A stretch of DNA of 58,137 bases from Candidatus Eiseniibacteriota bacterium (GTDB taxonomy: Bacteria > Eisenbacteria > RBG-16-71-46): assembly GCA_031366795.1 (NCBI GenBank), contig JANLOX010000124.1, positions 1 through 58,137 of the forward strand. Reading direction: 5' to 3'. A program made the position numbers and the translations under genes. Each line of letters begins with the position of its first letter. The stretch's first letter is position 1. Below are positions 1 to 58,137 of the stretch, piece by piece. The notes below the pieces were generated by a model. That model made no database searches and was not told the DNA's origin. It worked only from the letters and a program-made list of their open reading frames with translations.

Positions 1-313
1 GGCGGTTGTGCTTGAGCCGGTGGATGCGGCCGCTCTCGCGGTTCTGCATGTGGTTGACGCGTGCGCGCTCTCGCAGCGACAACTGGCCGTCCGCCTTGGC
101 GCCGCGTTCGGTGCGATGGATCTTGCGCTCACCCATTCTCAGGTGGCGCGCTTCGCCGGGCGTCAGGCTGCCGCTGCGCACGCCCTGCTGGATGCGCTCG
201 TGCTGCCGGACATTGCGGTTCTTCATGTGCTGCGAATTCTCACCGGCGGAAGCGAGGCTCGCGAACGAGGTGATGACGACGAGAGCCAACAGGATCTGGC
301 TGATGCGCTTCAT
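1..313 (-). CDS. small secreted protein, partial (3' end runs off the window)
   Basis: ATG (rc of 311-313) lies 7 nt after AAGGAG. The N-terminus MKRISQILLALVVITSFASLASA is signal-peptide-like. The frame stays open to position 1. It is absent from the ORF track because it has no in-window stop. Confidence 0.6.
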   Translation of the reverse strand, partial: MKRISQILLALVVITSFASLASAGENSQHMKNRNVRQHERIQQGVRSGSLTPGEARHLRMGERKIHRTERGAKADGQLSLRERARVNHMQNRESGRIHRLKHNR

Positions 314-590
314 GGTGTTTCTCCTTGAGTGAGGTGCTCGCGGGAGCGATCTCGAGCGAGTGTGGATCGAGTGACGTGGTTCGCTGGAGAGATAGAGCAG
401 CCCGCGTGCCGGGTCGCCGGGTGCGGGTCATCACTTTGCGGCGCAATGTGTTGGGGGAATGGCGCGGCGGGTGGCGCACGGCCGGAAGTGTTCCGGACGG
501 GGCAGCGGGACCCCTGCGGGTTGCACGCCGGGGAGCAGGTGTGTGGGAAGTGTGACGCGCCAAGCGGACTACGCCTGCGCGGTCTCAGGC

Positions 591-627
591 CTGCGCCACC
601 TAACCCTGCGCCACCTAACCCTGCGCG
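591..627. repeat. 15-bp tandem duplication (x2.5) spanning the amidohydrolase stop codon
   Basis: ctgcgccacctaacc ctgcgccacctaacc ctgcgcg. Confidence 0.9.
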
Positions 628-1970
628 ACCCGCTTCACCAACCCGCGCGCTTCGGCCCGCGCATCTGCCGCGGCGCGCTCGGGGTCCAGCGTCGACCACG
701 CGCCATCGCGATACAGCACGCGGCCCGCGACCATGGTGAGCCGCACATGTGCCGGCGTCATCGCGTGCACGATCGTGGTGTAGGGATCGAGGTGTTCGTT
801 CGGCGCGAGTTCGGGGGCGGTGGTATCGAGGATGACGATGTCGGCCTGCTTGCCGGTCTCGAGCGAGCCGGTGATCGCGCCCAGTCCCAGCGCCTCGGCG
901 CCACGCGACGTCGCCAGCGCCACGACTTCGCGGGGCGTCAGCGCATCGAGTGGTTCGAGTACGCGCGAGACGCCTGCGGCCAGCGACATCTCGGCGAAAG
1001 TATCGAGCCGGTTGTTGCACGCCGCGCCATCGGAGCCCAGGCCGCAGCGTACGCCGGCGCGATGCCAGGCGCGCACATTCGCGAACCCCGAGCCGAGCTT
1101 GAGGTTCGAGCCCGGGCAATGCACGAGTGCGGCGTTCGCGGACTTGAGCGCGGCGAGTTCATCGGGCGCGAGCCAAACGCCGTGCGCGCCGACGAAGCGC
1201 TCGTTCAAGGCGCTTTGCGCGGCAAAGTAGCGCGTCGCGGTGTGGCCCACGGCCCGCTCCACCTCGTGGCCCTCGTTGGGGCTCTCGGCGAGGTGCGTGT
1301 GCACGAGCATGCCGCGTTCGCGCGAGGCGTCGGTGACATCGCGCCACAGCGCTTCGCTGCACGACAGGATGAAGCGCGGCGCCAGCGAAATGCGAATGCG
1401 CCCCGCACCGGCGCCATGGAAGCGGTCGGCGAGCGCCAACGCTCCGTCCATCGCCGCGCGTGAGGTCTCCACCAGTCGCGGCGGCACCTGCACGCCCTGG
1501 TCCATCAGCGCCTTGCCGAGCACCGCGCGGATCCCCGATTGCTCCAGCACACTCGCGGTCACCTCGGTCAGGTGCACGGTGCCCATATCGTTGATGCACG
1601 TGACGCCGCCCGCGAGCAGTTCGCAGACGCCGAGCCGAGCCGAAGCGGCGATCGAGGCTTCGGTGTGCGCCGCCTCGAGTGGCCAGATGCTCTCGCGCAG
1701 CCAGCGCAACAGGTCAGCCTGTTCGGCGAGTCCCCGGAACAGCGTCTGGCACAGGTGCAGGTGGCCGTGGACGAATCCGGGGAGTACGAAGCGGCCGGCG
1801 GCGTCGATGGTCTCGTCGGGGCGCCGGCCGGGCAAGCCTAAGAGCGCTGCGGGGATGGCGTCGCTCACGGCGGCGATGACGCCGTCCTGGACGAGCAGGT
1901 CACCGCGGGAGAGCGTGCCGGCGGCGTCCATGCACACCAAGGTGCCTGATTTGATGAGGGTCGTGGTCAT
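615..1970 (-). CDS. amidohydrolase-superfamily deaminase (MtaD / chlorohydrolase / guanine-deaminase-like)
   Basis: 451 aa. Metal-binding HGHLH motif near the N-terminus (FVHGHLHLCQT). Also HTHLAES and a C-terminal GSDG motif typical of the amidohydrolase_1 fold. Confidence 0.8.
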   Translation of the reverse strand: MTTTLIKSGTLVCMDAAGTLSRGDLLVQDGVIAAVSDAIPAALLGLPGRRPDETIDAAGRFVLPGFVHGHLHLCQTLFRGLAEQADLLRWLRESIWPLEAAHTEASIAASARLGVCELLAGGVTCINDMGTVHLTEVTASVLEQSGIRAVLGKALMDQGVQVPPRLVETSRAAMDGALALADRFHGAGAGRIRISLAPRFILSCSEALWRDVTDASRERGMLVHTHLAESPNEGHEVERAVGHTATRYFAAQSALNERFVGAHGVWLAPDELAALKSANAALVHCPGSNLKLGSGFANVRAWHRAGVRCGLGSDGAACNNRLDTFAEMSLAAGVSRVLEPLDALTPREVVALATSRGAEALGLGAITGSLETGKQADIVILDTTAPELAPNEHLDPYTTIVHAMTPAHVRLTMVAGRVLYRDGAWSTLDPERAAADARAEARGLVKRVAQG

Positions 1971-1995
1971 TGGGAACGGGGGAGTCTAACACCTA

Positions 1996-3486
1996 TTGAC
2001 CGAGGCACTGCTCCCTCCTAGGCTCCACGGTATGACTGCAAGGTCATCCTTCCCGCTGGTGCGGGCGATCGAGTGTTTCGATCCGCTCGACCTGCTGCCG
2101 GCGCTCGCGCGCCTGCGGCACCCGTTCCTGCTGCATTCGAGCCTGAACGACGATGCGGGACGCTGGTCGTTTTTCGGTGCCGAACCGTTCGAGTTCTACT
2201 CGGGCGCGCAGTACGACACCGCCATAGAGCGCTGGCGCGAACTATCCGGGCGCATGCGCGCCGAGGGCTGCGACGCGACGGCCGTGCCGTTCACCGGTGG
2301 CGTGGTCGGCAGCTGGAGCTACGACTTCGGCCGCCGCCTCGAACGCTGGCCTTCGCTCGCGGCGGACGATCTTGGGCTTCCGGACGTTGCCCTCGGTCTC
2401 TACGACGTCGTCGGCGCCTTCGATCATCGCTCCCGTCAGGCGTGGCTATTCTCGAGCGGGTTGCCGTTCGAGGGTGCTGCGCGCGCTGAACGCGCGGCGC
2501 AGCGCCTGCATGAATTCGAGACGCGCCTGTGGGAGCGGCCGGCCCTCGAGCCGCTGGTGTTGCGGCCGGGCGCCAAGGCATTCGCGAGTTCGACGTTTGC
2601 GCGCGAGGCCTATCTCGATGCCGTTCGGTGCGTGCAGGACCACATCACGCGCGGCGATATCTACCAGGCCAACCTGTCGCAGCGCTGGACGCTGCCGATC
2701 GGCGGCCGCGATGGCGTGCTGCAACCCGAACCACTCGGCTTCGCCCAGTTGATGAATGCCGCGGTGGGTCTGCACGCCGCACTCGACGAACGCTCGCCCG
2801 CGCCGTTCGCGGCGTTCTTAGGGGGTGACGATCACGCCATCGTTTCGGCGAGCCCCGAGCGGTTTCTCGAGTTGCGCGCCGGGCGCGTCGAGACGCGGCC
2901 GATCAAGGGCACGCGGCCGCGCGGCGAGGATGCCGCGGCCGATGCGCGGTTGCGCGCCGAGTTGCTGGCCAGCGAGAAGGACCGCGCCGAGAACATCATG
3001 ATCGTCGATGTGCTGCGTAACGATCTCGGCCGCGTGTGCGAGACGGGCAGCGTGAAACCGCTGCGACTGTGCGAGCTGGAAGCGTTCCCGCAGGTGTTCC
3101 ACCTGACCTCGACCATCGAGGGCCGGTTGCGGCGCGAACTCGACGCCTTCGACCTGCTGCACGCGTGCTTCCCCGGCGGCTCGATCACGGGGGCACCCAA
3201 GTTGCGCGCCATCGAGATCCTCGAGTCGATCGAACCCGTGCGCCGCCACATGTACACGGGTAGCATCGGGTATGTCGATTGGCGCGGCGACGCGGATTGG
3301 AACATCGCCATCCGCACAGCACTCGTGACACCGCAGGCGATACACTTTTCGGCGGGTGGCGGTGTCACCGCGGACTCGGACCCCGCGGCCGAGCACGAAG
3401 AAACGCTACACAAGATCGCCGGCATGGGAGCGGCCTTGGGCCGCGCGCTGGGACTCGGGGAATCGCTGCTGCGAGACGCCGTGTGA
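1996..3486 (+). CDS. pabB: aminodeoxychorismate synthase component I (chorismate-binding enzyme)
   Basis: Motifs SPERFL, RPIKGTRPRG, GGSITGAPK and YTGSIGY. Start is ambiguous: TTG 1996 follows GGGGGAG, or ATG 2032. Followed by pabC with a GTGA overlap. Confidence 0.85.
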   Translation: MTEALLPPRLHGMTARSSFPLVRAIECFDPLDLLPALARLRHPFLLHSSLNDDAGRWSFFGAEPFEFYSGAQYDTAIERWRELSGRMRAEGCDATAVPFTGGVVGSWSYDFGRRLERWPSLAADDLGLPDVALGLYDVVGAFDHRSRQAWLFSSGLPFEGAARAERAAQRLHEFETRLWERPALEPLVLRPGAKAFASSTFAREAYLDAVRCVQDHITRGDIYQANLSQRWTLPIGGRDGVLQPEPLGFAQLMNAAVGLHAALDERSPAPFAAFLGGDDHAIVSASPERFLELRAGRVETRPIKGTRPRGEDAAADARLRAELLASEKDRAENIMIVDVLRNDLGRVCETGSVKPLRLCELEAFPQVFHLTSTIEGRLRRELDAFDLLHACFPGGSITGAPKLRAIEILESIEPVRRHMYTGSIGYVDWRGDADWNIAIRTALVTPQAIHFSAGGGVTADSDPAAEHEETLHKIAGMGAALGRALGLGESLLRDAV

Positions 3487-4355
3487 GCGCTGAGCGATTC
3501 GCCCGCGGCGCCAAGGCACCGGATCGCGTGGTTTGGATCGATGGTGAGTTGTTGCGCGGAGAAGCGGCGCGCGTGTCGCTGTTCGACCGCGGCGCGCACG
3601 ATGGCGGGGCGATCTTCGAGACGTTCCGCGTCCACGATGGCCATCCGTTCCTGTGGCCGAAGCATCTCGAGCGCATGGTGCTCGCCGCCGCGGAACTCGG
3701 CTTCCCGGTGCCGCCCTCACCGCTGGCGCTGCGCACCGCTCTCGACGCCGCGCTCGAAGCCAACGCGCTCAGCGACGCCGTTGCGCGCATCACCGTGACG
3801 CGCGGCATCGCCGGCGGGCGCCCGACGCGCACCGGTTGCTGGGTCGAGGTCGAGCCGGTGGGCGGCAGGTTGTGGCGCGGCACGCGCACGGGGGAAGGAT
3901 CCGTGATCCTGTCCAAGCGCCCGTTCGCGCCCGGAGTGCTCGGCGCCTACAAGACGACGAGCCGGCTGGCCTATCACCTCGCCTTCGAAGAAGCGCGCGC
4001 CGCGGGCGCTGACGAGACCATCCTGCTCACGCACCAGGGCGAGGTGCTCGAGGGCTCGGCGAGCAACGTGTTCCTCCACATCGACGGCGAGATCGCCACG
4101 CCGTCACACCACACCGGCATCCTCGCGGGCATCACGCGCGCCTTCGCGCTGCAGGCCTGCTACGACCTGGGCTACCGCCTGCGCACTTCCGCGATGTGGC
4201 GCGACGAGTTGGCGATCGCCGACGAGGTGTTCCTCACCAACGCCGTGCAGGGGATCGTGAGTATCACCAGGGTGGGCGGCCGTGCGGTCAAGACCGGCGG
4301 GGTCGCCGCGCAGCTGCGTGAGGCGCTCGCCGAGGCGATCGCGGCGAGGCGCTAG
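3483..4355 (+). CDS. pabC: aminodeoxychorismate lyase / class IV aminotransferase
   Basis: GTG 3483 overlaps the pabB stop (GTGA). Fold-type IV features are present (FETFRV..., YKTTSRL, GSASNVF, LTNAVQGI). The upstream part of the 3279 ORF lies inside pabB and is ignored. Confidence 0.8.
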   Translation: MSAERFARGAKAPDRVVWIDGELLRGEAARVSLFDRGAHDGGAIFETFRVHDGHPFLWPKHLERMVLAAAELGFPVPPSPLALRTALDAALEANALSDAVARITVTRGIAGGRPTRTGCWVEVEPVGGRLWRGTRTGEGSVILSKRPFAPGVLGAYKTTSRLAYHLAFEEARAAGADETILLTHQGEVLEGSASNVFLHIDGEIATPSHHTGILAGITRAFALQACYDLGYRLRTSAMWRDELAIADEVFLTNAVQGIVSITRVGGRAVKTGGVAAQLREALAEAIAARR

Positions 4356-4623
4356 AGCCACATCGCCGCGGGTCATCCCGCACGACTGTCGGGCGAATTT
4401 CCACAGTCCCCCATGCGCCCTGCCTTCATCCAATAAGGGGACGACCGCGGCCGGTGCGCGTAAACCGCCGAATTCGCTGCAACTCGAGCACGCATGCGGC
4501 GATAACCATGAAACGGCAGAGCGCAATGCCGGTGGCACATTGCATGCTGGTTACGGGTGCAGGAACTACCTGTCTGCTCGCGAACGGCGCGGGCGGACCC
4601 GCGTGGCCACTGAAACCAGCCTG

Positions 4624-6030
4624 ATGTGGGGCGGGGGCATCCCGATGACGGTCAAAGGAGGGCGGCTCGAGTTTCTCGTGCCGCACCTGCTGCGCAGCCA
4701 GGTCCTGCGACCGCAATTCGTTCGCTGGAGCCTACGGCTCGGCGCCGCCCGCCAGATGCCCAAGTGGGCCAAGCTCCAGTTCTTGAACTTTGGCGTCACC
4801 CCGCAGGATCTCGATCGCGTGCTCGGCCGCATCACTAGTCTCGAAGCGTGGGTCGACGAGTGGGACAACCTGGGCCGCGAGCAGGAAGCGCTTGCCCGCC
4901 GCGCGCTGTCGTTCGGCCGCACGCTCGAAGCGCGCGACCTGTTCCTGCGCGCCTCGGCGTCCTTCAACTTCGCGCAATACGTCGTGTTCCTCGATCGCGA
5001 ACGCAAGCTCGTGCTGCATGAGGCTTGCGTCAACGCCTACGCGATGGCAGCACCCTTGTTCGACATTCCGGCGCGCCCGTTCGAGGTGCCCTACCGTCGC
5101 CGCATGCTGCGCGGTTACCTGCGCGTGCCGCCCGGCGTCGAGCCGGCACCGGTGGTGGTGATGTTCAACGGCACGAACTCGGTGAAGGAAGAACTTCACT
5201 GGTGGTCGGATGCGCTGCTGGCGCGCGGGCTGGCCACGATCACCTTCGATGGGCCCGGCCTTGGCGAAACGTTCCATCGGCTCTCGATGGTGGCGGAACC
5301 TCGACCCGTCGGCCTCGCCATCGTCAATGAGGTGCAGTCGCGTCCCGAGCTCGACCCGGAAGCGATCGCCTTCTTCGGCCAGAGCCTCGGCGGCTATCTC
5401 GCCATTCGCATGGCGTCGTTCGATTCGCGCATTCGCGCGGTCGCGGCGGTGAGCCCGCCGTATTCCGCCGAGGTGTACTGGAACGTCACGCTCGTCGGCA
5501 TGCGCCGCGAACTGGCGGCGTTGTATGGGCTGACCGAGGAAGAGATGGGCCGCGAGGTGCATCGCATCACGCTCGACCGCTCGCTGCCTCACCTGCGCTG
5601 CCCCTTGATGGTCTCAGGCGGCGGCCACGACCTGATCACGCCGGGCGAAGAGGCCTGGCGCATCTACGACAACGCGGTGTGCGATCGCGAGATCGTCTAC
5701 TACCCGCGCGGTGGCCACGACTGCTTCAACATGCTGGGCGACCTGCGACCGCGCATGACCGGTTGGCTCGCACGCCAGCTCAAGTTCCATCGCTCGCGTT
5801 CGCGGCGGCCGTTCCTGGCTTCCGAGACGAGCGACGGCCAGCCGCAGATGGCGGGCGAGGCGGTCGACATCGACTTCGCCGATGCGCTGACGGGCGAGGC
5901 GACCCCGCGGGAGTGGAACCGCGCCGAACCCAAGACGATTCCCGCGCGCTGGCGCCCGGATGCCATCACGCCGCGCGCCGACACGACGGTGGAAGTCGTG
6001 CTGCGAAGGTCGCCGGGCGTACCGGTCTAG
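4624..6030 (+). CDS. alpha/beta hydrolase, FrsA-like, with about 100-aa C-terminal extension
   Basis: Nucleophile elbow GQSLGGY. Has the FrsA-type helical cap followed by the FDGPGLGE region. Start at ATG 4624, or alternatively ATG 4645. The ORF track begins earlier at 4282, overlapping pabC. Confidence 0.7.
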   Translation: MWGGGIPMTVKGGRLEFLVPHLLRSQVLRPQFVRWSLRLGAARQMPKWAKLQFLNFGVTPQDLDRVLGRITSLEAWVDEWDNLGREQEALARRALSFGRTLEARDLFLRASASFNFAQYVVFLDRERKLVLHEACVNAYAMAAPLFDIPARPFEVPYRRRMLRGYLRVPPGVEPAPVVVMFNGTNSVKEELHWWSDALLARGLATITFDGPGLGETFHRLSMVAEPRPVGLAIVNEVQSRPELDPEAIAFFGQSLGGYLAIRMASFDSRIRAVAAVSPPYSAEVYWNVTLVGMRRELAALYGLTEEEMGREVHRITLDRSLPHLRCPLMVSGGGHDLITPGEEAWRIYDNAVCDREIVYYPRGGHDCFNMLGDLRPRMTGWLARQLKFHRSRSRRPFLASETSDGQPQMAGEAVDIDFADALTGEATPREWNRAEPKTIPARWRPDAITPRADTTVEVVLRRSPGVPV

Positions 6031-6046
6031 GAAGGCGCCGCTGCCT

Positions 6047-6775
6047 CTACGCCATCTGGGCGACCATCGAGGTCTGCCGCTGTACCGCCAATGCGCGGCG
6101 CGCTTCCTCGACGAGGCCATCGGAACTCTTGCGGCCGTCCCACGTCGCCACACCCACGCTCAGGTTCGAGCGGCGCGGCGTGCGTTCCTGGAAATTCCAC
6201 TCGAGGCGCTGGCGCACGACGTGTGCGGCGTCACGGCCTGCGGTGAGCACGATGGCAAACTTGTCGTCGGCCAGCCGGTAGCCGCTGTCGATGCCGAAGC
6301 GCACCGAGGAGCGCAGCACCGCGCCCATCATGCGTAGCGTCAGGTCGCCCGTGGCGCGGCCGTGGCGGCGATTCACGTCGTCGAGCGAATCGATGTCGAA
6401 ATACAGCACCGTGACAGGCTCGCTCGTGCGGCGTGCGCGATTGAGCACGCGCTCGAGATCGCGCGACAACGCCCGGGTGTTGCCGAGACCAGTGAGCGAG
6501 TCGGATTCCGTCAGTCGCTCCAGTTCGCGCGCGAACTCGAGCGACTGGCGGCGCTGCGTGCGAATCATGTGGAACAGCCAGCCGCCGAGCACCAGCCCGA
6601 TCGCGGATTCCGCGATGTTGCCCACGAGCGCTACATTGACGAGCGGCAACAACGCTTCAAGTGGGCGCACCAGCCAGGGCATTGCAATGAAGACGGCGAG
6701 CAATACGAGGAAGGCGAACGTGCCGCGACTCGTGAAGACGAGGCGCGATTGCGCAGGGGCGACGGCGAGCGGCAT
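6047..6775 (-). CDS. membrane-anchored GGDEF-domain protein with degenerate active-site motif (ADDKF)
   Basis: Two to three N-terminal TM helices, then LTGLGNTRAL...VLYFDIDSLDDVN...GYRLADDKFAIVL. This is the GGDEF fold, but GG(D/E)EF is replaced by ADDKF (codons at 6257-6271). Confidence 0.75.
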   Translation of the reverse strand: MPLAVAPAQSRLVFTSRGTFAFLVLLAVFIAMPWLVRPLEALLPLVNVALVGNIAESAIGLVLGGWLFHMIRTQRRQSLEFARELERLTESDSLTGLGNTRALSRDLERVLNRARRTSEPVTVLYFDIDSLDDVNRRHGRATGDLTLRMMGAVLRSSVRFGIDSGYRLADDKFAIVLTAGRDAAHVVRQRLEWNFQERTPRRSNLSVGVATWDGRKSSDGLVEEARRALAVQRQTSMVAQMA

Positions 6776-6912
6776 CGGTCCTCCGTGACCGGTTCGAGTG
6801 TGACGTCCGCGGCGTTCAATCCGTGATCGCCGGGCGCTGCGGCAGGCGGTGCGTCGTCAAGAACAACATCACTCGGGTGCGGCGCGCACCGTACGACCGC
6901 AATGCGGCGCGG

Positions 6913-7248
6913 TCAATGAAAATGCGCCTGCGATGGCGTAATGCCGCCGGGCCCTGGGTGCTGGCGGGCCGGTGTCGTGGTGCCGGCGAGTGCTGCGGCA
7001 GAGGCGCCGCCGGAAACGCCATCTGCGAATAACTGACGCACGCGCACCTCGTTACCCGCCAATTCCCAGGCGCCCATGGCGTCGCGGCGAGCCGCGATGT
7101 CGCCCGGAACCAGGAGCAGGCGCTGCTCGAAGGCGTCACGCGCCTCGCTCATGCGACCCTGTCGCCCGCGAATCTCGCCAAGTTGTTGGTCGTGACCAAA
7201 CCATCGGAGTTTCGAGCGCCATCGCCTGCTGGCATGCGCCGCGGGCAA
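6913..7248 (-). CDS. small TPR-like repeat protein (hypothetical)
   Basis: LGEIRGRQGRMSEARDAFEQRLLLVPGDIAARRDAMGAW reads like one or two TPR units. Hand-counted GC3 is high in the 3' two-thirds. The start is uncertain. Confidence 0.35.
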   Translation of the reverse strand: MPAAHASRRWRSKLRWFGHDQQLGEIRGRQGRMSEARDAFEQRLLLVPGDIAARRDAMGAWELAGNEVRVRQLFADGVSGGASAAALAGTTTPARQHPGPGGITPSQAHFH

Positions 7249-7355
7249 ACCGGAGCTTTACGCCAGTCGCAGGGGTTTGCGGGTTCTCGCCCGTAGCCGG
7301 AACCTGATAATCTTGGCCCCCCATACCACCTGTCGGTCACCGACCAGGAGCCCTC

Positions 7356-7808
7356 ATGCCCAACGTGCAGAACTCAACGCGCATCCGTCCGCTCGACGAA
7401 CTCGACATCGACGCGATCGTGCGCATCGACGAGAAGATCGGCGGCCAGTACCGGCCGGATTTTTGGGAGCAGCGAGTGGCGTTCTACTTGCGTCGTGACC
7501 CCGAAGCGTCACGCGTGGCGGAAGTGGATGGCAAGGTCGTGGGCTTCATGCTGGGTGACGTGCGCGCGGGGGAGTTCGGCATCGACAATCCGAGCGGCTG
7601 GATCGAACGCTTCGGCATCGATCCCGACTTCCGGGGACGCGACCTGGGCAAGCAGATGTTTAACGAGATCGTGTCTCACTTCCGCGCCGAAGGGGCCGCG
7701 ACCGTGCGCACTCTTGCGGATGGCAGGGAGACCGGAGTCGTCGGATTCCTCAAGGCGCTCGGCTTCGCGCCATCGGTGCTGCAGGCGCTCGAGATCCCGC
7801 TCGACTGA
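7356..7808 (+). CDS. GNAT family N-acetyltransferase
   Basis: 150 aa, with AGGAG 6 nt upstream. Acetyl-CoA-binding-type segment FGIDPDFRGRDLGKQMF. Confidence 0.8.
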   Translation: MPNVQNSTRIRPLDELDIDAIVRIDEKIGGQYRPDFWEQRVAFYLRRDPEASRVAEVDGKVVGFMLGDVRAGEFGIDNPSGWIERFGIDPDFRGRDLGKQMFNEIVSHFRAEGAATVRTLADGRETGVVGFLKALGFAPSVLQALEIPLD

Positions 7809-8038
7809 GCTGCGGCGGGGCCGTTCCCCCCGTGGCGAAGTGGGTGAAGCTCAATCAACTGGGGCGCTGAACGCGGCCCGCAGGTGATTGTGGGGCAGGG
7901 CGATGGCGGTCCGGGGGCCATCGCGCCCGGCTCCCGAACACGCTCCAAACCTGATAACCTCATGCCACATCTAAACAACCGCTCGTAAGAGGTTGAATTT
8001 CTGAGTCCCCCTAGCCCCCTAGCCCCAAGGCACTCTCC

Positions 8039-9382
8039 ATGAAGGTCGAGAACGTCACACTCGAGAAGAAGTACCACTCTGCCGTCGAGCACTGGCAGCG
8101 TCATAATTTCAAGGACTACCCGACGCTGCTCGAGAACTGGCAGAAGTACTTTCCCACCGACGAAGAGTTCTGCCTGTGCGCCAAGCTGGAACTCGGCACT
8201 TCGGACACCGTGCAGGTCGGTGACTTCAAGGGCGAGAAGAAGCGCGTCAAGCCGGACGAGCTGACCGAAGAGCAGGCCAAGCACCTGCTCGGCATCATCA
8301 AGGCGCAGGCCTCGACGGAGTTCGGCTCGATCCAGCAACACGCCGGCACGCTCGAGCGCGCCCCCGACGACCAGGACCGCTACTGGGTGCTGCGCGTGAT
8401 GGCGGAAGAGTTGCGCCACGGCTACCAAATGCTGCACTTGCTGCTGTCCGAGGACTGGACGCACGTCTCGGGTGGCGTCACCGGTGAGCAGATGGTCGAA
8501 GAGATCCTGTCGATGCAGACCGGCAGCCATGTGCTCGACGCTTTCAATCTCGATTACGACTCGTTCATCGACAACATCACCTTCGCTGCCATCATCGACC
8601 GCGTGGGCAAGTACCAGCTGACGATGCAGAAGATCTGCGCCTACCGGCCGATGGCGGACTCGATGCCGCCGATGTTGCGCGAAGAGGCCTTCCACCTTGC
8701 CGCCGGCGTGGTGCCGATGCGCCGCTGGGCGCAGAAGGCAGCGCAGGGCGATCCGATGATGTCGATGGAGATGATCCAGCACTCGATCAACAAGTGGGTG
8801 CCGCGCGGTCTCGAGATGTTCGGCGACGAACGCGGCGGCGATACCAACGTGAAGTTCGGCTTCAAGGACATGAAGAACATCGACGCGCTCGACATGTACT
8901 TCGAGGAGCTGCGCAAGATGGTGCGCGATATCAATTCGCGCTTCATCCGCGCGCGCTTCCCCGAGATGAACGCCGAGCAGGCCGAACAGGCGCTCGCGAG
9001 CCTCGAGCAGTCACGCGGGACCTTCCGCGGCGTCACGCACGCCGAACTGCTGCGTGTCCCCGATAAGCGTTTCTTCCGCCGCAAGGGCGTCCATGCATTC
9101 GAGATGGTCGGCATCGAAGGGGAGGCCTTCACCGATCCGCAGGAGTACCTGCGCTACCTCGCCAAGCAACTCAACGACGGCTATGTCGCCAGCCGCGATA
9201 TGCGTAACTACGCCGAGGCGATCACCAAGGTCTCAGCGGGCGAGATGACGCGCGAAGAGGCCGTGAAGCGCAGCCCCAAGCTCAAGCGCGTTGGCGGCAC
9301 CTGCCCGTGCTCGAAGGGCGTGCGCTGGGTGATGGAAGATGCCGACGGCCAGACGCAAACGGTGGCGGTCCTGAGGTCGTAG
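8039..9382 (+). CDS. ferritin-like di-iron oxygenase, BoxB (benzoyl-CoA oxygenase component B)-like
   Basis: 447 aa. Two EXXH di-iron motifs (AEELRHGYQM and REEAFHLAAG) plus STEFGSIQQH and DRVGKYQL segments. These line up with BoxB as I remember it. No boxA or boxC nearby. Confidence 0.6.
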   Translation: MKVENVTLEKKYHSAVEHWQRHNFKDYPTLLENWQKYFPTDEEFCLCAKLELGTSDTVQVGDFKGEKKRVKPDELTEEQAKHLLGIIKAQASTEFGSIQQHAGTLERAPDDQDRYWVLRVMAEELRHGYQMLHLLLSEDWTHVSGGVTGEQMVEEILSMQTGSHVLDAFNLDYDSFIDNITFAAIIDRVGKYQLTMQKICAYRPMADSMPPMLREEAFHLAAGVVPMRRWAQKAAQGDPMMSMEMIQHSINKWVPRGLEMFGDERGGDTNVKFGFKDMKNIDALDMYFEELRKMVRDINSRFIRARFPEMNAEQAEQALASLEQSRGTFRGVTHAELLRVPDKRFFRRKGVHAFEMVGIEGEAFTDPQEYLRYLAKQLNDGYVASRDMRNYAEAITKVSAGEMTREEAVKRSPKLKRVGGTCPCSKGVRWVMEDADGQTQTVAVLRS

Positions 9383-9410
9383 CCGCGGCGACTCAGGGCC
9401 ATATGGAATT

Positions 9411-9439
9411 CAGGGGTGCTCGAAATTCGGGCGCCCCTG
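9411..9439 (+). terminator. terminator-like hairpin after the BoxB-like gene
   Basis: CAGGGGTGC-(11 nt)-GCGCCCCTG with one G-U pair, followed by TCTTGAT. Lies 29 nt after the stop. Confidence 0.5.
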
Positions 9440-9616
9440 TCTTGATGGGAACCGGCACGCGGTCCACGGGGGTATGACAACACGTAGTCCGACCGCTACT
9501 GCCCACGGCCCGGAGGACCAGGCGCTCCGCGAATTGCTTGATACCCGCTTCGCCCCAGCGTCCCCACGAGTCCCCGACGCCATCCCAAGCGATTCGTATT
9601 TCCCGGAGAGAATGCC

Positions 9617-9742
9617 ATGCGCGCGTACCGCCGTGATGGGCTGCGCGCGGGCGTGTGGACGCTCGAAGCGATTCGCGTCGCGTATCCCGTGGCGCGCGAC
9701 GAGGCCGAACGGCTCAGGATGTTCCTGCAGGACGCGCGATAG
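9617..9742 (+). CDS. 41-aa ORF (hypothetical; may be a fragment of a decayed gene)
   Basis: GGAGAG lies 6 nt upstream of ATG 9617. Hand-counted GC3 is about 85 percent. Peptide: MRAYRRDGLRAGVWTLEAIRVAYPVARDEAERLRMFLQDAR. Too short for the ORF track. Confidence 0.25.
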   Translation: MRAYRRDGLRAGVWTLEAIRVAYPVARDEAERLRMFLQDAR

Positions 9743-10372
9743 TTTCGCGGCGCTCACTGGGTCCTGCTGGGAGGCAACGAAGCCGTCATTCCGGTTCGGC
9801 GCGCCACCTTGCCGCCCGGCCGGCTCGATGTGTCCCCCACAGCGTCCATCCTGGTGTCGGGATTCGATGGGAGTGGGGCCGCTGGCGAGAGTCCACTCAC
9901 GCTCGCCGGCCTCGCCGCGTCGAGCCCCCCACGGCCGGGGCGCTGGCGCACGCCCGCGTGCCGGTGGGTTCGGGCTGGGACTCCCAGCCCGTGTCGTGCC
10001 GCGCGGGCGCACGCAGGGGATTTTGAACTTACGGGCGTCGCGCTCGGTGGCGCACGGTTCGTGATGCCGTTGCCGGCAAACGGCGAGTTCCCGGCTAGCG
10101 CGCATCCAGAGCTCCGATGTCGTGCTGCCGCTGGCCGACGGCTCGGGGCGCGAGCTACGCATCCGCTGCGTCGTGCGGCCAGACAGAGCCCAGGCGCGCC
10201 TGCTCGAGCGCCTGGGCCTGCGACTGCCGGAACGACTCCAGATCCCCTCGCGGATCGACACAATGTAGTGCCAACTTCACGACCCCAAACGGGCTAACTC
10301 GTTGCAAGGACGAGAATCGGTCGCTCGAACTGCGGAAGTTGGACTAGCCCGGAGTAGAACCCGTTTCGAAAC

Positions 10373-10406
10373 GAACGCCCCGCCCGGTCACCCTGGCGGG
10401 GCGTTC
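10373..10406 (-). terminator. perfect 12-bp GC-rich hairpin downstream of the Cys-rich protein gene
   Basis: GAACGCCCCGCC-(10 nt)-GGCGGGGCGTTC, 76 nt past the stop at 10482. Flanks are only weakly T-rich. Confidence 0.5.
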
Positions 10407-10481
10407 TCGATTCAAGCGCAGGCAACCGCCGAAAAATTGGCGCGGGGGAACACGCCCCCGCGCCACACTCGTACAACCCGG

Positions 10482-10808
10482 TCAGCGGTTGTTGGCCGCC
10501 ACGGCCGTCGTGGCCGCATGACTGCGCGAACACGAGGACGGACAGGCCGACGGGTCCGACACCGGACACGCCTGCGCGGACGCGCCGGATGCCCGGCTCG
10601 CCGAAGCCTTGGTGGAACACGAGCCCATGCCGCATGAACTGCCGCAGGCGCTCATGTCCGCCGCCTGAGCCAGCGGGCGCATCGTCGTCGCATGCGCCGG
10701 CACCCGGCGGTGCTTCGTGTTCTTGTGGACGGGAGCGGCGTTCGCCGATGCGGTGAGCGCGAACATTAGTGCTGCCACTCCCAGCATCGCGGTGAATTTC
10801 GTCTTCAT
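10482..10808 (-). CDS. small secreted Cys-rich protein (108 aa)
   Basis: ATG (rc 10806-10808) lies 8 nt after AGGAG. Signal peptide MKTKFTAMLGVAALMFALTASANA. The mature part has 6 Cys (CGSSCGMGSC ... CPVSDPSACPSSC) and a His-rich stretch. It is the 3' part of the long ORF 10482..11690. Confidence 0.6.
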   Translation of the reverse strand: MKTKFTAMLGVAALMFALTASANAAPVHKNTKHRRVPAHATTMRPLAQAADMSACGSSCGMGSCSTKASASRASGASAQACPVSDPSACPSSCSRSHAATTAVAANNR

Positions 10809-10872
10809 GGAATGACTCCTGGATTGGAAACGTTGAATGCCCCAGACGGAAGTATTCCGCCGGGGACGAAGT

Positions 10873-11325
10873 TCAAGCGCGTCCTTCCAAAGGGGGGCCG
10901 CGCACAGGCGGTGTGCTGCGCCAGGCCAATGCCGATGGGCGGGAGCGCGTGAGTTGTTCGCGCCGGACCACGGAGGGTGCGATCGCTGCCACCCGAGCGA
11001 CGGGAGGCAGGAGGATTCCCATCGCGGGAGTTGGGGCGACGCGCGGGACACTGCCACGCAGGGCGAGCCCACTCGAGGAATTGACGATGCAGAACGGCCG
11101 GTTCCCGTCACGGGCAGGGGCAGGCGTCGCATGCCTCGCCATCGGGCAACTGCTGCACGACTCCGGTGGCTTGGCCGCTCCCATGTGCCCGGGATCGCAG
11201 CGCACGAGGCAGGCGACCGGGACCTCGATGGGGCCAACGTGGCACCAGCGGATTGCCGGGAGCGCCAGCCCGAGACACAGCGGTAGGATGATCGCGGCAA
11301 GCCGCGCGCGCGCCGAGGGTCGCAT
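10873..11325 (-). CDS. putative secreted Cys/His-containing protein (hypothetical)
   Basis: Internal ATG of ORF 10873..11349. Signal-like MRPSARARLAAIILPLCLGLALPA, then WCHVGPIEVPVACLVRCDPGH...CSSCP. Hand-counted GC3 is about 80 percent. The C-terminal half is low-complexity. Confidence 0.3.
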   Translation of the reverse strand: MRPSARARLAAIILPLCLGLALPAIRWCHVGPIEVPVACLVRCDPGHMGAAKPPESCSSCPMARHATPAPARDGNRPFCIVNSSSGLALRGSVPRVAPTPAMGILLPPVARVAAIAPSVVRREQLTRSRPSALAWRSTPPVRGPPLEGRA

Positions 11326-11539
11326 GGGACAAGCATGGCGCAGGCCCATTCACCGGAGTGTCCGGCCAGCGCAAAAGCGGTGCGCGCGGTCCCGCGTTCG
11401 TCGGGCTTATTCCGCGCTCGCGGCCCATCGCGCTGCAGGCCTGCGCCGGCGTGACCGTTCGCGCCCATCACGCCAACGACTTCAAGGCTCTGGAGATAGC
11501 AGCCGCAACTGCCGATATCCCAGACGGCTGGACCCGCGC

Positions 11540-11569
11540 ATGACACACGCGGCCCACGACGCTTATGAT
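11540..11569 (+). promoter_or_regulatory. sigma70-like promoter candidate for the glucan phosphorylase gene
   Basis: ATGACA-(18 nt)-TATGAT, about 70 nt upstream of ATG 11640. Confidence 0.3.
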
Positions 11570-11639
11570 CCGCTGCCCTCATCCAACCGCAAGCCTGACA
11601 ACGCGTCCATAGTCGGTGAGCCTCCCAACCGGAGCATCC

Positions 11640-13286
11640 ATGTCCCAGCAGCCGCATGTGGCCTACTTCTGCATGGAGTTCGGGCTCCACGAGTCATTTC
11701 CGATCTACGCCGGCGGCCTCGGGGTGCTGGCAGGGGACTTCATCAAGTCGGCGCATGACCTGAAGCTCCCCGTAATCGCGGTGTCCCTGCGCTGGGAGCG
11801 CGGTTACGGCGTGCAGCGCATCGGTCCCGACGGCATGCCGTACGAAGAAGTGCCCGGCTACGACTCCTCGTTCCTGACCGAGACCGGCGTGCGCGTGCGC
11901 ATCCGCGTGCGCGGCCAGGAAGTGCCGTGCCGCGTGTGGGTGACCGACCGCTTCGGCCATGTGCCGCTGTTCCTGATCGAGCCCTACCGCGCGCAGGACC
12001 GTTGGATCACGCACCGGCTCTACGAGGCCGGCACCGATACGCGCATCGCGCAGGAAATGCTGCTCGGCATCGGCGGCGTGCGGGCGCTCAACTGGCTTGG
12101 CATCCCGATCTCGACCTATCACTTCAACGAAGGCCATGCCGTGTTCGCCGGGGTCGAGATGATCGCCGAGCGTATGGAAGGCACCAATGTCTCCTTCCCC
12201 GAAGCGTGGGCCGAGGTGCGTAAGCGCATCGTGTTCACCACCCACACTCCGGTTGAGGCGGGCAACGAAGAACACTCGCTCAAGGACCTGCGCCGCATGG
12301 GCGCCTGCCTGCAGCTGTCAGGCGGCGAGATGCGCGCGCTGGGTGGCGACCCGTTCAACATGACGGTCGCGGGGCTGCGGCTCGCGCGCAAGGCGAATGC
12401 GGTCGCCAAGCTGCACGGCGAGACGGCGCGCGATATGTGGAAGCAGGTCAGCAATGCGGCTCCGATCATCCATGTGACGAATGGCGTGCATCCGGGCACC
12501 TGGCAGTCGCACGCGATTCGTGACAGCGCGAGCGATGCCCGCAAGCTGTGGGCGGCCCACAACACGCTGAAGGGCGAGCTGCTCGAAGAAGTTGCGAAGC
12601 GCTCGGGCGTCACGATCGACCCGCATGCGCTGGTGGTGGGCTTCGCGCGGCGCGCGGCCACCTACAAGCGCGGTGACCTGGTGCTGCGCGATCCTGAGCG
12701 CCTGATGAAGATGATGCAGAAGCAGCCGATGGTGATCCTGTTCGCCGGCAAGGCCCACGCCGCCGACGAGGCTGGCAAGAAGGTGATCGCCCGGATCGTC
12801 AAGGCGCAGGAACGCTTTCCGGGGCGCGTGTTGTTCCTCGAGAACTACGACATCGAGCTGGCGCGCTACATGGTGCGCGGCTGCGATGTGTGGCTCAATA
12901 ACCCGGTGCGTCCCCTCGAAGCCAGCGGCACCTCGGGTATGAAGGCCGCCATGAACGGCGCCCTCAATGTCAGTATCCTCGACGGTTGGTGGCCGGAAGG
13001 TTGCGAACACGGCGTCAACGGCTGGGCCATCGGCGACGAGACGGCTGGCGACGACGAACTGGATGCCGAGTCGTTGTACTCGGTGTTCGAGAACGAAGTG
13101 CTGCCGGCGTGGGAAGACCGCGATGGCTGGGTGCGAATGATGCAGGCCAGCATCCAAATGGGCGTCTCAAAGTTTTCCTCGGACCGCATGGTCCGCGAAT
13201 ATTTCGAACTCATGTACGCGGACGGCGAAGTCCCGGCCGCGGTCAACTCCGCCGCGGTACCCGCGGCGATCACGACGAGGACGTAA
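11640..13286 (+). CDS. glgP: alpha-glucan phosphorylase, short (GT35, TIGR02094-like) type
   Basis: VAYFCMEFGL...YAGGLGVLAGD N-terminus and PLP-lysine region EASGTSGMKAAMNG. ATG 11640 lies 5 nt after GGAG. Confidence 0.85.
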   Translation: MSQQPHVAYFCMEFGLHESFPIYAGGLGVLAGDFIKSAHDLKLPVIAVSLRWERGYGVQRIGPDGMPYEEVPGYDSSFLTETGVRVRIRVRGQEVPCRVWVTDRFGHVPLFLIEPYRAQDRWITHRLYEAGTDTRIAQEMLLGIGGVRALNWLGIPISTYHFNEGHAVFAGVEMIAERMEGTNVSFPEAWAEVRKRIVFTTHTPVEAGNEEHSLKDLRRMGACLQLSGGEMRALGGDPFNMTVAGLRLARKANAVAKLHGETARDMWKQVSNAAPIIHVTNGVHPGTWQSHAIRDSASDARKLWAAHNTLKGELLEEVAKRSGVTIDPHALVVGFARRAATYKRGDLVLRDPERLMKMMQKQPMVILFAGKAHAADEAGKKVIARIVKAQERFPGRVLFLENYDIELARYMVRGCDVWLNNPVRPLEASGTSGMKAAMNGALNVSILDGWWPEGCEHGVNGWAIGDETAGDDELDAESLYSVFENEVLPAWEDRDGWVRMMQASIQMGVSKFSSDRMVREYFELMYADGEVPAAVNSAAVPAAITTRT

Positions 13287-13289
13287 GAC

Positions 13290-14018
13290 ATGGCGGTGGA
13301 TGTTCTCGCATTCGGGCCCCACCCGGATGATGCCGAGATCGGTGCCGGCTCGACGCTGCTGAAGATGAAGGGGTTGGGACACCGCACCGGGATCGTCGAC
13401 ATGACGACGGGCGACATGGGCTGGGGGAGCCCCGAGATTCGCCTCGGCGAATGCGCGGCGGCGGCGAAGATCCTGCAGCTCGACGTGCGCGAGAACCTCG
13501 ACTTGGGCGATTGCCGCATCGAGGACACCTTCGAGAACCGCTGCGCGGTCGCGGGGATGATCCGCAAGCACCAGCCGCAGATCGTGCTGGCGCCCTACTA
13601 CAACCTGCCGATAGGCAGGGGCCTGGGGCACAACGACCACTACAAGACCGGTCAGATCGTCTCGAACGCCTACAACCTTGCGCATTTGAAGAAGGCTCCG
13701 CTTCCCGGTGAGCCGCACCAGGCGAAGGCCATCTACTACTACTTCCTGCCGATGGGCACCGCACCGTCGTTCATCGTCGACGTGTCGGCCCAGTTCGACG
13801 CGTGGATCGCGGCGCTCGATTGCCACCAGAGCCAGTTCCACAATCCCGACAAGCCGCGACTCACCGACCAGCCGAGCGTGCGTGAAGTGTTCGAGACCGT
13901 GGCGCGCTACTGGGGCTGGCAGATCGGCGCGAAGTACGGCCAGGCCTTCCTGGCCACGTCGCCGCTGCGTGTCGGGGACCCGATGCAGTTGGTCAAGGAC
14001 ATCGTTCCGCGGCCGTAA
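13290..14018 (+). CDS. PIG-L/LmbE family deacetylase (BshB1-like)
   Basis: VLAFGPHPDDAEIGAGSTL...GIVDMTTGDMG...RENLDLGD pattern. Starts 3 nt after the glgP stop. Confidence 0.8.
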   Translation: MAVDVLAFGPHPDDAEIGAGSTLLKMKGLGHRTGIVDMTTGDMGWGSPEIRLGECAAAAKILQLDVRENLDLGDCRIEDTFENRCAVAGMIRKHQPQIVLAPYYNLPIGRGLGHNDHYKTGQIVSNAYNLAHLKKAPLPGEPHQAKAIYYYFLPMGTAPSFIVDVSAQFDAWIAALDCHQSQFHNPDKPRLTDQPSVREVFETVARYWGWQIGAKYGQAFLATSPLRVGDPMQLVKDIVPRP

Positions 14019-14019
14019 T

Positions 14020-15492
14020 GTGAAGACGCGCCCGGTGCCCCGCCCACAGCGCGGCCGGACCGTGGCCGTACGCTTGGTGCTCGCGCTTACCTGCATTGCG
14101 TGCGCGATGGGCGCGAGGCCAGCGCACGGCGCGAGCGCGCCGCAATGGTCGCCGTTGGCGTCGCGTGTCGCGGCTCATGCGGCGCGTGTTCGCCTCGACG
14201 AACCCAATGCGCCCGGCGGTCTGGGCTGGGGCGCCGAGCTCACGCCGGTCACGCAGCAGGTGATCGACGAGGACCGCGCGTTTCGAACCGGGGCGATGCG
14301 CGAGCTGAACTCGATCGCGAGCAGCGGTGTAGCGCTCAGCCCCGGTGCACGCGCCGACGCCGCGTTGCTGCGCGGGCGACTCGACCAATGGGCGATCGAG
14401 CGCGACGAACTGCGTCGCTTCGAGACTGATCCGGGCTACGTTTGTCCGCGCTTGGATGCCACGCTGCGCGATTTACTGGCGGGGCGTGCGGGCGCATTGT
14501 GCCGCCGGCTGCCGCTGGCGACGCGGCGCCTGCGCGCGGTGCCCGAGTTGCTGCGCGCGGCGAAAATCAGTCTCGCGAAGCCCTCGTTCTTGGGCGTCGA
14601 CTTCGCCAACGCGCGCCTCGCGCAGACACTGACGTTGTACCGAAACACCATGCCGGCGGCCCTGCTCGATTGCCGCGAATCCGGCGCGATGGCCCACTTC
14701 GCCACGGCCGACACGCTCGCCGTGCGCGCCATTGCGCAGCACATCGAGTGGTTGCGCGAATTCGGGAGCGAGCACGCCACGGGTGAATGGGCAATGGGTC
14801 GCGAGCGTTTCGCGCGCTGGCTTGCGGCTGCGAGTGGCGACCCGACTCCGCTCGATTCGATTCGCGCGCGGGCACAGCGTGAACTCGATGCGATGGGGCC
14901 GCTCGCGGATTCGCCGAGGCAGGTCGCGGATTCGCCGGGGCAGGTCGCGAGTGCGGATTCCGCGCGGGGCGTCGCGACCGATCGCCTACTCGAATCACGC
15001 GCCAGCCACTTTGGACCGGGCTCCACGCGCTGGCTGCGCACGGTTCTCGGCCGCCGCGAGGCGGCGCTCGCATGGGCGCCCTACGCGGTCGCCATTCGCG
15101 AGGCGCAGCGCGGCGTGCCGCCCGCCTCCGTGCAATTCAGCCCAAGCCGGCTCGATCTGGTGGGGACGCTGGCCGAGCTCGATCTGCACACCGGAGCGGC
15201 GTCGTTCGGTGACGTGATGCATCGCTTCGTGCGCGATGCCGGTCTCGACACGGCGGCCTCGCAGTTCGCAGCCGAAGCGAGCGCGCTGGCGCCTTCGCGG
15301 GCCGTGACCACGCTCGCCACGTGGCGGCTCGAAGCGCTGCGCGCCGAGGCGGCGCGGGCGCTTGCGGGGCGGTTCTCGTCCGAAGTGTTCCTGCGCGAGG
15401 TCATCAATGCGGGCGCCCTGCCCGTCCCCGCGATTCGCGAGGAACTCCTGCTCCGGCTGCATGCCGGCAACGTCTCCTCCGCCGGGCGATAA
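14020..15492 (+). CDS. secreted hypothetical protein with a 7-aa tandem repeat
   Basis: GTG 14020 comes right after the preceding TAA. Signal-like RTVAVRLVLALTCIACAMGARPAHG. The upstream part of ORF 13708 overlaps the deacetylase. An alternative start is ATG 14107. Confidence 0.55.
   Translation: MKTRPVPRPQRGRTVAVRLVLALTCIACAMGARPAHGASAPQWSPLASRVAAHAARVRLDEPNAPGGLGWGAELTPVTQQVIDEDRAFRTGAMRELNSIASSGVALSPGARADAALLRGRLDQWAIERDELRRFETDPGYVCPRLDATLRDLLAGRAGALCRRLPLATRRLRAVPELLRAAKISLAKPSFLGVDFANARLAQTLTLYRNTMPAALLDCRESGAMAHFATADTLAVRAIAQHIEWLREFGSEHATGEWAMGRERFARWLAAASGDPTPLDSIRARAQRELDAMGPLADSPRQVADSPGQVASADSARGVATDRLLESRASHFGPGSTRWLRTVLGRREAALAWAPYAVAIREAQRGVPPASVQFSPSRLDLVGTLAELDLHTGAASFGDVMHRFVRDAGLDTAASQFAAEASALAPSRAVTTLATWRLEALRAEAARALAGRFSSEVFLREVINAGALPVPAIREELLLRLHAGNVSSAGR
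14905..14946 (+). repeat. 21-bp in-frame tandem repeat (x2 plus a degenerate third)
   Basis: gcggattcgccgaggcaggtc / gcggattcgccggggcaggtc, giving ADSPRQV-ADSPGQV-(AS)ADSARG. Confidence 0.9.
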
Positions 15493-15555
15493 GCCCGAGT
15501 GGTGCGGGCCAGATGTCGCGTTCACGCCAAGTCTCGCGGAATCGCATCGAAAGCA

Positions 15556-15584
15556 TTGACCTGCACCGGGTCACACGCTAAGTT
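15556..15584 (+). promoter_or_regulatory. sigma70-like promoter candidate
   Basis: TTGACC-(17 nt)-TAAGTT, about 70 nt upstream of ATG 15656. Confidence 0.35.
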
Positions 15585-15655
15585 CCGGCGCGAAATGACC
15601 GATACCACGGATGGTTCGGACGCATGTGCCTTAGGATGAGGTTGGAGGTTCCCGC

Positions 15656-16591
15656 ATGATTGCTCGGCACTGGCGCTTGGCGCTCGCCGCATTACTGTTG
15701 ATGGTTGTAACGCTTGGGCTCGAAGCCCCGCAGGCCTCGGCCGCGACGGCTCGCACCGTCTCCAGGTCCCGCGCATCCGCCGGGACACTGCACCGCAAGA
15801 CCGCGCGAAGAGTGACGCGTGCGCGTCGTGTCCGCCGCGCCCCGCAGGGAGGCGTGTACGCCCGCTGCGCGGTGGTGATGGATCCCGTCACGGGAACCGT
15901 GCTCTACCAGAAGAACGCCGACCGCAGCGCGCCCATCGCCAGCATCACCAAGCTGATGACGGCGATGGTATTCCTCGAGCAAAAGCCGAACCTGCTGCGC
16001 GACGTCGAAGTGACGCGCGAGGAACTCTACCAGGGCGGGCACACGCAGTTGCGCGAGCACGAAACGCTGCCGCTGGGCGACCTGCTGCACATGAGCCTGA
16101 TGTGCTCGGATAACGTCGCGACGCGTGTCATCGCGCGTGAGTCGGGACTGTCGCGCGGCGATTTCCTCGCGCGCATGAACGCCAAGGCCGCCGAGCTCGA
16201 GTTGAAGGACACGCACTTCGTCGAGCCGACCGGGCTCGACCAGAACAATGTTTCCACCGCCAGTGACGTCGCGCACCTGTTGCAGGCCGCGGCGGGACAG
16301 CCGCTGATCCACTCGATCACCACGACGTCTTCGTACGAGTTCTCGACGGGCCGGCGCGATCACTTGATCAACAACACCAACCGGTTGCTCAAGAGCCGCT
16401 ACCAGATCCTCGGCGGCAAGACCGGCTTCATCAACGAATCCGGTTACTGCTTCGCGACGTGGCTGCGCGCCGATGGCCGCGACCTGATTGCGGTCGTACT
16501 CGGAGCGCCGACGAACGCCACGCGTTTCGCCGATGTCGTGCGCATGGTGCAACACACCGTTGCCACCGGCTTCGCTCCCGCCAAGTCCTGA
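15656..16591 (+). CDS. D-alanyl-D-alanine carboxy/endopeptidase (peptidase S11, PbpG-like size)
   Basis: Signal peptide, then the three motifs SITK (SxxK), SDN and KTG (GGKTGFI). Confidence 0.85.
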   Translation: MIARHWRLALAALLLMVVTLGLEAPQASAATARTVSRSRASAGTLHRKTARRVTRARRVRRAPQGGVYARCAVVMDPVTGTVLYQKNADRSAPIASITKLMTAMVFLEQKPNLLRDVEVTREELYQGGHTQLREHETLPLGDLLHMSLMCSDNVATRVIARESGLSRGDFLARMNAKAAELELKDTHFVEPTGLDQNNVSTASDVAHLLQAAAGQPLIHSITTTSSYEFSTGRRDHLINNTNRLLKSRYQILGGKTGFINESGYCFATWLRADGRDLIAVVLGAPTNATRFADVVRMVQHTVATGFAPAKS

Positions 16592-16604
16592 GCGGCCCTA
16601 GCCC

Positions 16605-16629
16605 GCCGCCGTGCAAGCTGCACGGCGGC
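16605..16629 (+). terminator. perfect 11-bp hairpin after the DD-peptidase gene
   Basis: GCCGCCGTGCA-AGC-TGCACGGCGGC, 14 nt after the stop. No T-tract. Confidence 0.45.
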
Positions 16630-16786
16630 CGCGCCAATTCGCCCGTTGTGGCCCGCCCCAAGCGGCGGAATCGTGCTGAATCGCGCCCCGCGTTCCCGGC
16701 CGGGGGATTGCATGGGCATGAAGTGGAGTCCTCCCTCTTGAGCCCGATGTCGCACTCGCCATAACCGAAGCCGAAGGAGACCAGGG

Positions 16787-18529
16787 ATGTCTCGACCCGT
16801 GCGCGCCCGAAAGTCCCAATCCACGAAGGCCGGCCGCCGCATGATGGCCGAAAGCGCAACGTCGTCCGTCGGCCAGTCTTCGGATCGCGAGGCCCCGCCC
16901 CGCCCGCGCGCGACTTCCGGCACCGCCGGTTTGCCGCCGTCCGTCGCCCGCCAGGTCCAGCGCGAAATGGAACGCCTGCGCCGCTTGCCTCCGGGGGCGC
17001 CTGAGTCGGCGCATGTGCGCGCGTATTTACAGTGCGTATGGTCGCTACCGTGGCAGCGCACGCAAGGCGAGATCACCGACCTTCGCGCCGTGGAGCGCAC
17101 GCTCGAGCAGGAACATCTTGGGTTGTCGCGCGCCAAGGAACGCATCGTCGAGTACCTCGCCGTCCGCAAGCTCAAGCCCGATCTCCAGGGACCCACGCTG
17201 TGTCTCGTCGGGCCTCCAGGCACCGGGAAGACATCGCTCGGCTCCGCCGTCGCGCGCGCGCTCAACCGCCCATTCGTGCGCATCAGCGTGTCGGGGACCT
17301 CGGAAGCTGGTGAGCTGGTCGGCATCAGCCGCAACCTCCCCGGCGCTCAGCCCGGCAAGATCGTCCAGGCGTTGCGTGAAGCCGGCGCCAGCGATCCTGT
17401 GCTGATCATCGACGGCGTCGACCGGCTGCTCAGCGAGTCCGGGCTCGGCGTGCTCGAAGTGTTGCAGGAGCTGCTCGACCCCTCGACCAATCGCAGTTTC
17501 GTCGATCACTACGTCGGGCTGCCGATCGACCTGTCGAACTGCATCCTGTTGCTGTGCGCGAACCACATCGAGCTCGTGCCCGATGCGCTGCAGGAGCGCA
17601 TCGAGCTGATTGAAGTCCCCGGTTACAGCGAGGACGAAAAGCTCGAGATCGCGCAACGCTTCCTGGTGCCGCGTGTGATCACCGACCATGGTTTGTCGCC
17701 CAAGGACGTCGTGTTCTCGAGTGACACGCTACGCGCCATGGTGCGCCAGTACACGCTCGAAGCCGGCGTGCGCGGACTCTCACGCCAGATCGCTACCGTC
17801 TGCCGCAAGGTGGCGAGGGCGCGCGCCACGGGCGACCGTCGCCGCCATGTCGTGCGGGAATCCGACCTCGAGCGTCATCTCGGCCACCGTGTGTATCACC
17901 ACGAAGCCGTCAACAAGCACGATGAAGTCGGCGTCGCCTACGGCCTCGCCTGGACGCCCGCGGGCGGCGAGTTGCTGTCGGTCGAAGCACTGAAGATGCC
18001 CGGCACCGGCCGCGTCGTCACCACGGGTCAGCTCGGTGAAGTCATGAAGGAGTCCGTGCAGGCCGCGCACTCCTACGTGCGCTCGCGCGCCGACATGCTC
18101 GAGATCCAAGCCGAGGTGTTCCAGAACTGCGATATCCACGTGCACTTCCCGATGGGCGGCGTGCCGAAGGACGGCCCCTCCGCCGGTATCACCATCGGCC
18201 TCGTGATCGCGTCGGTACTGAGCGACCGCCCGATCCGCCACGACGTGTGCATGACCGGCGAAGTGAGCCTGCGCGGCAAGGTACTGATCGTGGGAGGGCT
18301 GCGCGAGAAGGCGCTCGCCGCCTATCGCGCCGGGTTCAAGACGATGATCTTCCCCGAAGCGAACTCGAAGGATCTCTCGGACATCCCCGCGGACGTCCGC
18401 AAGCAGATCGAGATGGTCCCCGTCTCGACGATGGACGAAGTGCTGTCCGTTGCGCTGCACCGCATCATCGTGCCGCCGGGCACCGCAGGCGGGTTCATTA
18501 TTGAGATCGAGGAGGAGGACGAGGAGTAG
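16787..18529 (+). CDS. lon: Lon-family protease lacking the N-terminal (LAN) domain
   Basis: AAGGAG lies upstream. Walker A GPPGTGKTS and protease Ser in PKDGPSAGI. GGLREK retains the second Lys, which corresponds to the catalytic Lys of E. coli Lon by my count. 580 aa, starting near the end of the Lon N-domain helix. Walker B reads IIDGVD instead of LLDEID. Confidence 0.85.
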   Translation: MSRPVRARKSQSTKAGRRMMAESATSSVGQSSDREAPPRPRATSGTAGLPPSVARQVQREMERLRRLPPGAPESAHVRAYLQCVWSLPWQRTQGEITDLRAVERTLEQEHLGLSRAKERIVEYLAVRKLKPDLQGPTLCLVGPPGTGKTSLGSAVARALNRPFVRISVSGTSEAGELVGISRNLPGAQPGKIVQALREAGASDPVLIIDGVDRLLSESGLGVLEVLQELLDPSTNRSFVDHYVGLPIDLSNCILLLCANHIELVPDALQERIELIEVPGYSEDEKLEIAQRFLVPRVITDHGLSPKDVVFSSDTLRAMVRQYTLEAGVRGLSRQIATVCRKVARARATGDRRRHVVRESDLERHLGHRVYHHEAVNKHDEVGVAYGLAWTPAGGELLSVEALKMPGTGRVVTTGQLGEVMKESVQAAHSYVRSRADMLEIQAEVFQNCDIHVHFPMGGVPKDGPSAGITIGLVIASVLSDRPIRHDVCMTGEVSLRGKVLIVGGLREKALAAYRAGFKTMIFPEANSKDLSDIPADVRKQIEMVPVSTMDEVLSVALHRIIVPPGTAGGFIIEIEEEDEE

Positions 18530-18537
18530 AGGAGCCG

Positions 18538-18918
18538 CTACGGCTCCTCGCCCTCGACGTCCTCATCGCGCACGACACCGCCGCGCTCGAGTGCGCCCAG
18601 GTAGTCGGCGATGATCGCGCGCGCGTCTTCGGCTTCGCCGCTGGCCACGAGGATCTCTCCCCAGTGCGTGGTGGTCCAGTCGCGGCGCACGGTCCCGTAG
18701 CCGGGCAACGTCGCGGGTCGCAGCACCGTGCGGACGCCGGCGTTCTCGAGCACACCGCACAGCAGCGCTCCCGAGGCGGCATCCGGGACGCGGTGCACGG
18801 CGAGCGGCGAACCTGAGCTGTCCTCGAGTGGCGGCTCCTCGCCGAGTACCACGCGGCACTGCGGGCAGGCGGCGATGGCGTCTTCGTAGGCGCGGCCGCA
18901 ATCGGGGCAGAACTTCAT
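18538..18918 (-). CDS. zinc-ribbon plus DUF2007-like small protein
   Basis: Internal ATG 18918 gives MKFCPDCGRAYEDAIAACPQCR (CxxC...CxxC), followed by a small alpha/beta domain. Confidence 0.55.
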   Translation of the reverse strand: MKFCPDCGRAYEDAIAACPQCRVVLGEEPPLEDSSGSPLAVHRVPDAASGALLCGVLENAGVRTVLRPATLPGYGTVRRDWTTTHWGEILVASGEAEDARAIIADYLGALERGGVVRDEDVEGEEP

Positions 18919-18964
18919 TTGCGAGATCCCGCGGTGCCGCGAACAGCGCCGTCGTGAGCCATCA

Positions 18965-20218
18965 TCACGCGCGTGCTCCCGCATCTGCGTAGCGTTCGCG
19001 CAGAATACGCGCGGCCTCGCTCACGCGGTCGGCGCGCGTGGCGAGTGACATGCGCACCCAATCGGTGTACTCGGGGCCGAACGCCGTGCCCGGTAGCACG
19101 GCGACTCCGAGCTGTAGCCATTCTTCGGCCAGTCCCCACAGGTCCTTAGGTCCGCGCGCCACGCCGACATTCGCGAACACATAAAACGCGCCGCTTGGCG
19201 GAGGCACGGTGATCGCGGATTGCCCCTTGAGCCCCGCGAGCATCAAGCCGCGCCGTTCGTCGTAGGCGCCGCGCATCATCTCGACGCAGTCCTGTGAACC
19301 ATTCACGGCCGCGGCGCACGCGGATTGCACGGCGGGAAACACGCCGTGCGTGGTGTAGAACGACAGGATCGGCCCCATCACGTTGCGCAACGACGGGGGC
19401 GAGACGGCGTAGCCGACACGCCATCCGGTCATGGCATAGGACTTGGAGAATGTGAAGGCACTCACGGTGCGCTCGGCCATGCCGGGCAGCGAAGCGATGC
19501 TGATATGGCGCGCGCCATCGTAGAGCAGGTGCTCGTACGCTTCATCGCTGACGACCCACAGCCCGCGCTCGATCGCGACATCGGCGATCGCCTGCAACTG
19601 TCCGCGCGTCAGTACGGCCCCAGTGGGGTTGTTCGGCGAGTTGAGGTAGAGGCCGCGCGTCTTCGGCGTGATCGCGGCGTGCAACGCATCGGCGAACTCG
19701 GCATCCGACCAGCGTCCGCTCATTAGCTCGAGATAGACGGGTAACGTGCGCAGCGTGACGCCGTCGAGGAAGCCAACGAGTTTTGGGATCGCCATCCAGT
19801 GGGGCGACAGCACCAGCAACTCATCCCCCGACTTGAGCAACGCCTGGAACGCGCAGAACAACGCATGCGTTCCGCCGAGCGTCACGGTGATGTCGTCGAT
19901 GTGGCAGTCGATCTTGTTCTCGCGGGCGAGCTTCGCGGCGAGTGCTTCGCGCAGGTTGCGCTGGCCACGCGCGTCGGGGTAGTGCGTCTCGCCGCCTCGC
20001 GCTGCGCGGTCCAGCGCTTCGATGATGTGGGGCGGCGTGTCGAAGTCGGGCTCGCCGCGCTCCAGGTGGACGACCGGCAGGCCTGCCTCGTCGCGGGCGC
20101 GGGCGGCGGCCATGACGCGGCCCAGGTCGGAGGTGGAGCGAAGCAGCGGGCGATCGGCGATGAGTTCGAACATGGAGGGGCCTTTCGGGAGGTCTCGCAA
20201 ATTGCAATGAACGGCCAT
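18965..20218 (-). CDS. pyridoxal-phosphate-dependent aminotransferase, class I/II (aspartate aminotransferase-like)
   Basis: GEPDFDTP, NSPNNPTG and SKSYAMTGWRVGY (PLP Lys) motifs. An alternative start is ATG 20173. Confidence 0.85.
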   Translation of the reverse strand: MAVHCNLRDLPKGPSMFELIADRPLLRSTSDLGRVMAAARARDEAGLPVVHLERGEPDFDTPPHIIEALDRAARGGETHYPDARGQRNLREALAAKLARENKIDCHIDDITVTLGGTHALFCAFQALLKSGDELLVLSPHWMAIPKLVGFLDGVTLRTLPVYLELMSGRWSDAEFADALHAAITPKTRGLYLNSPNNPTGAVLTRGQLQAIADVAIERGLWVVSDEAYEHLLYDGARHISIASLPGMAERTVSAFTFSKSYAMTGWRVGYAVSPPSLRNVMGPILSFYTTHGVFPAVQSACAAAVNGSQDCVEMMRGAYDERRGLMLAGLKGQSAITVPPPSGAFYVFANVGVARGPKDLWGLAEEWLQLGVAVLPGTAFGPEYTDWVRMSLATRADRVSEAARILRERYADAGARA

Positions 20219-20245
20219 TCTGTCATCCTGCCGGGCGATCGTGAA

Positions 20246-21715
20246 ATGGATTCGGGAATCGGGACGGCTTCAAGTCGCCGTGGCTTCGGGCCGATAAAGA
20301 GGGTGGCCACTCAACACCCATGCACTTGCGCGCGCCCGGAGGACCATCCCGTGTCCCATTACGAACTCCGCGATATTTCCGATCGCCTCGCCCGCTCCAA
20401 AGATGCCGAGGCGGTCGCTCACGAGTTTCTCGGCGCGCTGCAGACCGCGCACCCAACGTGGCATGCCACACTGGCGTTCTATGAGATCAGTCGCGATGCG
20501 CTGGTGAAGCTCTACGAACGCGAGCGTGACCAATTCCGCAGCCGCGACATCAAGGTGCTCGTCGATCAGTTACCGCCGCGCATGATCCGCAACTTCTTCC
20601 ATCCGAACGCCGCCATCGAACCGCACGGGCGCCACGCGCCTCCGGGTGGCGTGCAGACGCCGCCGATGTTCGAGCCGGACCTGAACGACGCGGTGTTGTT
20701 GCGCGCGCTGCTGCCGGTCGCCACGTGGCAGTCGGCCATCTGCCTGCCGCTGGCCGACCGTGGCGAGATGCTGGCGATCCTGACGATCGTGAGCCCGAAG
20801 AAGGGCGAGTTCGGACCCAAGACCATCGATGACATAGCACCCCTCAAGACCATGGCAGCGTTCGCCCTGGCCGAGCGGCTGCACCTGGCCACGCACGCCG
20901 CGATCGAGCCGGATCCGCAGGCCGCGAGCCGCGCGGCCGCCGAGTTCCAGGAACGCGTCGAGCAGCTGAGCATTCATGCGCGCGAACTCGAGGAAGTCAG
21001 CGAAAAGAAGCAGGCCGAGGTGGGCCGCTTGACCGAGCAGCTCGGCGGGCTCGACAAGCACTCACACGATTATCGTGACGAACTGCAACGCGTGAAGTCG
21101 ACACTCGAAGACATGGAAGCCCGCTCGGCGCGCGCGTCCGTGGGACTGAGTGAGGCTTCGGCCCAGCTGGAACTGGCGCGCGAGCAACTCGGCGAGCAGC
21201 GGCGCACGCAGAACTTCCTGCGGCAGGTGTTCGCATCGCTTGCGGACGAGCACGATCCGCGTCAATTCCCGGGCAGGGTCGTGGGTTGGCTGACGGAGCA
21301 GTTCGGGGTCGAGCGCTGCAGCGTCATGCTGATCGATCGCAGCGGCTACCTGATGCGCATCGCCGAGCAGCACGGCATCCCGCCCGAAGTCGCGGAGCGT
21401 GTGCGCGTGCGCGTGGGGCAGGGTGTTTCAGGTTGGGTCGCGCAGCAACGGAAGCCCCTGTTGGTGCGGCAACCTGAAGATGCGCCGGCGGACGTGTCGC
21501 GCAATGCCGACGAGACCTACCGCAACGAGTCGTTCATCTGTGTGCCGATCATCTTCAACGGCCGCTGCACGGGTGTGTTGAACCTGACGAACCGCAGCGA
21601 TGGCCTGCCATTCAACGACGCCGACCTTGAGCGCGCGGTGCTGGCGGCCGGCGTGTTTGCGATCACGCTCGGCGCGAACGAGGTCGTGCGGCGCGCGATG
21701 GCCTGGGCGGCGTAG
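20246..21715 (+). CDS. GAF - coiled coil - GAF protein without recognisable output domain
   Basis: The C-terminal GAF domain is clear (CSVMLIDRSG...GQGVSGWVAQQRKPLLV...FICVPIIFNGRCTGVLNL). The central region (EQLSIHARELEEVSEKKQAEVGRLTEQL...) is heptad-like. Start is uncertain among 20207, 20246 and GTG 20351. Confidence 0.65.
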   Translation: MDSGIGTASSRRGFGPIKRVATQHPCTCARPEDHPVSHYELRDISDRLARSKDAEAVAHEFLGALQTAHPTWHATLAFYEISRDALVKLYERERDQFRSRDIKVLVDQLPPRMIRNFFHPNAAIEPHGRHAPPGGVQTPPMFEPDLNDAVLLRALLPVATWQSAICLPLADRGEMLAILTIVSPKKGEFGPKTIDDIAPLKTMAAFALAERLHLATHAAIEPDPQAASRAAAEFQERVEQLSIHARELEEVSEKKQAEVGRLTEQLGGLDKHSHDYRDELQRVKSTLEDMEARSARASVGLSEASAQLELAREQLGEQRRTQNFLRQVFASLADEHDPRQFPGRVVGWLTEQFGVERCSVMLIDRSGYLMRIAEQHGIPPEVAERVRVRVGQGVSGWVAQQRKPLLVRQPEDAPADVSRNADETYRNESFICVPIIFNGRCTGVLNLTNRSDGLPFNDADLERAVLAAGVFAITLGANEVVRRAMAWAA

Positions 21716-22304
21716 CGGGAACTCGTCGCGAGGTGTGGCCGCGCGGCGTATTCGTACGCGCGCGCGTGGTTGCGGGCGCGGCGTCTCGCGCTTGCCGCTT
21801 CAACAATGCCGCGAACTCCCGCAACGCCTGCGCGTGCGCCGCGAAGGCGATGTTCCGCGGCGGACGGCTCAGCGGGAAATATTCTGCCTCGATGGCGTCG
21901 TCGCCGGGCGTGAGTTTGCCGCGCACCGGGCCAGTGAGGTAGAGCACGAGGATCGCGCGCACGCGCGGATCGTCGAGGCCGGCGTAGACGCCGAACAGTT
22001 CGCCCAACCGCGTGCGCAGGCCCGTTTCTTCGAACAGCTCGCGCGTGGCGCATTGACGCGGCGTCTCGCCGTATTCCATGAAGCCGGCGGGCAGGCACCA
22101 GGCGCCGGCGCGCGGCGCGTATTTTCGCTTCACGAGGAGCACTTCGCCGCCCTGATGAACGATCACGCCCGCGGCAGGGGCGGGGTTGCGATAGTGGATG
22201 AAGCCGCACGCGGGGCACGTGGGACGACGCTTGCCCAGATCATCACGCGGTACGAGCGGCGTGGCACACAGCGGGCAGAAGCGGACGCGGTTACGGTCGG
22301 TCAT
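21663..22304 (-). CDS. Nudix hydrolase with N-terminal zinc ribbon (NudC-like)
   Basis: CPLC...CPAC ribbon and Nudix box GFMEYGETPRQCATRELFEETGL. Start at MTDRN (ATG 22304). The basic low-complexity tail overlaps the convergent GAF gene. Confidence 0.8.
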   Translation of the reverse strand: MTDRNRVRFCPLCATPLVPRDDLGKRRPTCPACGFIHYRNPAPAAGVIVHQGGEVLLVKRKYAPRAGAWCLPAGFMEYGETPRQCATRELFEETGLRTRLGELFGVYAGLDDPRVRAILVLYLTGPVRGKLTPGDDAIEAEYFPLSRPPRNIAFAAHAQALREFAALLKRQARDAAPATTRARTNTPRGHTSRRVPATPPRPSRAARPRSRRA

Positions 22305-22557
22305 GGGTCGCGCGAACACTAAGGGCGGCGTGTCGCGCGGCGCAATGAACTCGCCGCGGGTAGCGCAATATTCCGCGCAACGAAATCGCCCGGGAGGCGC
22401 TGGCCACCCGGGCGAATATTCGTGATCGGTCCCCCGAGGCTCGAAGGAGCGCCGCGCTGCACCTTCCATCCAGTACGTCGCCCCTAGCTGACACCATTAC
22501 GGTGCGGATGGGTTCGGATCGGCGCTCCTCCGCAGCCCCGAGACTGCGGACTCCGGT

Positions 22558-23745
22558 TTACCGGTGGTTCGACTTGAGCTCCTCGCGGAGCTGGTCCAGC
22601 TGTTCCTTCAGCTGCTGCATTTCTTCGCGAAGCTGTTCCGTGCTTTCGCGATCGGCCGACATCCCGCGGCGTTCCAAGCCGCCATCCCCGCCCCGTCGAA
22701 TGATGATTCGCCTCTCGCCGCCCGCCCCATCAGGACCCGAGTGCAGGTCGCCATGCAGTTCGCCTTGATCGTCGTCGTCGCCCTGGATGACAATGCGCTT
22801 TACGCGGCGCTCGCCGTCTGGGCCACTGCGGAAACGCATCGCCTGCGGCGCATCACCGAGTTCGGCGTTCACCGTCTGCCCGGCGCCATGGCGCAGCAGC
22901 GAAATCGACACCGACTTGTCGCTCGAGCGCACTGCTTCGGTGAGATCACCCGCGCTCGCAATCGTCTTGCGGTCGACACGCTGGATCACATCGCCCGCGC
23001 GAATGCCCGCCTTCTGCGCAGGCGAGCCGTCGACAACATCGAGCACCAGTGCGCCCCTGGCGTCGCGTGAGCCAAAGTACGTCGCGAGATCAGGATTCAG
23101 GCTCTCGATGCGTACGCCCAAGCGGGCGCGGCCCATCATGCCGTTGCCGAGCATTTCGGGCAGCCGGCTCAGCATGCCATTGTCGTCGTCTCCGTCGTTG
23201 TCACCGTCACCGTCATGATCCATGAACACGCGCGGCGCTCCCGGCGCATCGGGCGTCTGGATCTCGAAGTGGCGCATGCCCTTCATGCCCTGCATGCCGT
23301 GCATCCCCTGCATCCCGTTCATGCGGTTCATCCCCGGCATCCGCGGAGCGGGCGTATCGTCGTCGCTGTCGCCGCCTTCGGGCCGCGCCGCGAGCTTGGC
23401 GCGCAGCGATTTCTTGGCGCCATCGCGCACCACCATGATGTCGATTGAAGCGTCTTCGCTGGCGGATCCGACCGCCTCGACGAGGTCGCCGGGTGAGCCG
23501 ACATCCTGGCCGCCCACGCGCACGATCACGTCGCCGCGCTCGACTCCGGCCTGGTCGGCGGGGCTGTCAGGAACCACGCGGGTGACCAGCGCGCCCGAGC
23601 CGTTGTAGTTCATGCCCTCACGCAGCTCGGGTGAGATGTCCTGGCTGTAGACGCCCAGCCAGGCGGTGGCGAAGGCCGGGTGGGCGAGGGCGATTCCGGC
23701 GATCGCGACCAGTCCGACGAACAATGACATGGCGGTTCTACGCAT
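22558..23745 (-). CDS. secreted double-PDZ protein with Met-rich and Asp-rich linker and C-terminal coiled coil
   Basis: Signal peptide and two HtrA-type PDZ domains (ALVTRVVPDSPADQAGVERGDVI and ALVLDVVDGSPAQKAGIRAGDVI). No trypsin-like domain is present. Confidence 0.75.
   Translation of the reverse strand: MRRTAMSLFVGLVAIAGIALAHPAFATAWLGVYSQDISPELREGMNYNGSGALVTRVVPDSPADQAGVERGDVIVRVGGQDVGSPGDLVEAVGSASEDASIDIMVVRDGAKKSLRAKLAARPEGGDSDDDTPAPRMPGMNRMNGMQGMHGMQGMKGMRHFEIQTPDAPGAPRVFMDHDGDGDNDGDDDNGMLSRLPEMLGNGMMGRARLGVRIESLNPDLATYFGSRDARGALVLDVVDGSPAQKAGIRAGDVIQRVDRKTIASAGDLTEAVRSSDKSVSISLLRHGAGQTVNAELGDAPQAMRFRSGPDGERRVKRIVIQGDDDDQGELHGDLHSGPDGAGGERRIIIRRGGDGGLERRGMSADRESTEQLREEMQQLKEQLDQLREELKSNHR
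23275..23340 (-). repeat. 9-bp periodic repeat encoding (Met-x-x)x8
   Basis: CAT recurs exactly every 9 nt, eight times. On the coding strand this gives MPGMNRMNGMQGMHGMQGMKGM. Confidence 0.9.
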
Positions 23746-23907
23746 GCTGTACCCCCTGTGCTAGCTTCGGCCTGCAGGCGACGGGAGACACGCCAGGGCG
23801 GAATTCCCGCCGCCTGCCTCGTGTGTCCGGCCGCTTCCGCCCTGCTTAAAACAGCGCATGGGGCCTCGCGGTTCCGGGGAACTCATCTTCCGTATCGCTT
23901 CTGACAT

Positions 23908-25305
23908 TTGGGCCACGACTTGAGAGTCAACGACCTGTTAAAGCTGAATATCCAGGACCTCGCGCTGGGCGGAAAAGCCCTCGGCCGGCAGGAGGGCTGT
24001 GTCGTGTTCGTCGACCGCGGCCTGCCCGGGGATCTGGTCGAGGCCCGGATCACCCGCAAGAAGTCGAGCTATGCCGAGGCCAAGCTCATCAAGGTCGAGA
24101 CGCCGTCGGCCGCCCGCGTCGAGGCCCGCTGCGCGCACGTCAACGTGTGCGGTGGCTGCCGGATGCAGGAGCTGCCCTATGACGCCCAGCTCGAGTTGAA
24201 GGAGCGCCAGGTGCGTGACGCCCTGCGGCGCATCGGCGGGCAGGCCGACGTTTCGGTACTGCCGATCCGCCCGGCGCCGTCCGTGTTCCGCTACCGCAAT
24301 AAGATGGAATTCAGCTTCCATCCGCAGGCCGACGGCACGCCGGTGCTCGGGCTCCATGAGCGCGGCACCTTCGACCGCGTGTTCGCGGTCGATGATTGCT
24401 GGATCACCAGCGAGCTCGTGGTGCAGATCATGAAGCTGACGCAGCGGTTCGCCATCGAGCACAACTGGCAGGCCTATCATCCCTCGCGGCACACCGGCAT
24501 GCTGCGCTATCTCGTGGTGCGCCACTTGAAGCACACCGCACAGTGCGCGGTGCACTTGGTCGCCGCGTCCGAGTCGGTGCCGGGGCTTGCCGAATGGGCG
24601 TGCGAAGTGGCCGCGACATCGCCAGAGGTTCGCACCGTGACGCTCGGGCTCAATCGCTCGCGCGCCAACATCGCGACAGCCGACGACGAACGCATTCTCC
24701 ACGGCGACGGACTGGTGCTCGAACGGCTGTTGGGCCTCGAGTTCGAAGCGCGCTCGACGGCGTTCCTGCAGACCAACAGCGCGCAGGCCGAGGCGTTGTA
24801 CACCGCCGCGGTCGAGGCGGCGCAGCTGACGCCGGAGGATTCGGTGCTCGATCTCTATTGCGGCACCGGTACGCTGACGTTGTTGATGGCGCGCCACGCG
24901 CGTGAGGCGGTCGGCGTCGAGAGCGTCGAGGACGCCGTGACCCGCGCGCGCGAGAACGCGCTGCGCAATCGCATCGAGCGCACCCGCTTCGTCGCCGGCG
25001 AGACGCGCGCCGTATTGCGCGAGTGGGCGAGAGGCGAGCGCCCCGGCGCCGTGCGGCCGGACGTGATCGTCGTGGACCCGCCGCGCGCGGGCCTGCATCC
25101 ACGCGTGGTGTTTCGCGTCGCCGAGCTCAAGCCGCGGCGCATCGTGTACGTCTCATGCAATCCCGCGACGCTGGCGCGCGATGCCGCGGACTTCACGAAA
25201 TATGGCTACGTCATGGCCGAGGCCGAGCCCTTCGACATGTTCCCGCACACGCCGCACATCGAGTGCGTGGCGCGTTTCGAGCGTGCGCCTGTCGCGGCGA
25301 GCTGA
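23908..25305 (+). CDS. rlmD: 23S rRNA (uracil-C5)-methyltransferase, RumA/RlmD family
   Basis: TRAM-like N-terminus, Fe-S cluster Cys motif CAHVNVCGGCRMQ, SAM-binding DLYCGTGT and catalytic SCNPATLARD. The start is non-ATG (TTG 23908), so it is uncertain. Confidence 0.85.
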   Translation: MGHDLRVNDLLKLNIQDLALGGKALGRQEGCVVFVDRGLPGDLVEARITRKKSSYAEAKLIKVETPSAARVEARCAHVNVCGGCRMQELPYDAQLELKERQVRDALRRIGGQADVSVLPIRPAPSVFRYRNKMEFSFHPQADGTPVLGLHERGTFDRVFAVDDCWITSELVVQIMKLTQRFAIEHNWQAYHPSRHTGMLRYLVVRHLKHTAQCAVHLVAASESVPGLAEWACEVAATSPEVRTVTLGLNRSRANIATADDERILHGDGLVLERLLGLEFEARSTAFLQTNSAQAEALYTAAVEAAQLTPEDSVLDLYCGTGTLTLLMARHAREAVGVESVEDAVTRARENALRNRIERTRFVAGETRAVLREWARGERPGAVRPDVIVVDPPRAGLHPRVVFRVAELKPRRIVYVSCNPATLARDAADFTKYGYVMAEAEPFDMFPHTPHIECVARFERAPVAAS

Positions 25306-25409
25306 GCCGCGACCTGGGCCGCAACGTGAGCGGCGGACGCGGCGCGGGCGCCCGCTCGCGTTGCCAACGGCATGACAATCTGACACCCGCGCATGCTAGC
25401 CTTGTGCGT

Positions 25410-26282
25410 ATGAAATCGTGCCTGATGGCTGTGTTTGTAGCGCTGCTGCTCGCCCCGGTGGCGGCGCGCGCGGGGGCGTTCGTTCCCGACCAGGGCTTCT
25501 ACCGTGTCTACCAGCAGGACCGCCTGCTCGGTGTCGAGCGCATCAGCTTCGAGCAGCACAGCGATAGTCTCGTGGTGACGTCGAAGGTCCGGCAGCGCTT
25601 GCCGCGCGGGCCCAGCCAACAGGACACGCTCGCCAAAACGGCCATGCTCGTGCTCGGTATCAAGGATGGCGCGTGGCGGTCGTACCAATCGTACGAGCAA
25701 TTGAACCGCGACGAGTTGACCCGCATCCTGACCGTGACGGATACCACCTACACGTCTTATCGTCAGGGCAGCGAGGGTGGCTTCGGCGATACGTTCGAGT
25801 GCCCACCGGGGCGGGTCTACGTCGTCGATCCGCAGGTGTTCGTGCTGTTCGATGTGCTGTGCCGCGACATGCATGCGCAGGGTTTTGAAGAGCGGCCGGT
25901 CACGCTGCTCTATGTGACCGCGCGCGACACGGCGATCACAGCGCGGGTCAAGCGGCTGGGCAAGGGTCCCCTCAGGGTCGGCAACGAAACCATCACCGCC
26001 GAGAAATTCAGCATCACCGATCCATGGTCAGAGTTCTTCGTCTGGGTCTCGCCCAACGGCCGCATGTTGCGGCTGACACTGCCTGCGGTGGGGCTACGCG
26101 TGGATCGTGATCCAGCCTCGCTCAAGGGATCGCACGCTCTACAGGCGTTGACTCCCGTACTGCCGGGAATTCCCAGCGTGACCATGGGGCTGGACCCCAA
26201 GCTCTCCCCGCAACCTTCGAAGAATGGAGCAGCTTCCACGACGCCTAAGCGTGCCCCGACTCCCGCAACGCCCGGGCACTGA
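25410..26282 (+). CDS. secreted hypothetical protein
   Basis: Internal ATG 25410 gives the signal peptide MKSCLMAVFVALLLAPVAARA. The upstream part of ORF 25023 overlaps rlmD. Confidence 0.55.
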   Translation: MKSCLMAVFVALLLAPVAARAGAFVPDQGFYRVYQQDRLLGVERISFEQHSDSLVVTSKVRQRLPRGPSQQDTLAKTAMLVLGIKDGAWRSYQSYEQLNRDELTRILTVTDTTYTSYRQGSEGGFGDTFECPPGRVYVVDPQVFVLFDVLCRDMHAQGFEERPVTLLYVTARDTAITARVKRLGKGPLRVGNETITAEKFSITDPWSEFFVWVSPNGRMLRLTLPAVGLRVDRDPASLKGSHALQALTPVLPGIPSVTMGLDPKLSPQPSKNGAASTTPKRAPTPATPGH

Positions 26283-27780
26283 GCCATTCGCTCAGCAGCC
26301 GAACCCCGAAGCCGGTGGGTCCGCGCGATTCGTGAGGCCGGTCACTGGGCGCCCATCCGGTGGGCGAGATGTCCAAGTGCGCCCACACCATGCCGCGCGC
26401 GAAGCGCCGCAGGAATGACGCGGCGATCGAGGCACCGCCCTGTTGGCCCGCTGAATTGACCAGGTCGGCGGTGTCGCTGCGCAGGTCGTTCGCGTATTCA
26501 TCGAACAACGGCATGCGCCAGAGGCGTTCGCCGCTGCGCTCGCCGGCACCCAGCAGTTCAGCCGCCAGAGCGTCGTCGCGGGTGAACATCGCGGCCGCCT
26601 GCGCGCCCAGCGCGATGCGCGCGGCACCCGTCAGGGTGGCGATATCGACTACCACGTCGGGATCGAGGCCGCGCGCGTAGCACAGCGCATCGGCGAGCAC
26701 GAGCCGGCCCTCGGCATCGGTGTTGGTGACTTCGATCGTGGTGCCGTCCATTGCGCGCACCACGTCGCCGGGCTTGAAGGCGCGGCCATCGGGCATGTTC
26801 TCGGCGCACGGCAGCAGTCCGACCACGCGGAACGGCAACTCAAGCCCCTGGAGTGCCGCGAAGGTGCCGACGATCGCGGCGGCGCCCGACATGTCGTACT
26901 TCATGCGCGTCATGTCGTCCTTCGGCTTGAGCGAGATGCCGCCGGTGTCGAAGGTGATGCCCTTGCCGATCAGCACCACCGTGCGCGCGCGTTCGCCGCG
27001 TTTGGCGGGCCGTGCCGCGGGGCGTTCGAGAATCGCGAAGCATGGCGGATTCGGGCTGCCGCGGCCCACGGCGAGCACGCAGCCCAGCCCCAGGCGTTCG
27101 AGTTGCGGCACGCGCAGCACGCGCGCCGAGGCGCCGGATTGCTCCGCCACGGCCTTGGCGCGCTCGGCGAGTTGCTCCGGCACCAGGTCCTGGCTGGGAG
27201 TGCACGCGAGATCGCGCGCGAGGCACGTCGCTTCCGCGCGGCGCACCCCGGTCGCCGTGGCCGCCGAAAAGGTGCGCGCCTGCTTCGCGTCATCGAGCAT
27301 CCATTCGACCGCCTTGAGCGGCGGCAGCGCATCGGTGCGGTAGGCGGTAAAGGCATAGTGCCCGAGGATGGCGCCCTCGGTCAGAGCCTGGACGCGCTCA
27401 GGCGTGGCGAGTTCCTCGCGCACGTCCGCGGACATCACGCGCGCGCGCAGGCCCCGCGCGCGGCGAGCCGCGGTCGCCGCAGCCTGCAGCAACCGCGGTG
27501 GCGTGAGATCGTCGTTTACGCCCAGCCCCAGCACCAGCACGCGCGGCGCCCTGCAGCCGCGTGTCGGATACAGCACCGCAGTCTCGAGCCAGCGTCCCGT
27601 GAAGTCTCCCGAGCGCAGCAATTGCTTGAGTGCGCCGCCCGAGGCACGGTCGAACGCGGCGGCCGCGCCTCGCAGGGTGCGCTCCCGCTCGAACAGGAAA
27701 AACACCGCGGCACCGGCACGGCGTTCGTGGGGGAGACCGCTTCGTGTCGATAATTCCATCGGGATGCCTCGCGAGCGCAT
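26245..27780 (-). CDS. pepA: leucyl aminopeptidase (M17)
   Basis: NTDAEGRLVLADAL signature, VGKGITFDTGG-like GKGITFDTGGISLKP. An alternative start is ATG 27759. Confidence 0.9.
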   Translation of the reverse strand: MRSRGIPMELSTRSGLPHERRAGAAVFFLFERERTLRGAAAAFDRASGGALKQLLRSGDFTGRWLETAVLYPTRGCRAPRVLVLGLGVNDDLTPPRLLQAAATAARRARGLRARVMSADVREELATPERVQALTEGAILGHYAFTAYRTDALPPLKAVEWMLDDAKQARTFSAATATGVRRAEATCLARDLACTPSQDLVPEQLAERAKAVAEQSGASARVLRVPQLERLGLGCVLAVGRGSPNPPCFAILERPAARPAKRGERARTVVLIGKGITFDTGGISLKPKDDMTRMKYDMSGAAAIVGTFAALQGLELPFRVVGLLPCAENMPDGRAFKPGDVVRAMDGTTIEVTNTDAEGRLVLADALCYARGLDPDVVVDIATLTGAARIALGAQAAAMFTRDDALAAELLGAGERSGERLWRMPLFDEYANDLRSDTADLVNSAGQQGGASIAASFLRRFARGMVWAHLDISPTGWAPSDRPHESRGPTGFGVRLLSEWLSARALRESGHA

Positions 27781-27955
27781 GAGTTGTCTGCTGCAATCAC
27801 AACCGGTTGCGGCTGACCGTATCGGAATGTCACGGCGGCGTCACGCGGTAGGCGGGCAAATGCTTGATTGGGCACGCCCATACTGGCATCCTGCCCTATC
27901 CACGGAACGCATCCGCGCCGGCTCCTAAGGCCCGACACTCAAGGAGGAACTCTTC

Positions 27956-28750
27956 ATGCGTCGCTTGTCCGCACTTGCCGCAGTTGCCTTTTTTGCCGTC
28001 TTCGCGCTGACCGGTTGTGGCGCCAAGCAGACCGCCGTAGACACCACGGCGAGCAGCGACAGCCTGCTGGCGTCGAACCCGGTCGAGCAGCCCTCGGGCA
28101 GCATCACGCCCGCGGCCGACTTCAACCAAAAGCCGGCCACCACCACGACGACCACGTCGTCGCCGCCGGCCTCCAAGCCTGCCTCGACGTACCCGAAGCC
28201 CAGGCCGAAGCCGGCCGCAACGGCGCCCGCCAAGGACACCGGCGTCACGGTGGCTGCCGGCACCGCGCTGAACATCGGCATCGACACGCAGGTCTCGAGT
28301 GAGACCGCGAACGCGGGTGATTCGTGGACGGGCACCGTGAAGGAAAACGTCATTGTCGGTGATCGCGTCGTGTTCCCGGCCGGCTCCGTCGTTAGCGGCG
28401 TCGTGACCGAGTCGGTCCCGGCGGCCAAGGGTTCGCTGGCGCGGCTCGGACTGGCCGTCTCGGCAATCACGGTCAACGGCAACAAGATTGCGGTTGAGGG
28501 CGGCACGGAGGCCATCGAAGCGGGCTCGCCGCGCGCGCGCAACCTCGGTGCGATGGCCGCGAGTGTCGGAGCCGGAGCACTGATCGGCCGCGCGGTCGGC
28601 GGCAGCGGCAAGGGCGCCCTGATCGGTGGACTCATCGGTGGCGTTGCGTCCGGCGCCGCAGTCGCCAGGTCGAAGGGCTACCAGGTCGTCATCAAGGAAG
28701 GCACCGTCGTGACTTTCAATGTGAAGGCCCCGGTCACCGTGCATTCGTAG
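27956..28750 (+). CDS. lipoprotein with glycine-zipper C-terminal region
   Basis: AAGGAGG lies upstream. Lipobox LTGC. Thr/Pro-rich linker, then GAGALIGRAVGGSGKGALIGGLIGGVASGAA. Confidence 0.75.
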   Translation: MRRLSALAAVAFFAVFALTGCGAKQTAVDTTASSDSLLASNPVEQPSGSITPAADFNQKPATTTTTTSSPPASKPASTYPKPRPKPAATAPAKDTGVTVAAGTALNIGIDTQVSSETANAGDSWTGTVKENVIVGDRVVFPAGSVVSGVVTESVPAAKGSLARLGLAVSAITVNGNKIAVEGGTEAIEAGSPRARNLGAMAASVGAGALIGRAVGGSGKGALIGGLIGGVASGAAVARSKGYQVVIKEGTVVTFNVKAPVTVHS

Positions 28751-28778
28751 TCGTTCGTAACCAATCGTATCGATTGAT

Positions 28779-28808
28779 GGGGCGGATCCCTCGGGGGTCC
28801 GCCCTTTT
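28779..28808 (+). terminator. intrinsic terminator
   Basis: GGGGCGGATCCC-TCG-GGGGTCCGCCC with one mismatch, followed by TTTTGATT. Confidence 0.7.
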
Positions 28809-29014
28809 GATTGAGGGGTGCGAGGCCACCGTGCAGGAAACGACACCGCGTATCTCCCTGCACTGGGGAATTCCACCCCGCCCTCGCAGCTGCAACACTT
28901 TCCCGCCCTTCTGGACATGGCACACGAGGTGCCACATCGAGCCGCGGTTCTGTATTCACGCGCAGGCTCTTGGCCTCGCCTCAAGGCTATGGTTCTTCCA
29001 GGAGGAACAGGGAA

Positions 29015-30007
29015 ATGGTTCGCAAAGCAGGGTTGCTGATGCTGGGATTCGCCGTGATGGCGATGACGGGTTGTTCTTCAAATAGTACCGGTCCGACGAG
29101 CTCGGGATTGACCACGGATCAGGCCAACGTGCAGACCTCTATCGTCGCTGCTCCCGAAATCGCCACGGACGGCTCGTACGATACGAGCGCGCCGAGTGAC
29201 TTCAGCGTGGCCCACGCCGGCGCAGCGCCACTGAGCGGTATCGGTAGCGAGGGCGGGCCTGAAGTCGTGCCGAGCCAACCGAACACGCAGCGCCGCTGGT
29301 GGCGCGTGATCACGGGCCGCACGGCGTCGTTCGACTATGAATTCACGGCCCAGGATTCGAGCGGCCGCCCGACCGCGGCCCACATCACGGTGCACAAGCA
29401 CTTCACCGGCACGCTGCATATCCTGACGCCGGAAGTCCTCCAGAACTCTGCGGGTGGGGACTCGATCGTGCAGCACGAATCGACGAAGCCGCTGGCCGAT
29501 CACTGGGTTCGCCACCTGTGGCTGGCGCGCGTGGCGCCTGCGCTGAACCATGGCCATCCGTGGCGGTTGGTGGGTGCCTCGGGTGTCAACGTGACGTCGG
29601 AGATCGATGGTCCGGGTACGCAGCCGCAAATCCACAGCATTCGCATCCAGTCGGGCGCCGCGGACAGCACGTTCTCCGATCCGGCCGTGGCGATCCACTG
29701 GAACAAGCTGTGGAACGCCACGCCGGGAACGCCGGTGACCATCACGGTCACGACGGGCGCTCCGAACGATATCGTCGTGCTGATGGCTCGCGAGGCCCGT
29801 GCGGCGCTGACGGCGAACGGCGACAACACCTACACCGGCACGTGGTACACGCCGGGTGATGCCGGCCTGAAGCACTTCGGCATCAACGCTCTTTCCGCAG
29901 GCACGCTGAGCGATCCTGCCTCGGCGTACCACTCCAATGCCTGGCTGTTCCCCTATATCAACCGGGGCGAGGCTTACGGAGAGATGGCCACCGACACCCC
30001 TCGCTGA
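29015..30007 (+). CDS. lipoprotein, hypothetical
   Basis: GGAGGAACAGGGAA precedes ATG 29015. Lipobox MTGC in MVRKAGLLMLGFAVMAMTGCSS. Confidence 0.65.
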   Translation: MVRKAGLLMLGFAVMAMTGCSSNSTGPTSSGLTTDQANVQTSIVAAPEIATDGSYDTSAPSDFSVAHAGAAPLSGIGSEGGPEVVPSQPNTQRRWWRVITGRTASFDYEFTAQDSSGRPTAAHITVHKHFTGTLHILTPEVLQNSAGGDSIVQHESTKPLADHWVRHLWLARVAPALNHGHPWRLVGASGVNVTSEIDGPGTQPQIHSIRIQSGAADSTFSDPAVAIHWNKLWNATPGTPVTITVTTGAPNDIVVLMAREARAALTANGDNTYTGTWYTPGDAGLKHFGINALSAGTLSDPASAYHSNAWLFPYINRGEAYGEMATDTPR

Positions 30008-30044
30008 GACGAGACGGATTCACTCGCGTCCCGAACGCGACTAC

Positions 30045-30074
30045 GGGGCGGCCGCTACCTGGCCGCCCCGTTTT
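30045..30074. terminator. hairpin between convergent genes (bidirectional terminator candidate)
   Basis: GGGGCGGCC-(7 nt)-GGCCGCCCC, then GTTTT on the plus strand. Confidence 0.6.
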
Positions 30075-30094
30075 GCTGGTGCGCCCGGCAGCTA

Positions 30095-30610
30095 CTATGC
30101 CGGGATGAACTTCAATGATACCGAATTGATGCAGTAGCGCAGTCCCGTGGGCGCCGGGCCGTCATTGAACACGTGACCCAGGTGGCCGCCGCAGCGGGCG
30201 CACACGACCTCGTCGCGTTCCATCCCCAGGCTCGTGTCGGCGTCCTTGAACACATGCGACGCGATCGCGGGCTGCCAGAACGACGGCCATCCCGTGCCCG
30301 AGTCGAACTTCTGCGCGGAGTTGAACAGCGCATAGTCACACGCCGCGCAGTGATACTCGCCCTTGGCATGTTCATTCCAGTACTTGCCCGTGAACGCGAT
30401 CTCGGTGCCCTTCGCGCGCAGCACACGGTACTGCGCCGGCGTAAGCAACTGCGTCCACTCCGCATCGGTTTTGACGACGCGGTCCGCGGAAGCAGCGGGT
30501 TTGGCGCGATGTGATGCGGGCTTGTGCTGCGGGCTGCGCGCAAACGCCACCGAAACGGCGACGACGACCAGCAACCCCGTGGCAAGGGCCAACAGCGGAT
30601 GGAATCTCAT
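30095..30610 (-). CDS. msrB: peptide-methionine (R)-S-oxide reductase with N-terminal signal/anchor
   Basis: SelR core (CAACDYALF...GWPSFW...[12 protein letters not shown]...RYCINS), preceded by the hydrophobic segment [24 protein letters not shown]. Confidence 0.9.
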
Positions 30611-30882
30611 GTCTGCGAAGCTCCTGTCCCCCCAGGGACCGTTATGGTGTGCGGACCGCCAGGCACGCGCAGCGCGGCGGCGGCGGGTTCATCCCCACTA
30701 CGCAACCGAACGCCATTGAGATGAGTTTGGTTCCCCAGCGATTGCATGACAGTGCCCTGACCAAGGGGGCTCATCCAAGCGGGCGTGGGGCGCGTAGAGC
30801 CGGTGAAGACGGCAGGATTCCGGATGCTCCGGGGCCGTCTCGAGTGCACCCCCCAACCGCTTACTCAACAGGAGACATTCAG

Positions 30883-31425
30883 ATGAAAACGCTTTACGCG
30901 CTGCTTGTTCTGGCAGTCCTCGCACCGGCGGCCGTCGGCGCCACCGTGATGGTCGGGGGCCAGGACATGTTGCCTGCCCGCGACATCGTCGACAACGCGG
31001 TGAACTCCGCCGATCACACCACGCTCGTCGCGGCAGTCAAGGCTGCGGGGTTGGTGGAGACACTCAAGGGCAAGGGACCGTTCACGGTGTTCGCGCCGAC
31101 CAACGCCGCGTTCAAGCTGCTGCCCGAGGGCACGGTGGAGAAGTTGCTCACCGCCGAAGGCAAGCCTGCGCTGACGAAAGTGCTGACCTACCATGTCGTC
31201 GCGGGCCGCATGACGTCGGACGACCTGAAGAAGGCCATCAAGACGGGTAAAGGCTCGGCGCAATTGACCACCGTCAGCGGCGGCAAGCTGTGGGTGATGA
31301 TGAACGGCCCTGCCAACATCGTCCTCAAGGATGAGCAGGGCAACATCGCCGACATCTCGACCTACGACGTGCTGCAGTCGAACGGCGTGATCCACGTCAT
31401 TGATCGCGTCGTGATGCCGAAGTAA
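30883..31425 (+). CDS. fasciclin (FAS1) domain protein, secreted
   Basis: GGAGA lies 7 nt upstream. Signal peptide plus [10 protein letters not shown] and the C-terminal [13 protein letters not shown] hallmark. Confidence 0.85.
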
Positions 31426-31584
31426 TCGCGACGTTGCAACGCACACGGGCCGGGACCCCCTAAGGGGTTCCGGCTCGAAGTGTTTTGGGCGCGACCCGAA
31501 TGTTAGGCTGGCCGGCTCGAAGCACTGGGCCGGTCTATTCCCGCCTGCCGCACATCGCGACACCCCGATGAGGATTTCCCGCCG

Positions 31585-32841
31585 ATGCCTTCGCCGCCCG
31601 CGCAGGAACGCCGCGCGCTGACCATCGTCCTGAGCGTGCTGATCATCGACATGATCGGCTTCGGCATCGTCCTTCCGGTGATGCCCGACCTGATCGTCGG
31701 GCTCACACATACCACGCTGGGCGATGCCGCGCGCAAGGCTGGCTGGTTGATGGGCGCGTTCGCCATCATGCAGTTCATGTTCGGGCCGGTACTCGGGGGA
31801 CTGGGGGACAGGTTCGGCCGGCGCCCCGTCATCCTCATGAGCATGGTCGCATTCAGCCTCGACTATTTCATGATGGGGCTGGCACCGACATACGGCTGGC
31901 TGTTCGTGACGCGCGCCATCGCAGGGATAGCGGGCGCCACCTTCGTGCCGGCGACGGCCTACATCGCCGACATCACCCCGCCCGAGCGCCGCGCCCAGAA
32001 CTTCGGCCTGATCGGGGCGGCATTCGGCCTGGGCTTCACGATTGGCCCCGCGATCGGTGGCTTGCTCGGGAGCTTTGGAACGCGCGCGCCATTCTTCGTG
32101 GCGGGCGGACTCGCCTTGATCAACGCCACGGCGGGTTTTTTCCTGTTGCCCGAGTCGCTGTCCCCCGAACGCCGCCGGCCGTTCAGCCTTGCGCGCGCGA
32201 ACCCGCTGGGCACGTTCCGGTCGCTGACGCGCCACAAGCACGCGCGCCCGCTGTTCGTGGCGTGGTTCCTGTGGATCCTCGCGCACCAGGCCTACCCCTC
32301 GACCTGGGCGTTTTTCACCAAGCTGAAGTTCGGCTGGAGCGACCACGCCGTGGGCGCCTCGCTGGCGTACGCAGGATTGACCATGGCGCTCGCACAGGCG
32401 TTCGTGACGCGCCGGCTGATCCCCAGGATCGGCGAGCGCCGCGCCATTCTGTTGGGCCTCACGATCGGCATGGCAGGATTCCTCGCCAACGCGCTCGTCC
32501 CCTATGGCTGGATGCTGTACGCCGTCTCCAGCCTCGCAGCGCTCCAAGGGCTGGTGTTCCCCTCGATGAACTCGACGCTGTCCAAGTTGGTGGCGCCAAA
32601 CGAGCAGGGAGAGCTGCAGGGCGGTGTCGCCAGCATGCAGAGCGTGGCCGCGATCATCGGGCCGCTGCTGATGACGAACGTGCTGGCGCGCTTCACGCAG
32701 GCCGGCGGGCCCGTCTGGTTCCCGGGCGCCGCTTACGTGCTATCGGCGATGCTGGCCCTGGCCTCGCTCATTGTGGTGATCACGCTGGCGCGCGGGGTGT
32801 TTGCCGGGGTGAAGCAGCCCGAGCCTACGGCCCCGCGTTGA
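31585..32841 (+). CDS. MFS transporter, TetA/DHA1-like
   Basis: 12-TM-like profile with the loop 2-3 motif GGLGDRFGRRPVIL. Confidence 0.85.
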   Translation: MPSPPAQERRALTIVLSVLIIDMIGFGIVLPVMPDLIVGLTHTTLGDAARKAGWLMGAFAIMQFMFGPVLGGLGDRFGRRPVILMSMVAFSLDYFMMGLAPTYGWLFVTRAIAGIAGATFVPATAYIADITPPERRAQNFGLIGAAFGLGFTIGPAIGGLLGSFGTRAPFFVAGGLALINATAGFFLLPESLSPERRRPFSLARANPLGTFRSLTRHKHARPLFVAWFLWILAHQAYPSTWAFFTKLKFGWSDHAVGASLAYAGLTMALAQAFVTRRLIPRIGERRAILLGLTIGMAGFLANALVPYGWMLYAVSSLAALQGLVFPSMNSTLSKLVAPNEQGELQGGVASMQSVAAIIGPLLMTNVLARFTQAGGPVWFPGAAYVLSAMLALASLIVVITLARGVFAGVKQPEPTAPR

Positions 32842-34717
32842 GGTCCTGGATCTGCCCCGGCGGAATGGTGTCCGTCCCCGCCGTGGTGGTCGTGGGCGCA
32901 TTGCTCGCGATCGACTTGTTGCCGACATCGTCGATGGCCTTGATCGCGAAGAAGTAGATCGTCCCCGGGCTCAGGCCCGCCACCACGAATTGTTCCGCGC
33001 TGCCGGCGGTCATGGGCGTCATCGCGTTCGCGACGAGGCCGGCGCTGGCGAAGTTCGCATCGGTGATCGGCTGCGACGAGACGCGCACTTCATACAGCGC
33101 CGCTTGGCCGCTGCTGCCATCGTCGCCCGTTGCGGTCCAGGCCAGCACCGCGCTGTTGTCGGTCGTCTGCGCCACCGTGACGTTGTTGATCGCCGCGGGA
33201 GCCACCGAGTCGACGCCCGAGGTGCCGAATGCGAGGGCGCCGATATCCTTGCCATCCGAGGCCGCGCCGATTGCGGGGGACCCTGCCTTCAAGTGTGGGT
33301 CGAACCCGAACACGCCCGTGCCGCCGACGAACAGCGGATCACCGAACTTGCTGTGGCATTCCTCGAAGTTGTTGATACAGGCCTTGCCGATGGGGCCTGG
33401 AGTCGTCAGCGTGTTCGACCACATCATCGAGGACGCAGCGCCCTTGTTGCTGAACAGCAGGTTGTTGTCGCCTGAGTAGTAGGCGCCGCTGATCGCCGCG
33501 GCCGAAATGGCGAACGCGTAGCTGTTGCCGGTGGGGGAGTAGAAGATGTTGTCCTTCACCTCGCCCGCGCCGCTCCACTCGAAGGCGCCGCCTGCGTAGG
33601 TGTCGCCCGCGCGCCCGTTGGTGCCGAGATAGACGAAGGTGTTGTGACGGATCACGCAGTTGTCGGAGAAGCCGGACATTTCGATCGGCGTGCCGGCGAT
33701 GCTCAGGACAACGCAATTCTGGATCGTGTCGGCCTGGGCGCCGTTCTGCCAGTAGAACGCGCCGGTGCTGACCGGCTTTTCCTGGATGAACAGGCAGCCG
33801 TCGTAGCGGTTGCCGACGACCGTGCCGGGGAACGAACCCGAGGCGGATACCAGTAGTTCGTTCATGGAGCCTGCGCCGACGCGGAAGATCAAGGTGTCGC
33901 GCAGGAACACCGTCTGCTGAGTGTAATCGCGGAAGTATCCGAGCCCACACTCGTCGCAGGCCGTGGTGCGCGTGTTCGTGAAGTCGAAGTAGCAGTCGAT
34001 GAACTGCCCGGTGCGGCAGCCGTACAACTTGAACGTGCCGTGATCGCCGTTGGGACCGATGGTCGCGATGAAGCGGCAGCGGCGGAAGACCAGCCCGTCC
34101 GTGGCGTTGATGCGGATCGCCGGGCCATAGCCGTCCATGTACATGTTGAACGAGCAATTGTAGAGCGTATCGCGCTTCACCAGCGACGCGCTCGGGCCGT
34201 TCGTGCCGCCTTCCACCCACACCTTGCTGCCGCTGAATGTCGAGTTCGCGAGCACGCAGTCGTCGCCACCGAGCACGATCGATACGGATGCATTGGGCGC
34301 CTTGCACCACGACACCGAATCGCGCGCGCCGCCAAATACCAGCGTGCTGCTGTTGATCTGGACGCCCTTCACGCTGATGTACTGCTTCGCCGAGGAGCCG
34401 GTGCCGAAGGTGATGCCCGCTACGATCGTGCTGGCCGGGTTCGAGAGGCTGCCGACGTAGCTGATGAATTTGGTGTAGGAGGCGCCACTGGCGGCGGGCG
34501 CGATGGTGGCCGAGCCGTAGTCGCCCGGGAGCAGTACGGCGACGTCGCCAGCCGCGAGCGAAGAGTTTGCCTTGCTCAGTGTCCAGGGTGCCCCGGCGGT
34601 ACCCGCGTTGGCGGAACTGCCCGTGGGCGAGACGAAGTAGGTGGCGGCCCCGGCCGTGCTCGCGCACAGGACTGCGGCCGTGGCGAGCAGTGCAACGATG
34701 GAGTGGCGGACGTTCAA
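32825..34717 (-). CDS. secreted parallel beta-helix protein with C-terminal fibronectin-III-like domain
   Basis: Signal peptide, repeated beta-helix rungs (NCSF, RCRF, DCYF, IQNCVV, IRHNTF) and an FN3-like tail (AVLAWTATGDDG...YEVRVS...YFFAIKAID). Confidence 0.7.
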   Translation of the reverse strand: MNVRHSIVALLATAAVLCASTAGAATYFVSPTGSSANAGTAGAPWTLSKANSSLAAGDVAVLLPGDYGSATIAPAASGASYTKFISYVGSLSNPASTIVAGITFGTGSSAKQYISVKGVQINSSTLVFGGARDSVSWCKAPNASVSIVLGGDDCVLANSTFSGSKVWVEGGTNGPSASLVKRDTLYNCSFNMYMDGYGPAIRINATDGLVFRRCRFIATIGPNGDHGTFKLYGCRTGQFIDCYFDFTNTRTTACDECGLGYFRDYTQQTVFLRDTLIFRVGAGSMNELLVSASGSFPGTVVGNRYDGCLFIQEKPVSTGAFYWQNGAQADTIQNCVVLSIAGTPIEMSGFSDNCVIRHNTFVYLGTNGRAGDTYAGGAFEWSGAGEVKDNIFYSPTGNSYAFAISAAAISGAYYSGDNNLLFSNKGAASSMMWSNTLTTPGPIGKACINNFEECHSKFGDPLFVGGTGVFGFDPHLKAGSPAIGAASDGKDIGALAFGTSGVDSVAPAAINNVTVAQTTDNSAVLAWTATGDDGSSGQAALYEVRVSSQPITDANFASAGLVANAMTPMTAGSAEQFVVAGLSPGTIYFFAIKAIDDVGNKSIASNAPTTTTAGTDTIPPGQIQDLNAGP

Positions 34718-35379
34718 TGGGTCTCCGCTGTTCAGGTATCGAGCCTGATATTGATGCTTTCAGTCGCGCCGAACATTCTGGAACGCTGCACTAGGGTGGG
34801 CGGTGTCGCAGCCCATCGGCGAAGCTTACGACGCCAGGGATCGCGGAAGGGTTTGGCCTAAAGCCCGCCCCGGCTTCGCAAAACCTGTGCCCACAACGGC
34901 ATCAAGCTCTTTGTGCGAAAGCGGTTGCGGGACTACTGATTACAGCGAAGGGCCAACCATGCGGGCCGGGCCAAGGCGGGCAAATTGACCGCCCCCTAGA
35001 CGCAGACCGCATTAGATCCGTCCCAACGGCAGACGATCCGATCCTGAAACATACGGTCCCGTATACCCCGTGTCCAGAAGATGGAGCCCGTTTTATTGGA
35101 CTATTTCCATGACATGGGCTGGACGTGTGGGGTGAGCCGGGAGCGCTCCCGGGATGCGGTTGGTGTGGCTGCGACGCCGGGGTGGCCGCTACCGTCCCGG
35201 TCTAGCGAACAGGGAATCCCACGCGCTCAACGCCGGCTTGGCGTGCAGGTCCACATCGACCAGCCCGAGGTGAGCAAATGGCGCGATGCCAATCGGCCAC
35301 ACGGCCAGGTCGAGATCGGTGAAGGTGAGCTGAAACCAACCCACCGCGTTCGTTGCGTCCAACAACTGGGCCTGGCGGA

Positions 35380-36102
35380 TCATGTACTGCCGTTGCATAA
35401 CCGGTATCGGGCGATGCCGACGAATCCGCCGCCGCTCGTCAGCGCGCCCCACGCCACTTCCATCTGGATACTCACGAGCAGTGGAACACGAGCGTCGTGT
35501 AGGCGGATATCCGCCGCAGCGGCGTTGCTCATGTGCACGACCGCGCCATAGCTGGGAGAGAGGGCCAACGTGCGGATTAAGTTGGTCTCGAGCGCGAGTC
35601 CCAGGTAATCGGGATGCAGCAGCGTATCCATCGCCACCGCATAGTCGCGATAGAGCTGCTGGATCGCGGGCTCCGTGATGCTGCGGCCCGCGCTGACTAG
35701 CGGGTTTGATTCGCCCGCGCGATTGAGCCCGTTCGCGGGATCGATCATCACGACCAGCCGTAGTTGCTTGGCGCGATAGTACTGAGCCAGCGGCAACTGG
35801 TTGCGCAATACGAACGAGTCGGCAGGCACGCCCGCAAGCAGCGAATCCCACGGCACCTCATCGCTCATGATCGCGCCGTCGCTGCGCTGGGTCCATAGAT
35901 TGATGTTCGCCAGCAACTGGTCGAAGTCGGGCCGCGGCGGAATGCCCGAGAAGCCCATTATGAACGTGCGCGGCGGGAGCCCGGACTTTGGTGCCGTCGA
36001 ATGCTTCGAACATCCAGCGAGCGCGACGGCGGTAATCATCGCGAGGGCGCCGAGTGTGGCGATCCAGGCGCGTCGCGGCGAGCAGTGTGTTCGATCGAGC
36101 AT
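35380..36102 (-). CDS. lipoprotein, hypothetical; the reading frame appears interrupted near its 3' end
   Basis: Lipobox LAGC in MLDRTHCSPRRAWIATLGALAMITAVALAGCS. Coding-looking sequence continues in another frame down to 35189 (see finding). Confidence 0.55.
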   Translation of the reverse strand: MLDRTHCSPRRAWIATLGALAMITAVALAGCSKHSTAPKSGLPPRTFIMGFSGIPPRPDFDQLLANINLWTQRSDGAIMSDEVPWDSLLAGVPADSFVLRNQLPLAQYYRAKQLRLVVMIDPANGLNRAGESNPLVSAGRSITEPAIQQLYRDYAVAMDTLLHPDYLGLALETNLIRTLALSPSYGAVVHMSNAAAADIRLHDARVPLLVSIQMEVAWGALTSGGGFVGIARYRLCNGST

Positions 36103-36259
36103 CTGCGGAGTTTCCTTCAGCATGACGAGCCGCGTCCAGCGCGATGGCATGTGGTGATTGCATGTGGCGGACACCGAGGTTCGAGGTTAGCCTCAACAGA
36201 CCCTCGTGCAGCATCCATGCTCCACGATCACACGCGCGAACCCGCGCACAGGAGCTGAT

Positions 36260-37768
36260 ATGATCCGTGGTAGCCGCGCCGCGATCGTTCTCGCCGTTAT
36301 CCTCGCTGCATCCAGGCCCGCCGCGCCCGTTGCCGCCGACGAGTTCTCGGACTTCCGGATCCCGGACCATCGGCTGTTCTCTTGGACGGGATCGTTGTCG
36401 TCAGGCCTCCAGGATCTACGGGGTTCCGACCCGGGCAATCCGTATTCGAACAGCGACAACAATGCCACGGGTTCGAGCGACCTGCTGTGGTTCCATGATT
36501 CGGATGCGTCGCAAACGCAGCTGGCCGTGCAAGCGCGCTCGGCAGGCTTCGCCCGGCGTTCGCGGAGCGAGCCCACGACGTTGTACAGCGGCGGCTCCGT
36601 TCGGGTATTCGACCAGCAACGCAATTCAGCGGCGGAGGAAGGCTGGAGCCTGTCGCTCGGGCGACGTGACTATCCTTGGCGTGTTCCAGTCGGCTATCAG
36701 TTGAGCCTTGCAGGTGGGGGTAGTTACAGCCAGTCGTGGTTGCATCACGCGCACGAGCAGTATTTTACGGACACGAACGGAGTGAACCACGAGCACCAGC
36801 TGCAGCAATCGGTCGACTGGACCTATGGCTATCGCGCCAACGCATCGCTCCGCATAGGCTATGGCAGGGTCCGTGATGCGACCGGCGTATTCGAGGTGCG
36901 CGTGTTCGAGGAACGGCTCCGGCGAGCGCGAGTCCTGTCTCGAGAGCTGTCGCCCCGGGCCCGGCAACAGCTTGTGGACATTGCCTACACCGTGGGCGAC
37001 ATGAGGCAAGTGCGCGATCGTCCAGCGAAATCCCTGTGGCAGGCAGTTGAGGCTGTGCTTCGCGAAGACGGTGCCCTTGCGGACAGCGTGATCGGCGTCG
37101 TGGGCGCCGAACGGGCGAGGGAGCCATTCATCGGCGCCGCTCGCGGAGCGGCAGGGTTTCCCTTCGCCGCCTCACCGGTGGCCCGCATGGCGGGGTCGTT
37201 CGTCGGGTTTCTGGCAAGGGGCGAGCATCGAAGCGATATCGATCGTAGAAACGGACATTTCGAGAGTGCGTTTTCGCACAATGATTCGACGCTGTTCGAG
37301 CGGGCGTCTAGCTCCTTTGCACGCAATCAAGGCGCGGCTGACGATGTCCTTGCGGGATCACGAATCGAATATTACCGCCCCCTAGGGCTTCGCTGGCAAT
37401 TCGATGCCACAAACGAGATCGCCTTCCCGCTGCGAAGGCACCGTGATGGATTCTCGACCCAATCTGAAGTGCGTCTGGTCGCCGTCGTGGCCGACCGCTG
37501 GGTCGGGGAGGGTTATGGGAATCATCAACGCGTGATCCTCCGGCATGGAGGGCCCGGCGCCCCAGTGGATTTGGACTACTGGAGTGTCGGGTACGGCGCC
37601 TCGCTTACCCGGTATGTCGAAGACCGGCTGGAATTTCAGGTGGACCTCTCCGAGAAGCAAGAGCGCAGGCACGCCCAGAGTTCCTTCCAAAGCTCCTTCT
37701 TGGCACGCTGCCGTCTCACCTACCGTCTCGCCGGTCGCCATTCAGGTCCGCAATACCTGACGCAATGA
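36260..37768 (+). CDS. putative outer-membrane beta-barrel protein (hypothetical)
   Basis: AGGAG lies upstream of ATG 36260. Signal peptide MIRGSRAAIVLAVILAASRPAAPVAA. Alternating Tyr/Gly/Ser-rich strand-like pattern. Divergent from the lipoprotein gene. Confidence 0.5.
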   Translation: MIRGSRAAIVLAVILAASRPAAPVAADEFSDFRIPDHRLFSWTGSLSSGLQDLRGSDPGNPYSNSDNNATGSSDLLWFHDSDASQTQLAVQARSAGFARRSRSEPTTLYSGGSVRVFDQQRNSAAEEGWSLSLGRRDYPWRVPVGYQLSLAGGGSYSQSWLHHAHEQYFTDTNGVNHEHQLQQSVDWTYGYRANASLRIGYGRVRDATGVFEVRVFEERLRRARVLSRELSPRARQQLVDIAYTVGDMRQVRDRPAKSLWQAVEAVLREDGALADSVIGVVGAERAREPFIGAARGAAGFPFAASPVARMAGSFVGFLARGEHRSDIDRRNGHFESAFSHNDSTLFERASSSFARNQGAADDVLAGSRIEYYRPLGLRWQFDATNEIAFPLRRHRDGFSTQSEVRLVAVVADRWVGEGYGNHQRVILRHGGPGAPVDLDYWSVGYGASLTRYVEDRLEFQVDLSEKQERRHAQSSFQSSFLARCRLTYRLAGRHSGPQYLTQ

Positions 37769-37908
37769 CCGGGGTGACGTAAGCCGGCACCGCGCCTCGC
37801 GGGCACGTACTGGCGTTCGCTCGGTTCCCGTCTCTCGCTCACGTATCGATTCGCGGGGGCGGCACTCGAGGGCGCCGCTCGCGATGCGTTGAGCGGCGTC
37901 GCCCGCCG

Positions 37909-39357
37909 CTACACCGCCCTCGGCAGCTCCGGCGCGATCGCCTTGAGTTCGTTCGAGTGCATGTTCGACAACAGTCCGAGCGTTTGCAGCTTGTTGAAGC
38001 CCTCGAGCGCGGCGACCTTGTAGCACTCGGCGAGCGTGGGGTAGTTGAACACCGTGCGCACGAAAAACTCGAGCGTGCCGTCGAGCGCCATGACGGCCTG
38101 CCCGATGTGCACGAGCTCGGTGGCCTGGGTACCCATCGCCCACACGCCGAGGATCTTGTGCGTGTCGATGTGGAAGATGAGCTTCAGCATGCCGTGTTCG
38201 TCGCCCAGAATGTGGCCGCGCGCGATCTCGCGGTAGCGCGCCACACCCGTCTCGAACGGGACTCCGGCTGCGGTCAGGTCGCGTTCGTTGCGGCCCACCC
38301 ACGAGATCTCGGGGATGGCGTAGATCCCAAACGGGAACAGTTCGGGAATCGACGTGCCCGGCATGTCGAAGGCGTGAAGTGCTGCGAGGCGGCCCTGCTC
38401 GGCGCTCGTGGAGGCGAGTGCCGGGAAGCCGATGCAATCGCCGGCGGCGTAAATGTGCGGCACGGGCGTCTGGTAGTGCTCATTGACCTTCAGGCGGCCG
38501 CGATCGTCGGCGGTCAGGCCGGCGCACTCGAGCCCGAGATCCGTCGTGGCGCCGATGCGTCCTGCCGACACCATCACCAGTTCGGTCGCGATGCGCTTCC
38601 CGCTCTTCATGGTGACGATGGCCTGCTGGCCCACGGCTTCGACCATGGCGACTTCCTCGCCCAGCCGCAGCGTGACGCCCAGCTCGCGCGCGTACACCTG
38701 GAACGAATCGACGATCTCGCTGTCGACCATCTCGAGCAGGCGGTCACGTTTGTCGAGCAGAGTCACCTTCACGCCGACGGCCGCGAAGATGGTGGCGTAC
38801 TCGACGCCGATGACGCCGCCGCCCACGATCACCATCTGTCGCGGCAGCCGTTTGAGCGACAGCACGTCGTCGCTGGTCAGGATCAATTCGTGGTCGACGA
38901 CCAGGTCCATCGGCAGGCCCGGCGTGGTGCCGACGGCGATCAGGATGTGCTCGCCGCGCATCAGCGTGGTCTCGTCGCCACTGACGACGCAGATGTCGTG
39001 CGGGCCGGTGAACCGCGCGGTGCCGGCGATGAGTTGAATGTTGTTGCGTTGCAGCTGGTCGCGAATCACGTCGCGTTCGCGCTGCATTACCTGGCTGGTG
39101 CGCGCCAGCAGGTCTTCCACTGTCACGGCGTGGTGTTCGTCGTGCTCGCGGTACTGCCCGCGATTACGCAAGCCCGACAGGTCGAGAGCGGCCTCGCGCA
39201 TGGTCTTGCTCGGAATGGTGCCGGTGTTGATCGCCACACCGCCGAGATCGCGATGCTTGTCGATCACCACGACACTCTTGCCGAGTTTTGCGGCCTGCAC
39301 GGCGGCGCGCTGGCCGGCAGGTCCACTGCCGATCACGATCAGGTCGTAACTACGCAC
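37909..39357 (-). CDS. sthA: soluble pyridine nucleotide transhydrogenase-like flavoprotein (pyridine nucleotide-disulfide oxidoreductase family)
   Basis: GTG start follows GGGAGGAATC. FAD motif IGSGPAG. The disulfide site of Lpd (GGTCLNVGCIPSK) reads GGVAINTGTIPSK with no Cys, as expected for SthA-type enzymes. Confidence 0.75.
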   Translation of the reverse strand: MRSYDLIVIGSGPAGQRAAVQAAKLGKSVVVIDKHRDLGGVAINTGTIPSKTMREAALDLSGLRNRGQYREHDEHHAVTVEDLLARTSQVMQRERDVIRDQLQRNNIQLIAGTARFTGPHDICVVSGDETTLMRGEHILIAVGTTPGLPMDLVVDHELILTSDDVLSLKRLPRQMVIVGGGVIGVEYATIFAAVGVKVTLLDKRDRLLEMVDSEIVDSFQVYARELGVTLRLGEEVAMVEAVGQQAIVTMKSGKRIATELVMVSAGRIGATTDLGLECAGLTADDRGRLKVNEHYQTPVPHIYAAGDCIGFPALASTSAEQGRLAALHAFDMPGTSIPELFPFGIYAIPEISWVGRNERDLTAAGVPFETGVARYREIARGHILGDEHGMLKLIFHIDTHKILGVWAMGTQATELVHIGQAVMALDGTLEFFVRTVFNYPTLAECYKVAALEGFNKLQTLGLLSNMHSNELKAIAPELPRAV

Positions 39358-39520
39358 GATTCCTCCCTGGAATAGTCTAGGGCACCGGGGTATCCCGGGG
39401 CGGTCAAGGTGTTATCGGCAGGGTGCCGGGGGTTCCTTGCCCCGCAATCCCAAGGCATCGCGTGGGCGCGCCGGCCCGCCCAAAAGGGCCGTCGCAGGCC
39501 GCGCTTCCATAGAGTCAGGA

Positions 39521-40081
39521 CTAGTGATGCGTCTCGCCCTCGGGAGGCGTGTCCCCGGCGGCTTCGCCGTCGTCGTCGTCCTCGTCTTCGGGTTTGGCGC
39601 GATGGCGCGCAAACACCTCTGCCCACTCCTCGAGTTCCTTGCGCGAGATGGTCGAGGGCTTCTCGTTCGGATCCGCCTGACGCACCGGCCCCAGCGCGCT
39701 CGCGAGGAACAGGTCGGCGATGGAGATGTCCGCGCCGGCCTGGCGGGCGTGGCGCGCAACTTCGATGTCGGAGGTCACCACGGTCAGCCGCTCGACGCGG
39801 TCGACCTGGTCTTCGACGATTCGCCTGATCAGGTCGTCCGCCTTCTCGGGAAGCCGCGAATAGCGGATCTCGATGCGTCCGGTGCTGCCGTCGCGATTGC
39901 CGCCTTCGGTGCCGTCGAACACCACGAGGAAGCGCGAGTCGTGGTTGCCGACCGCCCACGCCAGCAGGCTGAGCAGCTTCTCGCGCGACTGCCGCAGCGT
40001 ACGGTCAGGTCCGGGACGCAGTTCGGGAGCGCGGTGGATGACGTTATAGCCGTCGATGACGATCAGGCGTGCTTCGGACAT
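39521..40081 (-). CDS. NYN/PIN-like domain protein (YacP/Rae1-like)
   Basis: Start at MSEARLIVIDGYNVIH. VVFDG...VVTSD pattern, with an acidic C-terminal tail. Confidence 0.7.
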   Translation of the reverse strand: MSEARLIVIDGYNVIHRAPELRPGPDRTLRQSREKLLSLLAWAVGNHDSRFLVVFDGTEGGNRDGSTGRIEIRYSRLPEKADDLIRRIVEDQVDRVERLTVVTSDIEVARHARQAGADISIADLFLASALGPVRQADPNEKPSTISRKELEEWAEVFARHRAKPEDEDDDDGEAAGDTPPEGETHH

Positions 40082-40262
40082 GGGGCCTCTCAGTCGGGGG
40101 AGCGCCGGGTGCCGGCAGGTCAACCCGCGACGCACAACTGTATCGCGTTGGCCCCAAAACTCCGAGGCGCGGACCGGGAGACCGATCCGCGCCCCGGGGC
40201 GCTGCCGATGGCTGTCGGCGACGCCGGGCCGTTGCCCCGCCGCGCCGGATGACCGCGCCGCG

Positions 40263-41504
40263 CTAGGGCGTGCCGCCCGTCACGGTATGCAAGACGGTGC
40301 CGTTCTCGCCGACCGCCCAGCCGCGCAACCCATCGATGAAATGGACGCCGGTCAGTAGCGCCGCAGGAGAGGTGGCCTGCGAATTCCAGGTGACGCCGCC
40401 ATCCGTAGTGACCAGCACGAGACTCGTGCCATTGCGGCCGACCGCCCAGCCGTGTAGTGCGTCGGTGAACGCTACCGCGCGCAGGTCGTTCAGGGCACCC
40501 GCATTGCGAATTTCCCATGCGACCGAGTCGGGCGTCACGGTGGTGCGCGGTGTCGCGCCACTTGTGCCGACGGCGTGCGTGCTCGCGATGGAGCTGCGCG
40601 CGACGCCGTACAGCGTCAGCGAGGTGACCGACGGTTGCACCACGAACCACGTCAGGCCGCGATCGTGCGTGCCGACGATGGTGCCGTTGTCGCCGACCGT
40701 CCAGCCGTCACGCGTGCCGGCGAACGACACGCTACGCAGTGTGACCGCGGTGATGCCCGGCATCAGGCGCGTCCACGTCGCACCGTGATTGACGGTGCGT
40801 AGAATGGTGCCGTTGGCGCCTACCGCCCAGCCCGTGTCGGGCGTGGCGAAGGTGATGCCATTGAGGTTGTCTGTCGTGCCGCTGGCAACCACAGCCCACA
40901 CCGCCCCCTGGTTGGTGGTGTGCAAGATGCGTCCTCCTCCACCCGTCACCCAGCCTTCGGTGCTGCTGGTGAACCACACGGAGGTGAGCGTATTGCTCAC
41001 GCTGCTCGGCTGCGTGACCCACGATGTGCCCGCATTGGACGTGGCGACGATTTTGCCCGCCGCACCCACTGCCCAACCATGATTGCCGTCCGCGGTGAAG
41101 AACACGCTGCTCAAGTCTTCCAGCACACTGCTCGGCTGCGTGAACCAGCCGCGCTGCGTCGGCAGCACCAACAGGTTGGCCGCCGCCGTCTTGCCGCCCG
41201 AACTGACACTGAGTGTCGCGCTGCCTTCGCCGACGGCGGTAACCGCACCCGTATTGGAGACTTGGAACACGGCGGAGTTGCTGCTGCTCCAGGTGAGCAC
41301 CGGGTTCGCGACGACCACGCTGTGCGTATCGACGGCGACGACTGTGAACGAGGCGCCGCCGCCCACGAGCAATGTGTCGGCGCCGGGCAGCAGCGTGAGC
41401 GATGACAGCGGGACCGACGGAATCGGGGCCACCGAACTACCAGCGCTACAACCTGCCACGACAGCCAGGAACCCTGCGGTTGCGAGCAGACGGCGAACGC
41501 TCAT
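40263..41504 (-). CDS. lipoprotein with Big_2-like Ig domain and Ycf48/BNR-like beta-propeller
   Basis: Lipobox VAGC. Ig-like segment (VLTWSSSNSAVFQVSNTGAVTAVGEGSATL), then repeated GWAVG..G.I..T.D.G.TW blades. Confidence 0.75.
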   Translation of the reverse strand: MSVRRLLATAGFLAVVAGCSAGSSVAPIPSVPLSSLTLLPGADTLLVGGGASFTVVAVDTHSVVVANPVLTWSSSNSAVFQVSNTGAVTAVGEGSATLSVSSGGKTAAANLLVLPTQRGWFTQPSSVLEDLSSVFFTADGNHGWAVGAAGKIVATSNAGTSWVTQPSSVSNTLTSVWFTSSTEGWVTGGGGRILHTTNQGAVWAVVASGTTDNLNGITFATPDTGWAVGANGTILRTVNHGATWTRLMPGITAVTLRSVSFAGTRDGWTVGDNGTIVGTHDRGLTWFVVQPSVTSLTLYGVARSSIASTHAVGTSGATPRTTVTPDSVAWEIRNAGALNDLRAVAFTDALHGWAVGRNGTSLVLVTTDGGVTWNSQATSPAALLTGVHFIDGLRGWAVGENGTVLHTVTGGTP

Positions 41505-41801
41505 GAACGGGCCTTCCACGGGGACTAAGGAGTCGATTGGGCGAACAGCGGCCGTTCCCGGGGTCCGCCTCGCCGGGGCGAACCCTGTTCGCCGGACCTC
41601 AAAAGGAGGACCGGGAGGCATGAGCCCGCCCAACACCGTGTTTTCGGCACTTTGAGGGCGGGGCTTGAGTGCCGCAAGGGGTTTCCCTACTGTCCGCGCG
41701 AACGTCCGGCCCGTGGCGGACCGCGCCCAGCGCACCGCATCACGCAGCGCCCCTGCGCTTAAGGGGCGGGTGGCTGGCATGCAATTTCCCCGGGGATCTT
41801 C

Positions 41802-42749
41802 ATGCTCCAGGTTCGAGATGTCGTCAAAAGCTACGACGGACGCGTGGTTGTCAACAAGGTGGCGTTTGAGGTCCAGGCCGGCGAGATCTTCGCCCTGCTG
41901 GGCCCCAACGGCGCCGGCAAGACCACGCTGATTCGCATGATCACCGACATCCTGCGCCCCGATTCGGGCGACATTCTCTGGGACGGCCGCCCGGCGCGGG
42001 AACGCGGCGCCCAGCACGTGGCCTACCTGCCCGAGGAACGCGGGCTGTACCGCCGCACCCCGGTGATCGACACCATCGCCTATTATGGCGAGTTGAAGGG
42101 CATGAGCAGCGCGGATTCACGCGCCGAAGCCACGCAGTTGCTGAAGCGCGTCGAGCTTTCGGAATGGGGCGACAAGCAGGTACAGGCGCTGTCGAAGGGC
42201 ATGCAGCAAAAGGTCCAACTGTGCACCGTGCTGATCGGCGGGCCGAAGCTGTTGATCCTCGACGAGCCTTTCAGCGGTCTCGACCCGCTCAACGTTCTGT
42301 TGCTCGAGGAGATCCTGCACGAGGTTCGCGCCGCCGGCGCCACCGTGCTGTTGTCGACGCACCAGATGAACAAGGTCGAGCAGTTGTGCGACCGCGCCCT
42401 GATGATCAATCACGGCCACATGGTGTTGTACGGAGCCGTGAAGGAGCTGCGGCGCCAGCATGCGGACCACGCGGTCCTCCTGCGCGCCGCGTCCGCGCCG
42501 CCGCGCGTGGCCGGCGTGACCGCGATCGCGGCGCACGACGATGGCTACAAACTGGCCCTGGAGCCGATGGCGACCCCGACCTCAGTGTTACGGGAATTGC
42601 TGGCCGCGGGAGTCGAACCGGAGTCTTACAGCGTGGCGACCTTGCCGCTCGAGGACGTGTTCGTGAAGGTCGTCCGCGAAGGGCTCGGGCTCGATCACGG
42701 CAAGAGCGACACCGCCGCCGCGGCGCTCGCCACGGGAGGCGCACGATGA
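41802..42749 (+). CDS. ABC transporter ATP-binding protein (ABC-2/NatA-like)
   Basis: Walker A GPNGAGKTT, signature LSKGMQQK and Walker B LLILDEPFSGLD. Confidence 0.9.
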   Translation: MLQVRDVVKSYDGRVVVNKVAFEVQAGEIFALLGPNGAGKTTLIRMITDILRPDSGDILWDGRPARERGAQHVAYLPEERGLYRRTPVIDTIAYYGELKGMSSADSRAEATQLLKRVELSEWGDKQVQALSKGMQQKVQLCTVLIGGPKLLILDEPFSGLDPLNVLLLEEILHEVRAAGATVLLSTHQMNKVEQLCDRALMINHGHMVLYGAVKELRRQHADHAVLLRAASAPPRVAGVTAIAAHDDGYKLALEPMATPTSVLRELLAAGVEPESYSVATLPLEDVFVKVVREGLGLDHGKSDTAAAALATGGAR

Positions 42750-44047
42750 GCCTGTCCATGCAGCGCATCAAGACCGTCGCGCGACGCGACTATCTCTACA
42801 CGGTGCGGCGCCGGGCGTTCGCCTTCACCTTGATCGGCATGCCGTTGCTGTACGCGGTGCTGTTCACGCTCGTGCTCAAGCCCCAGGCCTCCGAACGGCT
42901 GGGCGCCCTGCGCGCCTTCGACGCACTGGGGGTGGTCGATTCCTCGGGGCTGTTCAGTGCTGCGCCGAGCGAAGTCTGGATCGAGGCGTCCCCCACCAAT
43001 CCATTCGCGAAAAAGGATGGCAAGAAGAAGACCGAGCGCTTTCACACGACGGTGCGGCAGTTCAGTGGCGAGGCCGCGGGCCAGGCGGCGCTGCGCGACA
43101 GCACGGTGCACCAATTGATCGTGGTGCCCAAGGACTACGAGCACACCGGGGCGCTGCGGCGCTACGCGCGGACCGACAACCTGTTCACCGCCAGCGACCA
43201 GCGCGTCGTGAGCCGCTGGATCGTGCAGGGGCTCCTGCACCCGATGGATTCCACGCGGGTCGAACTGCTCACGCAACCGCTGGCGCGCGAGGCGCTGTAT
43301 GCGCCCAACCGCGACGGCGTCTTCGAGGAGAAGGACGAGGCGCGCGAGACGCTCGATCTGCTGCTGCCCCTGGCGCTGGGGATGTTGCTGGGGTTGTCGA
43401 TCCTGATCGGCGGTCAGTACCTGCTCCAGGGCATCAGCGAGGAGAAGGAGTCGCGCATCCTCGAATCCATGCTGTGCACCGTCAGCCCCGAGGAATTGCT
43501 GGCGGGCAAGTTGCTCGGGTTGGGTGGCGCCGGCCTGACGCTGGTGGGCGGCTGGATCCTGCTGATGACCGGCGCGATGGGCTCGGTGGCACCGGCGATG
43601 GGGCTGTTGCATGTCTCGCTGCCGCCCATGGTCATCGCCGTCATGATCGCCTACTTCATGCTGGGCTACCTGTTCTACGGCAGTCTTATGATCGGCATCG
43701 GCGCCATGGCGAGCAGCATGCGCGAGGCGCAGCAGTTCTCGATGGCGTTCACGATGATGAACTTCATCCCGTTCTACATGCTGTCGATCCTGCTCGGCCA
43801 CCCGGACTCGAAGCTCGCCGTGGCGATGTCGATGATCCCGTTCACGGCGCCAGTCTCCTCGATGCTTCGGCTCGCGGCCTCCGGGTCGCACGTTCCCGGC
43901 TGGGAGATCGCGCTATCGCTGTCGATCCTGGCCGCTTCGGCGGCGGGGGTGCTGGTGCTGTCCGCCAAGCTGTTCCGCATCGGCATGCTGATGTACGGAA
44001 AGGCGCCAAACCTGCCCGAAATCCTCAGGTGGCTGCGGCAGGCCTAG
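42746..44047 (+). CDS. ABC-2 type permease (NatB-like)
   Basis: ATG 42746 overlaps the ATPase stop (ATGA). One N-terminal TM, a large extracytoplasmic loop and a C-terminal TM bundle. Confidence 0.8.
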
Positions 44048-44075
44048 TCCGGTCTGCCCGCTGGCATCCCGGGGC

Positions 44076-44759
44076 CTAACGCCTTGCGCCGTAGCTCACG
44101 ACCCAGTTGTAGAGGATCTCGAAGTCCAAGAAGCTCATCGCTCCGAGGTTGTACATGGAGTTCAGGGGTTTTGAGCGTTTGATGCACAGACTGCTGGGGT
44201 CCCCGGCGATGATGTTTGCCCGCGAACCATCGCTGCCCGCACCGAACAACGCGGCGTAGCTGTCGGTGCGGTACTGCCCCCCTGGCTGTGCCGCAGCATG
44301 GCAGCGGTTGCAGTGCGTGGCCATCAGCGGGGCGATGTCCCTGCCGTAGCCGAGCCCTGCGGTAAAAATCGCATTACGGTCGCCGGTCAGGCCGCCCGCG
44401 AGGGAGCGCACGTTGTCCGCGCGGACGGTGTAGAGACTGGAGTCCGAAAGCGGTCCGCCGGACAAGAGCAATTGCACGACTCGCCCGTTGATCGTGTCGA
44501 TCAGTGTGGAACTGAACAGGCTGATGGCGGCTTCCGGGTGGTTGAACGGATACACGCGGTAGTGCGTCAGCGTCTCGGCGCTCGCGCGATCCAGCGGCTC
44601 AGCGAACTCCACGTCGACCGCGAAGTCGCTGGCGGATGCGGCGCGGAGGGTAGGTGGTGGCGCCAGCACGCGCGCCGCGTGGCATCCGGCGACCAACCCC
44701 AAGGCGCCCGTCAGGATCGAGCAGGCCAGCAGGATGCCGGGACGGCGGCGGCAGCTCAC
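44076..44759 (-). CDS. lipoprotein with Ig-like (SbsA/Big_5-like) domain and C-terminal CXXCH cytochrome-c-type (PSCyt1-like) domain
   Basis: GTG 44759 overlaps the upstream stop (GTGA). Lipobox [26 protein letters not shown] Ig-like segment. Heme motif CNRCH (44298-44312), followed by ...GDPSSL...[10 protein letters not shown]. Confidence 0.65.
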
Positions 44760-45904
44760 TGTTCCTCGTCCGCGGCCGCACCGCGACCGCCTCGCCACAC
44801 GTCACCCGTCCACTCGATTGCCAACCCCGCGAGGTAATCACGATAGCTGCCTGAATCTCCGGTCGTGCTCGTCGAGGACGAGGCGCCGAGGCGGGCGTGA
44901 TTGAATTCGGTGCGGCCACTCGCCACCGCCGACCAGTGGTGGCCGACGCCGAGCCGCACGTCCAGCTCGCCGGCGTTCAGCACGTCCTTGCGGCCGAAGT
45001 GGAAGCGATCCGTTGCGCGATCTGAAGTGAATGCGCGCGTTTCGAACTCGTAGCGAGCGGACGTGGCGAGCCGCCACCGGCGGCCCCGCGCCAGTTCGGC
45101 GCCGCCTTCCAGGTGGGAGACCAGGCCGTGATAGCTCACGTCGGACAACGGAGTCACGTTGCCCGTGGCGACATCAACAAAGCTTCCTGCCTGCGCGCGG
45201 CTCACGCGATAGCCTGCCCCCAGATTCACACTTCCGCGACGGGGCAAGTGACCGAGCGTGAGCTGTCCCTGCCCCTGGTGCGTTGCGGATGAACGCTCCT
45301 CGAATTCAGGGTTGTAGCCGCGGGCTTCGTAGCGATACTCGGCGTTGCCGGTGAGGTTGCGGCGGAGCCGCTGCGTCCACCCGAGTGTCGTGATCTGCAA
45401 CTTGAATTCCGCGCGCCGGTACTTCGACAAGCCGCGGAACGCGACCACGGCGTTCGGGTCGAACAATTGCCGGAGATAGTAGCGTGGCAGGAGATAATAG
45501 GTGGCCGCGAACCGCCGGCCCTCACCAAAGCCCTCTCGCCAGCCGATGCTCATGGCGTGGGCATCGGCCGTGCCATTCTTGGAATGAAAGTTGCCCTCCG
45601 CGTGGAGCCGGAGGGCGCGCCTGCGGCCCCCGGGCCGCCGTTGCTCGAGGTTGAGCGTGGCGTATGGGTTGGCGATGAAGTCGTCCCGCGTGCGAATCGA
45701 AAACTCGTCCGGCCGCGTACCCGCCTCGAACAGACGAAGTTGGTCGTCGGAGTACTGCAGGAGATTATTGTCGTAATTTCCGGCGATTCCAACGGACATC
45801 TCCAGATGCGGGCCAGCGGCAGGCGCTGCGGACACGGGACCGACGAGCGCGACCGCGGCGAGCGCCAACCCGGCGAGATGGACACTTCCGCGTGAAGGGG
45901 TCAA
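44756..45904 (-). CDS. putative outer-membrane beta-barrel protein
   Basis: TTG 45904 lies 8 nt after GGAGG. Signal peptide LAGLALAAVALVGPVSA. Strand-like alternation with YDNNLL, YRYEARGY and RYEFETRAF segments. Confidence 0.6.
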   Translation of the reverse strand: MTPSRGSVHLAGLALAAVALVGPVSAAPAAGPHLEMSVGIAGNYDNNLLQYSDDQLRLFEAGTRPDEFSIRTRDDFIANPYATLNLEQRRPGGRRRALRLHAEGNFHSKNGTADAHAMSIGWREGFGEGRRFAATYYLLPRYYLRQLFDPNAVVAFRGLSKYRRAEFKLQITTLGWTQRLRRNLTGNAEYRYEARGYNPEFEERSSATHQGQGQLTLGHLPRRGSVNLGAGYRVSRAQAGSFVDVATGNVTPLSDVSYHGLVSHLEGGAELARGRRWRLATSARYEFETRAFTSDRATDRFHFGRKDVLNAGELDVRLGVGHHWSAVASGRTEFNHARLGASSSTSTTGDSGSYRDYLAGLAIEWTGDVWRGGRGAAADEEQ

Positions 45905-45910
45905 TTTCGG

Positions 45911-46834
45911 TTATTCCTCCCCGCCAATCATCGGTTGCGGTATCGCGGCATGTATTTCGGCGGCACCCCGCAGGGGCCGCAGCAAATCGACCAGGATTTC
46001 GTGGGCGCCCGCCGGGATCTCGACTCGTCCGCGATCAAACTTCGAAGGTGTGCGATCGGGAAGATTCGAGTACGTGGCGGCGATCGCCTTGGTCGTCTTG
46101 AAATCGAAGTCGCGAATTGTTCGCGTGCCCTCGCGCACGCGAATGGCGTAGTGCTGCTCGCCGCGCATGCTGGCGTCGAAATCGAGGCGGCTCGTCAGGT
46201 CGAGCACCACGGGCCCTACCACATGGTACCGCACCGGCTTGCCGGGCATCGCCGTGTAGTAGGCGATGGACTTCTCGCCTTCGACCACGTTCACACTGCG
46301 CGGTGCGTCGACCGGCGTGAGTGTCACCATCGGAACCTTGGCATTCGCGGCGCCGGCGGTTCCGGTTTGTAACCGCAGCAGCACGGACTCTACGCCCTGA
46401 AGATCGAGCGTGATGGAGTGGCGGCCGTTGGGGATGTCGATGCTCCATCTGCGACTCTTGCCCACGGCGCCGCGCAGGTCCTTGATGTGAACGCGATCGG
46501 CTGCCGAGGTCTCGGTGTCTTCACGGTCCAGCACCTTGCCGTTCTCGGTCGCGCGCAAGTGATAGCTGACGACCTTTGAGGATCCCGCCGGCAGCTCAGC
46601 GCGCGACACCACGCGGAGCACTGCGGGGCCATCGACAGGGATCACCAAGGGGGACTTGGGAGTGATGCGAAAGTAGACGCGCGGGTTGTCGTTCACGAGC
46701 ACGGTCACGCCGGGATGGCCCGGCAACGATTCGACCGATTCCCAGTGTGTCGCCGCGAAGGATGGTGTGGCGGCCATCGTGATTCCCACGAGAATCGCGG
46801 TAAGAACGGACGTATTCCGGAGCGAAGGGTTCAT
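45911..46834 (-). CDS. secreted hypothetical protein (beta-rich)
   Basis: ATG 46834 overlaps the upstream stop (ATGA). Signal peptide MNPSLRNTSVLTAILVGITMAATPSFA. Confidence 0.65.
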   Translation of the reverse strand: MNPSLRNTSVLTAILVGITMAATPSFAATHWESVESLPGHPGVTVLVNDNPRVYFRITPKSPLVIPVDGPAVLRVVSRAELPAGSSKVVSYHLRATENGKVLDREDTETSAADRVHIKDLRGAVGKSRRWSIDIPNGRHSITLDLQGVESVLLRLQTGTAGAANAKVPMVTLTPVDAPRSVNVVEGEKSIAYYTAMPGKPVRYHVVGPVVLDLTSRLDFDASMRGEQHYAIRVREGTRTIRDFDFKTTKAIAATYSNLPDRTPSKFDRGRVEIPAGAHEILVDLLRPLRGAAEIHAAIPQPMIGGEE

Positions 46835-47952
46835 GCGGATGGCATTCTTTCAGGGTGGGGACGTCCCAGCAATCGCTGGCGGAGATCCAGCCGCAGGACG
46901 AACAGGTTGAACAGGAGCACGAGCATCGCGGCGGCGCCAACGATCCACAGGTTGTAGCGATAGCGAATGAACAACAGGCCCTTGCCCACTGGCGTCGGGG
47001 TCGTGGTGCCGTCGCCCATGTCGAATTCGCGGGCGAGTTTGTTGACCTGGAGGAGGTGGATCACGGGGATCCGCCGCTCCGCCATGACATTGATGACGCC
47101 GCGGTTCGGGTAGTTCCGCGCGGCGAGACGATGGGTCAGACCGGCGGGGATCAGGCGGCCATTCTGGGCGCCGCCCAGGCTCGCAAGCCCGCCGCCGACG
47201 TTGATGTAGAGCTTGATGGGTTTGCCGAGAGAGTTTGCCACCGAGTCGTACAACGCCACGCGCTCGCGCACTGCTTCCAACAGGTTGGTCGCATCGAGAT
47301 AGCGGACGTGATTGCGTTCGATCGCATCGAGGATCAACTGGCGGCCAGAGGGTGAAAGCCCGCGTCCGACGTCCCCGCCGCCGCCGAGCGATGCGGCGAG
47401 TGAGTGAAAGGGTGTGATCGAATGCTCGGACAGCACGGTTTCCATGTCGAGCCAGGTCAACTCCGGATCGTTCGCCCCGAACATCGAAGCGCCCACCGAC
47501 GTGATCACGACCGGCCGCGCTCCAATGGCCTGGCATGCCGAATACACCGCGAGGTTGAGCCCGGGCAGCGAGCCGGTGACGCCAACAGCGACGACGTCGC
47601 CTGCGTGCACGCCTGCTTGCAGAATGAGTTGTGTGATCCCCGCGGCGAAATTCGGGTGTGCCGCCAGCATCTTGGCGCGCTGGGATCCGCGGTCCGTTGT
47701 GATCAATGAGAATTGAGGCCCGATGACCCCGTAGCCATAGGGGTCGTTGCGGGAGTCTACATCGACGCCGCGTTCGTGCTTGGCCGCGGCGATCGCGCGT
47801 TCGCCGCGCTCCATGATCTGCACGGCCTTCAGCTTCATGCGATAGGCCTCTGCGTGCACTGGGGTGACGGATTTCTCAGCAAAGGCATAGACGACGATGG
47901 CAAAACAGGCCAGACCGGCAAGGGCCGCCGTGGAAGCGCGCGAGAGGCTCAT
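46831..47952 (-). CDS. PGA-locus membrane protein, not CapA/PgsA-like (resembles the 'poly-gamma-glutamate system protein' family as I recall it)
   Basis: ATG 47952 overlaps the pgsC stop (ATGA). N-terminal TM (AALAGLACFAIVVYAF) and C-terminal TM (LWIVGAAAMLVLLFNLFVL). I saw no metallophosphatase/CapA motifs. Confidence 0.65.
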   Translation of the reverse strand: MSLSRASTAALAGLACFAIVVYAFAEKSVTPVHAEAYRMKLKAVQIMERGERAIAAAKHERGVDVDSRNDPYGYGVIGPQFSLITTDRGSQRAKMLAAHPNFAAGITQLILQAGVHAGDVVAVGVTGSLPGLNLAVYSACQAIGARPVVITSVGASMFGANDPELTWLDMETVLSEHSITPFHSLAASLGGGGDVGRGLSPSGRQLILDAIERNHVRYLDATNLLEAVRERVALYDSVANSLGKPIKLYINVGGGLASLGGAQNGRLIPAGLTHRLAARNYPNRGVINVMAERRIPVIHLLQVNKLAREFDMGDGTTTPTPVGKGLLFIRYRYNLWIVGAAAMLVLLFNLFVLRLDLRQRLLGRPHPERMPSA

Positions 47953-48401
47953 CGGATCAAGACTCCACCGTTGAGCAGCATGAGCAGCAAGCGGACGAGC
48001 ACCGCCGTCGTGGTCATCACGCACAACGTCTGCACGACGCCTTGGCGCTCCATCCAATTGGCGATCAGCCCGGGGATCACGTAGCCGATCGTGCTCAGGT
48101 CCAGCGGCGCGTCGTGCAACTGCAACACCAGCAGGTCGCGTGAAGCCGCGCCGAACACGAACCCAACGAGCACCGAGACGACGATGCGACGGCGGCCGTA
48201 GATCAACATATAGCGCGACATGAGCTTGAGCGTGCCGAAGGTCAACAATGCCGCGACGATCGTGCCCAGAATGCGGAACGGCTCGTGGATCATCAGAGCG
48301 AGGTACCCGGGCACCACCATGCCACCTGCTGCGAGCCCCAGCGTTTCGGAGAAGATGAGGCTGGTGACCAGACCGAGACCGATGGCCTCTTCAATCATCA
48401 T
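47949..48401 (-). CDS. pgsC: poly-gamma-glutamate biosynthesis membrane protein PgsC/CapC
   Basis: 150 aa, four TM segments. GMVVPGYLAL, YGRRR and VIPGLIANWMERQG match CapC segments (VVPGYLAL, YGRRK, VPGLIAN..QRQG). Confidence 0.9.
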   Translation of the reverse strand: MMIEEAIGLGLVTSLIFSETLGLAAGGMVVPGYLALMIHEPFRILGTIVAALLTFGTLKLMSRYMLIYGRRRIVVSVLVGFVFGAASRDLLVLQLHDAPLDLSTIGYVIPGLIANWMERQGVVQTLCVMTTTAVLVRLLLMLLNGGVLIR

Positions 48402-49569
48402 CTACCGCCCGGTTCTTGAAGTGGAGCACGATTTCCTCCCCGAGTCCCACAATATTACCGATGCCGACCACTGTGGCCCGCCCGTCAGCGATGCCGAGCA
48501 CATGCTCATAAACCCGCTCCGCCTCCATGCCGCCCAGATTGCTCAGCCGTGACTCGTCCAATCCGTAACGCGCCGCCTGGAAGGCAACAAGATCCGTTCC
48601 CAGGCCGGTCAGCACTGCGTGATCGACCGTCAGGCGTTTTGCGATCAACTCCGCGATTTGGCCCGAGCGCTGCAGCCGGTCGTCCCGGCAATTCGCGAGG
48701 ACGATGCGCTTCGCTCCCGGCTCCGGGTGCTCGAGGCCGAGCCGTTGCCAGATTAGCAGCGTCGAGTCGGGGTCGTTCGCGGCAAACGCGTTGACGAAGG
48801 TGACGGTATTGTGGCCGGACTTGACGGTATACCGTCGCAGCGCGCCCGGGTCGGGTGTCGCCGCATGCATGCCGCGCAATGCCGTGGCGCGGTCCACGCC
48901 GAGATGCGCGCACACCGCCAGTGCCAGCGAAACATTCTCGGCGTGCTCGAAATACGTGAATCCCGAGAGGTCTTCCGGGGTGACGCCTTCGTCGGTCGTG
49001 ACCTGTAGCGTGCTGCCGCGCTTGCGCGCCACTTCGGCCACGATATGGGCGCGTTCGCGCTCGGCGGTGAAGGCATGGCCCCGCACCGGCATCGTCTGCG
49101 CGAGGGCTCGCGCGGCGTCATCGACCGTGGGCCCCATGACATCCAGGTGGTCCGCGCGCACGTTGGTCAGTACGCCGACCGTGCTGCGAATCAAGCGCAA
49201 CTCCGAGATCGGCTGGAGCTCAGGCGCCACCGCCATGCACTCGATCACGAGCGCCTCGGCGCGAGCCTCGACGGCGCGCCGCACGATGCGTGTTTGCTCG
49301 ACCAGGTTGGGATGGCCGACGCGGTACACGTCGGTTTCAGAGCCGTCGGGGCGGATGATGCGCGCCATCGTGCCGGTCGTTTTCGCAAACGTGCGGATCC
49401 CCCCCTCGCGTAATCCGCCGGCAATCAGCCGGGTCACCGAGGACTTGCCCCGTGTGCCGTTGACGTGCACACGGATGGGGATCTGCAACAAGTTGCGCTG
49501 GTGGCGTCGCATCTCAACGACACCGTATAACGAAAGTCCAGCCGTCAGGATTGCGGGAACGATGGCCAT
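48391..49569 (-). CDS. pgsB: poly-gamma-glutamate synthase PgsB/CapB (Mur-ligase-like amide ligase)
   Basis: Start at MAIVPAIL (ATG 49569, N-terminal TM). P-loop VHVNGTRGKSSVTRLI, then AKTTGT. 392 aa, the same size class as Bacillus PgsB. Confidence 0.9.
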   Translation of the reverse strand: MAIVPAILTAGLSLYGVVEMRRHQRNLLQIPIRVHVNGTRGKSSVTRLIAGGLREGGIRTFAKTTGTMARIIRPDGSETDVYRVGHPNLVEQTRIVRRAVEARAEALVIECMAVAPELQPISELRLIRSTVGVLTNVRADHLDVMGPTVDDAARALAQTMPVRGHAFTAERERAHIVAEVARKRGSTLQVTTDEGVTPEDLSGFTYFEHAENVSLALAVCAHLGVDRATALRGMHAATPDPGALRRYTVKSGHNTVTFVNAFAANDPDSTLLIWQRLGLEHPEPGAKRIVLANCRDDRLQRSGQIAELIAKRLTVDHAVLTGLGTDLVAFQAARYGLDESRLSNLGGMEAERVYEHVLGIADGRATVVGIGNIVGLGEEIVLHFKNRAVDDD

Positions 49570-49576
49570 GGCGGCC

Positions 49577-51838
49577 TCACGGGCGGATGCGGACAAGACT
49601 CGCGGTGCGCGTTCCGAATGTGGTTTCCAACTGGACAAAAAACAGTCCGGGAGCCGTTGCATGCCCTCGGAGGTCCTTGCCGTCCCAGACCGCATCATGC
49701 GTCCCAGCCGTCAGGTTTGTCGAGTCGACGAGATTCCGCACGCGCGCGCCGTTCAGCGCGAACACCCCAACGCGAACACGCGTGCTTCCGGGCAGCGTGA
49801 AGCGCACGTGCGCTGGGCCCTGCGCCAGCGGATTGGGCCAGGCCGACAGCGCCAGCGACAGCGCATTGCTGGGCGATTGCGGAACCGACAGGGCCGTGTA
49901 GTAGCCGGACATTTCCGACACGCCAGCTTCCGTGCCCGCGTAGAGGATGCCGAGAGGGCCATCAATGGCGAGCGAGAATACGTTGAGGCTGGGCAATCCG
50001 GCCTGGGCGTAGACCGGCCACCACGAGGCGCCCCCATCGAGGCTCTCGAAGACGCCTGCGCCCCAGACGCCGCAGAACAACGCCGCAGGGTGGGAGGGAT
50101 CCTGGATCAGCGCCCGCACTGAAGCCGCCCCCGGCAACCCGGTCCGTGCAGGCACCCACGAGTCTCCCGCATTCAGGCTCTTGAAGACTCCTGAATCCGT
50201 TGCGGCGTACACCGTGAGCGGGGTGCTCGAGTCGACGACGATCGCGTGCACGAACAGACTGGCGAGGCCGCTGGTCTTCACGGCCCAACTGTTGCCGCCC
50301 GTGTCGGAGCGGTAAACGCCCGCCGAATCGGAGCCGGCAAACAAGCGCAATGGCGCGCCGGGGACCAGCGCCAGCGAACGCACGCTGAATGACGCCGGCA
50401 AACCGTTTGAAACCGGTGCCCACGTCGTCGCGCCGTCGCCTGATTCAAATACGCCGATGCCGGTACCCACGAACAGGTGACCGGAAACCCCGGGCATCGC
50501 GACGACTGGCCTCACGAACTTGTTCGTCAGCGTAAGACTCAGCGAATCCGGATTGTCCCAGGTGACGCCGCCGTCGCTGCTTCGATAGACACCACCACCA
50601 TAGAGAGACAAGTAAAGCGTGTTGGGCAACAAGGGGTCCAAGGCAATGCCGCGCTCGGAGTCGCGGGAAAACAGGAAGTTGGCGCGCTGCCAACTGACGC
50701 CCTGGGTCGTACTCCGCCAGAATTGGTCCCCGAATCCTGTGCCGTCGAATACCACGTGGTCGGCCGGCCGCACCGTGAGCGCGAATCCATAGGTCGCGAG
50801 CAACCCGCCATCGAGTTGAGTCCAGTGAGTATCCGGCGCCGTGGTCCGGAACAGTCCATCCCCGTCGGTTCCCGCGAGCACCGGGGCGCCCAGTACGGAC
50901 CCGAGCAGCGCATCGACGATCGAGGTTGAGGGCACACCGGCGTTCGCTGCATGCCAGATGGAATCGTTGAGCGAAGTAAAGTAGACACCCTGACCATCGG
51001 TCCCCAGGTAGCGAAGGGTATCGACGATCGCAATCGAACGCGATCGCAACGTGGGCAATCCACGATTGATGCGCGTCCAGCTGGTGCCTCCGTCCGCGCT
51101 CTTCAATACACCGCGGTCCAGCTCCGCGACGTAAATGCGGCTCGAGTTGAGCGGGTCGATGCGGATCTGCTCGGCGGCCCCGAGTGTCGCCGTGGTGTCG
51201 GGCACCTGGGTCCAGGTGAGGCCGCCGTTGAAACTGCGGTGCACACCGCCGCCGGTGCCCGTCGCAGCAAATAGCGTATCCGGCTTCGAGGGCAGCAGCT
51301 CCACATCGCGCACATTCGTATTGACCAGCCCGAGATTGATCGTGCTCCAGTTCTTGCCACCGTTGAGTGACTTGAAGATCCCTGCGCCATAGGTGGACGC
51401 ATAGATCACCGCGGTGCGAATGGGGTGAATCGTGATGGAGCGGACCGAACTCGTGCTGCTTCGGACCAGGGACCACGTCACGCCACCATCGACGCTCGAG
51501 TAAACGCCGTCGTTCGTTCCGCAGAAGAGCGAGTCCGGATGGTGGGGGTTCACAGCGAGCGAGCGCACGTAAGTGTTAACCAGCCCCGTGCGGTACGCCG
51601 TCCACGTAGATCCGTTGTCGAGCGATCGGTAGACACCGGCGCCGAAGGACGCCGCCCACATCCTGGATGGATTCAAGGGATCCCTGACCACGTCCTCGAT
51701 GCTCCTTGCGCGGGGGCCGGTTCCCGTCCAGACACGCGCGCCGGCCGAAGCGTGGCCGGCGAGCAATGCGGTCATGGCAACGACAGACAACAGGGCGACT
51801 GTGCATCGTATTGCCAGACGGACCAGCTTCGAATTCAA
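49577..51838 (-). CDS. secreted multi-blade BNR/sortilin-like beta-propeller protein with FlgD-Ig/T9SS-like C-terminal domain
   Basis: TTG 51838 lies 5 nt after GGAGG, and a signal peptide follows. Many S.D.G.TW repeats. The C-terminus (WPNPLAQGPAHVRFTLP...VGVFALNGARVRNLV...WDGKDLRGHATAPGLFFVQL) is typical of FlgD-Ig/T9SS sorting domains. Confidence 0.75.
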   Translation of the reverse strand: MNSKLVRLAIRCTVALLSVVAMTALLAGHASAGARVWTGTGPRARSIEDVVRDPLNPSRMWAASFGAGVYRSLDNGSTWTAYRTGLVNTYVRSLAVNPHHPDSLFCGTNDGVYSSVDGGVTWSLVRSSTSSVRSITIHPIRTAVIYASTYGAGIFKSLNGGKNWSTINLGLVNTNVRDVELLPSKPDTLFAATGTGGGVHRSFNGGLTWTQVPDTTATLGAAEQIRIDPLNSSRIYVAELDRGVLKSADGGTSWTRINRGLPTLRSRSIAIVDTLRYLGTDGQGVYFTSLNDSIWHAANAGVPSTSIVDALLGSVLGAPVLAGTDGDGLFRTTAPDTHWTQLDGGLLATYGFALTVRPADHVVFDGTGFGDQFWRSTTQGVSWQRANFLFSRDSERGIALDPLLPNTLYLSLYGGGVYRSSDGGVTWDNPDSLSLTLTNKFVRPVVAMPGVSGHLFVGTGIGVFESGDGATTWAPVSNGLPASFSVRSLALVPGAPLRLFAGSDSAGVYRSDTGGNSWAVKTSGLASLFVHAIVVDSSTPLTVYAATDSGVFKSLNAGDSWVPARTGLPGAASVRALIQDPSHPAALFCGVWGAGVFESLDGGASWWPVYAQAGLPSLNVFSLAIDGPLGILYAGTEAGVSEMSGYYTALSVPQSPSNALSLALSAWPNPLAQGPAHVRFTLPGSTRVRVGVFALNGARVRNLVDSTNLTAGTHDAVWDGKDLRGHATAPGLFFVQLETTFGTRTASLVRIRP

Positions 51839-52086
51839 CGGAGCCTCCAGCGGCGAGTTCAGCGCGAGTTGGCAAACCGAGGGCGTGAGGGGCGATCCAT
51901 GCCGGGATGGGGCGGCGCGAATGGCAGTGCTGCGCCGAAGGGGACACAACGGTATCACACTCAAGGGGTAAGGCCTTTTACGCGATTCATTACGGGTGAA
52001 TCTCCTGACCTTCCCCTGGCCCACAGGAGGCGGGGCGGGCCCGCCAGACAGGTACGACTTTGTGTTGCCGGAATGGTGATATGCAA

Positions 52087-52677
52087 CTACCCGAGTGCGG
52101 AGCGCATGGCCGCCACGAAGGCCGCGAAGCGAGGGGTCGCAAAGCGGCGTCCGTCGCGTTTCAAGGAGGCGAAGAACGAAGCCCTGAGCCCCCGCGACAG
52201 CTCCACTTGGACCCCTCGACCCGAACGTGCACGGTTACAGATGTTGGCAGGATCCATGCCGGTCCATTGCGGGTGCACATTGACCGTTGTTACCGCCGCC
52301 AGCGCACGGGAGATTCGATCCGCAAACCCGGAATCGAGACCGCCCATAAATGCGCATTGAGGCTCCGAGGACTCGCCGTGGAGTGCCAGAACCTGATCGG
52401 CTCCTGCCAGCAGTGCGAGGCAGTGAGGATCATCGAACCGGGTACTAGTAATGTGCAGGGAGTTGCTTCCAGAGGATCGTAACCCCTCGAATACATAGAG
52501 CGAGTGATCGCTCCCCGCCACAGCGTCCGCCAATTCGGAGGTGCCGGGCTCAATCCCCCCCCCATGCGGAGCAATCACCACCAGCCCCGAGGTCCCCTTT
52601 CGCCAGCGGACCCGGAAGTCGCGCCCTTCGGTGGTGTTTGCCACCAGCTCGGCGAAGTTTGTGTATCGGTCGGGCAT
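52087..52677 (-). CDS. poly-gamma-glutamate hydrolase family protein (PghP/DUF867-like)
   Basis: Start at MPDRYTNF. APHGGGIEPGTSELA, LYVFEGLRSSGSNSLHITSTRFDDP and DPANICNRARSGRGVQVE align with phage PghP and Bacillus YjqB-type motifs as I recall them. No signal peptide. Confidence 0.8.
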   Translation of the reverse strand: MPDRYTNFAELVANTTEGRDFRVRWRKGTSGLVVIAPHGGGIEPGTSELADAVAGSDHSLYVFEGLRSSGSNSLHITSTRFDDPHCLALLAGADQVLALHGESSEPQCAFMGGLDSGFADRISRALAAVTTVNVHPQWTGMDPANICNRARSGRGVQVELSRGLRASFFASLKRDGRRFATPRFAAFVAAMRSALG

Positions 52678-53145
52678 CAGGCCCTTAAGGGCGCGCGAGG
52701 GTGAGCGGAGCGTGGACGCTGATTCTAGGATGGTCCCAAAGCAATTTAATCGCAAGCCTTTACGGGAGATTCCCCTAGCGCCGCGGCGGACTGCACGAAT
52801 TCTTGCCTCACCGTGTCGCAAGATGCGCACTCCTTTGACGAAATCCAGCATCCCAATGGCGGGTCTAAAAACCCCTTGGCTTCTGCTTCAGACGTTGCGA
52901 CAATTGCTTAGGCGTTTGGTGAGTGCGGTTGCCTGTTGAGGTATGGGAATTGCGTTCCTCAAGCGTGGACGGCGGTTACTGGGTAACCACCGCCCGGAAG
53001 TTTTTCAAGAGCCTGCGCTCGTCCAGGTAAAGACCAGGGTCACAAGCAGACCCCCGGACACGGAGGGCGGAGGGGAAGGATTAGGCACCAAGCGCCAGAG
53101 GCCTCCTCTCTCTCTTGAATCAAATGGCTTCCGATGTGACGGATT

Positions 53146-53175
53146 CGCCCGGTTCATGGCCGGGCGCTTTCGTTT
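53146..53175 (+). terminator. terminator-like hairpin inside the pghP/nadE intergenic region
   Basis: CGCCCGG-(7 nt)-CCGGGCG, then CTTTCGTTT. Lies about 120 nt upstream of the nadE ATG. Confidence 0.4.
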
Positions 53176-53293
53176 GGTGGCGAACGCGTTGCGGCCGTCG
53201 GGGGAAGCCCGCGGCCGTGACGGCCTCGCTCGCGACGCCACCCCAGGCCCGCCGTTTGCCAGTCCGGCGTTTGGGCCCCAATATCCGCTGTCC

Positions 53294-55048
53294 ATGCGCC
53301 TGCTCAGGATCGGCCTCGCCCAGATCAATGCCACCGTCGGAGACGTCGCCGGCAACGCCGCGCGCATCGCCGAGCGCATCGCCGTAGCGCGGGGCATGGG
53401 GGTCGACGTGCTGGCCTTCCCCGAGATGGCGATCACCGGCTACCCGCCTGAAGACCTGCTGCTCAAGCCCTCGTTCATCGAGAGCGCCATCGAGGCGACG
53501 CGCCGGCTCGCGGAACTTACCTCCGGAATCACCGTCGTGGTGGGCACCGTGGACCGCGACTTCGACCTTTATGACGCCGCGGCCGTGCTGCACGACGGTG
53601 AATGGGCGGGCACCTACCGCAAGCGTTTCCTGCCGAACTATGGCGTGTTCGACGAGAACCGCTACTTCATGCCCGGCAGCAAGAGCCCAGTGTTCGTGCG
53701 TGGTGCCACGGTGATCGGCGTGAATGTGTGCGAGGACATTTGGTACCCGGGTGGCCCGGTCGAGGAGCAGGTGCTGCGCGGCGGCGCCGAGGTGATCGTC
53801 AACGTGTCGGCCTCGCCCTACCACGCCGGCAAGGCCCTGACCCGCAAGCGCATGCTGTGCACGCGCGCGGCGGATAACGTCGCGATCGTCTGCTACGTGA
53901 ATTTGGTCGGTGCGCAGGACGAGATCGTTTACGACGGCGGCAGCGTCATCGTCGACGAGCAGGGCAATGTGCTCGCCGAGGGCCGTATGTTCGAGGAAGA
54001 CCTGGTGCTCGCGGACGTCGATCTCGAGGCGGTGTTCAGCGCGCGCCTGCACGACCCCCGATTGCGCAAGGGCAGGGCGCTCGATGGCGGCGAGGCGGCG
54101 CCCCGCATCGAACTGCGCACTCCGGCCGCAGCGACGACACCCGCCGCGACGATACCCGCGGTGGCGAAGCCTGCACTGCCGCTGCCGGTGGCGCTCGATA
54201 CTCCCGGGCTCGACGAAGAGGTCTACCAGGCCCTGATCGTCGGGACGCGTGACTACGCGGCCAAGAACGGCTTCAAGACCGTGGTGCTGGGCATGTCGGG
54301 CGGCGTCGATTCCGCGCTCACCGCCTGCATCGCCGTGGATGCCGTGGGTGCGGCGAACGTCGTCGCCGTGATGATGCCCACGCGCTACACCTCGAAGATC
54401 TCGCTCGAAGACGCCGAGGCGTGCTCGAAGGCGCTGGGCATCCGCTACCAGGTCATTCCCATCGACGATGTGTTCGACGCCCAGCTCGCGGCGTTGAAGC
54501 CCGCGTTCGAGGGCACCGCCGTGGGCAGCGCGGAGGAAAATCTCCAGGCGCGCATTCGCGGCAACACGCTGATGGCGTTGTCGAACAAGTTCGGCTGGCT
54601 GGTGCTCACCACCGGCAACAAGAGCGAGACCTCGGTGGGCTACAGCACACTGTACGGTGACACCGCGGGCGGCTTCGCGGTGCTCAAGGACGTGTACAAG
54701 ACGCAGGTCTACCCGCTGGCGCGGTTACGCAACGAGCGCGGCGTGGTGATTCCTGAGCGCATCCTGACGCGGCCGCCGAGCGCCGAGCTCAAGCCGGACC
54801 AGACGGACCAGGACACGCTGCCGCCGTACGAGGTGCTCGATCCGATCCTGCGCTTCTACGTCGAGGAAGACCGCTCCAGCAGCGAGATCGCCGAGCTGGG
54901 CTTCGACTTAGGCCTGGTCCATCGCGTGCTGCACATGGTGGATCTCGCCGAGTACAAGCGCCGCCAGACGCCGCCCGGCGTCAAGATCTCGCCGCGCGCG
55001 TTCGGCAAGGACCGCCGGCTGCCGATCACGAACCGCTGGTCGGACTAG
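53294..55048 (+). CDS. nadE: glutamine-dependent NAD+ synthetase (CN-hydrolase plus NAD synthase domains)
   Basis: Start at MRLLRIGLAQIN. Nitrilase-type domain (FPEMAITGY, VCEDIW). ATP-PPase SGGVDS motif (MSGGVDSAL). Confidence 0.9.
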   Translation: MRLLRIGLAQINATVGDVAGNAARIAERIAVARGMGVDVLAFPEMAITGYPPEDLLLKPSFIESAIEATRRLAELTSGITVVVGTVDRDFDLYDAAAVLHDGEWAGTYRKRFLPNYGVFDENRYFMPGSKSPVFVRGATVIGVNVCEDIWYPGGPVEEQVLRGGAEVIVNVSASPYHAGKALTRKRMLCTRAADNVAIVCYVNLVGAQDEIVYDGGSVIVDEQGNVLAEGRMFEEDLVLADVDLEAVFSARLHDPRLRKGRALDGGEAAPRIELRTPAAATTPAATIPAVAKPALPLPVALDTPGLDEEVYQALIVGTRDYAAKNGFKTVVLGMSGGVDSALTACIAVDAVGAANVVAVMMPTRYTSKISLEDAEACSKALGIRYQVIPIDDVFDAQLAALKPAFEGTAVGSAEENLQARIRGNTLMALSNKFGWLVLTTGNKSETSVGYSTLYGDTAGGFAVLKDVYKTQVYPLARLRNERGVVIPERILTRPPSAELKPDQTDQDTLPPYEVLDPILRFYVEEDRSSSEIAELGFDLGLVHRVLHMVDLAEYKRRQTPPGVKISPRAFGKDRRLPITNRWSD

Positions 55049-55229
55049 CCCGGACTCGAGTTCACCACGAGGCGTAACGTTCAATTCGACCGCGGTCTGC
55101 GTCGTGTGAACAGCTACCAGGCGCGGTGCTTTGCATTGACACTGCCGCGATCGGCTCCGTAGGCTCCCGCAGTCTTCACCCGTCGCGCGCTCAGCGCTCG
55201 ACATGCTCATTCCACGGAGGGATCCGCCC

Positions 55230-55271
55230 ATGCTGTCGCGCATGCTGTCGCGCATGCTGTCGCGCATGCTT
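55230..55271 (+). repeat. 12-bp tandem repeat (ATGCTGTCGCGC x3.5) at the start codon
   Basis: Direct reading: atgctgtcgcgc atgctgtcgcgc atgctgtcgcgc atgctt. This gives MLSR-MLSR-MLSR-ML. Confidence 0.95.
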
Positions 55272-56165
55272 CGAACCGTCATGGCTGCTGGCGCGCTCAC
55301 ACTGGCGCTCGCGGCCCCCAGTTACGCCCAGTTGTCCGCGAATCTCGGCGCGCTGACGCCGGATAACGTGAAGGGCTACCTGGACCCGTTGCCGAAGGCG
55401 CTCTCCTCCACGCTCAACATGGCCGAATTCACCTCGGCCAAGATCCCCCTCGCGGGCTTCAACCTGACGGTGGGGATCGAGGCCATGGGCGTCACGTTCG
55501 CCGACAAGGACCGCACGTACTCGCCCAAGGATCCGTCGGGCTTCACCAGCACCGCCTCCGTGGCGGCTCCGACCGTGATCGGCGATGTCCTGTCCGTGCA
55601 GCAGCCGGGCCAGGGCGGCACGACACTGTTTCACCCCGGCGGCTTCGACATCTCGCAGTTCGTGATCGCGGTGCCCCAGGTTTCGATCGGCTCGGTCATG
55701 GGCACGCGCGCTGTGCTGCGCTGGGTCCAGTTCGACGCCGGCAACTCCGAACTCGGCAAGATCAAGCTGCTCGGCATCGGTGTGCAGCACTCGCTGAACC
55801 GCTACATCCAAGGGTTGCCCTTCGATGTCGCGGCGGGGGCGATGTACCAGACCTTTAGCCTGGGCAACGACAAGCTGATCGACACCAAGGCCATGCATGG
55901 TGAGATCACCGCGAGCAAGAAGGTCGGCCTGTTCTTCCAGCCGTACGTGGGCGTCGGTTACGACACGTTCAAGATGGAGGTCAACTACGACCAGACCGTC
56001 GGGGGTTCGAACCAGTCCCTCAACGTGATGTTCGACGACCAGAACTCATTCCATGGCACGGTGGGTCTGCTGCTCGGATTCCCCATGGTCAAGCTGCATG
56101 CACAGGTCGATCAAGGGGCCGAGACGGGCGCCGCGATAGGGCTCCGCTTCGGGCTCGGGAACTAG
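55230..56165 (+). CDS. putative outer-membrane beta-barrel protein
   Basis: GGAGGG lies 8 nt upstream of ATG 55230. Signal peptide ends AAPSYAQ. Strand-like alternation, with C-terminus ...GAAIGLRFGLGN. The ORF track starts at 55203. Confidence 0.55.
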   Translation: MLSRMLSRMLSRMLRTVMAAGALTLALAAPSYAQLSANLGALTPDNVKGYLDPLPKALSSTLNMAEFTSAKIPLAGFNLTVGIEAMGVTFADKDRTYSPKDPSGFTSTASVAAPTVIGDVLSVQQPGQGGTTLFHPGGFDISQFVIAVPQVSIGSVMGTRAVLRWVQFDAGNSELGKIKLLGIGVQHSLNRYIQGLPFDVAAGAMYQTFSLGNDKLIDTKAMHGEITASKKVGLFFQPYVGVGYDTFKMEVNYDQTVGGSNQSLNVMFDDQNSFHGTVGLLLGFPMVKLHAQVDQGAETGAAIGLRFGLGN

Positions 56166-56174
56166 GAGATCGCC

Positions 56175-56804
56175 ATGAAAATGCGCCATATCATTCCACT
56201 CGCTCTCGTCGCCTTCGCCGGCCTGTCGCTTGGCGCCGGCTGCCCGACCGTGCCGAAGATCGAAGACCGTGTTGTTGAACTGGCGTTGGGTGCCTCGACC
56301 ACCGTCAGCATTCCCGCCGCCGGTGTGGTCAACGTCTACAACCAGGATGCCCCGTACGATCTCGCACTCGACTTCAATCTCAACAAGACTCTGAGCGACG
56401 CGGGTGTCGATCTTGCCGACGCCAAGGACATCAAGCTATCGGGCATCTCATACCGAGTCACCGTGCCCGACCCGAATTCAGGGCGCACGATCACGGGCGC
56501 CACGGTCAGGGCGCAGCGCCCCCCGGGCACGTCGCAGCTGCTGATCTCCAGCTTCAGCCAGAACGTCGACACCGTTTCGGGTTGGACGAAGGCGCCGCTG
56601 GATTCCGCCGGGGTGACAGTGATCAACGGGCTGCTCACGGACATGCTCGCTTCCGCCAAGTCCGGGACGCCCGTGGCAAACTCGCTCATCAACTACCACG
56701 TGAACGGCATCAGCACCCCAACAGGACTCTCGACCAGTTTCACCTGGGAGATCCGTTTCGACCTCACGATCGTCGGCTCGATCAAGGTGAAGGTGCTGAA
56801 CTAG
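56175..56804 (+). CDS. lipoprotein, hypothetical
   Basis: Starts 9 nt after the preceding stop, with GGAGA upstream. Lipobox LGAGC. Confidence 0.65.
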   Translation: MKMRHIIPLALVAFAGLSLGAGCPTVPKIEDRVVELALGASTTVSIPAAGVVNVYNQDAPYDLALDFNLNKTLSDAGVDLADAKDIKLSGISYRVTVPDPNSGRTITGATVRAQRPPGTSQLLISSFSQNVDTVSGWTKAPLDSAGVTVINGLLTDMLASAKSGTPVANSLINYHVNGISTPTGLSTSFTWEIRFDLTIVGSIKVKVLN

Positions 56805-56859
56805 CATCACGCCACAGCAGTCGTTCGTGCGCGGCGGTGTCCCTGCTCGGACGCCGCCG

Positions 56860-57546
56860 CTACTGCAGGAGTCGCACGGTGGTGACCGTGGCGGCGCAGT
56901 GGCGGGTGAGCAGGTCGGAGACCCGCTCGAGTGCCGTGCTCAGGCTTTGCGTGGCGCGATTCGAGGGGCAGAACAGCACCACCGCGACATTGCGGGTGGC
57001 TGCCGTGACGGACGTGCGCAGCGAATCGGAGGTCGGCGCTCCGAAGGGGCCCTCTTCATCGGCGAGCAGCAGGCGCGCATGCAGGTTCACGTGCTGGTTG
57101 CGGATGCCTTCGTAGCCCTCGCCTTCGCTGCCTACACGCACCGCGACGATCCCGCGCACTTTGTCGCGGTCGTACAGCCCGAGCGGCAGCTGGTGCTCGA
57201 GCGAAGCGAGGTTGCAGGCGTCGACGACGGGACTCAACTCGGGCAGGCCGCGGCCCTGCAGCACGCGCCGCAACAGCGCTTCGCTGCTCGGGCGGTGCTT
57301 TGTGGGGTCGATCGACAGCTTGTGGAACAACGCGCGGGTCTCGGCGACCCCGGGAACGTCGGAGGGCTGGCGACCGCCATGCGCCGACAGCCAGCGCGCA
57401 ACGATCTTGTCGCGCTCCGCGAGAAATGCGGGCGGCAACGGATCCCCCGAAAGCCCATCCGCTTCGAGCAGTCCCAGCGCGAGGATGCCGCGCAGCGACT
57501 CGTCGGTGATTAACTGCAGGCTTTGCGGACGCGCTTGAATGCTCAT
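56860..57546 (-). CDS. B3/B4 tRNA-binding domain protein (PheT B3_4-related)
   Basis: SIDPTKHRPSSEALLRRVLQGRGLP..SPVVDACNLASLEHQLPLGLYD matches the B3_4 core pattern. Confidence 0.65.
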   Translation of the reverse strand: MSIQARPQSLQLITDESLRGILALGLLEADGLSGDPLPPAFLAERDKIVARWLSAHGGRQPSDVPGVAETRALFHKLSIDPTKHRPSSEALLRRVLQGRGLPELSPVVDACNLASLEHQLPLGLYDRDKVRGIVAVRVGSEGEGYEGIRNQHVNLHARLLLADEEGPFGAPTSDSLRTSVTAATRNVAVVLFCPSNRATQSLSTALERVSDLLTRHCAATVTTVRLLQ

Positions 57547-57725
57547 ACCACCACACCTTCGTCACCCGTGTGGCTCCCAGGCTCAACGGGAACCAAGTGG
57601 GCGGCGGGAAATCCTTTTCCGGCCGAACCGCCGATCGACGCGAAGGCCAACCCGACGCAGCGGCCAAACTTCATGTATTCGCCGCCCACCCAGACGCAAG
57701 CCTGATGAAAATTTGGGGGATACAA
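57543..57725 (-). CDS. small ORF translationally coupled to the B3/B4 gene (hypothetical, possibly a fragment)
   Basis: Its stop overlaps the downstream start (ATGA at 57543-57546). GC3 is moderate. No recognisable family. Confidence 0.25.
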   Translation of the reverse strand: MYPPNFHQACVWVGGEYMKFGRCVGLAFASIGGSAGKGFPAAHLVPVEPGSHTGDEGVVV

Positions 57726-57913
57726 TCGCCGCGACTAATGATTCCGGGATCCGTCGTGACGACCGGCCAGGCCGCACCACAGAGTGCGTCGCCTGAAGCG
57801 GGCGTGAACCGTTTTACTAATCGCGCACGATAGCCTGTCGCCCCTCGCGCGCAAAGCAATTTCGGTCAACTCGGCGCAAGAAAGAATGATGCGCGGCGGA
57901 AACTATTTTGGGG

Positions 57914-57930
57914 CACGTGTCACGTGTCAC
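57914..57930. promoter_or_regulatory. tandem CACGTG palindromes in an AT-richer intergenic stretch
   Basis: cacgtgt cacgtgt cac. Two overlapping CACGTG palindromes spaced 7 nt apart, a few nt upstream of an ATG at 57938. Confidence 0.3.
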
Positions 57931-58137
57931 GAACATCATGTTGGCAGATGTGAACACGCAAATTGTCATCGTGAATGATTGTGGCGTGGGTTGCGCGGCG
58001 GAGACACAGCGGGAAGCCACACTCACTGCGGCACTTCGCTGCGATCAGGTCCGCAGTCGCGATTTTCAGCGAATGCGGACCCAGACCTGCTACGACGCCT
58101 CGACCTCGGATGCCGGAGGGATTCGCCGCTCGACCGA

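Follow-up and report, generated by a model that had tools for sequence, protein, structure and literature searches.

A candidate trans-envelope secretion system for poly-gamma-glutamate in diderm Candidatus Eiseniibacteriota, built on a conserved five-gene pgs cassette

The occurrence of the poly-gamma-glutamate (PGA) synthase genes pgsB and pgsC among envelope genes of diderm Candidatus Eisenbacteria/Eiseniibacteriota raises the question of how the polymer could leave such a cell, and which of the neighbouring genes take part. The window analysed here, a stretch of 58,137 nucleotides, carries between positions 44076 and 51838 of the minus strand seven closely spaced ORFs (g1 to g7), with a further gene (g0) directly upstream on the same strand. 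The conserved unit of this locus consists of five genes, pgsB-pgsC-pgsW-g5-g6, and not of seven. It is reasonably likely that it encodes a trans-envelope, synthase-dependent PGA secretion system, in which g5 and g6, linked and at times fused to pgs genes in several phyla, probably carry the polymer out.

The seven ORFs and their six junctions were re-read from the sequence and agree with those listed in the preliminary description. The genes g1 and g2 are separated by TGA, 7 nt and ATG (49579/49569), g2 and g3 overlap by 11 nt (48391-48401), g3/g4 and g4/g5 are joined by ATGA (47949-47952 and 46831-46834), g5 ends in TAA 6 nt ahead of the TTG start of g6, which has GGAGG upstream (45905-45910), and g6/g7 are joined by GTGA (44756-44759). 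Since the GC3 of each gene (0.77-0.85) is well above its own GC2 and all of them have homologues elsewhere, the ORFs are real genes. Judged solely by the gene spacing, the block would be co-transcribed; terminator-like and promoter-like sites within it show no excess over shuffled sequence.

The core of the synthase is readily recognized. The product of g2 (48391..49569, minus strand) is PgsB, the PGA synthase amide ligase (TIGR04012, 434.2 bits; cutoff 222.7), which also matches Mur_ligase_M and has an N-terminal membrane anchor, and that of g3 (47949..48401, minus) is PgsC, the integral-membrane synthase subunit (TIGR04011, 127.3 bits, cutoff 96.45; PF14102, 122.7 bits), so both initial identifications stand. 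The next gene, g4 (46831..47952, minus), had been described as encoding a two-TM protein that is not CapA-like. The two hydrophobic segments are indeed there (about residues 5-27 and 333-358), but the protein belongs to an already named family, TIGR04332 (290.3 bits; cutoff 100), whose PGAP gene symbol is pgsW; all three proteins are thus far above the curated cutoffs. More than 2,173 PgsW homologues were found, the named ones being called 'poly-gamma-glutamate system protein'. The predicted topology consists of N- and C-terminal TM helices around a domain of some 300 aa, predicted to be periplasmic, and the C-terminal tail is Arg-rich. As previously claimed, PgsA/CapA, PgsE and CapD/GGT were not found in the locus by profile searches, and CapA and GGT homologues were absent among the genes tested.

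A PGA hydrolase gene next to the block had been overlooked in the preliminary description. This gene, g0 (52087..52677, minus), encodes a PghP-type enzyme whose match to PF05908 (Gamma_PGA_hydro, 193.7 bits) covers residues 63-248, the whole domain, of a 254-aa ORF reaching 52851; the start is probably M59. An HGGGIEPGT motif was read in its sequence, the H-x4-E motif region is present, and 248 nt separate it from g1. PF05908-type homologues adjoin the cassette in three other loci (L001/L002 and L006; only two distinct sequences), in varying positions and orientations. The enzyme would trim or recycle PGA; lacking a signal peptide, it would stay out of contact with exported polymer. Compared with PghP, YmaC and YoqZ, g0 is alike in its full-domain match (194 bits) and H-x4-E region, and differs in being chromosomal, outside any prophage, and beside the synthase operon of a diderm. 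As reported in PMC4497714, species beyond the Bacillales that carry pghP usually lack pgsB.

The two genes that follow pgsW encode candidate components for passage beyond the inner membrane. The first, g5 (45911..46834, minus), has a signal peptide, in line with its earlier description as a secreted protein, and its AF2 model (mean pLDDT 89.6) is a tandem beta-sandwich (jelly-roll) protein with two all-beta domains, residues 31-159 and 169-299. Foldseek ranks tandem CBM22/CBM51 modules and BcsB highest, with TM-scores of 0.2-0.3, so low that the likeness must be regarded as generic. Searches of its sequence against Pfam, NCBIfam and PDB gave zero matches; Arg, Lys and Tyr are invariant at many positions of its CBM-like domains. 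The second, g6 (44756..45904, minus), also has a signal peptide, and the 382-aa barrel candidate first proposed is predicted by AF2 as an outer-membrane beta-barrel of 14 long strands (pLDDT 77.7, pTM 0.76), strands 1 and 2 flanking a conserved YDxNxLxYSD motif. CymA and OmpG, which are monomeric uptake channels from sugar-utilisation operons, are its best Foldseek matches (E about 6e-9 to 1e-8), and PgaA ranks 17th. Both share with g6 the strand count and a similar size, but the TM-score is only about 0.45 and no sequence similarity to either was found. A crude strand-face analysis gave no net positive charge in the lumen (17 Arg/Lys vs 18 Asp/Glu), and hence no obvious polyanion signature in the pore.

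The conservation of this arrangement was assessed in a survey of 80 genome loci reached via PgsW, presence being counted over the assessable loci. About 70 loci of Eisenbacteria and Cloacimonadota share the order pgsB-pgsC-pgsW-g5-g6, and so do 8/8 metagenome loci reached via g5 or g6 homologues. Among the Eisenbacteria-type loci, 33/33 have g5 and 28/30 have g6; in those of the Cloacimonadota type, whose PgsW is only 37-46% identical, the figures are 44/45 and 39/40. Linkage is kept even where rearrangement has placed g6 upstream of pgsB (L008/L037 and L028). Two Eisenbacteria-type loci, L020 and L038, lack g6; in L020 a barrel gene of the AlgE family (Alginate_exp) directly follows g5. In the diderm Cetobacterium somerae (Fusobacteriota) the genes next to pgsB-pgsC-pgsW are unrelated, and neither g5 nor g6 lies within 7 kb, so that PgsW does not require the g5-g6 pair in every case. 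Of the four distal genes, whose linkage to pgsBC the preliminary description had made a test of its proposal, pgsW, g5 and g6 thus show conserved linkage, and the lineage-restricted g7 does not.

Gene fusions, checked with profiles built for this analysis, join pgsW, g5 and g6 in every combination in other lineages. For instance, a single 975-aa ORF comprising pgsW, g5 and g6 lies right after pgsB-pgsC in L089, a pgsW-g6 fusion follows pgsB-pgsC in L094, and on a 12.2-Mb chromosome (L091) pgsB-pgsC are followed by pgsW fused to g5 and then by g5 fused to g6; in several proteins one g5-like domain is joined to g6. The fusions contain a third hydrophobic, signal-like segment after the cytoplasmic tail of PgsW, exactly the segment that the predicted topology demands. 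The barrel family comprises 624 representatives at E <= 1e-3 and is not PGA-specific: pgs genes are absent from 22/22 of its clade-2 loci. In one member (P0369) the barrel is joined to TPR repeats, as in PgaA and BcsC, another (L090) is fused to a beta-helix and adjoins a processive-type GT2 synthase, and a further one lies downstream of an ABC exporter (ABC_membrane type) and a beta-sandwich array. These are export-type contexts.

The first and last genes of the block stand apart from this core. The 753-aa product of g1 (49577..51838, minus; TTG start with GGAGG ahead of it) has a signal peptide and a BNR/Sortilin-type beta-propeller (Pfam Sortilin-Vps10, 88 bits; also BNR and PSII_BNR). The secreted propeller is thus as initially proposed; the accompanying C-terminal FlgD-Ig/T9SS-like sorting domain is weakly supported, FlgD_ig giving 22 bits, below the cutoff of 27, and the NCBIfam PorZ C-terminal region E = 2.3e-11. 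At the other end, g7 (44076..44759, minus) encodes a lipoprotein with an Ig-like and a C-terminal mono-haem cytochrome-c-like (PSCyt1-like) domain, the Pfam PSCyt1 match having an E of only 0.042. Its description as a CXXCH lipoprotein holds, given an N-terminal signal sequence with the lipobox LVAGC and a CxxCH invariant in 16 orthologues, in which the lipobox Cys, YRTDSY and NSM[FY] are also invariant or nearly so. Both genes are confined to a subset of Eisenbacteria loci, occurring together in 12, being both missing in 7 and never discordant (0 loci). They are a strictly co-occurring, clade-specific accessory pair outside the conserved core, with a possible role in retaining or processing PGA on the cell surface.

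According to the export model, PgsB would polymerise glutamate with ATP at the cytoplasmic face and PgsC would form the membrane part of the synthase, activities established for Bacillus PgsBC and carried over by analogy. PgsW, anchored by its two TM helices with the large domain in the periplasm, would fill the place of PgsA/CapA, g5 would take over the chain in the periplasm and guide it across, and the predicted barrel g6 would be the outer-membrane exit channel. An inner-membrane synthase whose neighbours supply periplasmic and outer-membrane passage had already been suggested for all five extra genes; linkage, fusions and barrel fold support this for three of them (pgsW, g5 and g6), and not for the g1-g7 pair. 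The product is probably PGA, because the hydrolase gene adjoins the cassette in the window and three other loci, and because DAPI-stained clumps of PGA have been reported from a Cloacimonadota enrichment culture (preprint).

Several observations speak against export, namely the uptake function of the solved folds closest to g6 and their modest TM-scores, the low TM-scores of the g5 matches, the cytoplasmic location suggested for g0, the 22 clade-2 loci, the solitary pgsBCW of Cetobacterium, the lack of g6 in L020 and L038, and the lumen without net positive charge. The g5-g6 pair might instead form an uptake route for gamma-glutamyl oligomers or glutamate, with g5 binding the imports in the periplasm and the cytoplasmic hydrolase degrading them, so that the locus would couple PGA turnover with synthesis. 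CymA and OmpG, the missing signal peptide of g0, the two periplasmic amino-acid-binding protein genes that follow the fused gene of L089, and the M14 carboxypeptidase gene often near the cassette in Cloacimonadota all favour this explanation. Nonetheless, it is improbable: the fusions that join barrel and g5 to PgsW, a synthase-associated protein, and translational coupling with pgsBC point to a role in the biosynthetic complex, the barrel family elsewhere keeps export-type company, and the hydrolase is next to the cassette in few loci only. Equally hard to sustain is a cassette without free PGA as product, in which PgsB, PgsC and PgsW would gamma-glutamylate or build another envelope component served by g5-g6. 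PgsA/CapA is missing from the locus, PGA has not been demonstrated in Eisenbacteria, and the capBCA homologues of certain Gram-negatives, Francisella among them, are not known to yield PGA; on the other side stand the equivalog-level scores of PgsB and PgsC, the adjoining member of a PGA-specific hydrolase family, the PGA-like material stained in the Cloacimonadota culture, and the report that the Gram-negative Fusobacterium nucleatum, of the same phylum as C. somerae, makes PGA (Candela et al., 2009, as cited in PMC3815933).

A rather unlikely explanation is that g5 and g6, instead of releasing PGA, anchor it as a surface capsule, which T9SS-type proteins (the BNR propeller here, a C25 peptidase in Cloacimonadota) would attach or trim as functional analogues of CapD. 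In both phyla a T9SS-sorting-domain protein is encoded directly upstream of pgsB, g1 in at least 12 Eisenbacteria loci and the C25 peptidase in about 20-23 of 30 assessable Cloacimonadota loci; the T9SS sortase PorU is itself a C25 family member, and g5 resembles polymer-binding modules. However, the C25 proteins are far below the PorU cutoff (68.6 vs 420 bits), T9SS cargo genes are so numerous in both phyla that adjacency may reflect phylogenetic inertia, and many loci keep g5 and g6 without g1 and g7; moreover, anchoring and passage are mutually compatible. Finally, it is scarcely credible that chance has placed g5, g6, g1 and g7, as unrelated envelope genes, beside pgsBCW. All four lack family annotation, and g1 and g7 are lineage-restricted, but gene order is kept across two phyla despite the divergence of PgsW, and linkage outlasts rearrangement. 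For g5 and g6, the multiple independent fusions effectively refute chance neighbourhood. Export by g5-g6 remains the preferred reading.

Compared with Bacillus pgsBCA(E)/capBCADE, a monoderm system without an outer-membrane component, the PgsB and PgsC proteins are orthologues, and the synthase genes likewise have a gene for PGA degradation beside them (PgdS or CapD in Bacillus, PghP-type here), whereas PgsA/CapA, PgsE and CapD/GGT were not found in the locus and PgsW would take the place of PgsA. Another close arrangement is the pgsB-pgsC-pgsW cassette (TIGR04012/TIGR04011/TIGR04332), with the same families, order and overlapping junctions; this three-gene operon has already been reported from genomes of Gram-negatives and of Cloacimonadota, and CapB-CapC-'PgsF' has been called 'typical of Gram-negative PGA producers' (bioRxiv 10.1101/2025.11.11.687785). 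The published accounts found describe three genes only, as in Cetobacterium, without g5 and g6; the present locus and some 70 others add these two uncharacterised genes, which are sometimes fused to pgsW. With regard to the synthase-dependent exopolysaccharide systems (alginate Alg8/44-AlgK-AlgE, PNAG PgaABCD, cellulose BcsA/B/C and Pel), the polymer is here a polyamide made by an ATP-dependent ligase, where theirs comes from a glycosyltransferase, a beta-sandwich instead of a TPR protein is the periplasmic partner in the window, and no c-di-GMP module was seen. The 14 predicted strands of g6 differ from the 16-18 of their barrels, to which it has no sequence relationship. Nonetheless, those systems likewise combine an inner-membrane synthase, a periplasmic handler and an outer-membrane barrel in one operon, g5 has structural matches to BcsB, and among the relatives of g6 one is TPR-fused in the manner of PgaA and BcsC and another adjoins a GT2 synthase.

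Comparative genomics and structure prediction support the core idea of the preliminary description, according to which the seven minus-strand genes at 44076-51838 would encode a system for the synthesis and export of poly-gamma-glutamate (PGA) in a diderm. Three points of that account have to be corrected, namely the size of the unit, the identity of its third gene, and the omission of a hydrolase gene. The feature itself is real and conserved. The seven open reading frames (g1-g7) are consecutive in the sequence, all of them show the third-position G+C excess typical of real genes in this genome (the G+C content of the window is about 65%), and homologues of each one are found elsewhere. The six junctions are as previously described: a stop codon, 7 nt and ATG between g1 and pgsB; an 11-nt overlap of pgsB and pgsC; ATGA overlaps at pgsC/g4 and g4/g5; TAA, 6 nt and a TTG start with GGAGG ahead of it between g5 and g6; and a GTGA overlap of g6 and g7. 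Consensus scans for promoters and terminators inside the block gave nothing above the level of shuffled sequences. A gap of 248 nt separates g1 from a same-strand gene upstream (g0), and a convergent ABC-2 transporter gene (41802-44047) is found 28 nt from the other end. This transporter was considered as a part of the system and rejected, since it is convergent and its conservation is limited to the near-identical contig L009.

Two further features of the window deserve mention. Located 2.5 kb beyond the operon, at 40263-41501 (minus strand), is the gene of another secreted propeller protein, whose repeats are of the Big_2 and Ycf48/BNR types; this gene adjoins the cassette elsewhere only in L009. 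At 55225-55270, the 12-nt unit CGCGCATGCTGT is present in 3.8 tandem copies at the 5' end of an open reading frame for a DUF6588 outer-membrane protein; the repeat, which would translate as MLSRMLSRMLSR, is probably located 5' of the real start codon.

The synthase genes are assigned with curated models. Profile searches place PgsB (434.2 bits against a cutoff of 222.7 for the equivalog TIGR04012, with the GTRGKSS P-loop) and PgsC, encoded next to it (127.3 bits against 96.45 for TIGR04011), far above the thresholds of their families, in agreement with the earlier calls. The product of g4, immediately after pgsB-pgsC, had been described as a two-TM, non-CapA-like protein. The topology and the lack of resemblance to CapA are right, but the family is known: it is TIGR04332 (poly-gamma-glutamate system protein), matched with 290.3 bits where 100 suffice, and genes of this type carry the PGAP symbol pgsW. 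From its two hydrophobic segments and an Arg-rich C-terminal tail, the middle domain of PgsW (approximately 300 aa) is predicted to be periplasmic. Indirect pointers to gamma-linked polyglutamate as the product are limited to two: an adjoining PGA hydrolase gene and the PGA-type staining reported for an enrichment culture of Cloacimonadota. The hydrolase gene is g0, which was absent from the earlier account. It occupies 52087-52677 of the minus strand from its likely start (open reading frame to 52851), and its product covers the whole PF05908 profile (positions 1-191 of 191) with 193.7 bits, the cutoff being 22; it is devoid of a signal peptide and appears to be cytoplasmic. Homologues of g0 flank the cassette only in the window, in the loci L001/L002 and in L006, with variable position and orientation.

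The two genes that follow pgsW belong to families without annotation. Pfam and NCBIfam gave no match for g5, g6, g7 or their Cloacimonadota counterparts, the nearest approach being a g6 homologue that grazes OMP_b-brl (28.1 bits against a cutoff of 28.7), and profile searches of the PDB sequences with PgsW, g5 and g6 returned nothing at E <= 1. An AlphaFold2 model of g6 (44756-45904), built with an alignment of 18 sequences, is a barrel of 14 long strands (pLDDT 77.7, pTM 0.76), as the earlier designation of a barrel candidate anticipated. In the PDB its fold is closest to those of CymA and OmpG (E from about 6e-9 to 1e-8, TM about 0.45), monomeric channels of 14 strands that serve in uptake; the polysaccharide porin PgaA ranks 17 among the matches. 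The strongly conserved motif YDxNxLxYSD...RF.I.T.DD lies between strands 1 and 2, in a region of low model confidence. Analysis of the strand faces for an electropositive lumen gave a balanced count of 17 Arg/Lys against 18 Asp/Glu, which is evidence in neither direction. For g5 (45911-46834), a secreted all-beta protein, AlphaFold2 predicts with high confidence (pLDDT 89.6) two tandem beta-sandwich domains, and many Arg, Lys, and Tyr residues are invariant in the family. The best fold matches of g5 are tandem CBM22/CBM51 modules and BcsB, the periplasmic subunit of cellulose synthase; this likeness is generic, because the TM-scores are low.

The linkage of g5 and g6 to the synthase genes is conserved. 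Homologues were found for both (20 for g6 and 107 for g5), and pgsB-pgsC-pgsW-g5-g6 is present on every contig examined from them. A scan seeded with PgsW, restricted to one genome per species and followed by searches with profiles from our own alignments, yielded 80 loci, the peptide patterns being specific enough to retrieve only PgsW of the Eisenbacteria and Cloacimonadota types. In 33 loci of the Eisenbacteria type, PgsW is 54-98% identical to that of the window, the upper value being that of L009 (source 'Candidatus Eisenbacteria bacterium GFS_11975'); in 47 loci of the Cloacimonadota type the identity is 37-46%. Among the assessable loci, g5 is present in 33/33 and g6 in 28/30 of the former type, and g5 in 44/45 and g6 in 39/40 of the latter; the Cloacimonadota exception (L065) has two secreted open reading frames of the right sizes at the positions of g5 and g6. 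In three loci g6 has been relocated to just upstream of pgsB, and therefore the linkage survives rearrangement. The barrel and the secreted g5 are thus retained with pgsBC, and the conserved core consists of five genes; of the seven genes previously grouped together, g1 and the CXXCH gene g7 do not belong to it. Regarding the source organisms, the same 3464-bp contig (L015 and L016) has been deposited in an Eisenbacteria MAG and in a Solirubrobacteraceae MAG, and seven loci with PgsW 62-72% identical to the window's (L010, L020, L024, L028, L035, L037, and L040) are labeled as Dormiibacterota, Acidobacteriota, Omnitrophota or Hyphomicrobiales. These mixed labels could reflect binning noise or lateral transfer.

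Departures from the five-gene arrangement bear on whether g5 and g6 are indispensable. The plasmid NZ_CP143320.1 of Cetobacterium somerae (Fusobacteriota) carries pgsB-pgsC-pgsW without g5 or g6 (397187-411900, L095), and therefore some diderms manage without these proteins or use other parts. The gene order on this megaplasmid is ggt, a TRAP transporter permease, an AstE/AspA-like deacylase, and then pgsB-pgsC-pgsW. The Eisenbacteria-type locus L020 also lacks g6. Immediately after its g5, in convergent orientation, is the gene of a 518-aa barrel protein of the Alginate_exp (AlgE) family (3136-4692, minus strand), which hints at a non-orthologous replacement of the exit channel.

Gene fusions add to the argument. 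A profile search of 1.84 billion cluster representatives gave 624 members of the g6 family (50% identity, E <= 1e-3), and several of the best 150 of these are longer proteins, whose architectures were confirmed with our own PgsW, g5, and g6 profiles. P0347 (975 aa) contains PgsW, g5, and g6; P0306 and P0383 join PgsW to g6; P0350 has two g5 domains and g6; at least six proteins combine one g5-like domain with g6; and a 669-aa protein consists of PgsW and g5. Where DNA is available, the fusion genes come directly after pgsB-pgsC, for example in L089, L094 and L091 (a 12.2-Mb chromosome). In the fusions that begin with PgsW, an additional hydrophobic segment resembling a signal sequence stands between its cytoplasmic C-terminal tail and the g5 or g6 part; given the predicted topology, such a segment is needed for g5 and g6 to lie outside the cytoplasm. 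Taken as a whole, the fusions strongly support the view that PgsW, g5 and g6 act together as a single physical unit across the envelope.

The barrel family is also found outside PGA loci. In P0369, TPR repeats are joined to a barrel of the g6 type, the architecture of PgaA, BcsC, and PelB, and P0260 fuses a right-handed beta-helix (DPHD motif) to such a barrel. The P0260 gene (L090, 755-8480) is located directly after a Glyco_tranf_2_3 gene (processive-type GT2) and before the gene of a chondroitinase-B-like T9SS protein, in what looks like a polysaccharide system using the same barrel family. In a separate clade (clade 2), found in 22 metagenome loci, no member is next to pgs genes. In those of the longer loci that were examined, a beta-sandwich array of 830-1040 aa (CarboxypepD_reg/Big_1/TIG) is encoded ahead of the barrel, the two genes overlapping at the end of the former; the array gene usually follows genes for an ABC exporter and for a small protein with weak P-loop likeness (343 aa in full examples). 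The four-gene set, with the barrel last, is seen at L099 (1971-8456), and also in L100, L104 and L105 (partial); the gene order differs in L110. It looks like an envelope export system not described so far. The non-PGA contexts therefore favor the role of exit duct and weaken the idea of a barrel dedicated to PGA: to judge from its gene neighbors, the g6-type barrel would be a general outer-membrane module whose partners are periplasmic beta-sandwich proteins and inner-membrane synthases or exporters. In every clade looked at, the partner encoded directly before the barrel ends in an acidic residue (..IGGEE, ..GVIEE, ..VGKAE, ..YFYRVE, ..FYNVD), and in g5, whose C-terminus is encoded at 45911-45925, the terminal Glu is invariant in 51 sequences; this C-terminus may be a docking tail.

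The genes g1 and g7 form an accessory pair outside the core, because they co-occur only in a subset of the Eisenbacteria loci: both are present in 12 loci, both absent in 7 and discordant in none, and they are found in Eisenbacteria only. As proposed, g1 encodes a propeller protein of the BNR/Sortilin type, and a signal peptide is present. The FlgD-Ig/T9SS-like sorting domain also attributed to it gives weak matches, below cutoffs (FlgD_ig, 22.2 bits against 27; PorZ model, C-terminal region only, E = 2.3e-11 and 42.9 bits against 260). The description of g7 as a CXXCH lipoprotein holds: a lipobox and an Ig-like domain precede a C-terminal domain in which CxxCH, YRTDSY, and NSM[FY] are invariant or nearly so in 16 orthologues. 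A c-type cytochrome is suggested by the CxxCH together with the conserved Met of NSM[FY] as candidate distal ligand, and the match to PSCyt1 is a grazing one (E = 0.042). In Cloacimonadota, a Peptidase_C25 protein of about 1150 aa with a T9SS sorting domain is encoded directly upstream of pgsB in approximately 20-23 of 30 assessable loci (for instance L042, 2582-8359), and in many cases the gene before it encodes an M14 zinc carboxypeptidase that carries this sorting domain too. These C25 proteins were not accepted as PorU, since their score of 68.6 bits is far short of the family cutoff of 420. Processing or attachment of PGA at the cell surface is a possible role for them, or their adjacency may be mere conserved synteny. 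By parallel with them, a role of g1 and g7 in surface processing or retention of the polymer is speculative.

Taken together, these data suggest a route across the envelope. PgsB and PgsC, by family membership, would polymerize glutamate and start its translocation, as is established for Bacillus. PgsW would take the place of PgsA as the extracytoplasmic subunit; g5, with its predicted fold and its many invariant Arg, Lys, and Tyr residues, would bind the polyanion and guide it across the periplasm; and g6, by fold and linkage, would be the outer-membrane exit. That Eisenbacteria are diderms is itself inferred, the pointers being the barrel predicted for g6, a lipoprotein, domains of T9SS type and, close to one locus, a gene of the LPS heptosyltransferase family; for Cloacimonadota, lpxJ has been reported in about 96% of genomes. 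To our knowledge, the passage of PGA through the outer membrane in Gram-negative producers has no characterized explanation. It is an even bet that PgsB-PgsC-PgsW-g5-g6 represents an undescribed class of trans-envelope machine and the first outer-membrane route for a polyamide (PGA), with g6 and its beta-sandwich partner as a general exit module reused by diderms of several phyla with GT2 synthases or ABC exporters. If so, the idea of synthase-dependent secretion would be extended from polysaccharides to a polyamide. The conserved, sometimes fused association of g5 and g6 with pgsBCW provides a concrete and testable five-gene unit, transferable to E. coli for secretion tests, that may improve PGA production in Gram-negative hosts. 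In addition, two unannotated protein families are defined, and the barrel family recurs in other envelope export loci. From an ecological point of view, PGA has been proposed to matter for the syntrophic aggregation of Cloacimonadota in anaerobic digesters (bioRxiv 10.1101/2025.11.11.687785).

Three known systems invite comparison. PgsA/CapA and CapD/GGT or PgdS belong to the Bacillus-type pgsBCA(E)/capBCADE systems, and none of them was matched at this locus: as already recognized in the preliminary description for CapA/PgsA and CapD/GGT, the Pfam and NCBIfam models found no such protein among the eight of the locus, and a PF05908 hydrolase is present in the stead of GGT or PgdS. The pgsBCW cassette (the TIGR04332 system) comprises the same first three core genes, with pgsW overlapping pgsC by ATGA. 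This three-gene unit was already known from annotation, and the published accounts found treat the Gram-negative PGA operon as three genes (bioRxiv 10.1101/2025.11.11.687785); in the literature, no mechanistic paper was found on the TIGR04332/pgsW/'PgsF' protein, nor one on a PgsBCA structure, and no published description of either the beta-sandwich protein or the barrel came to light. Lastly, the synthase-dependent exopolymer systems (Alg, Pga, Bcs, and Pel) likewise have an outer-membrane barrel encoded with the synthase, a likeness that is one of analogy only. Their synthase is a processive glycosyltransferase, whereas that of the locus is an amide ligase of the Mur-ligase type; their periplasmic part features a TPR scaffold, whereas the partner here is the all-beta g5; and g6 is unrelated in sequence to AlgE, PgaA, and BcsC, with no homology beyond the generic barrel fold. 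Since the locus has neither a glycosyltransferase nor a TPR scaffold, and its barrel is unrelated in sequence, it is not a member of that class, but by analogy it would work in the manner of synthase-dependent exopolysaccharide secretion.
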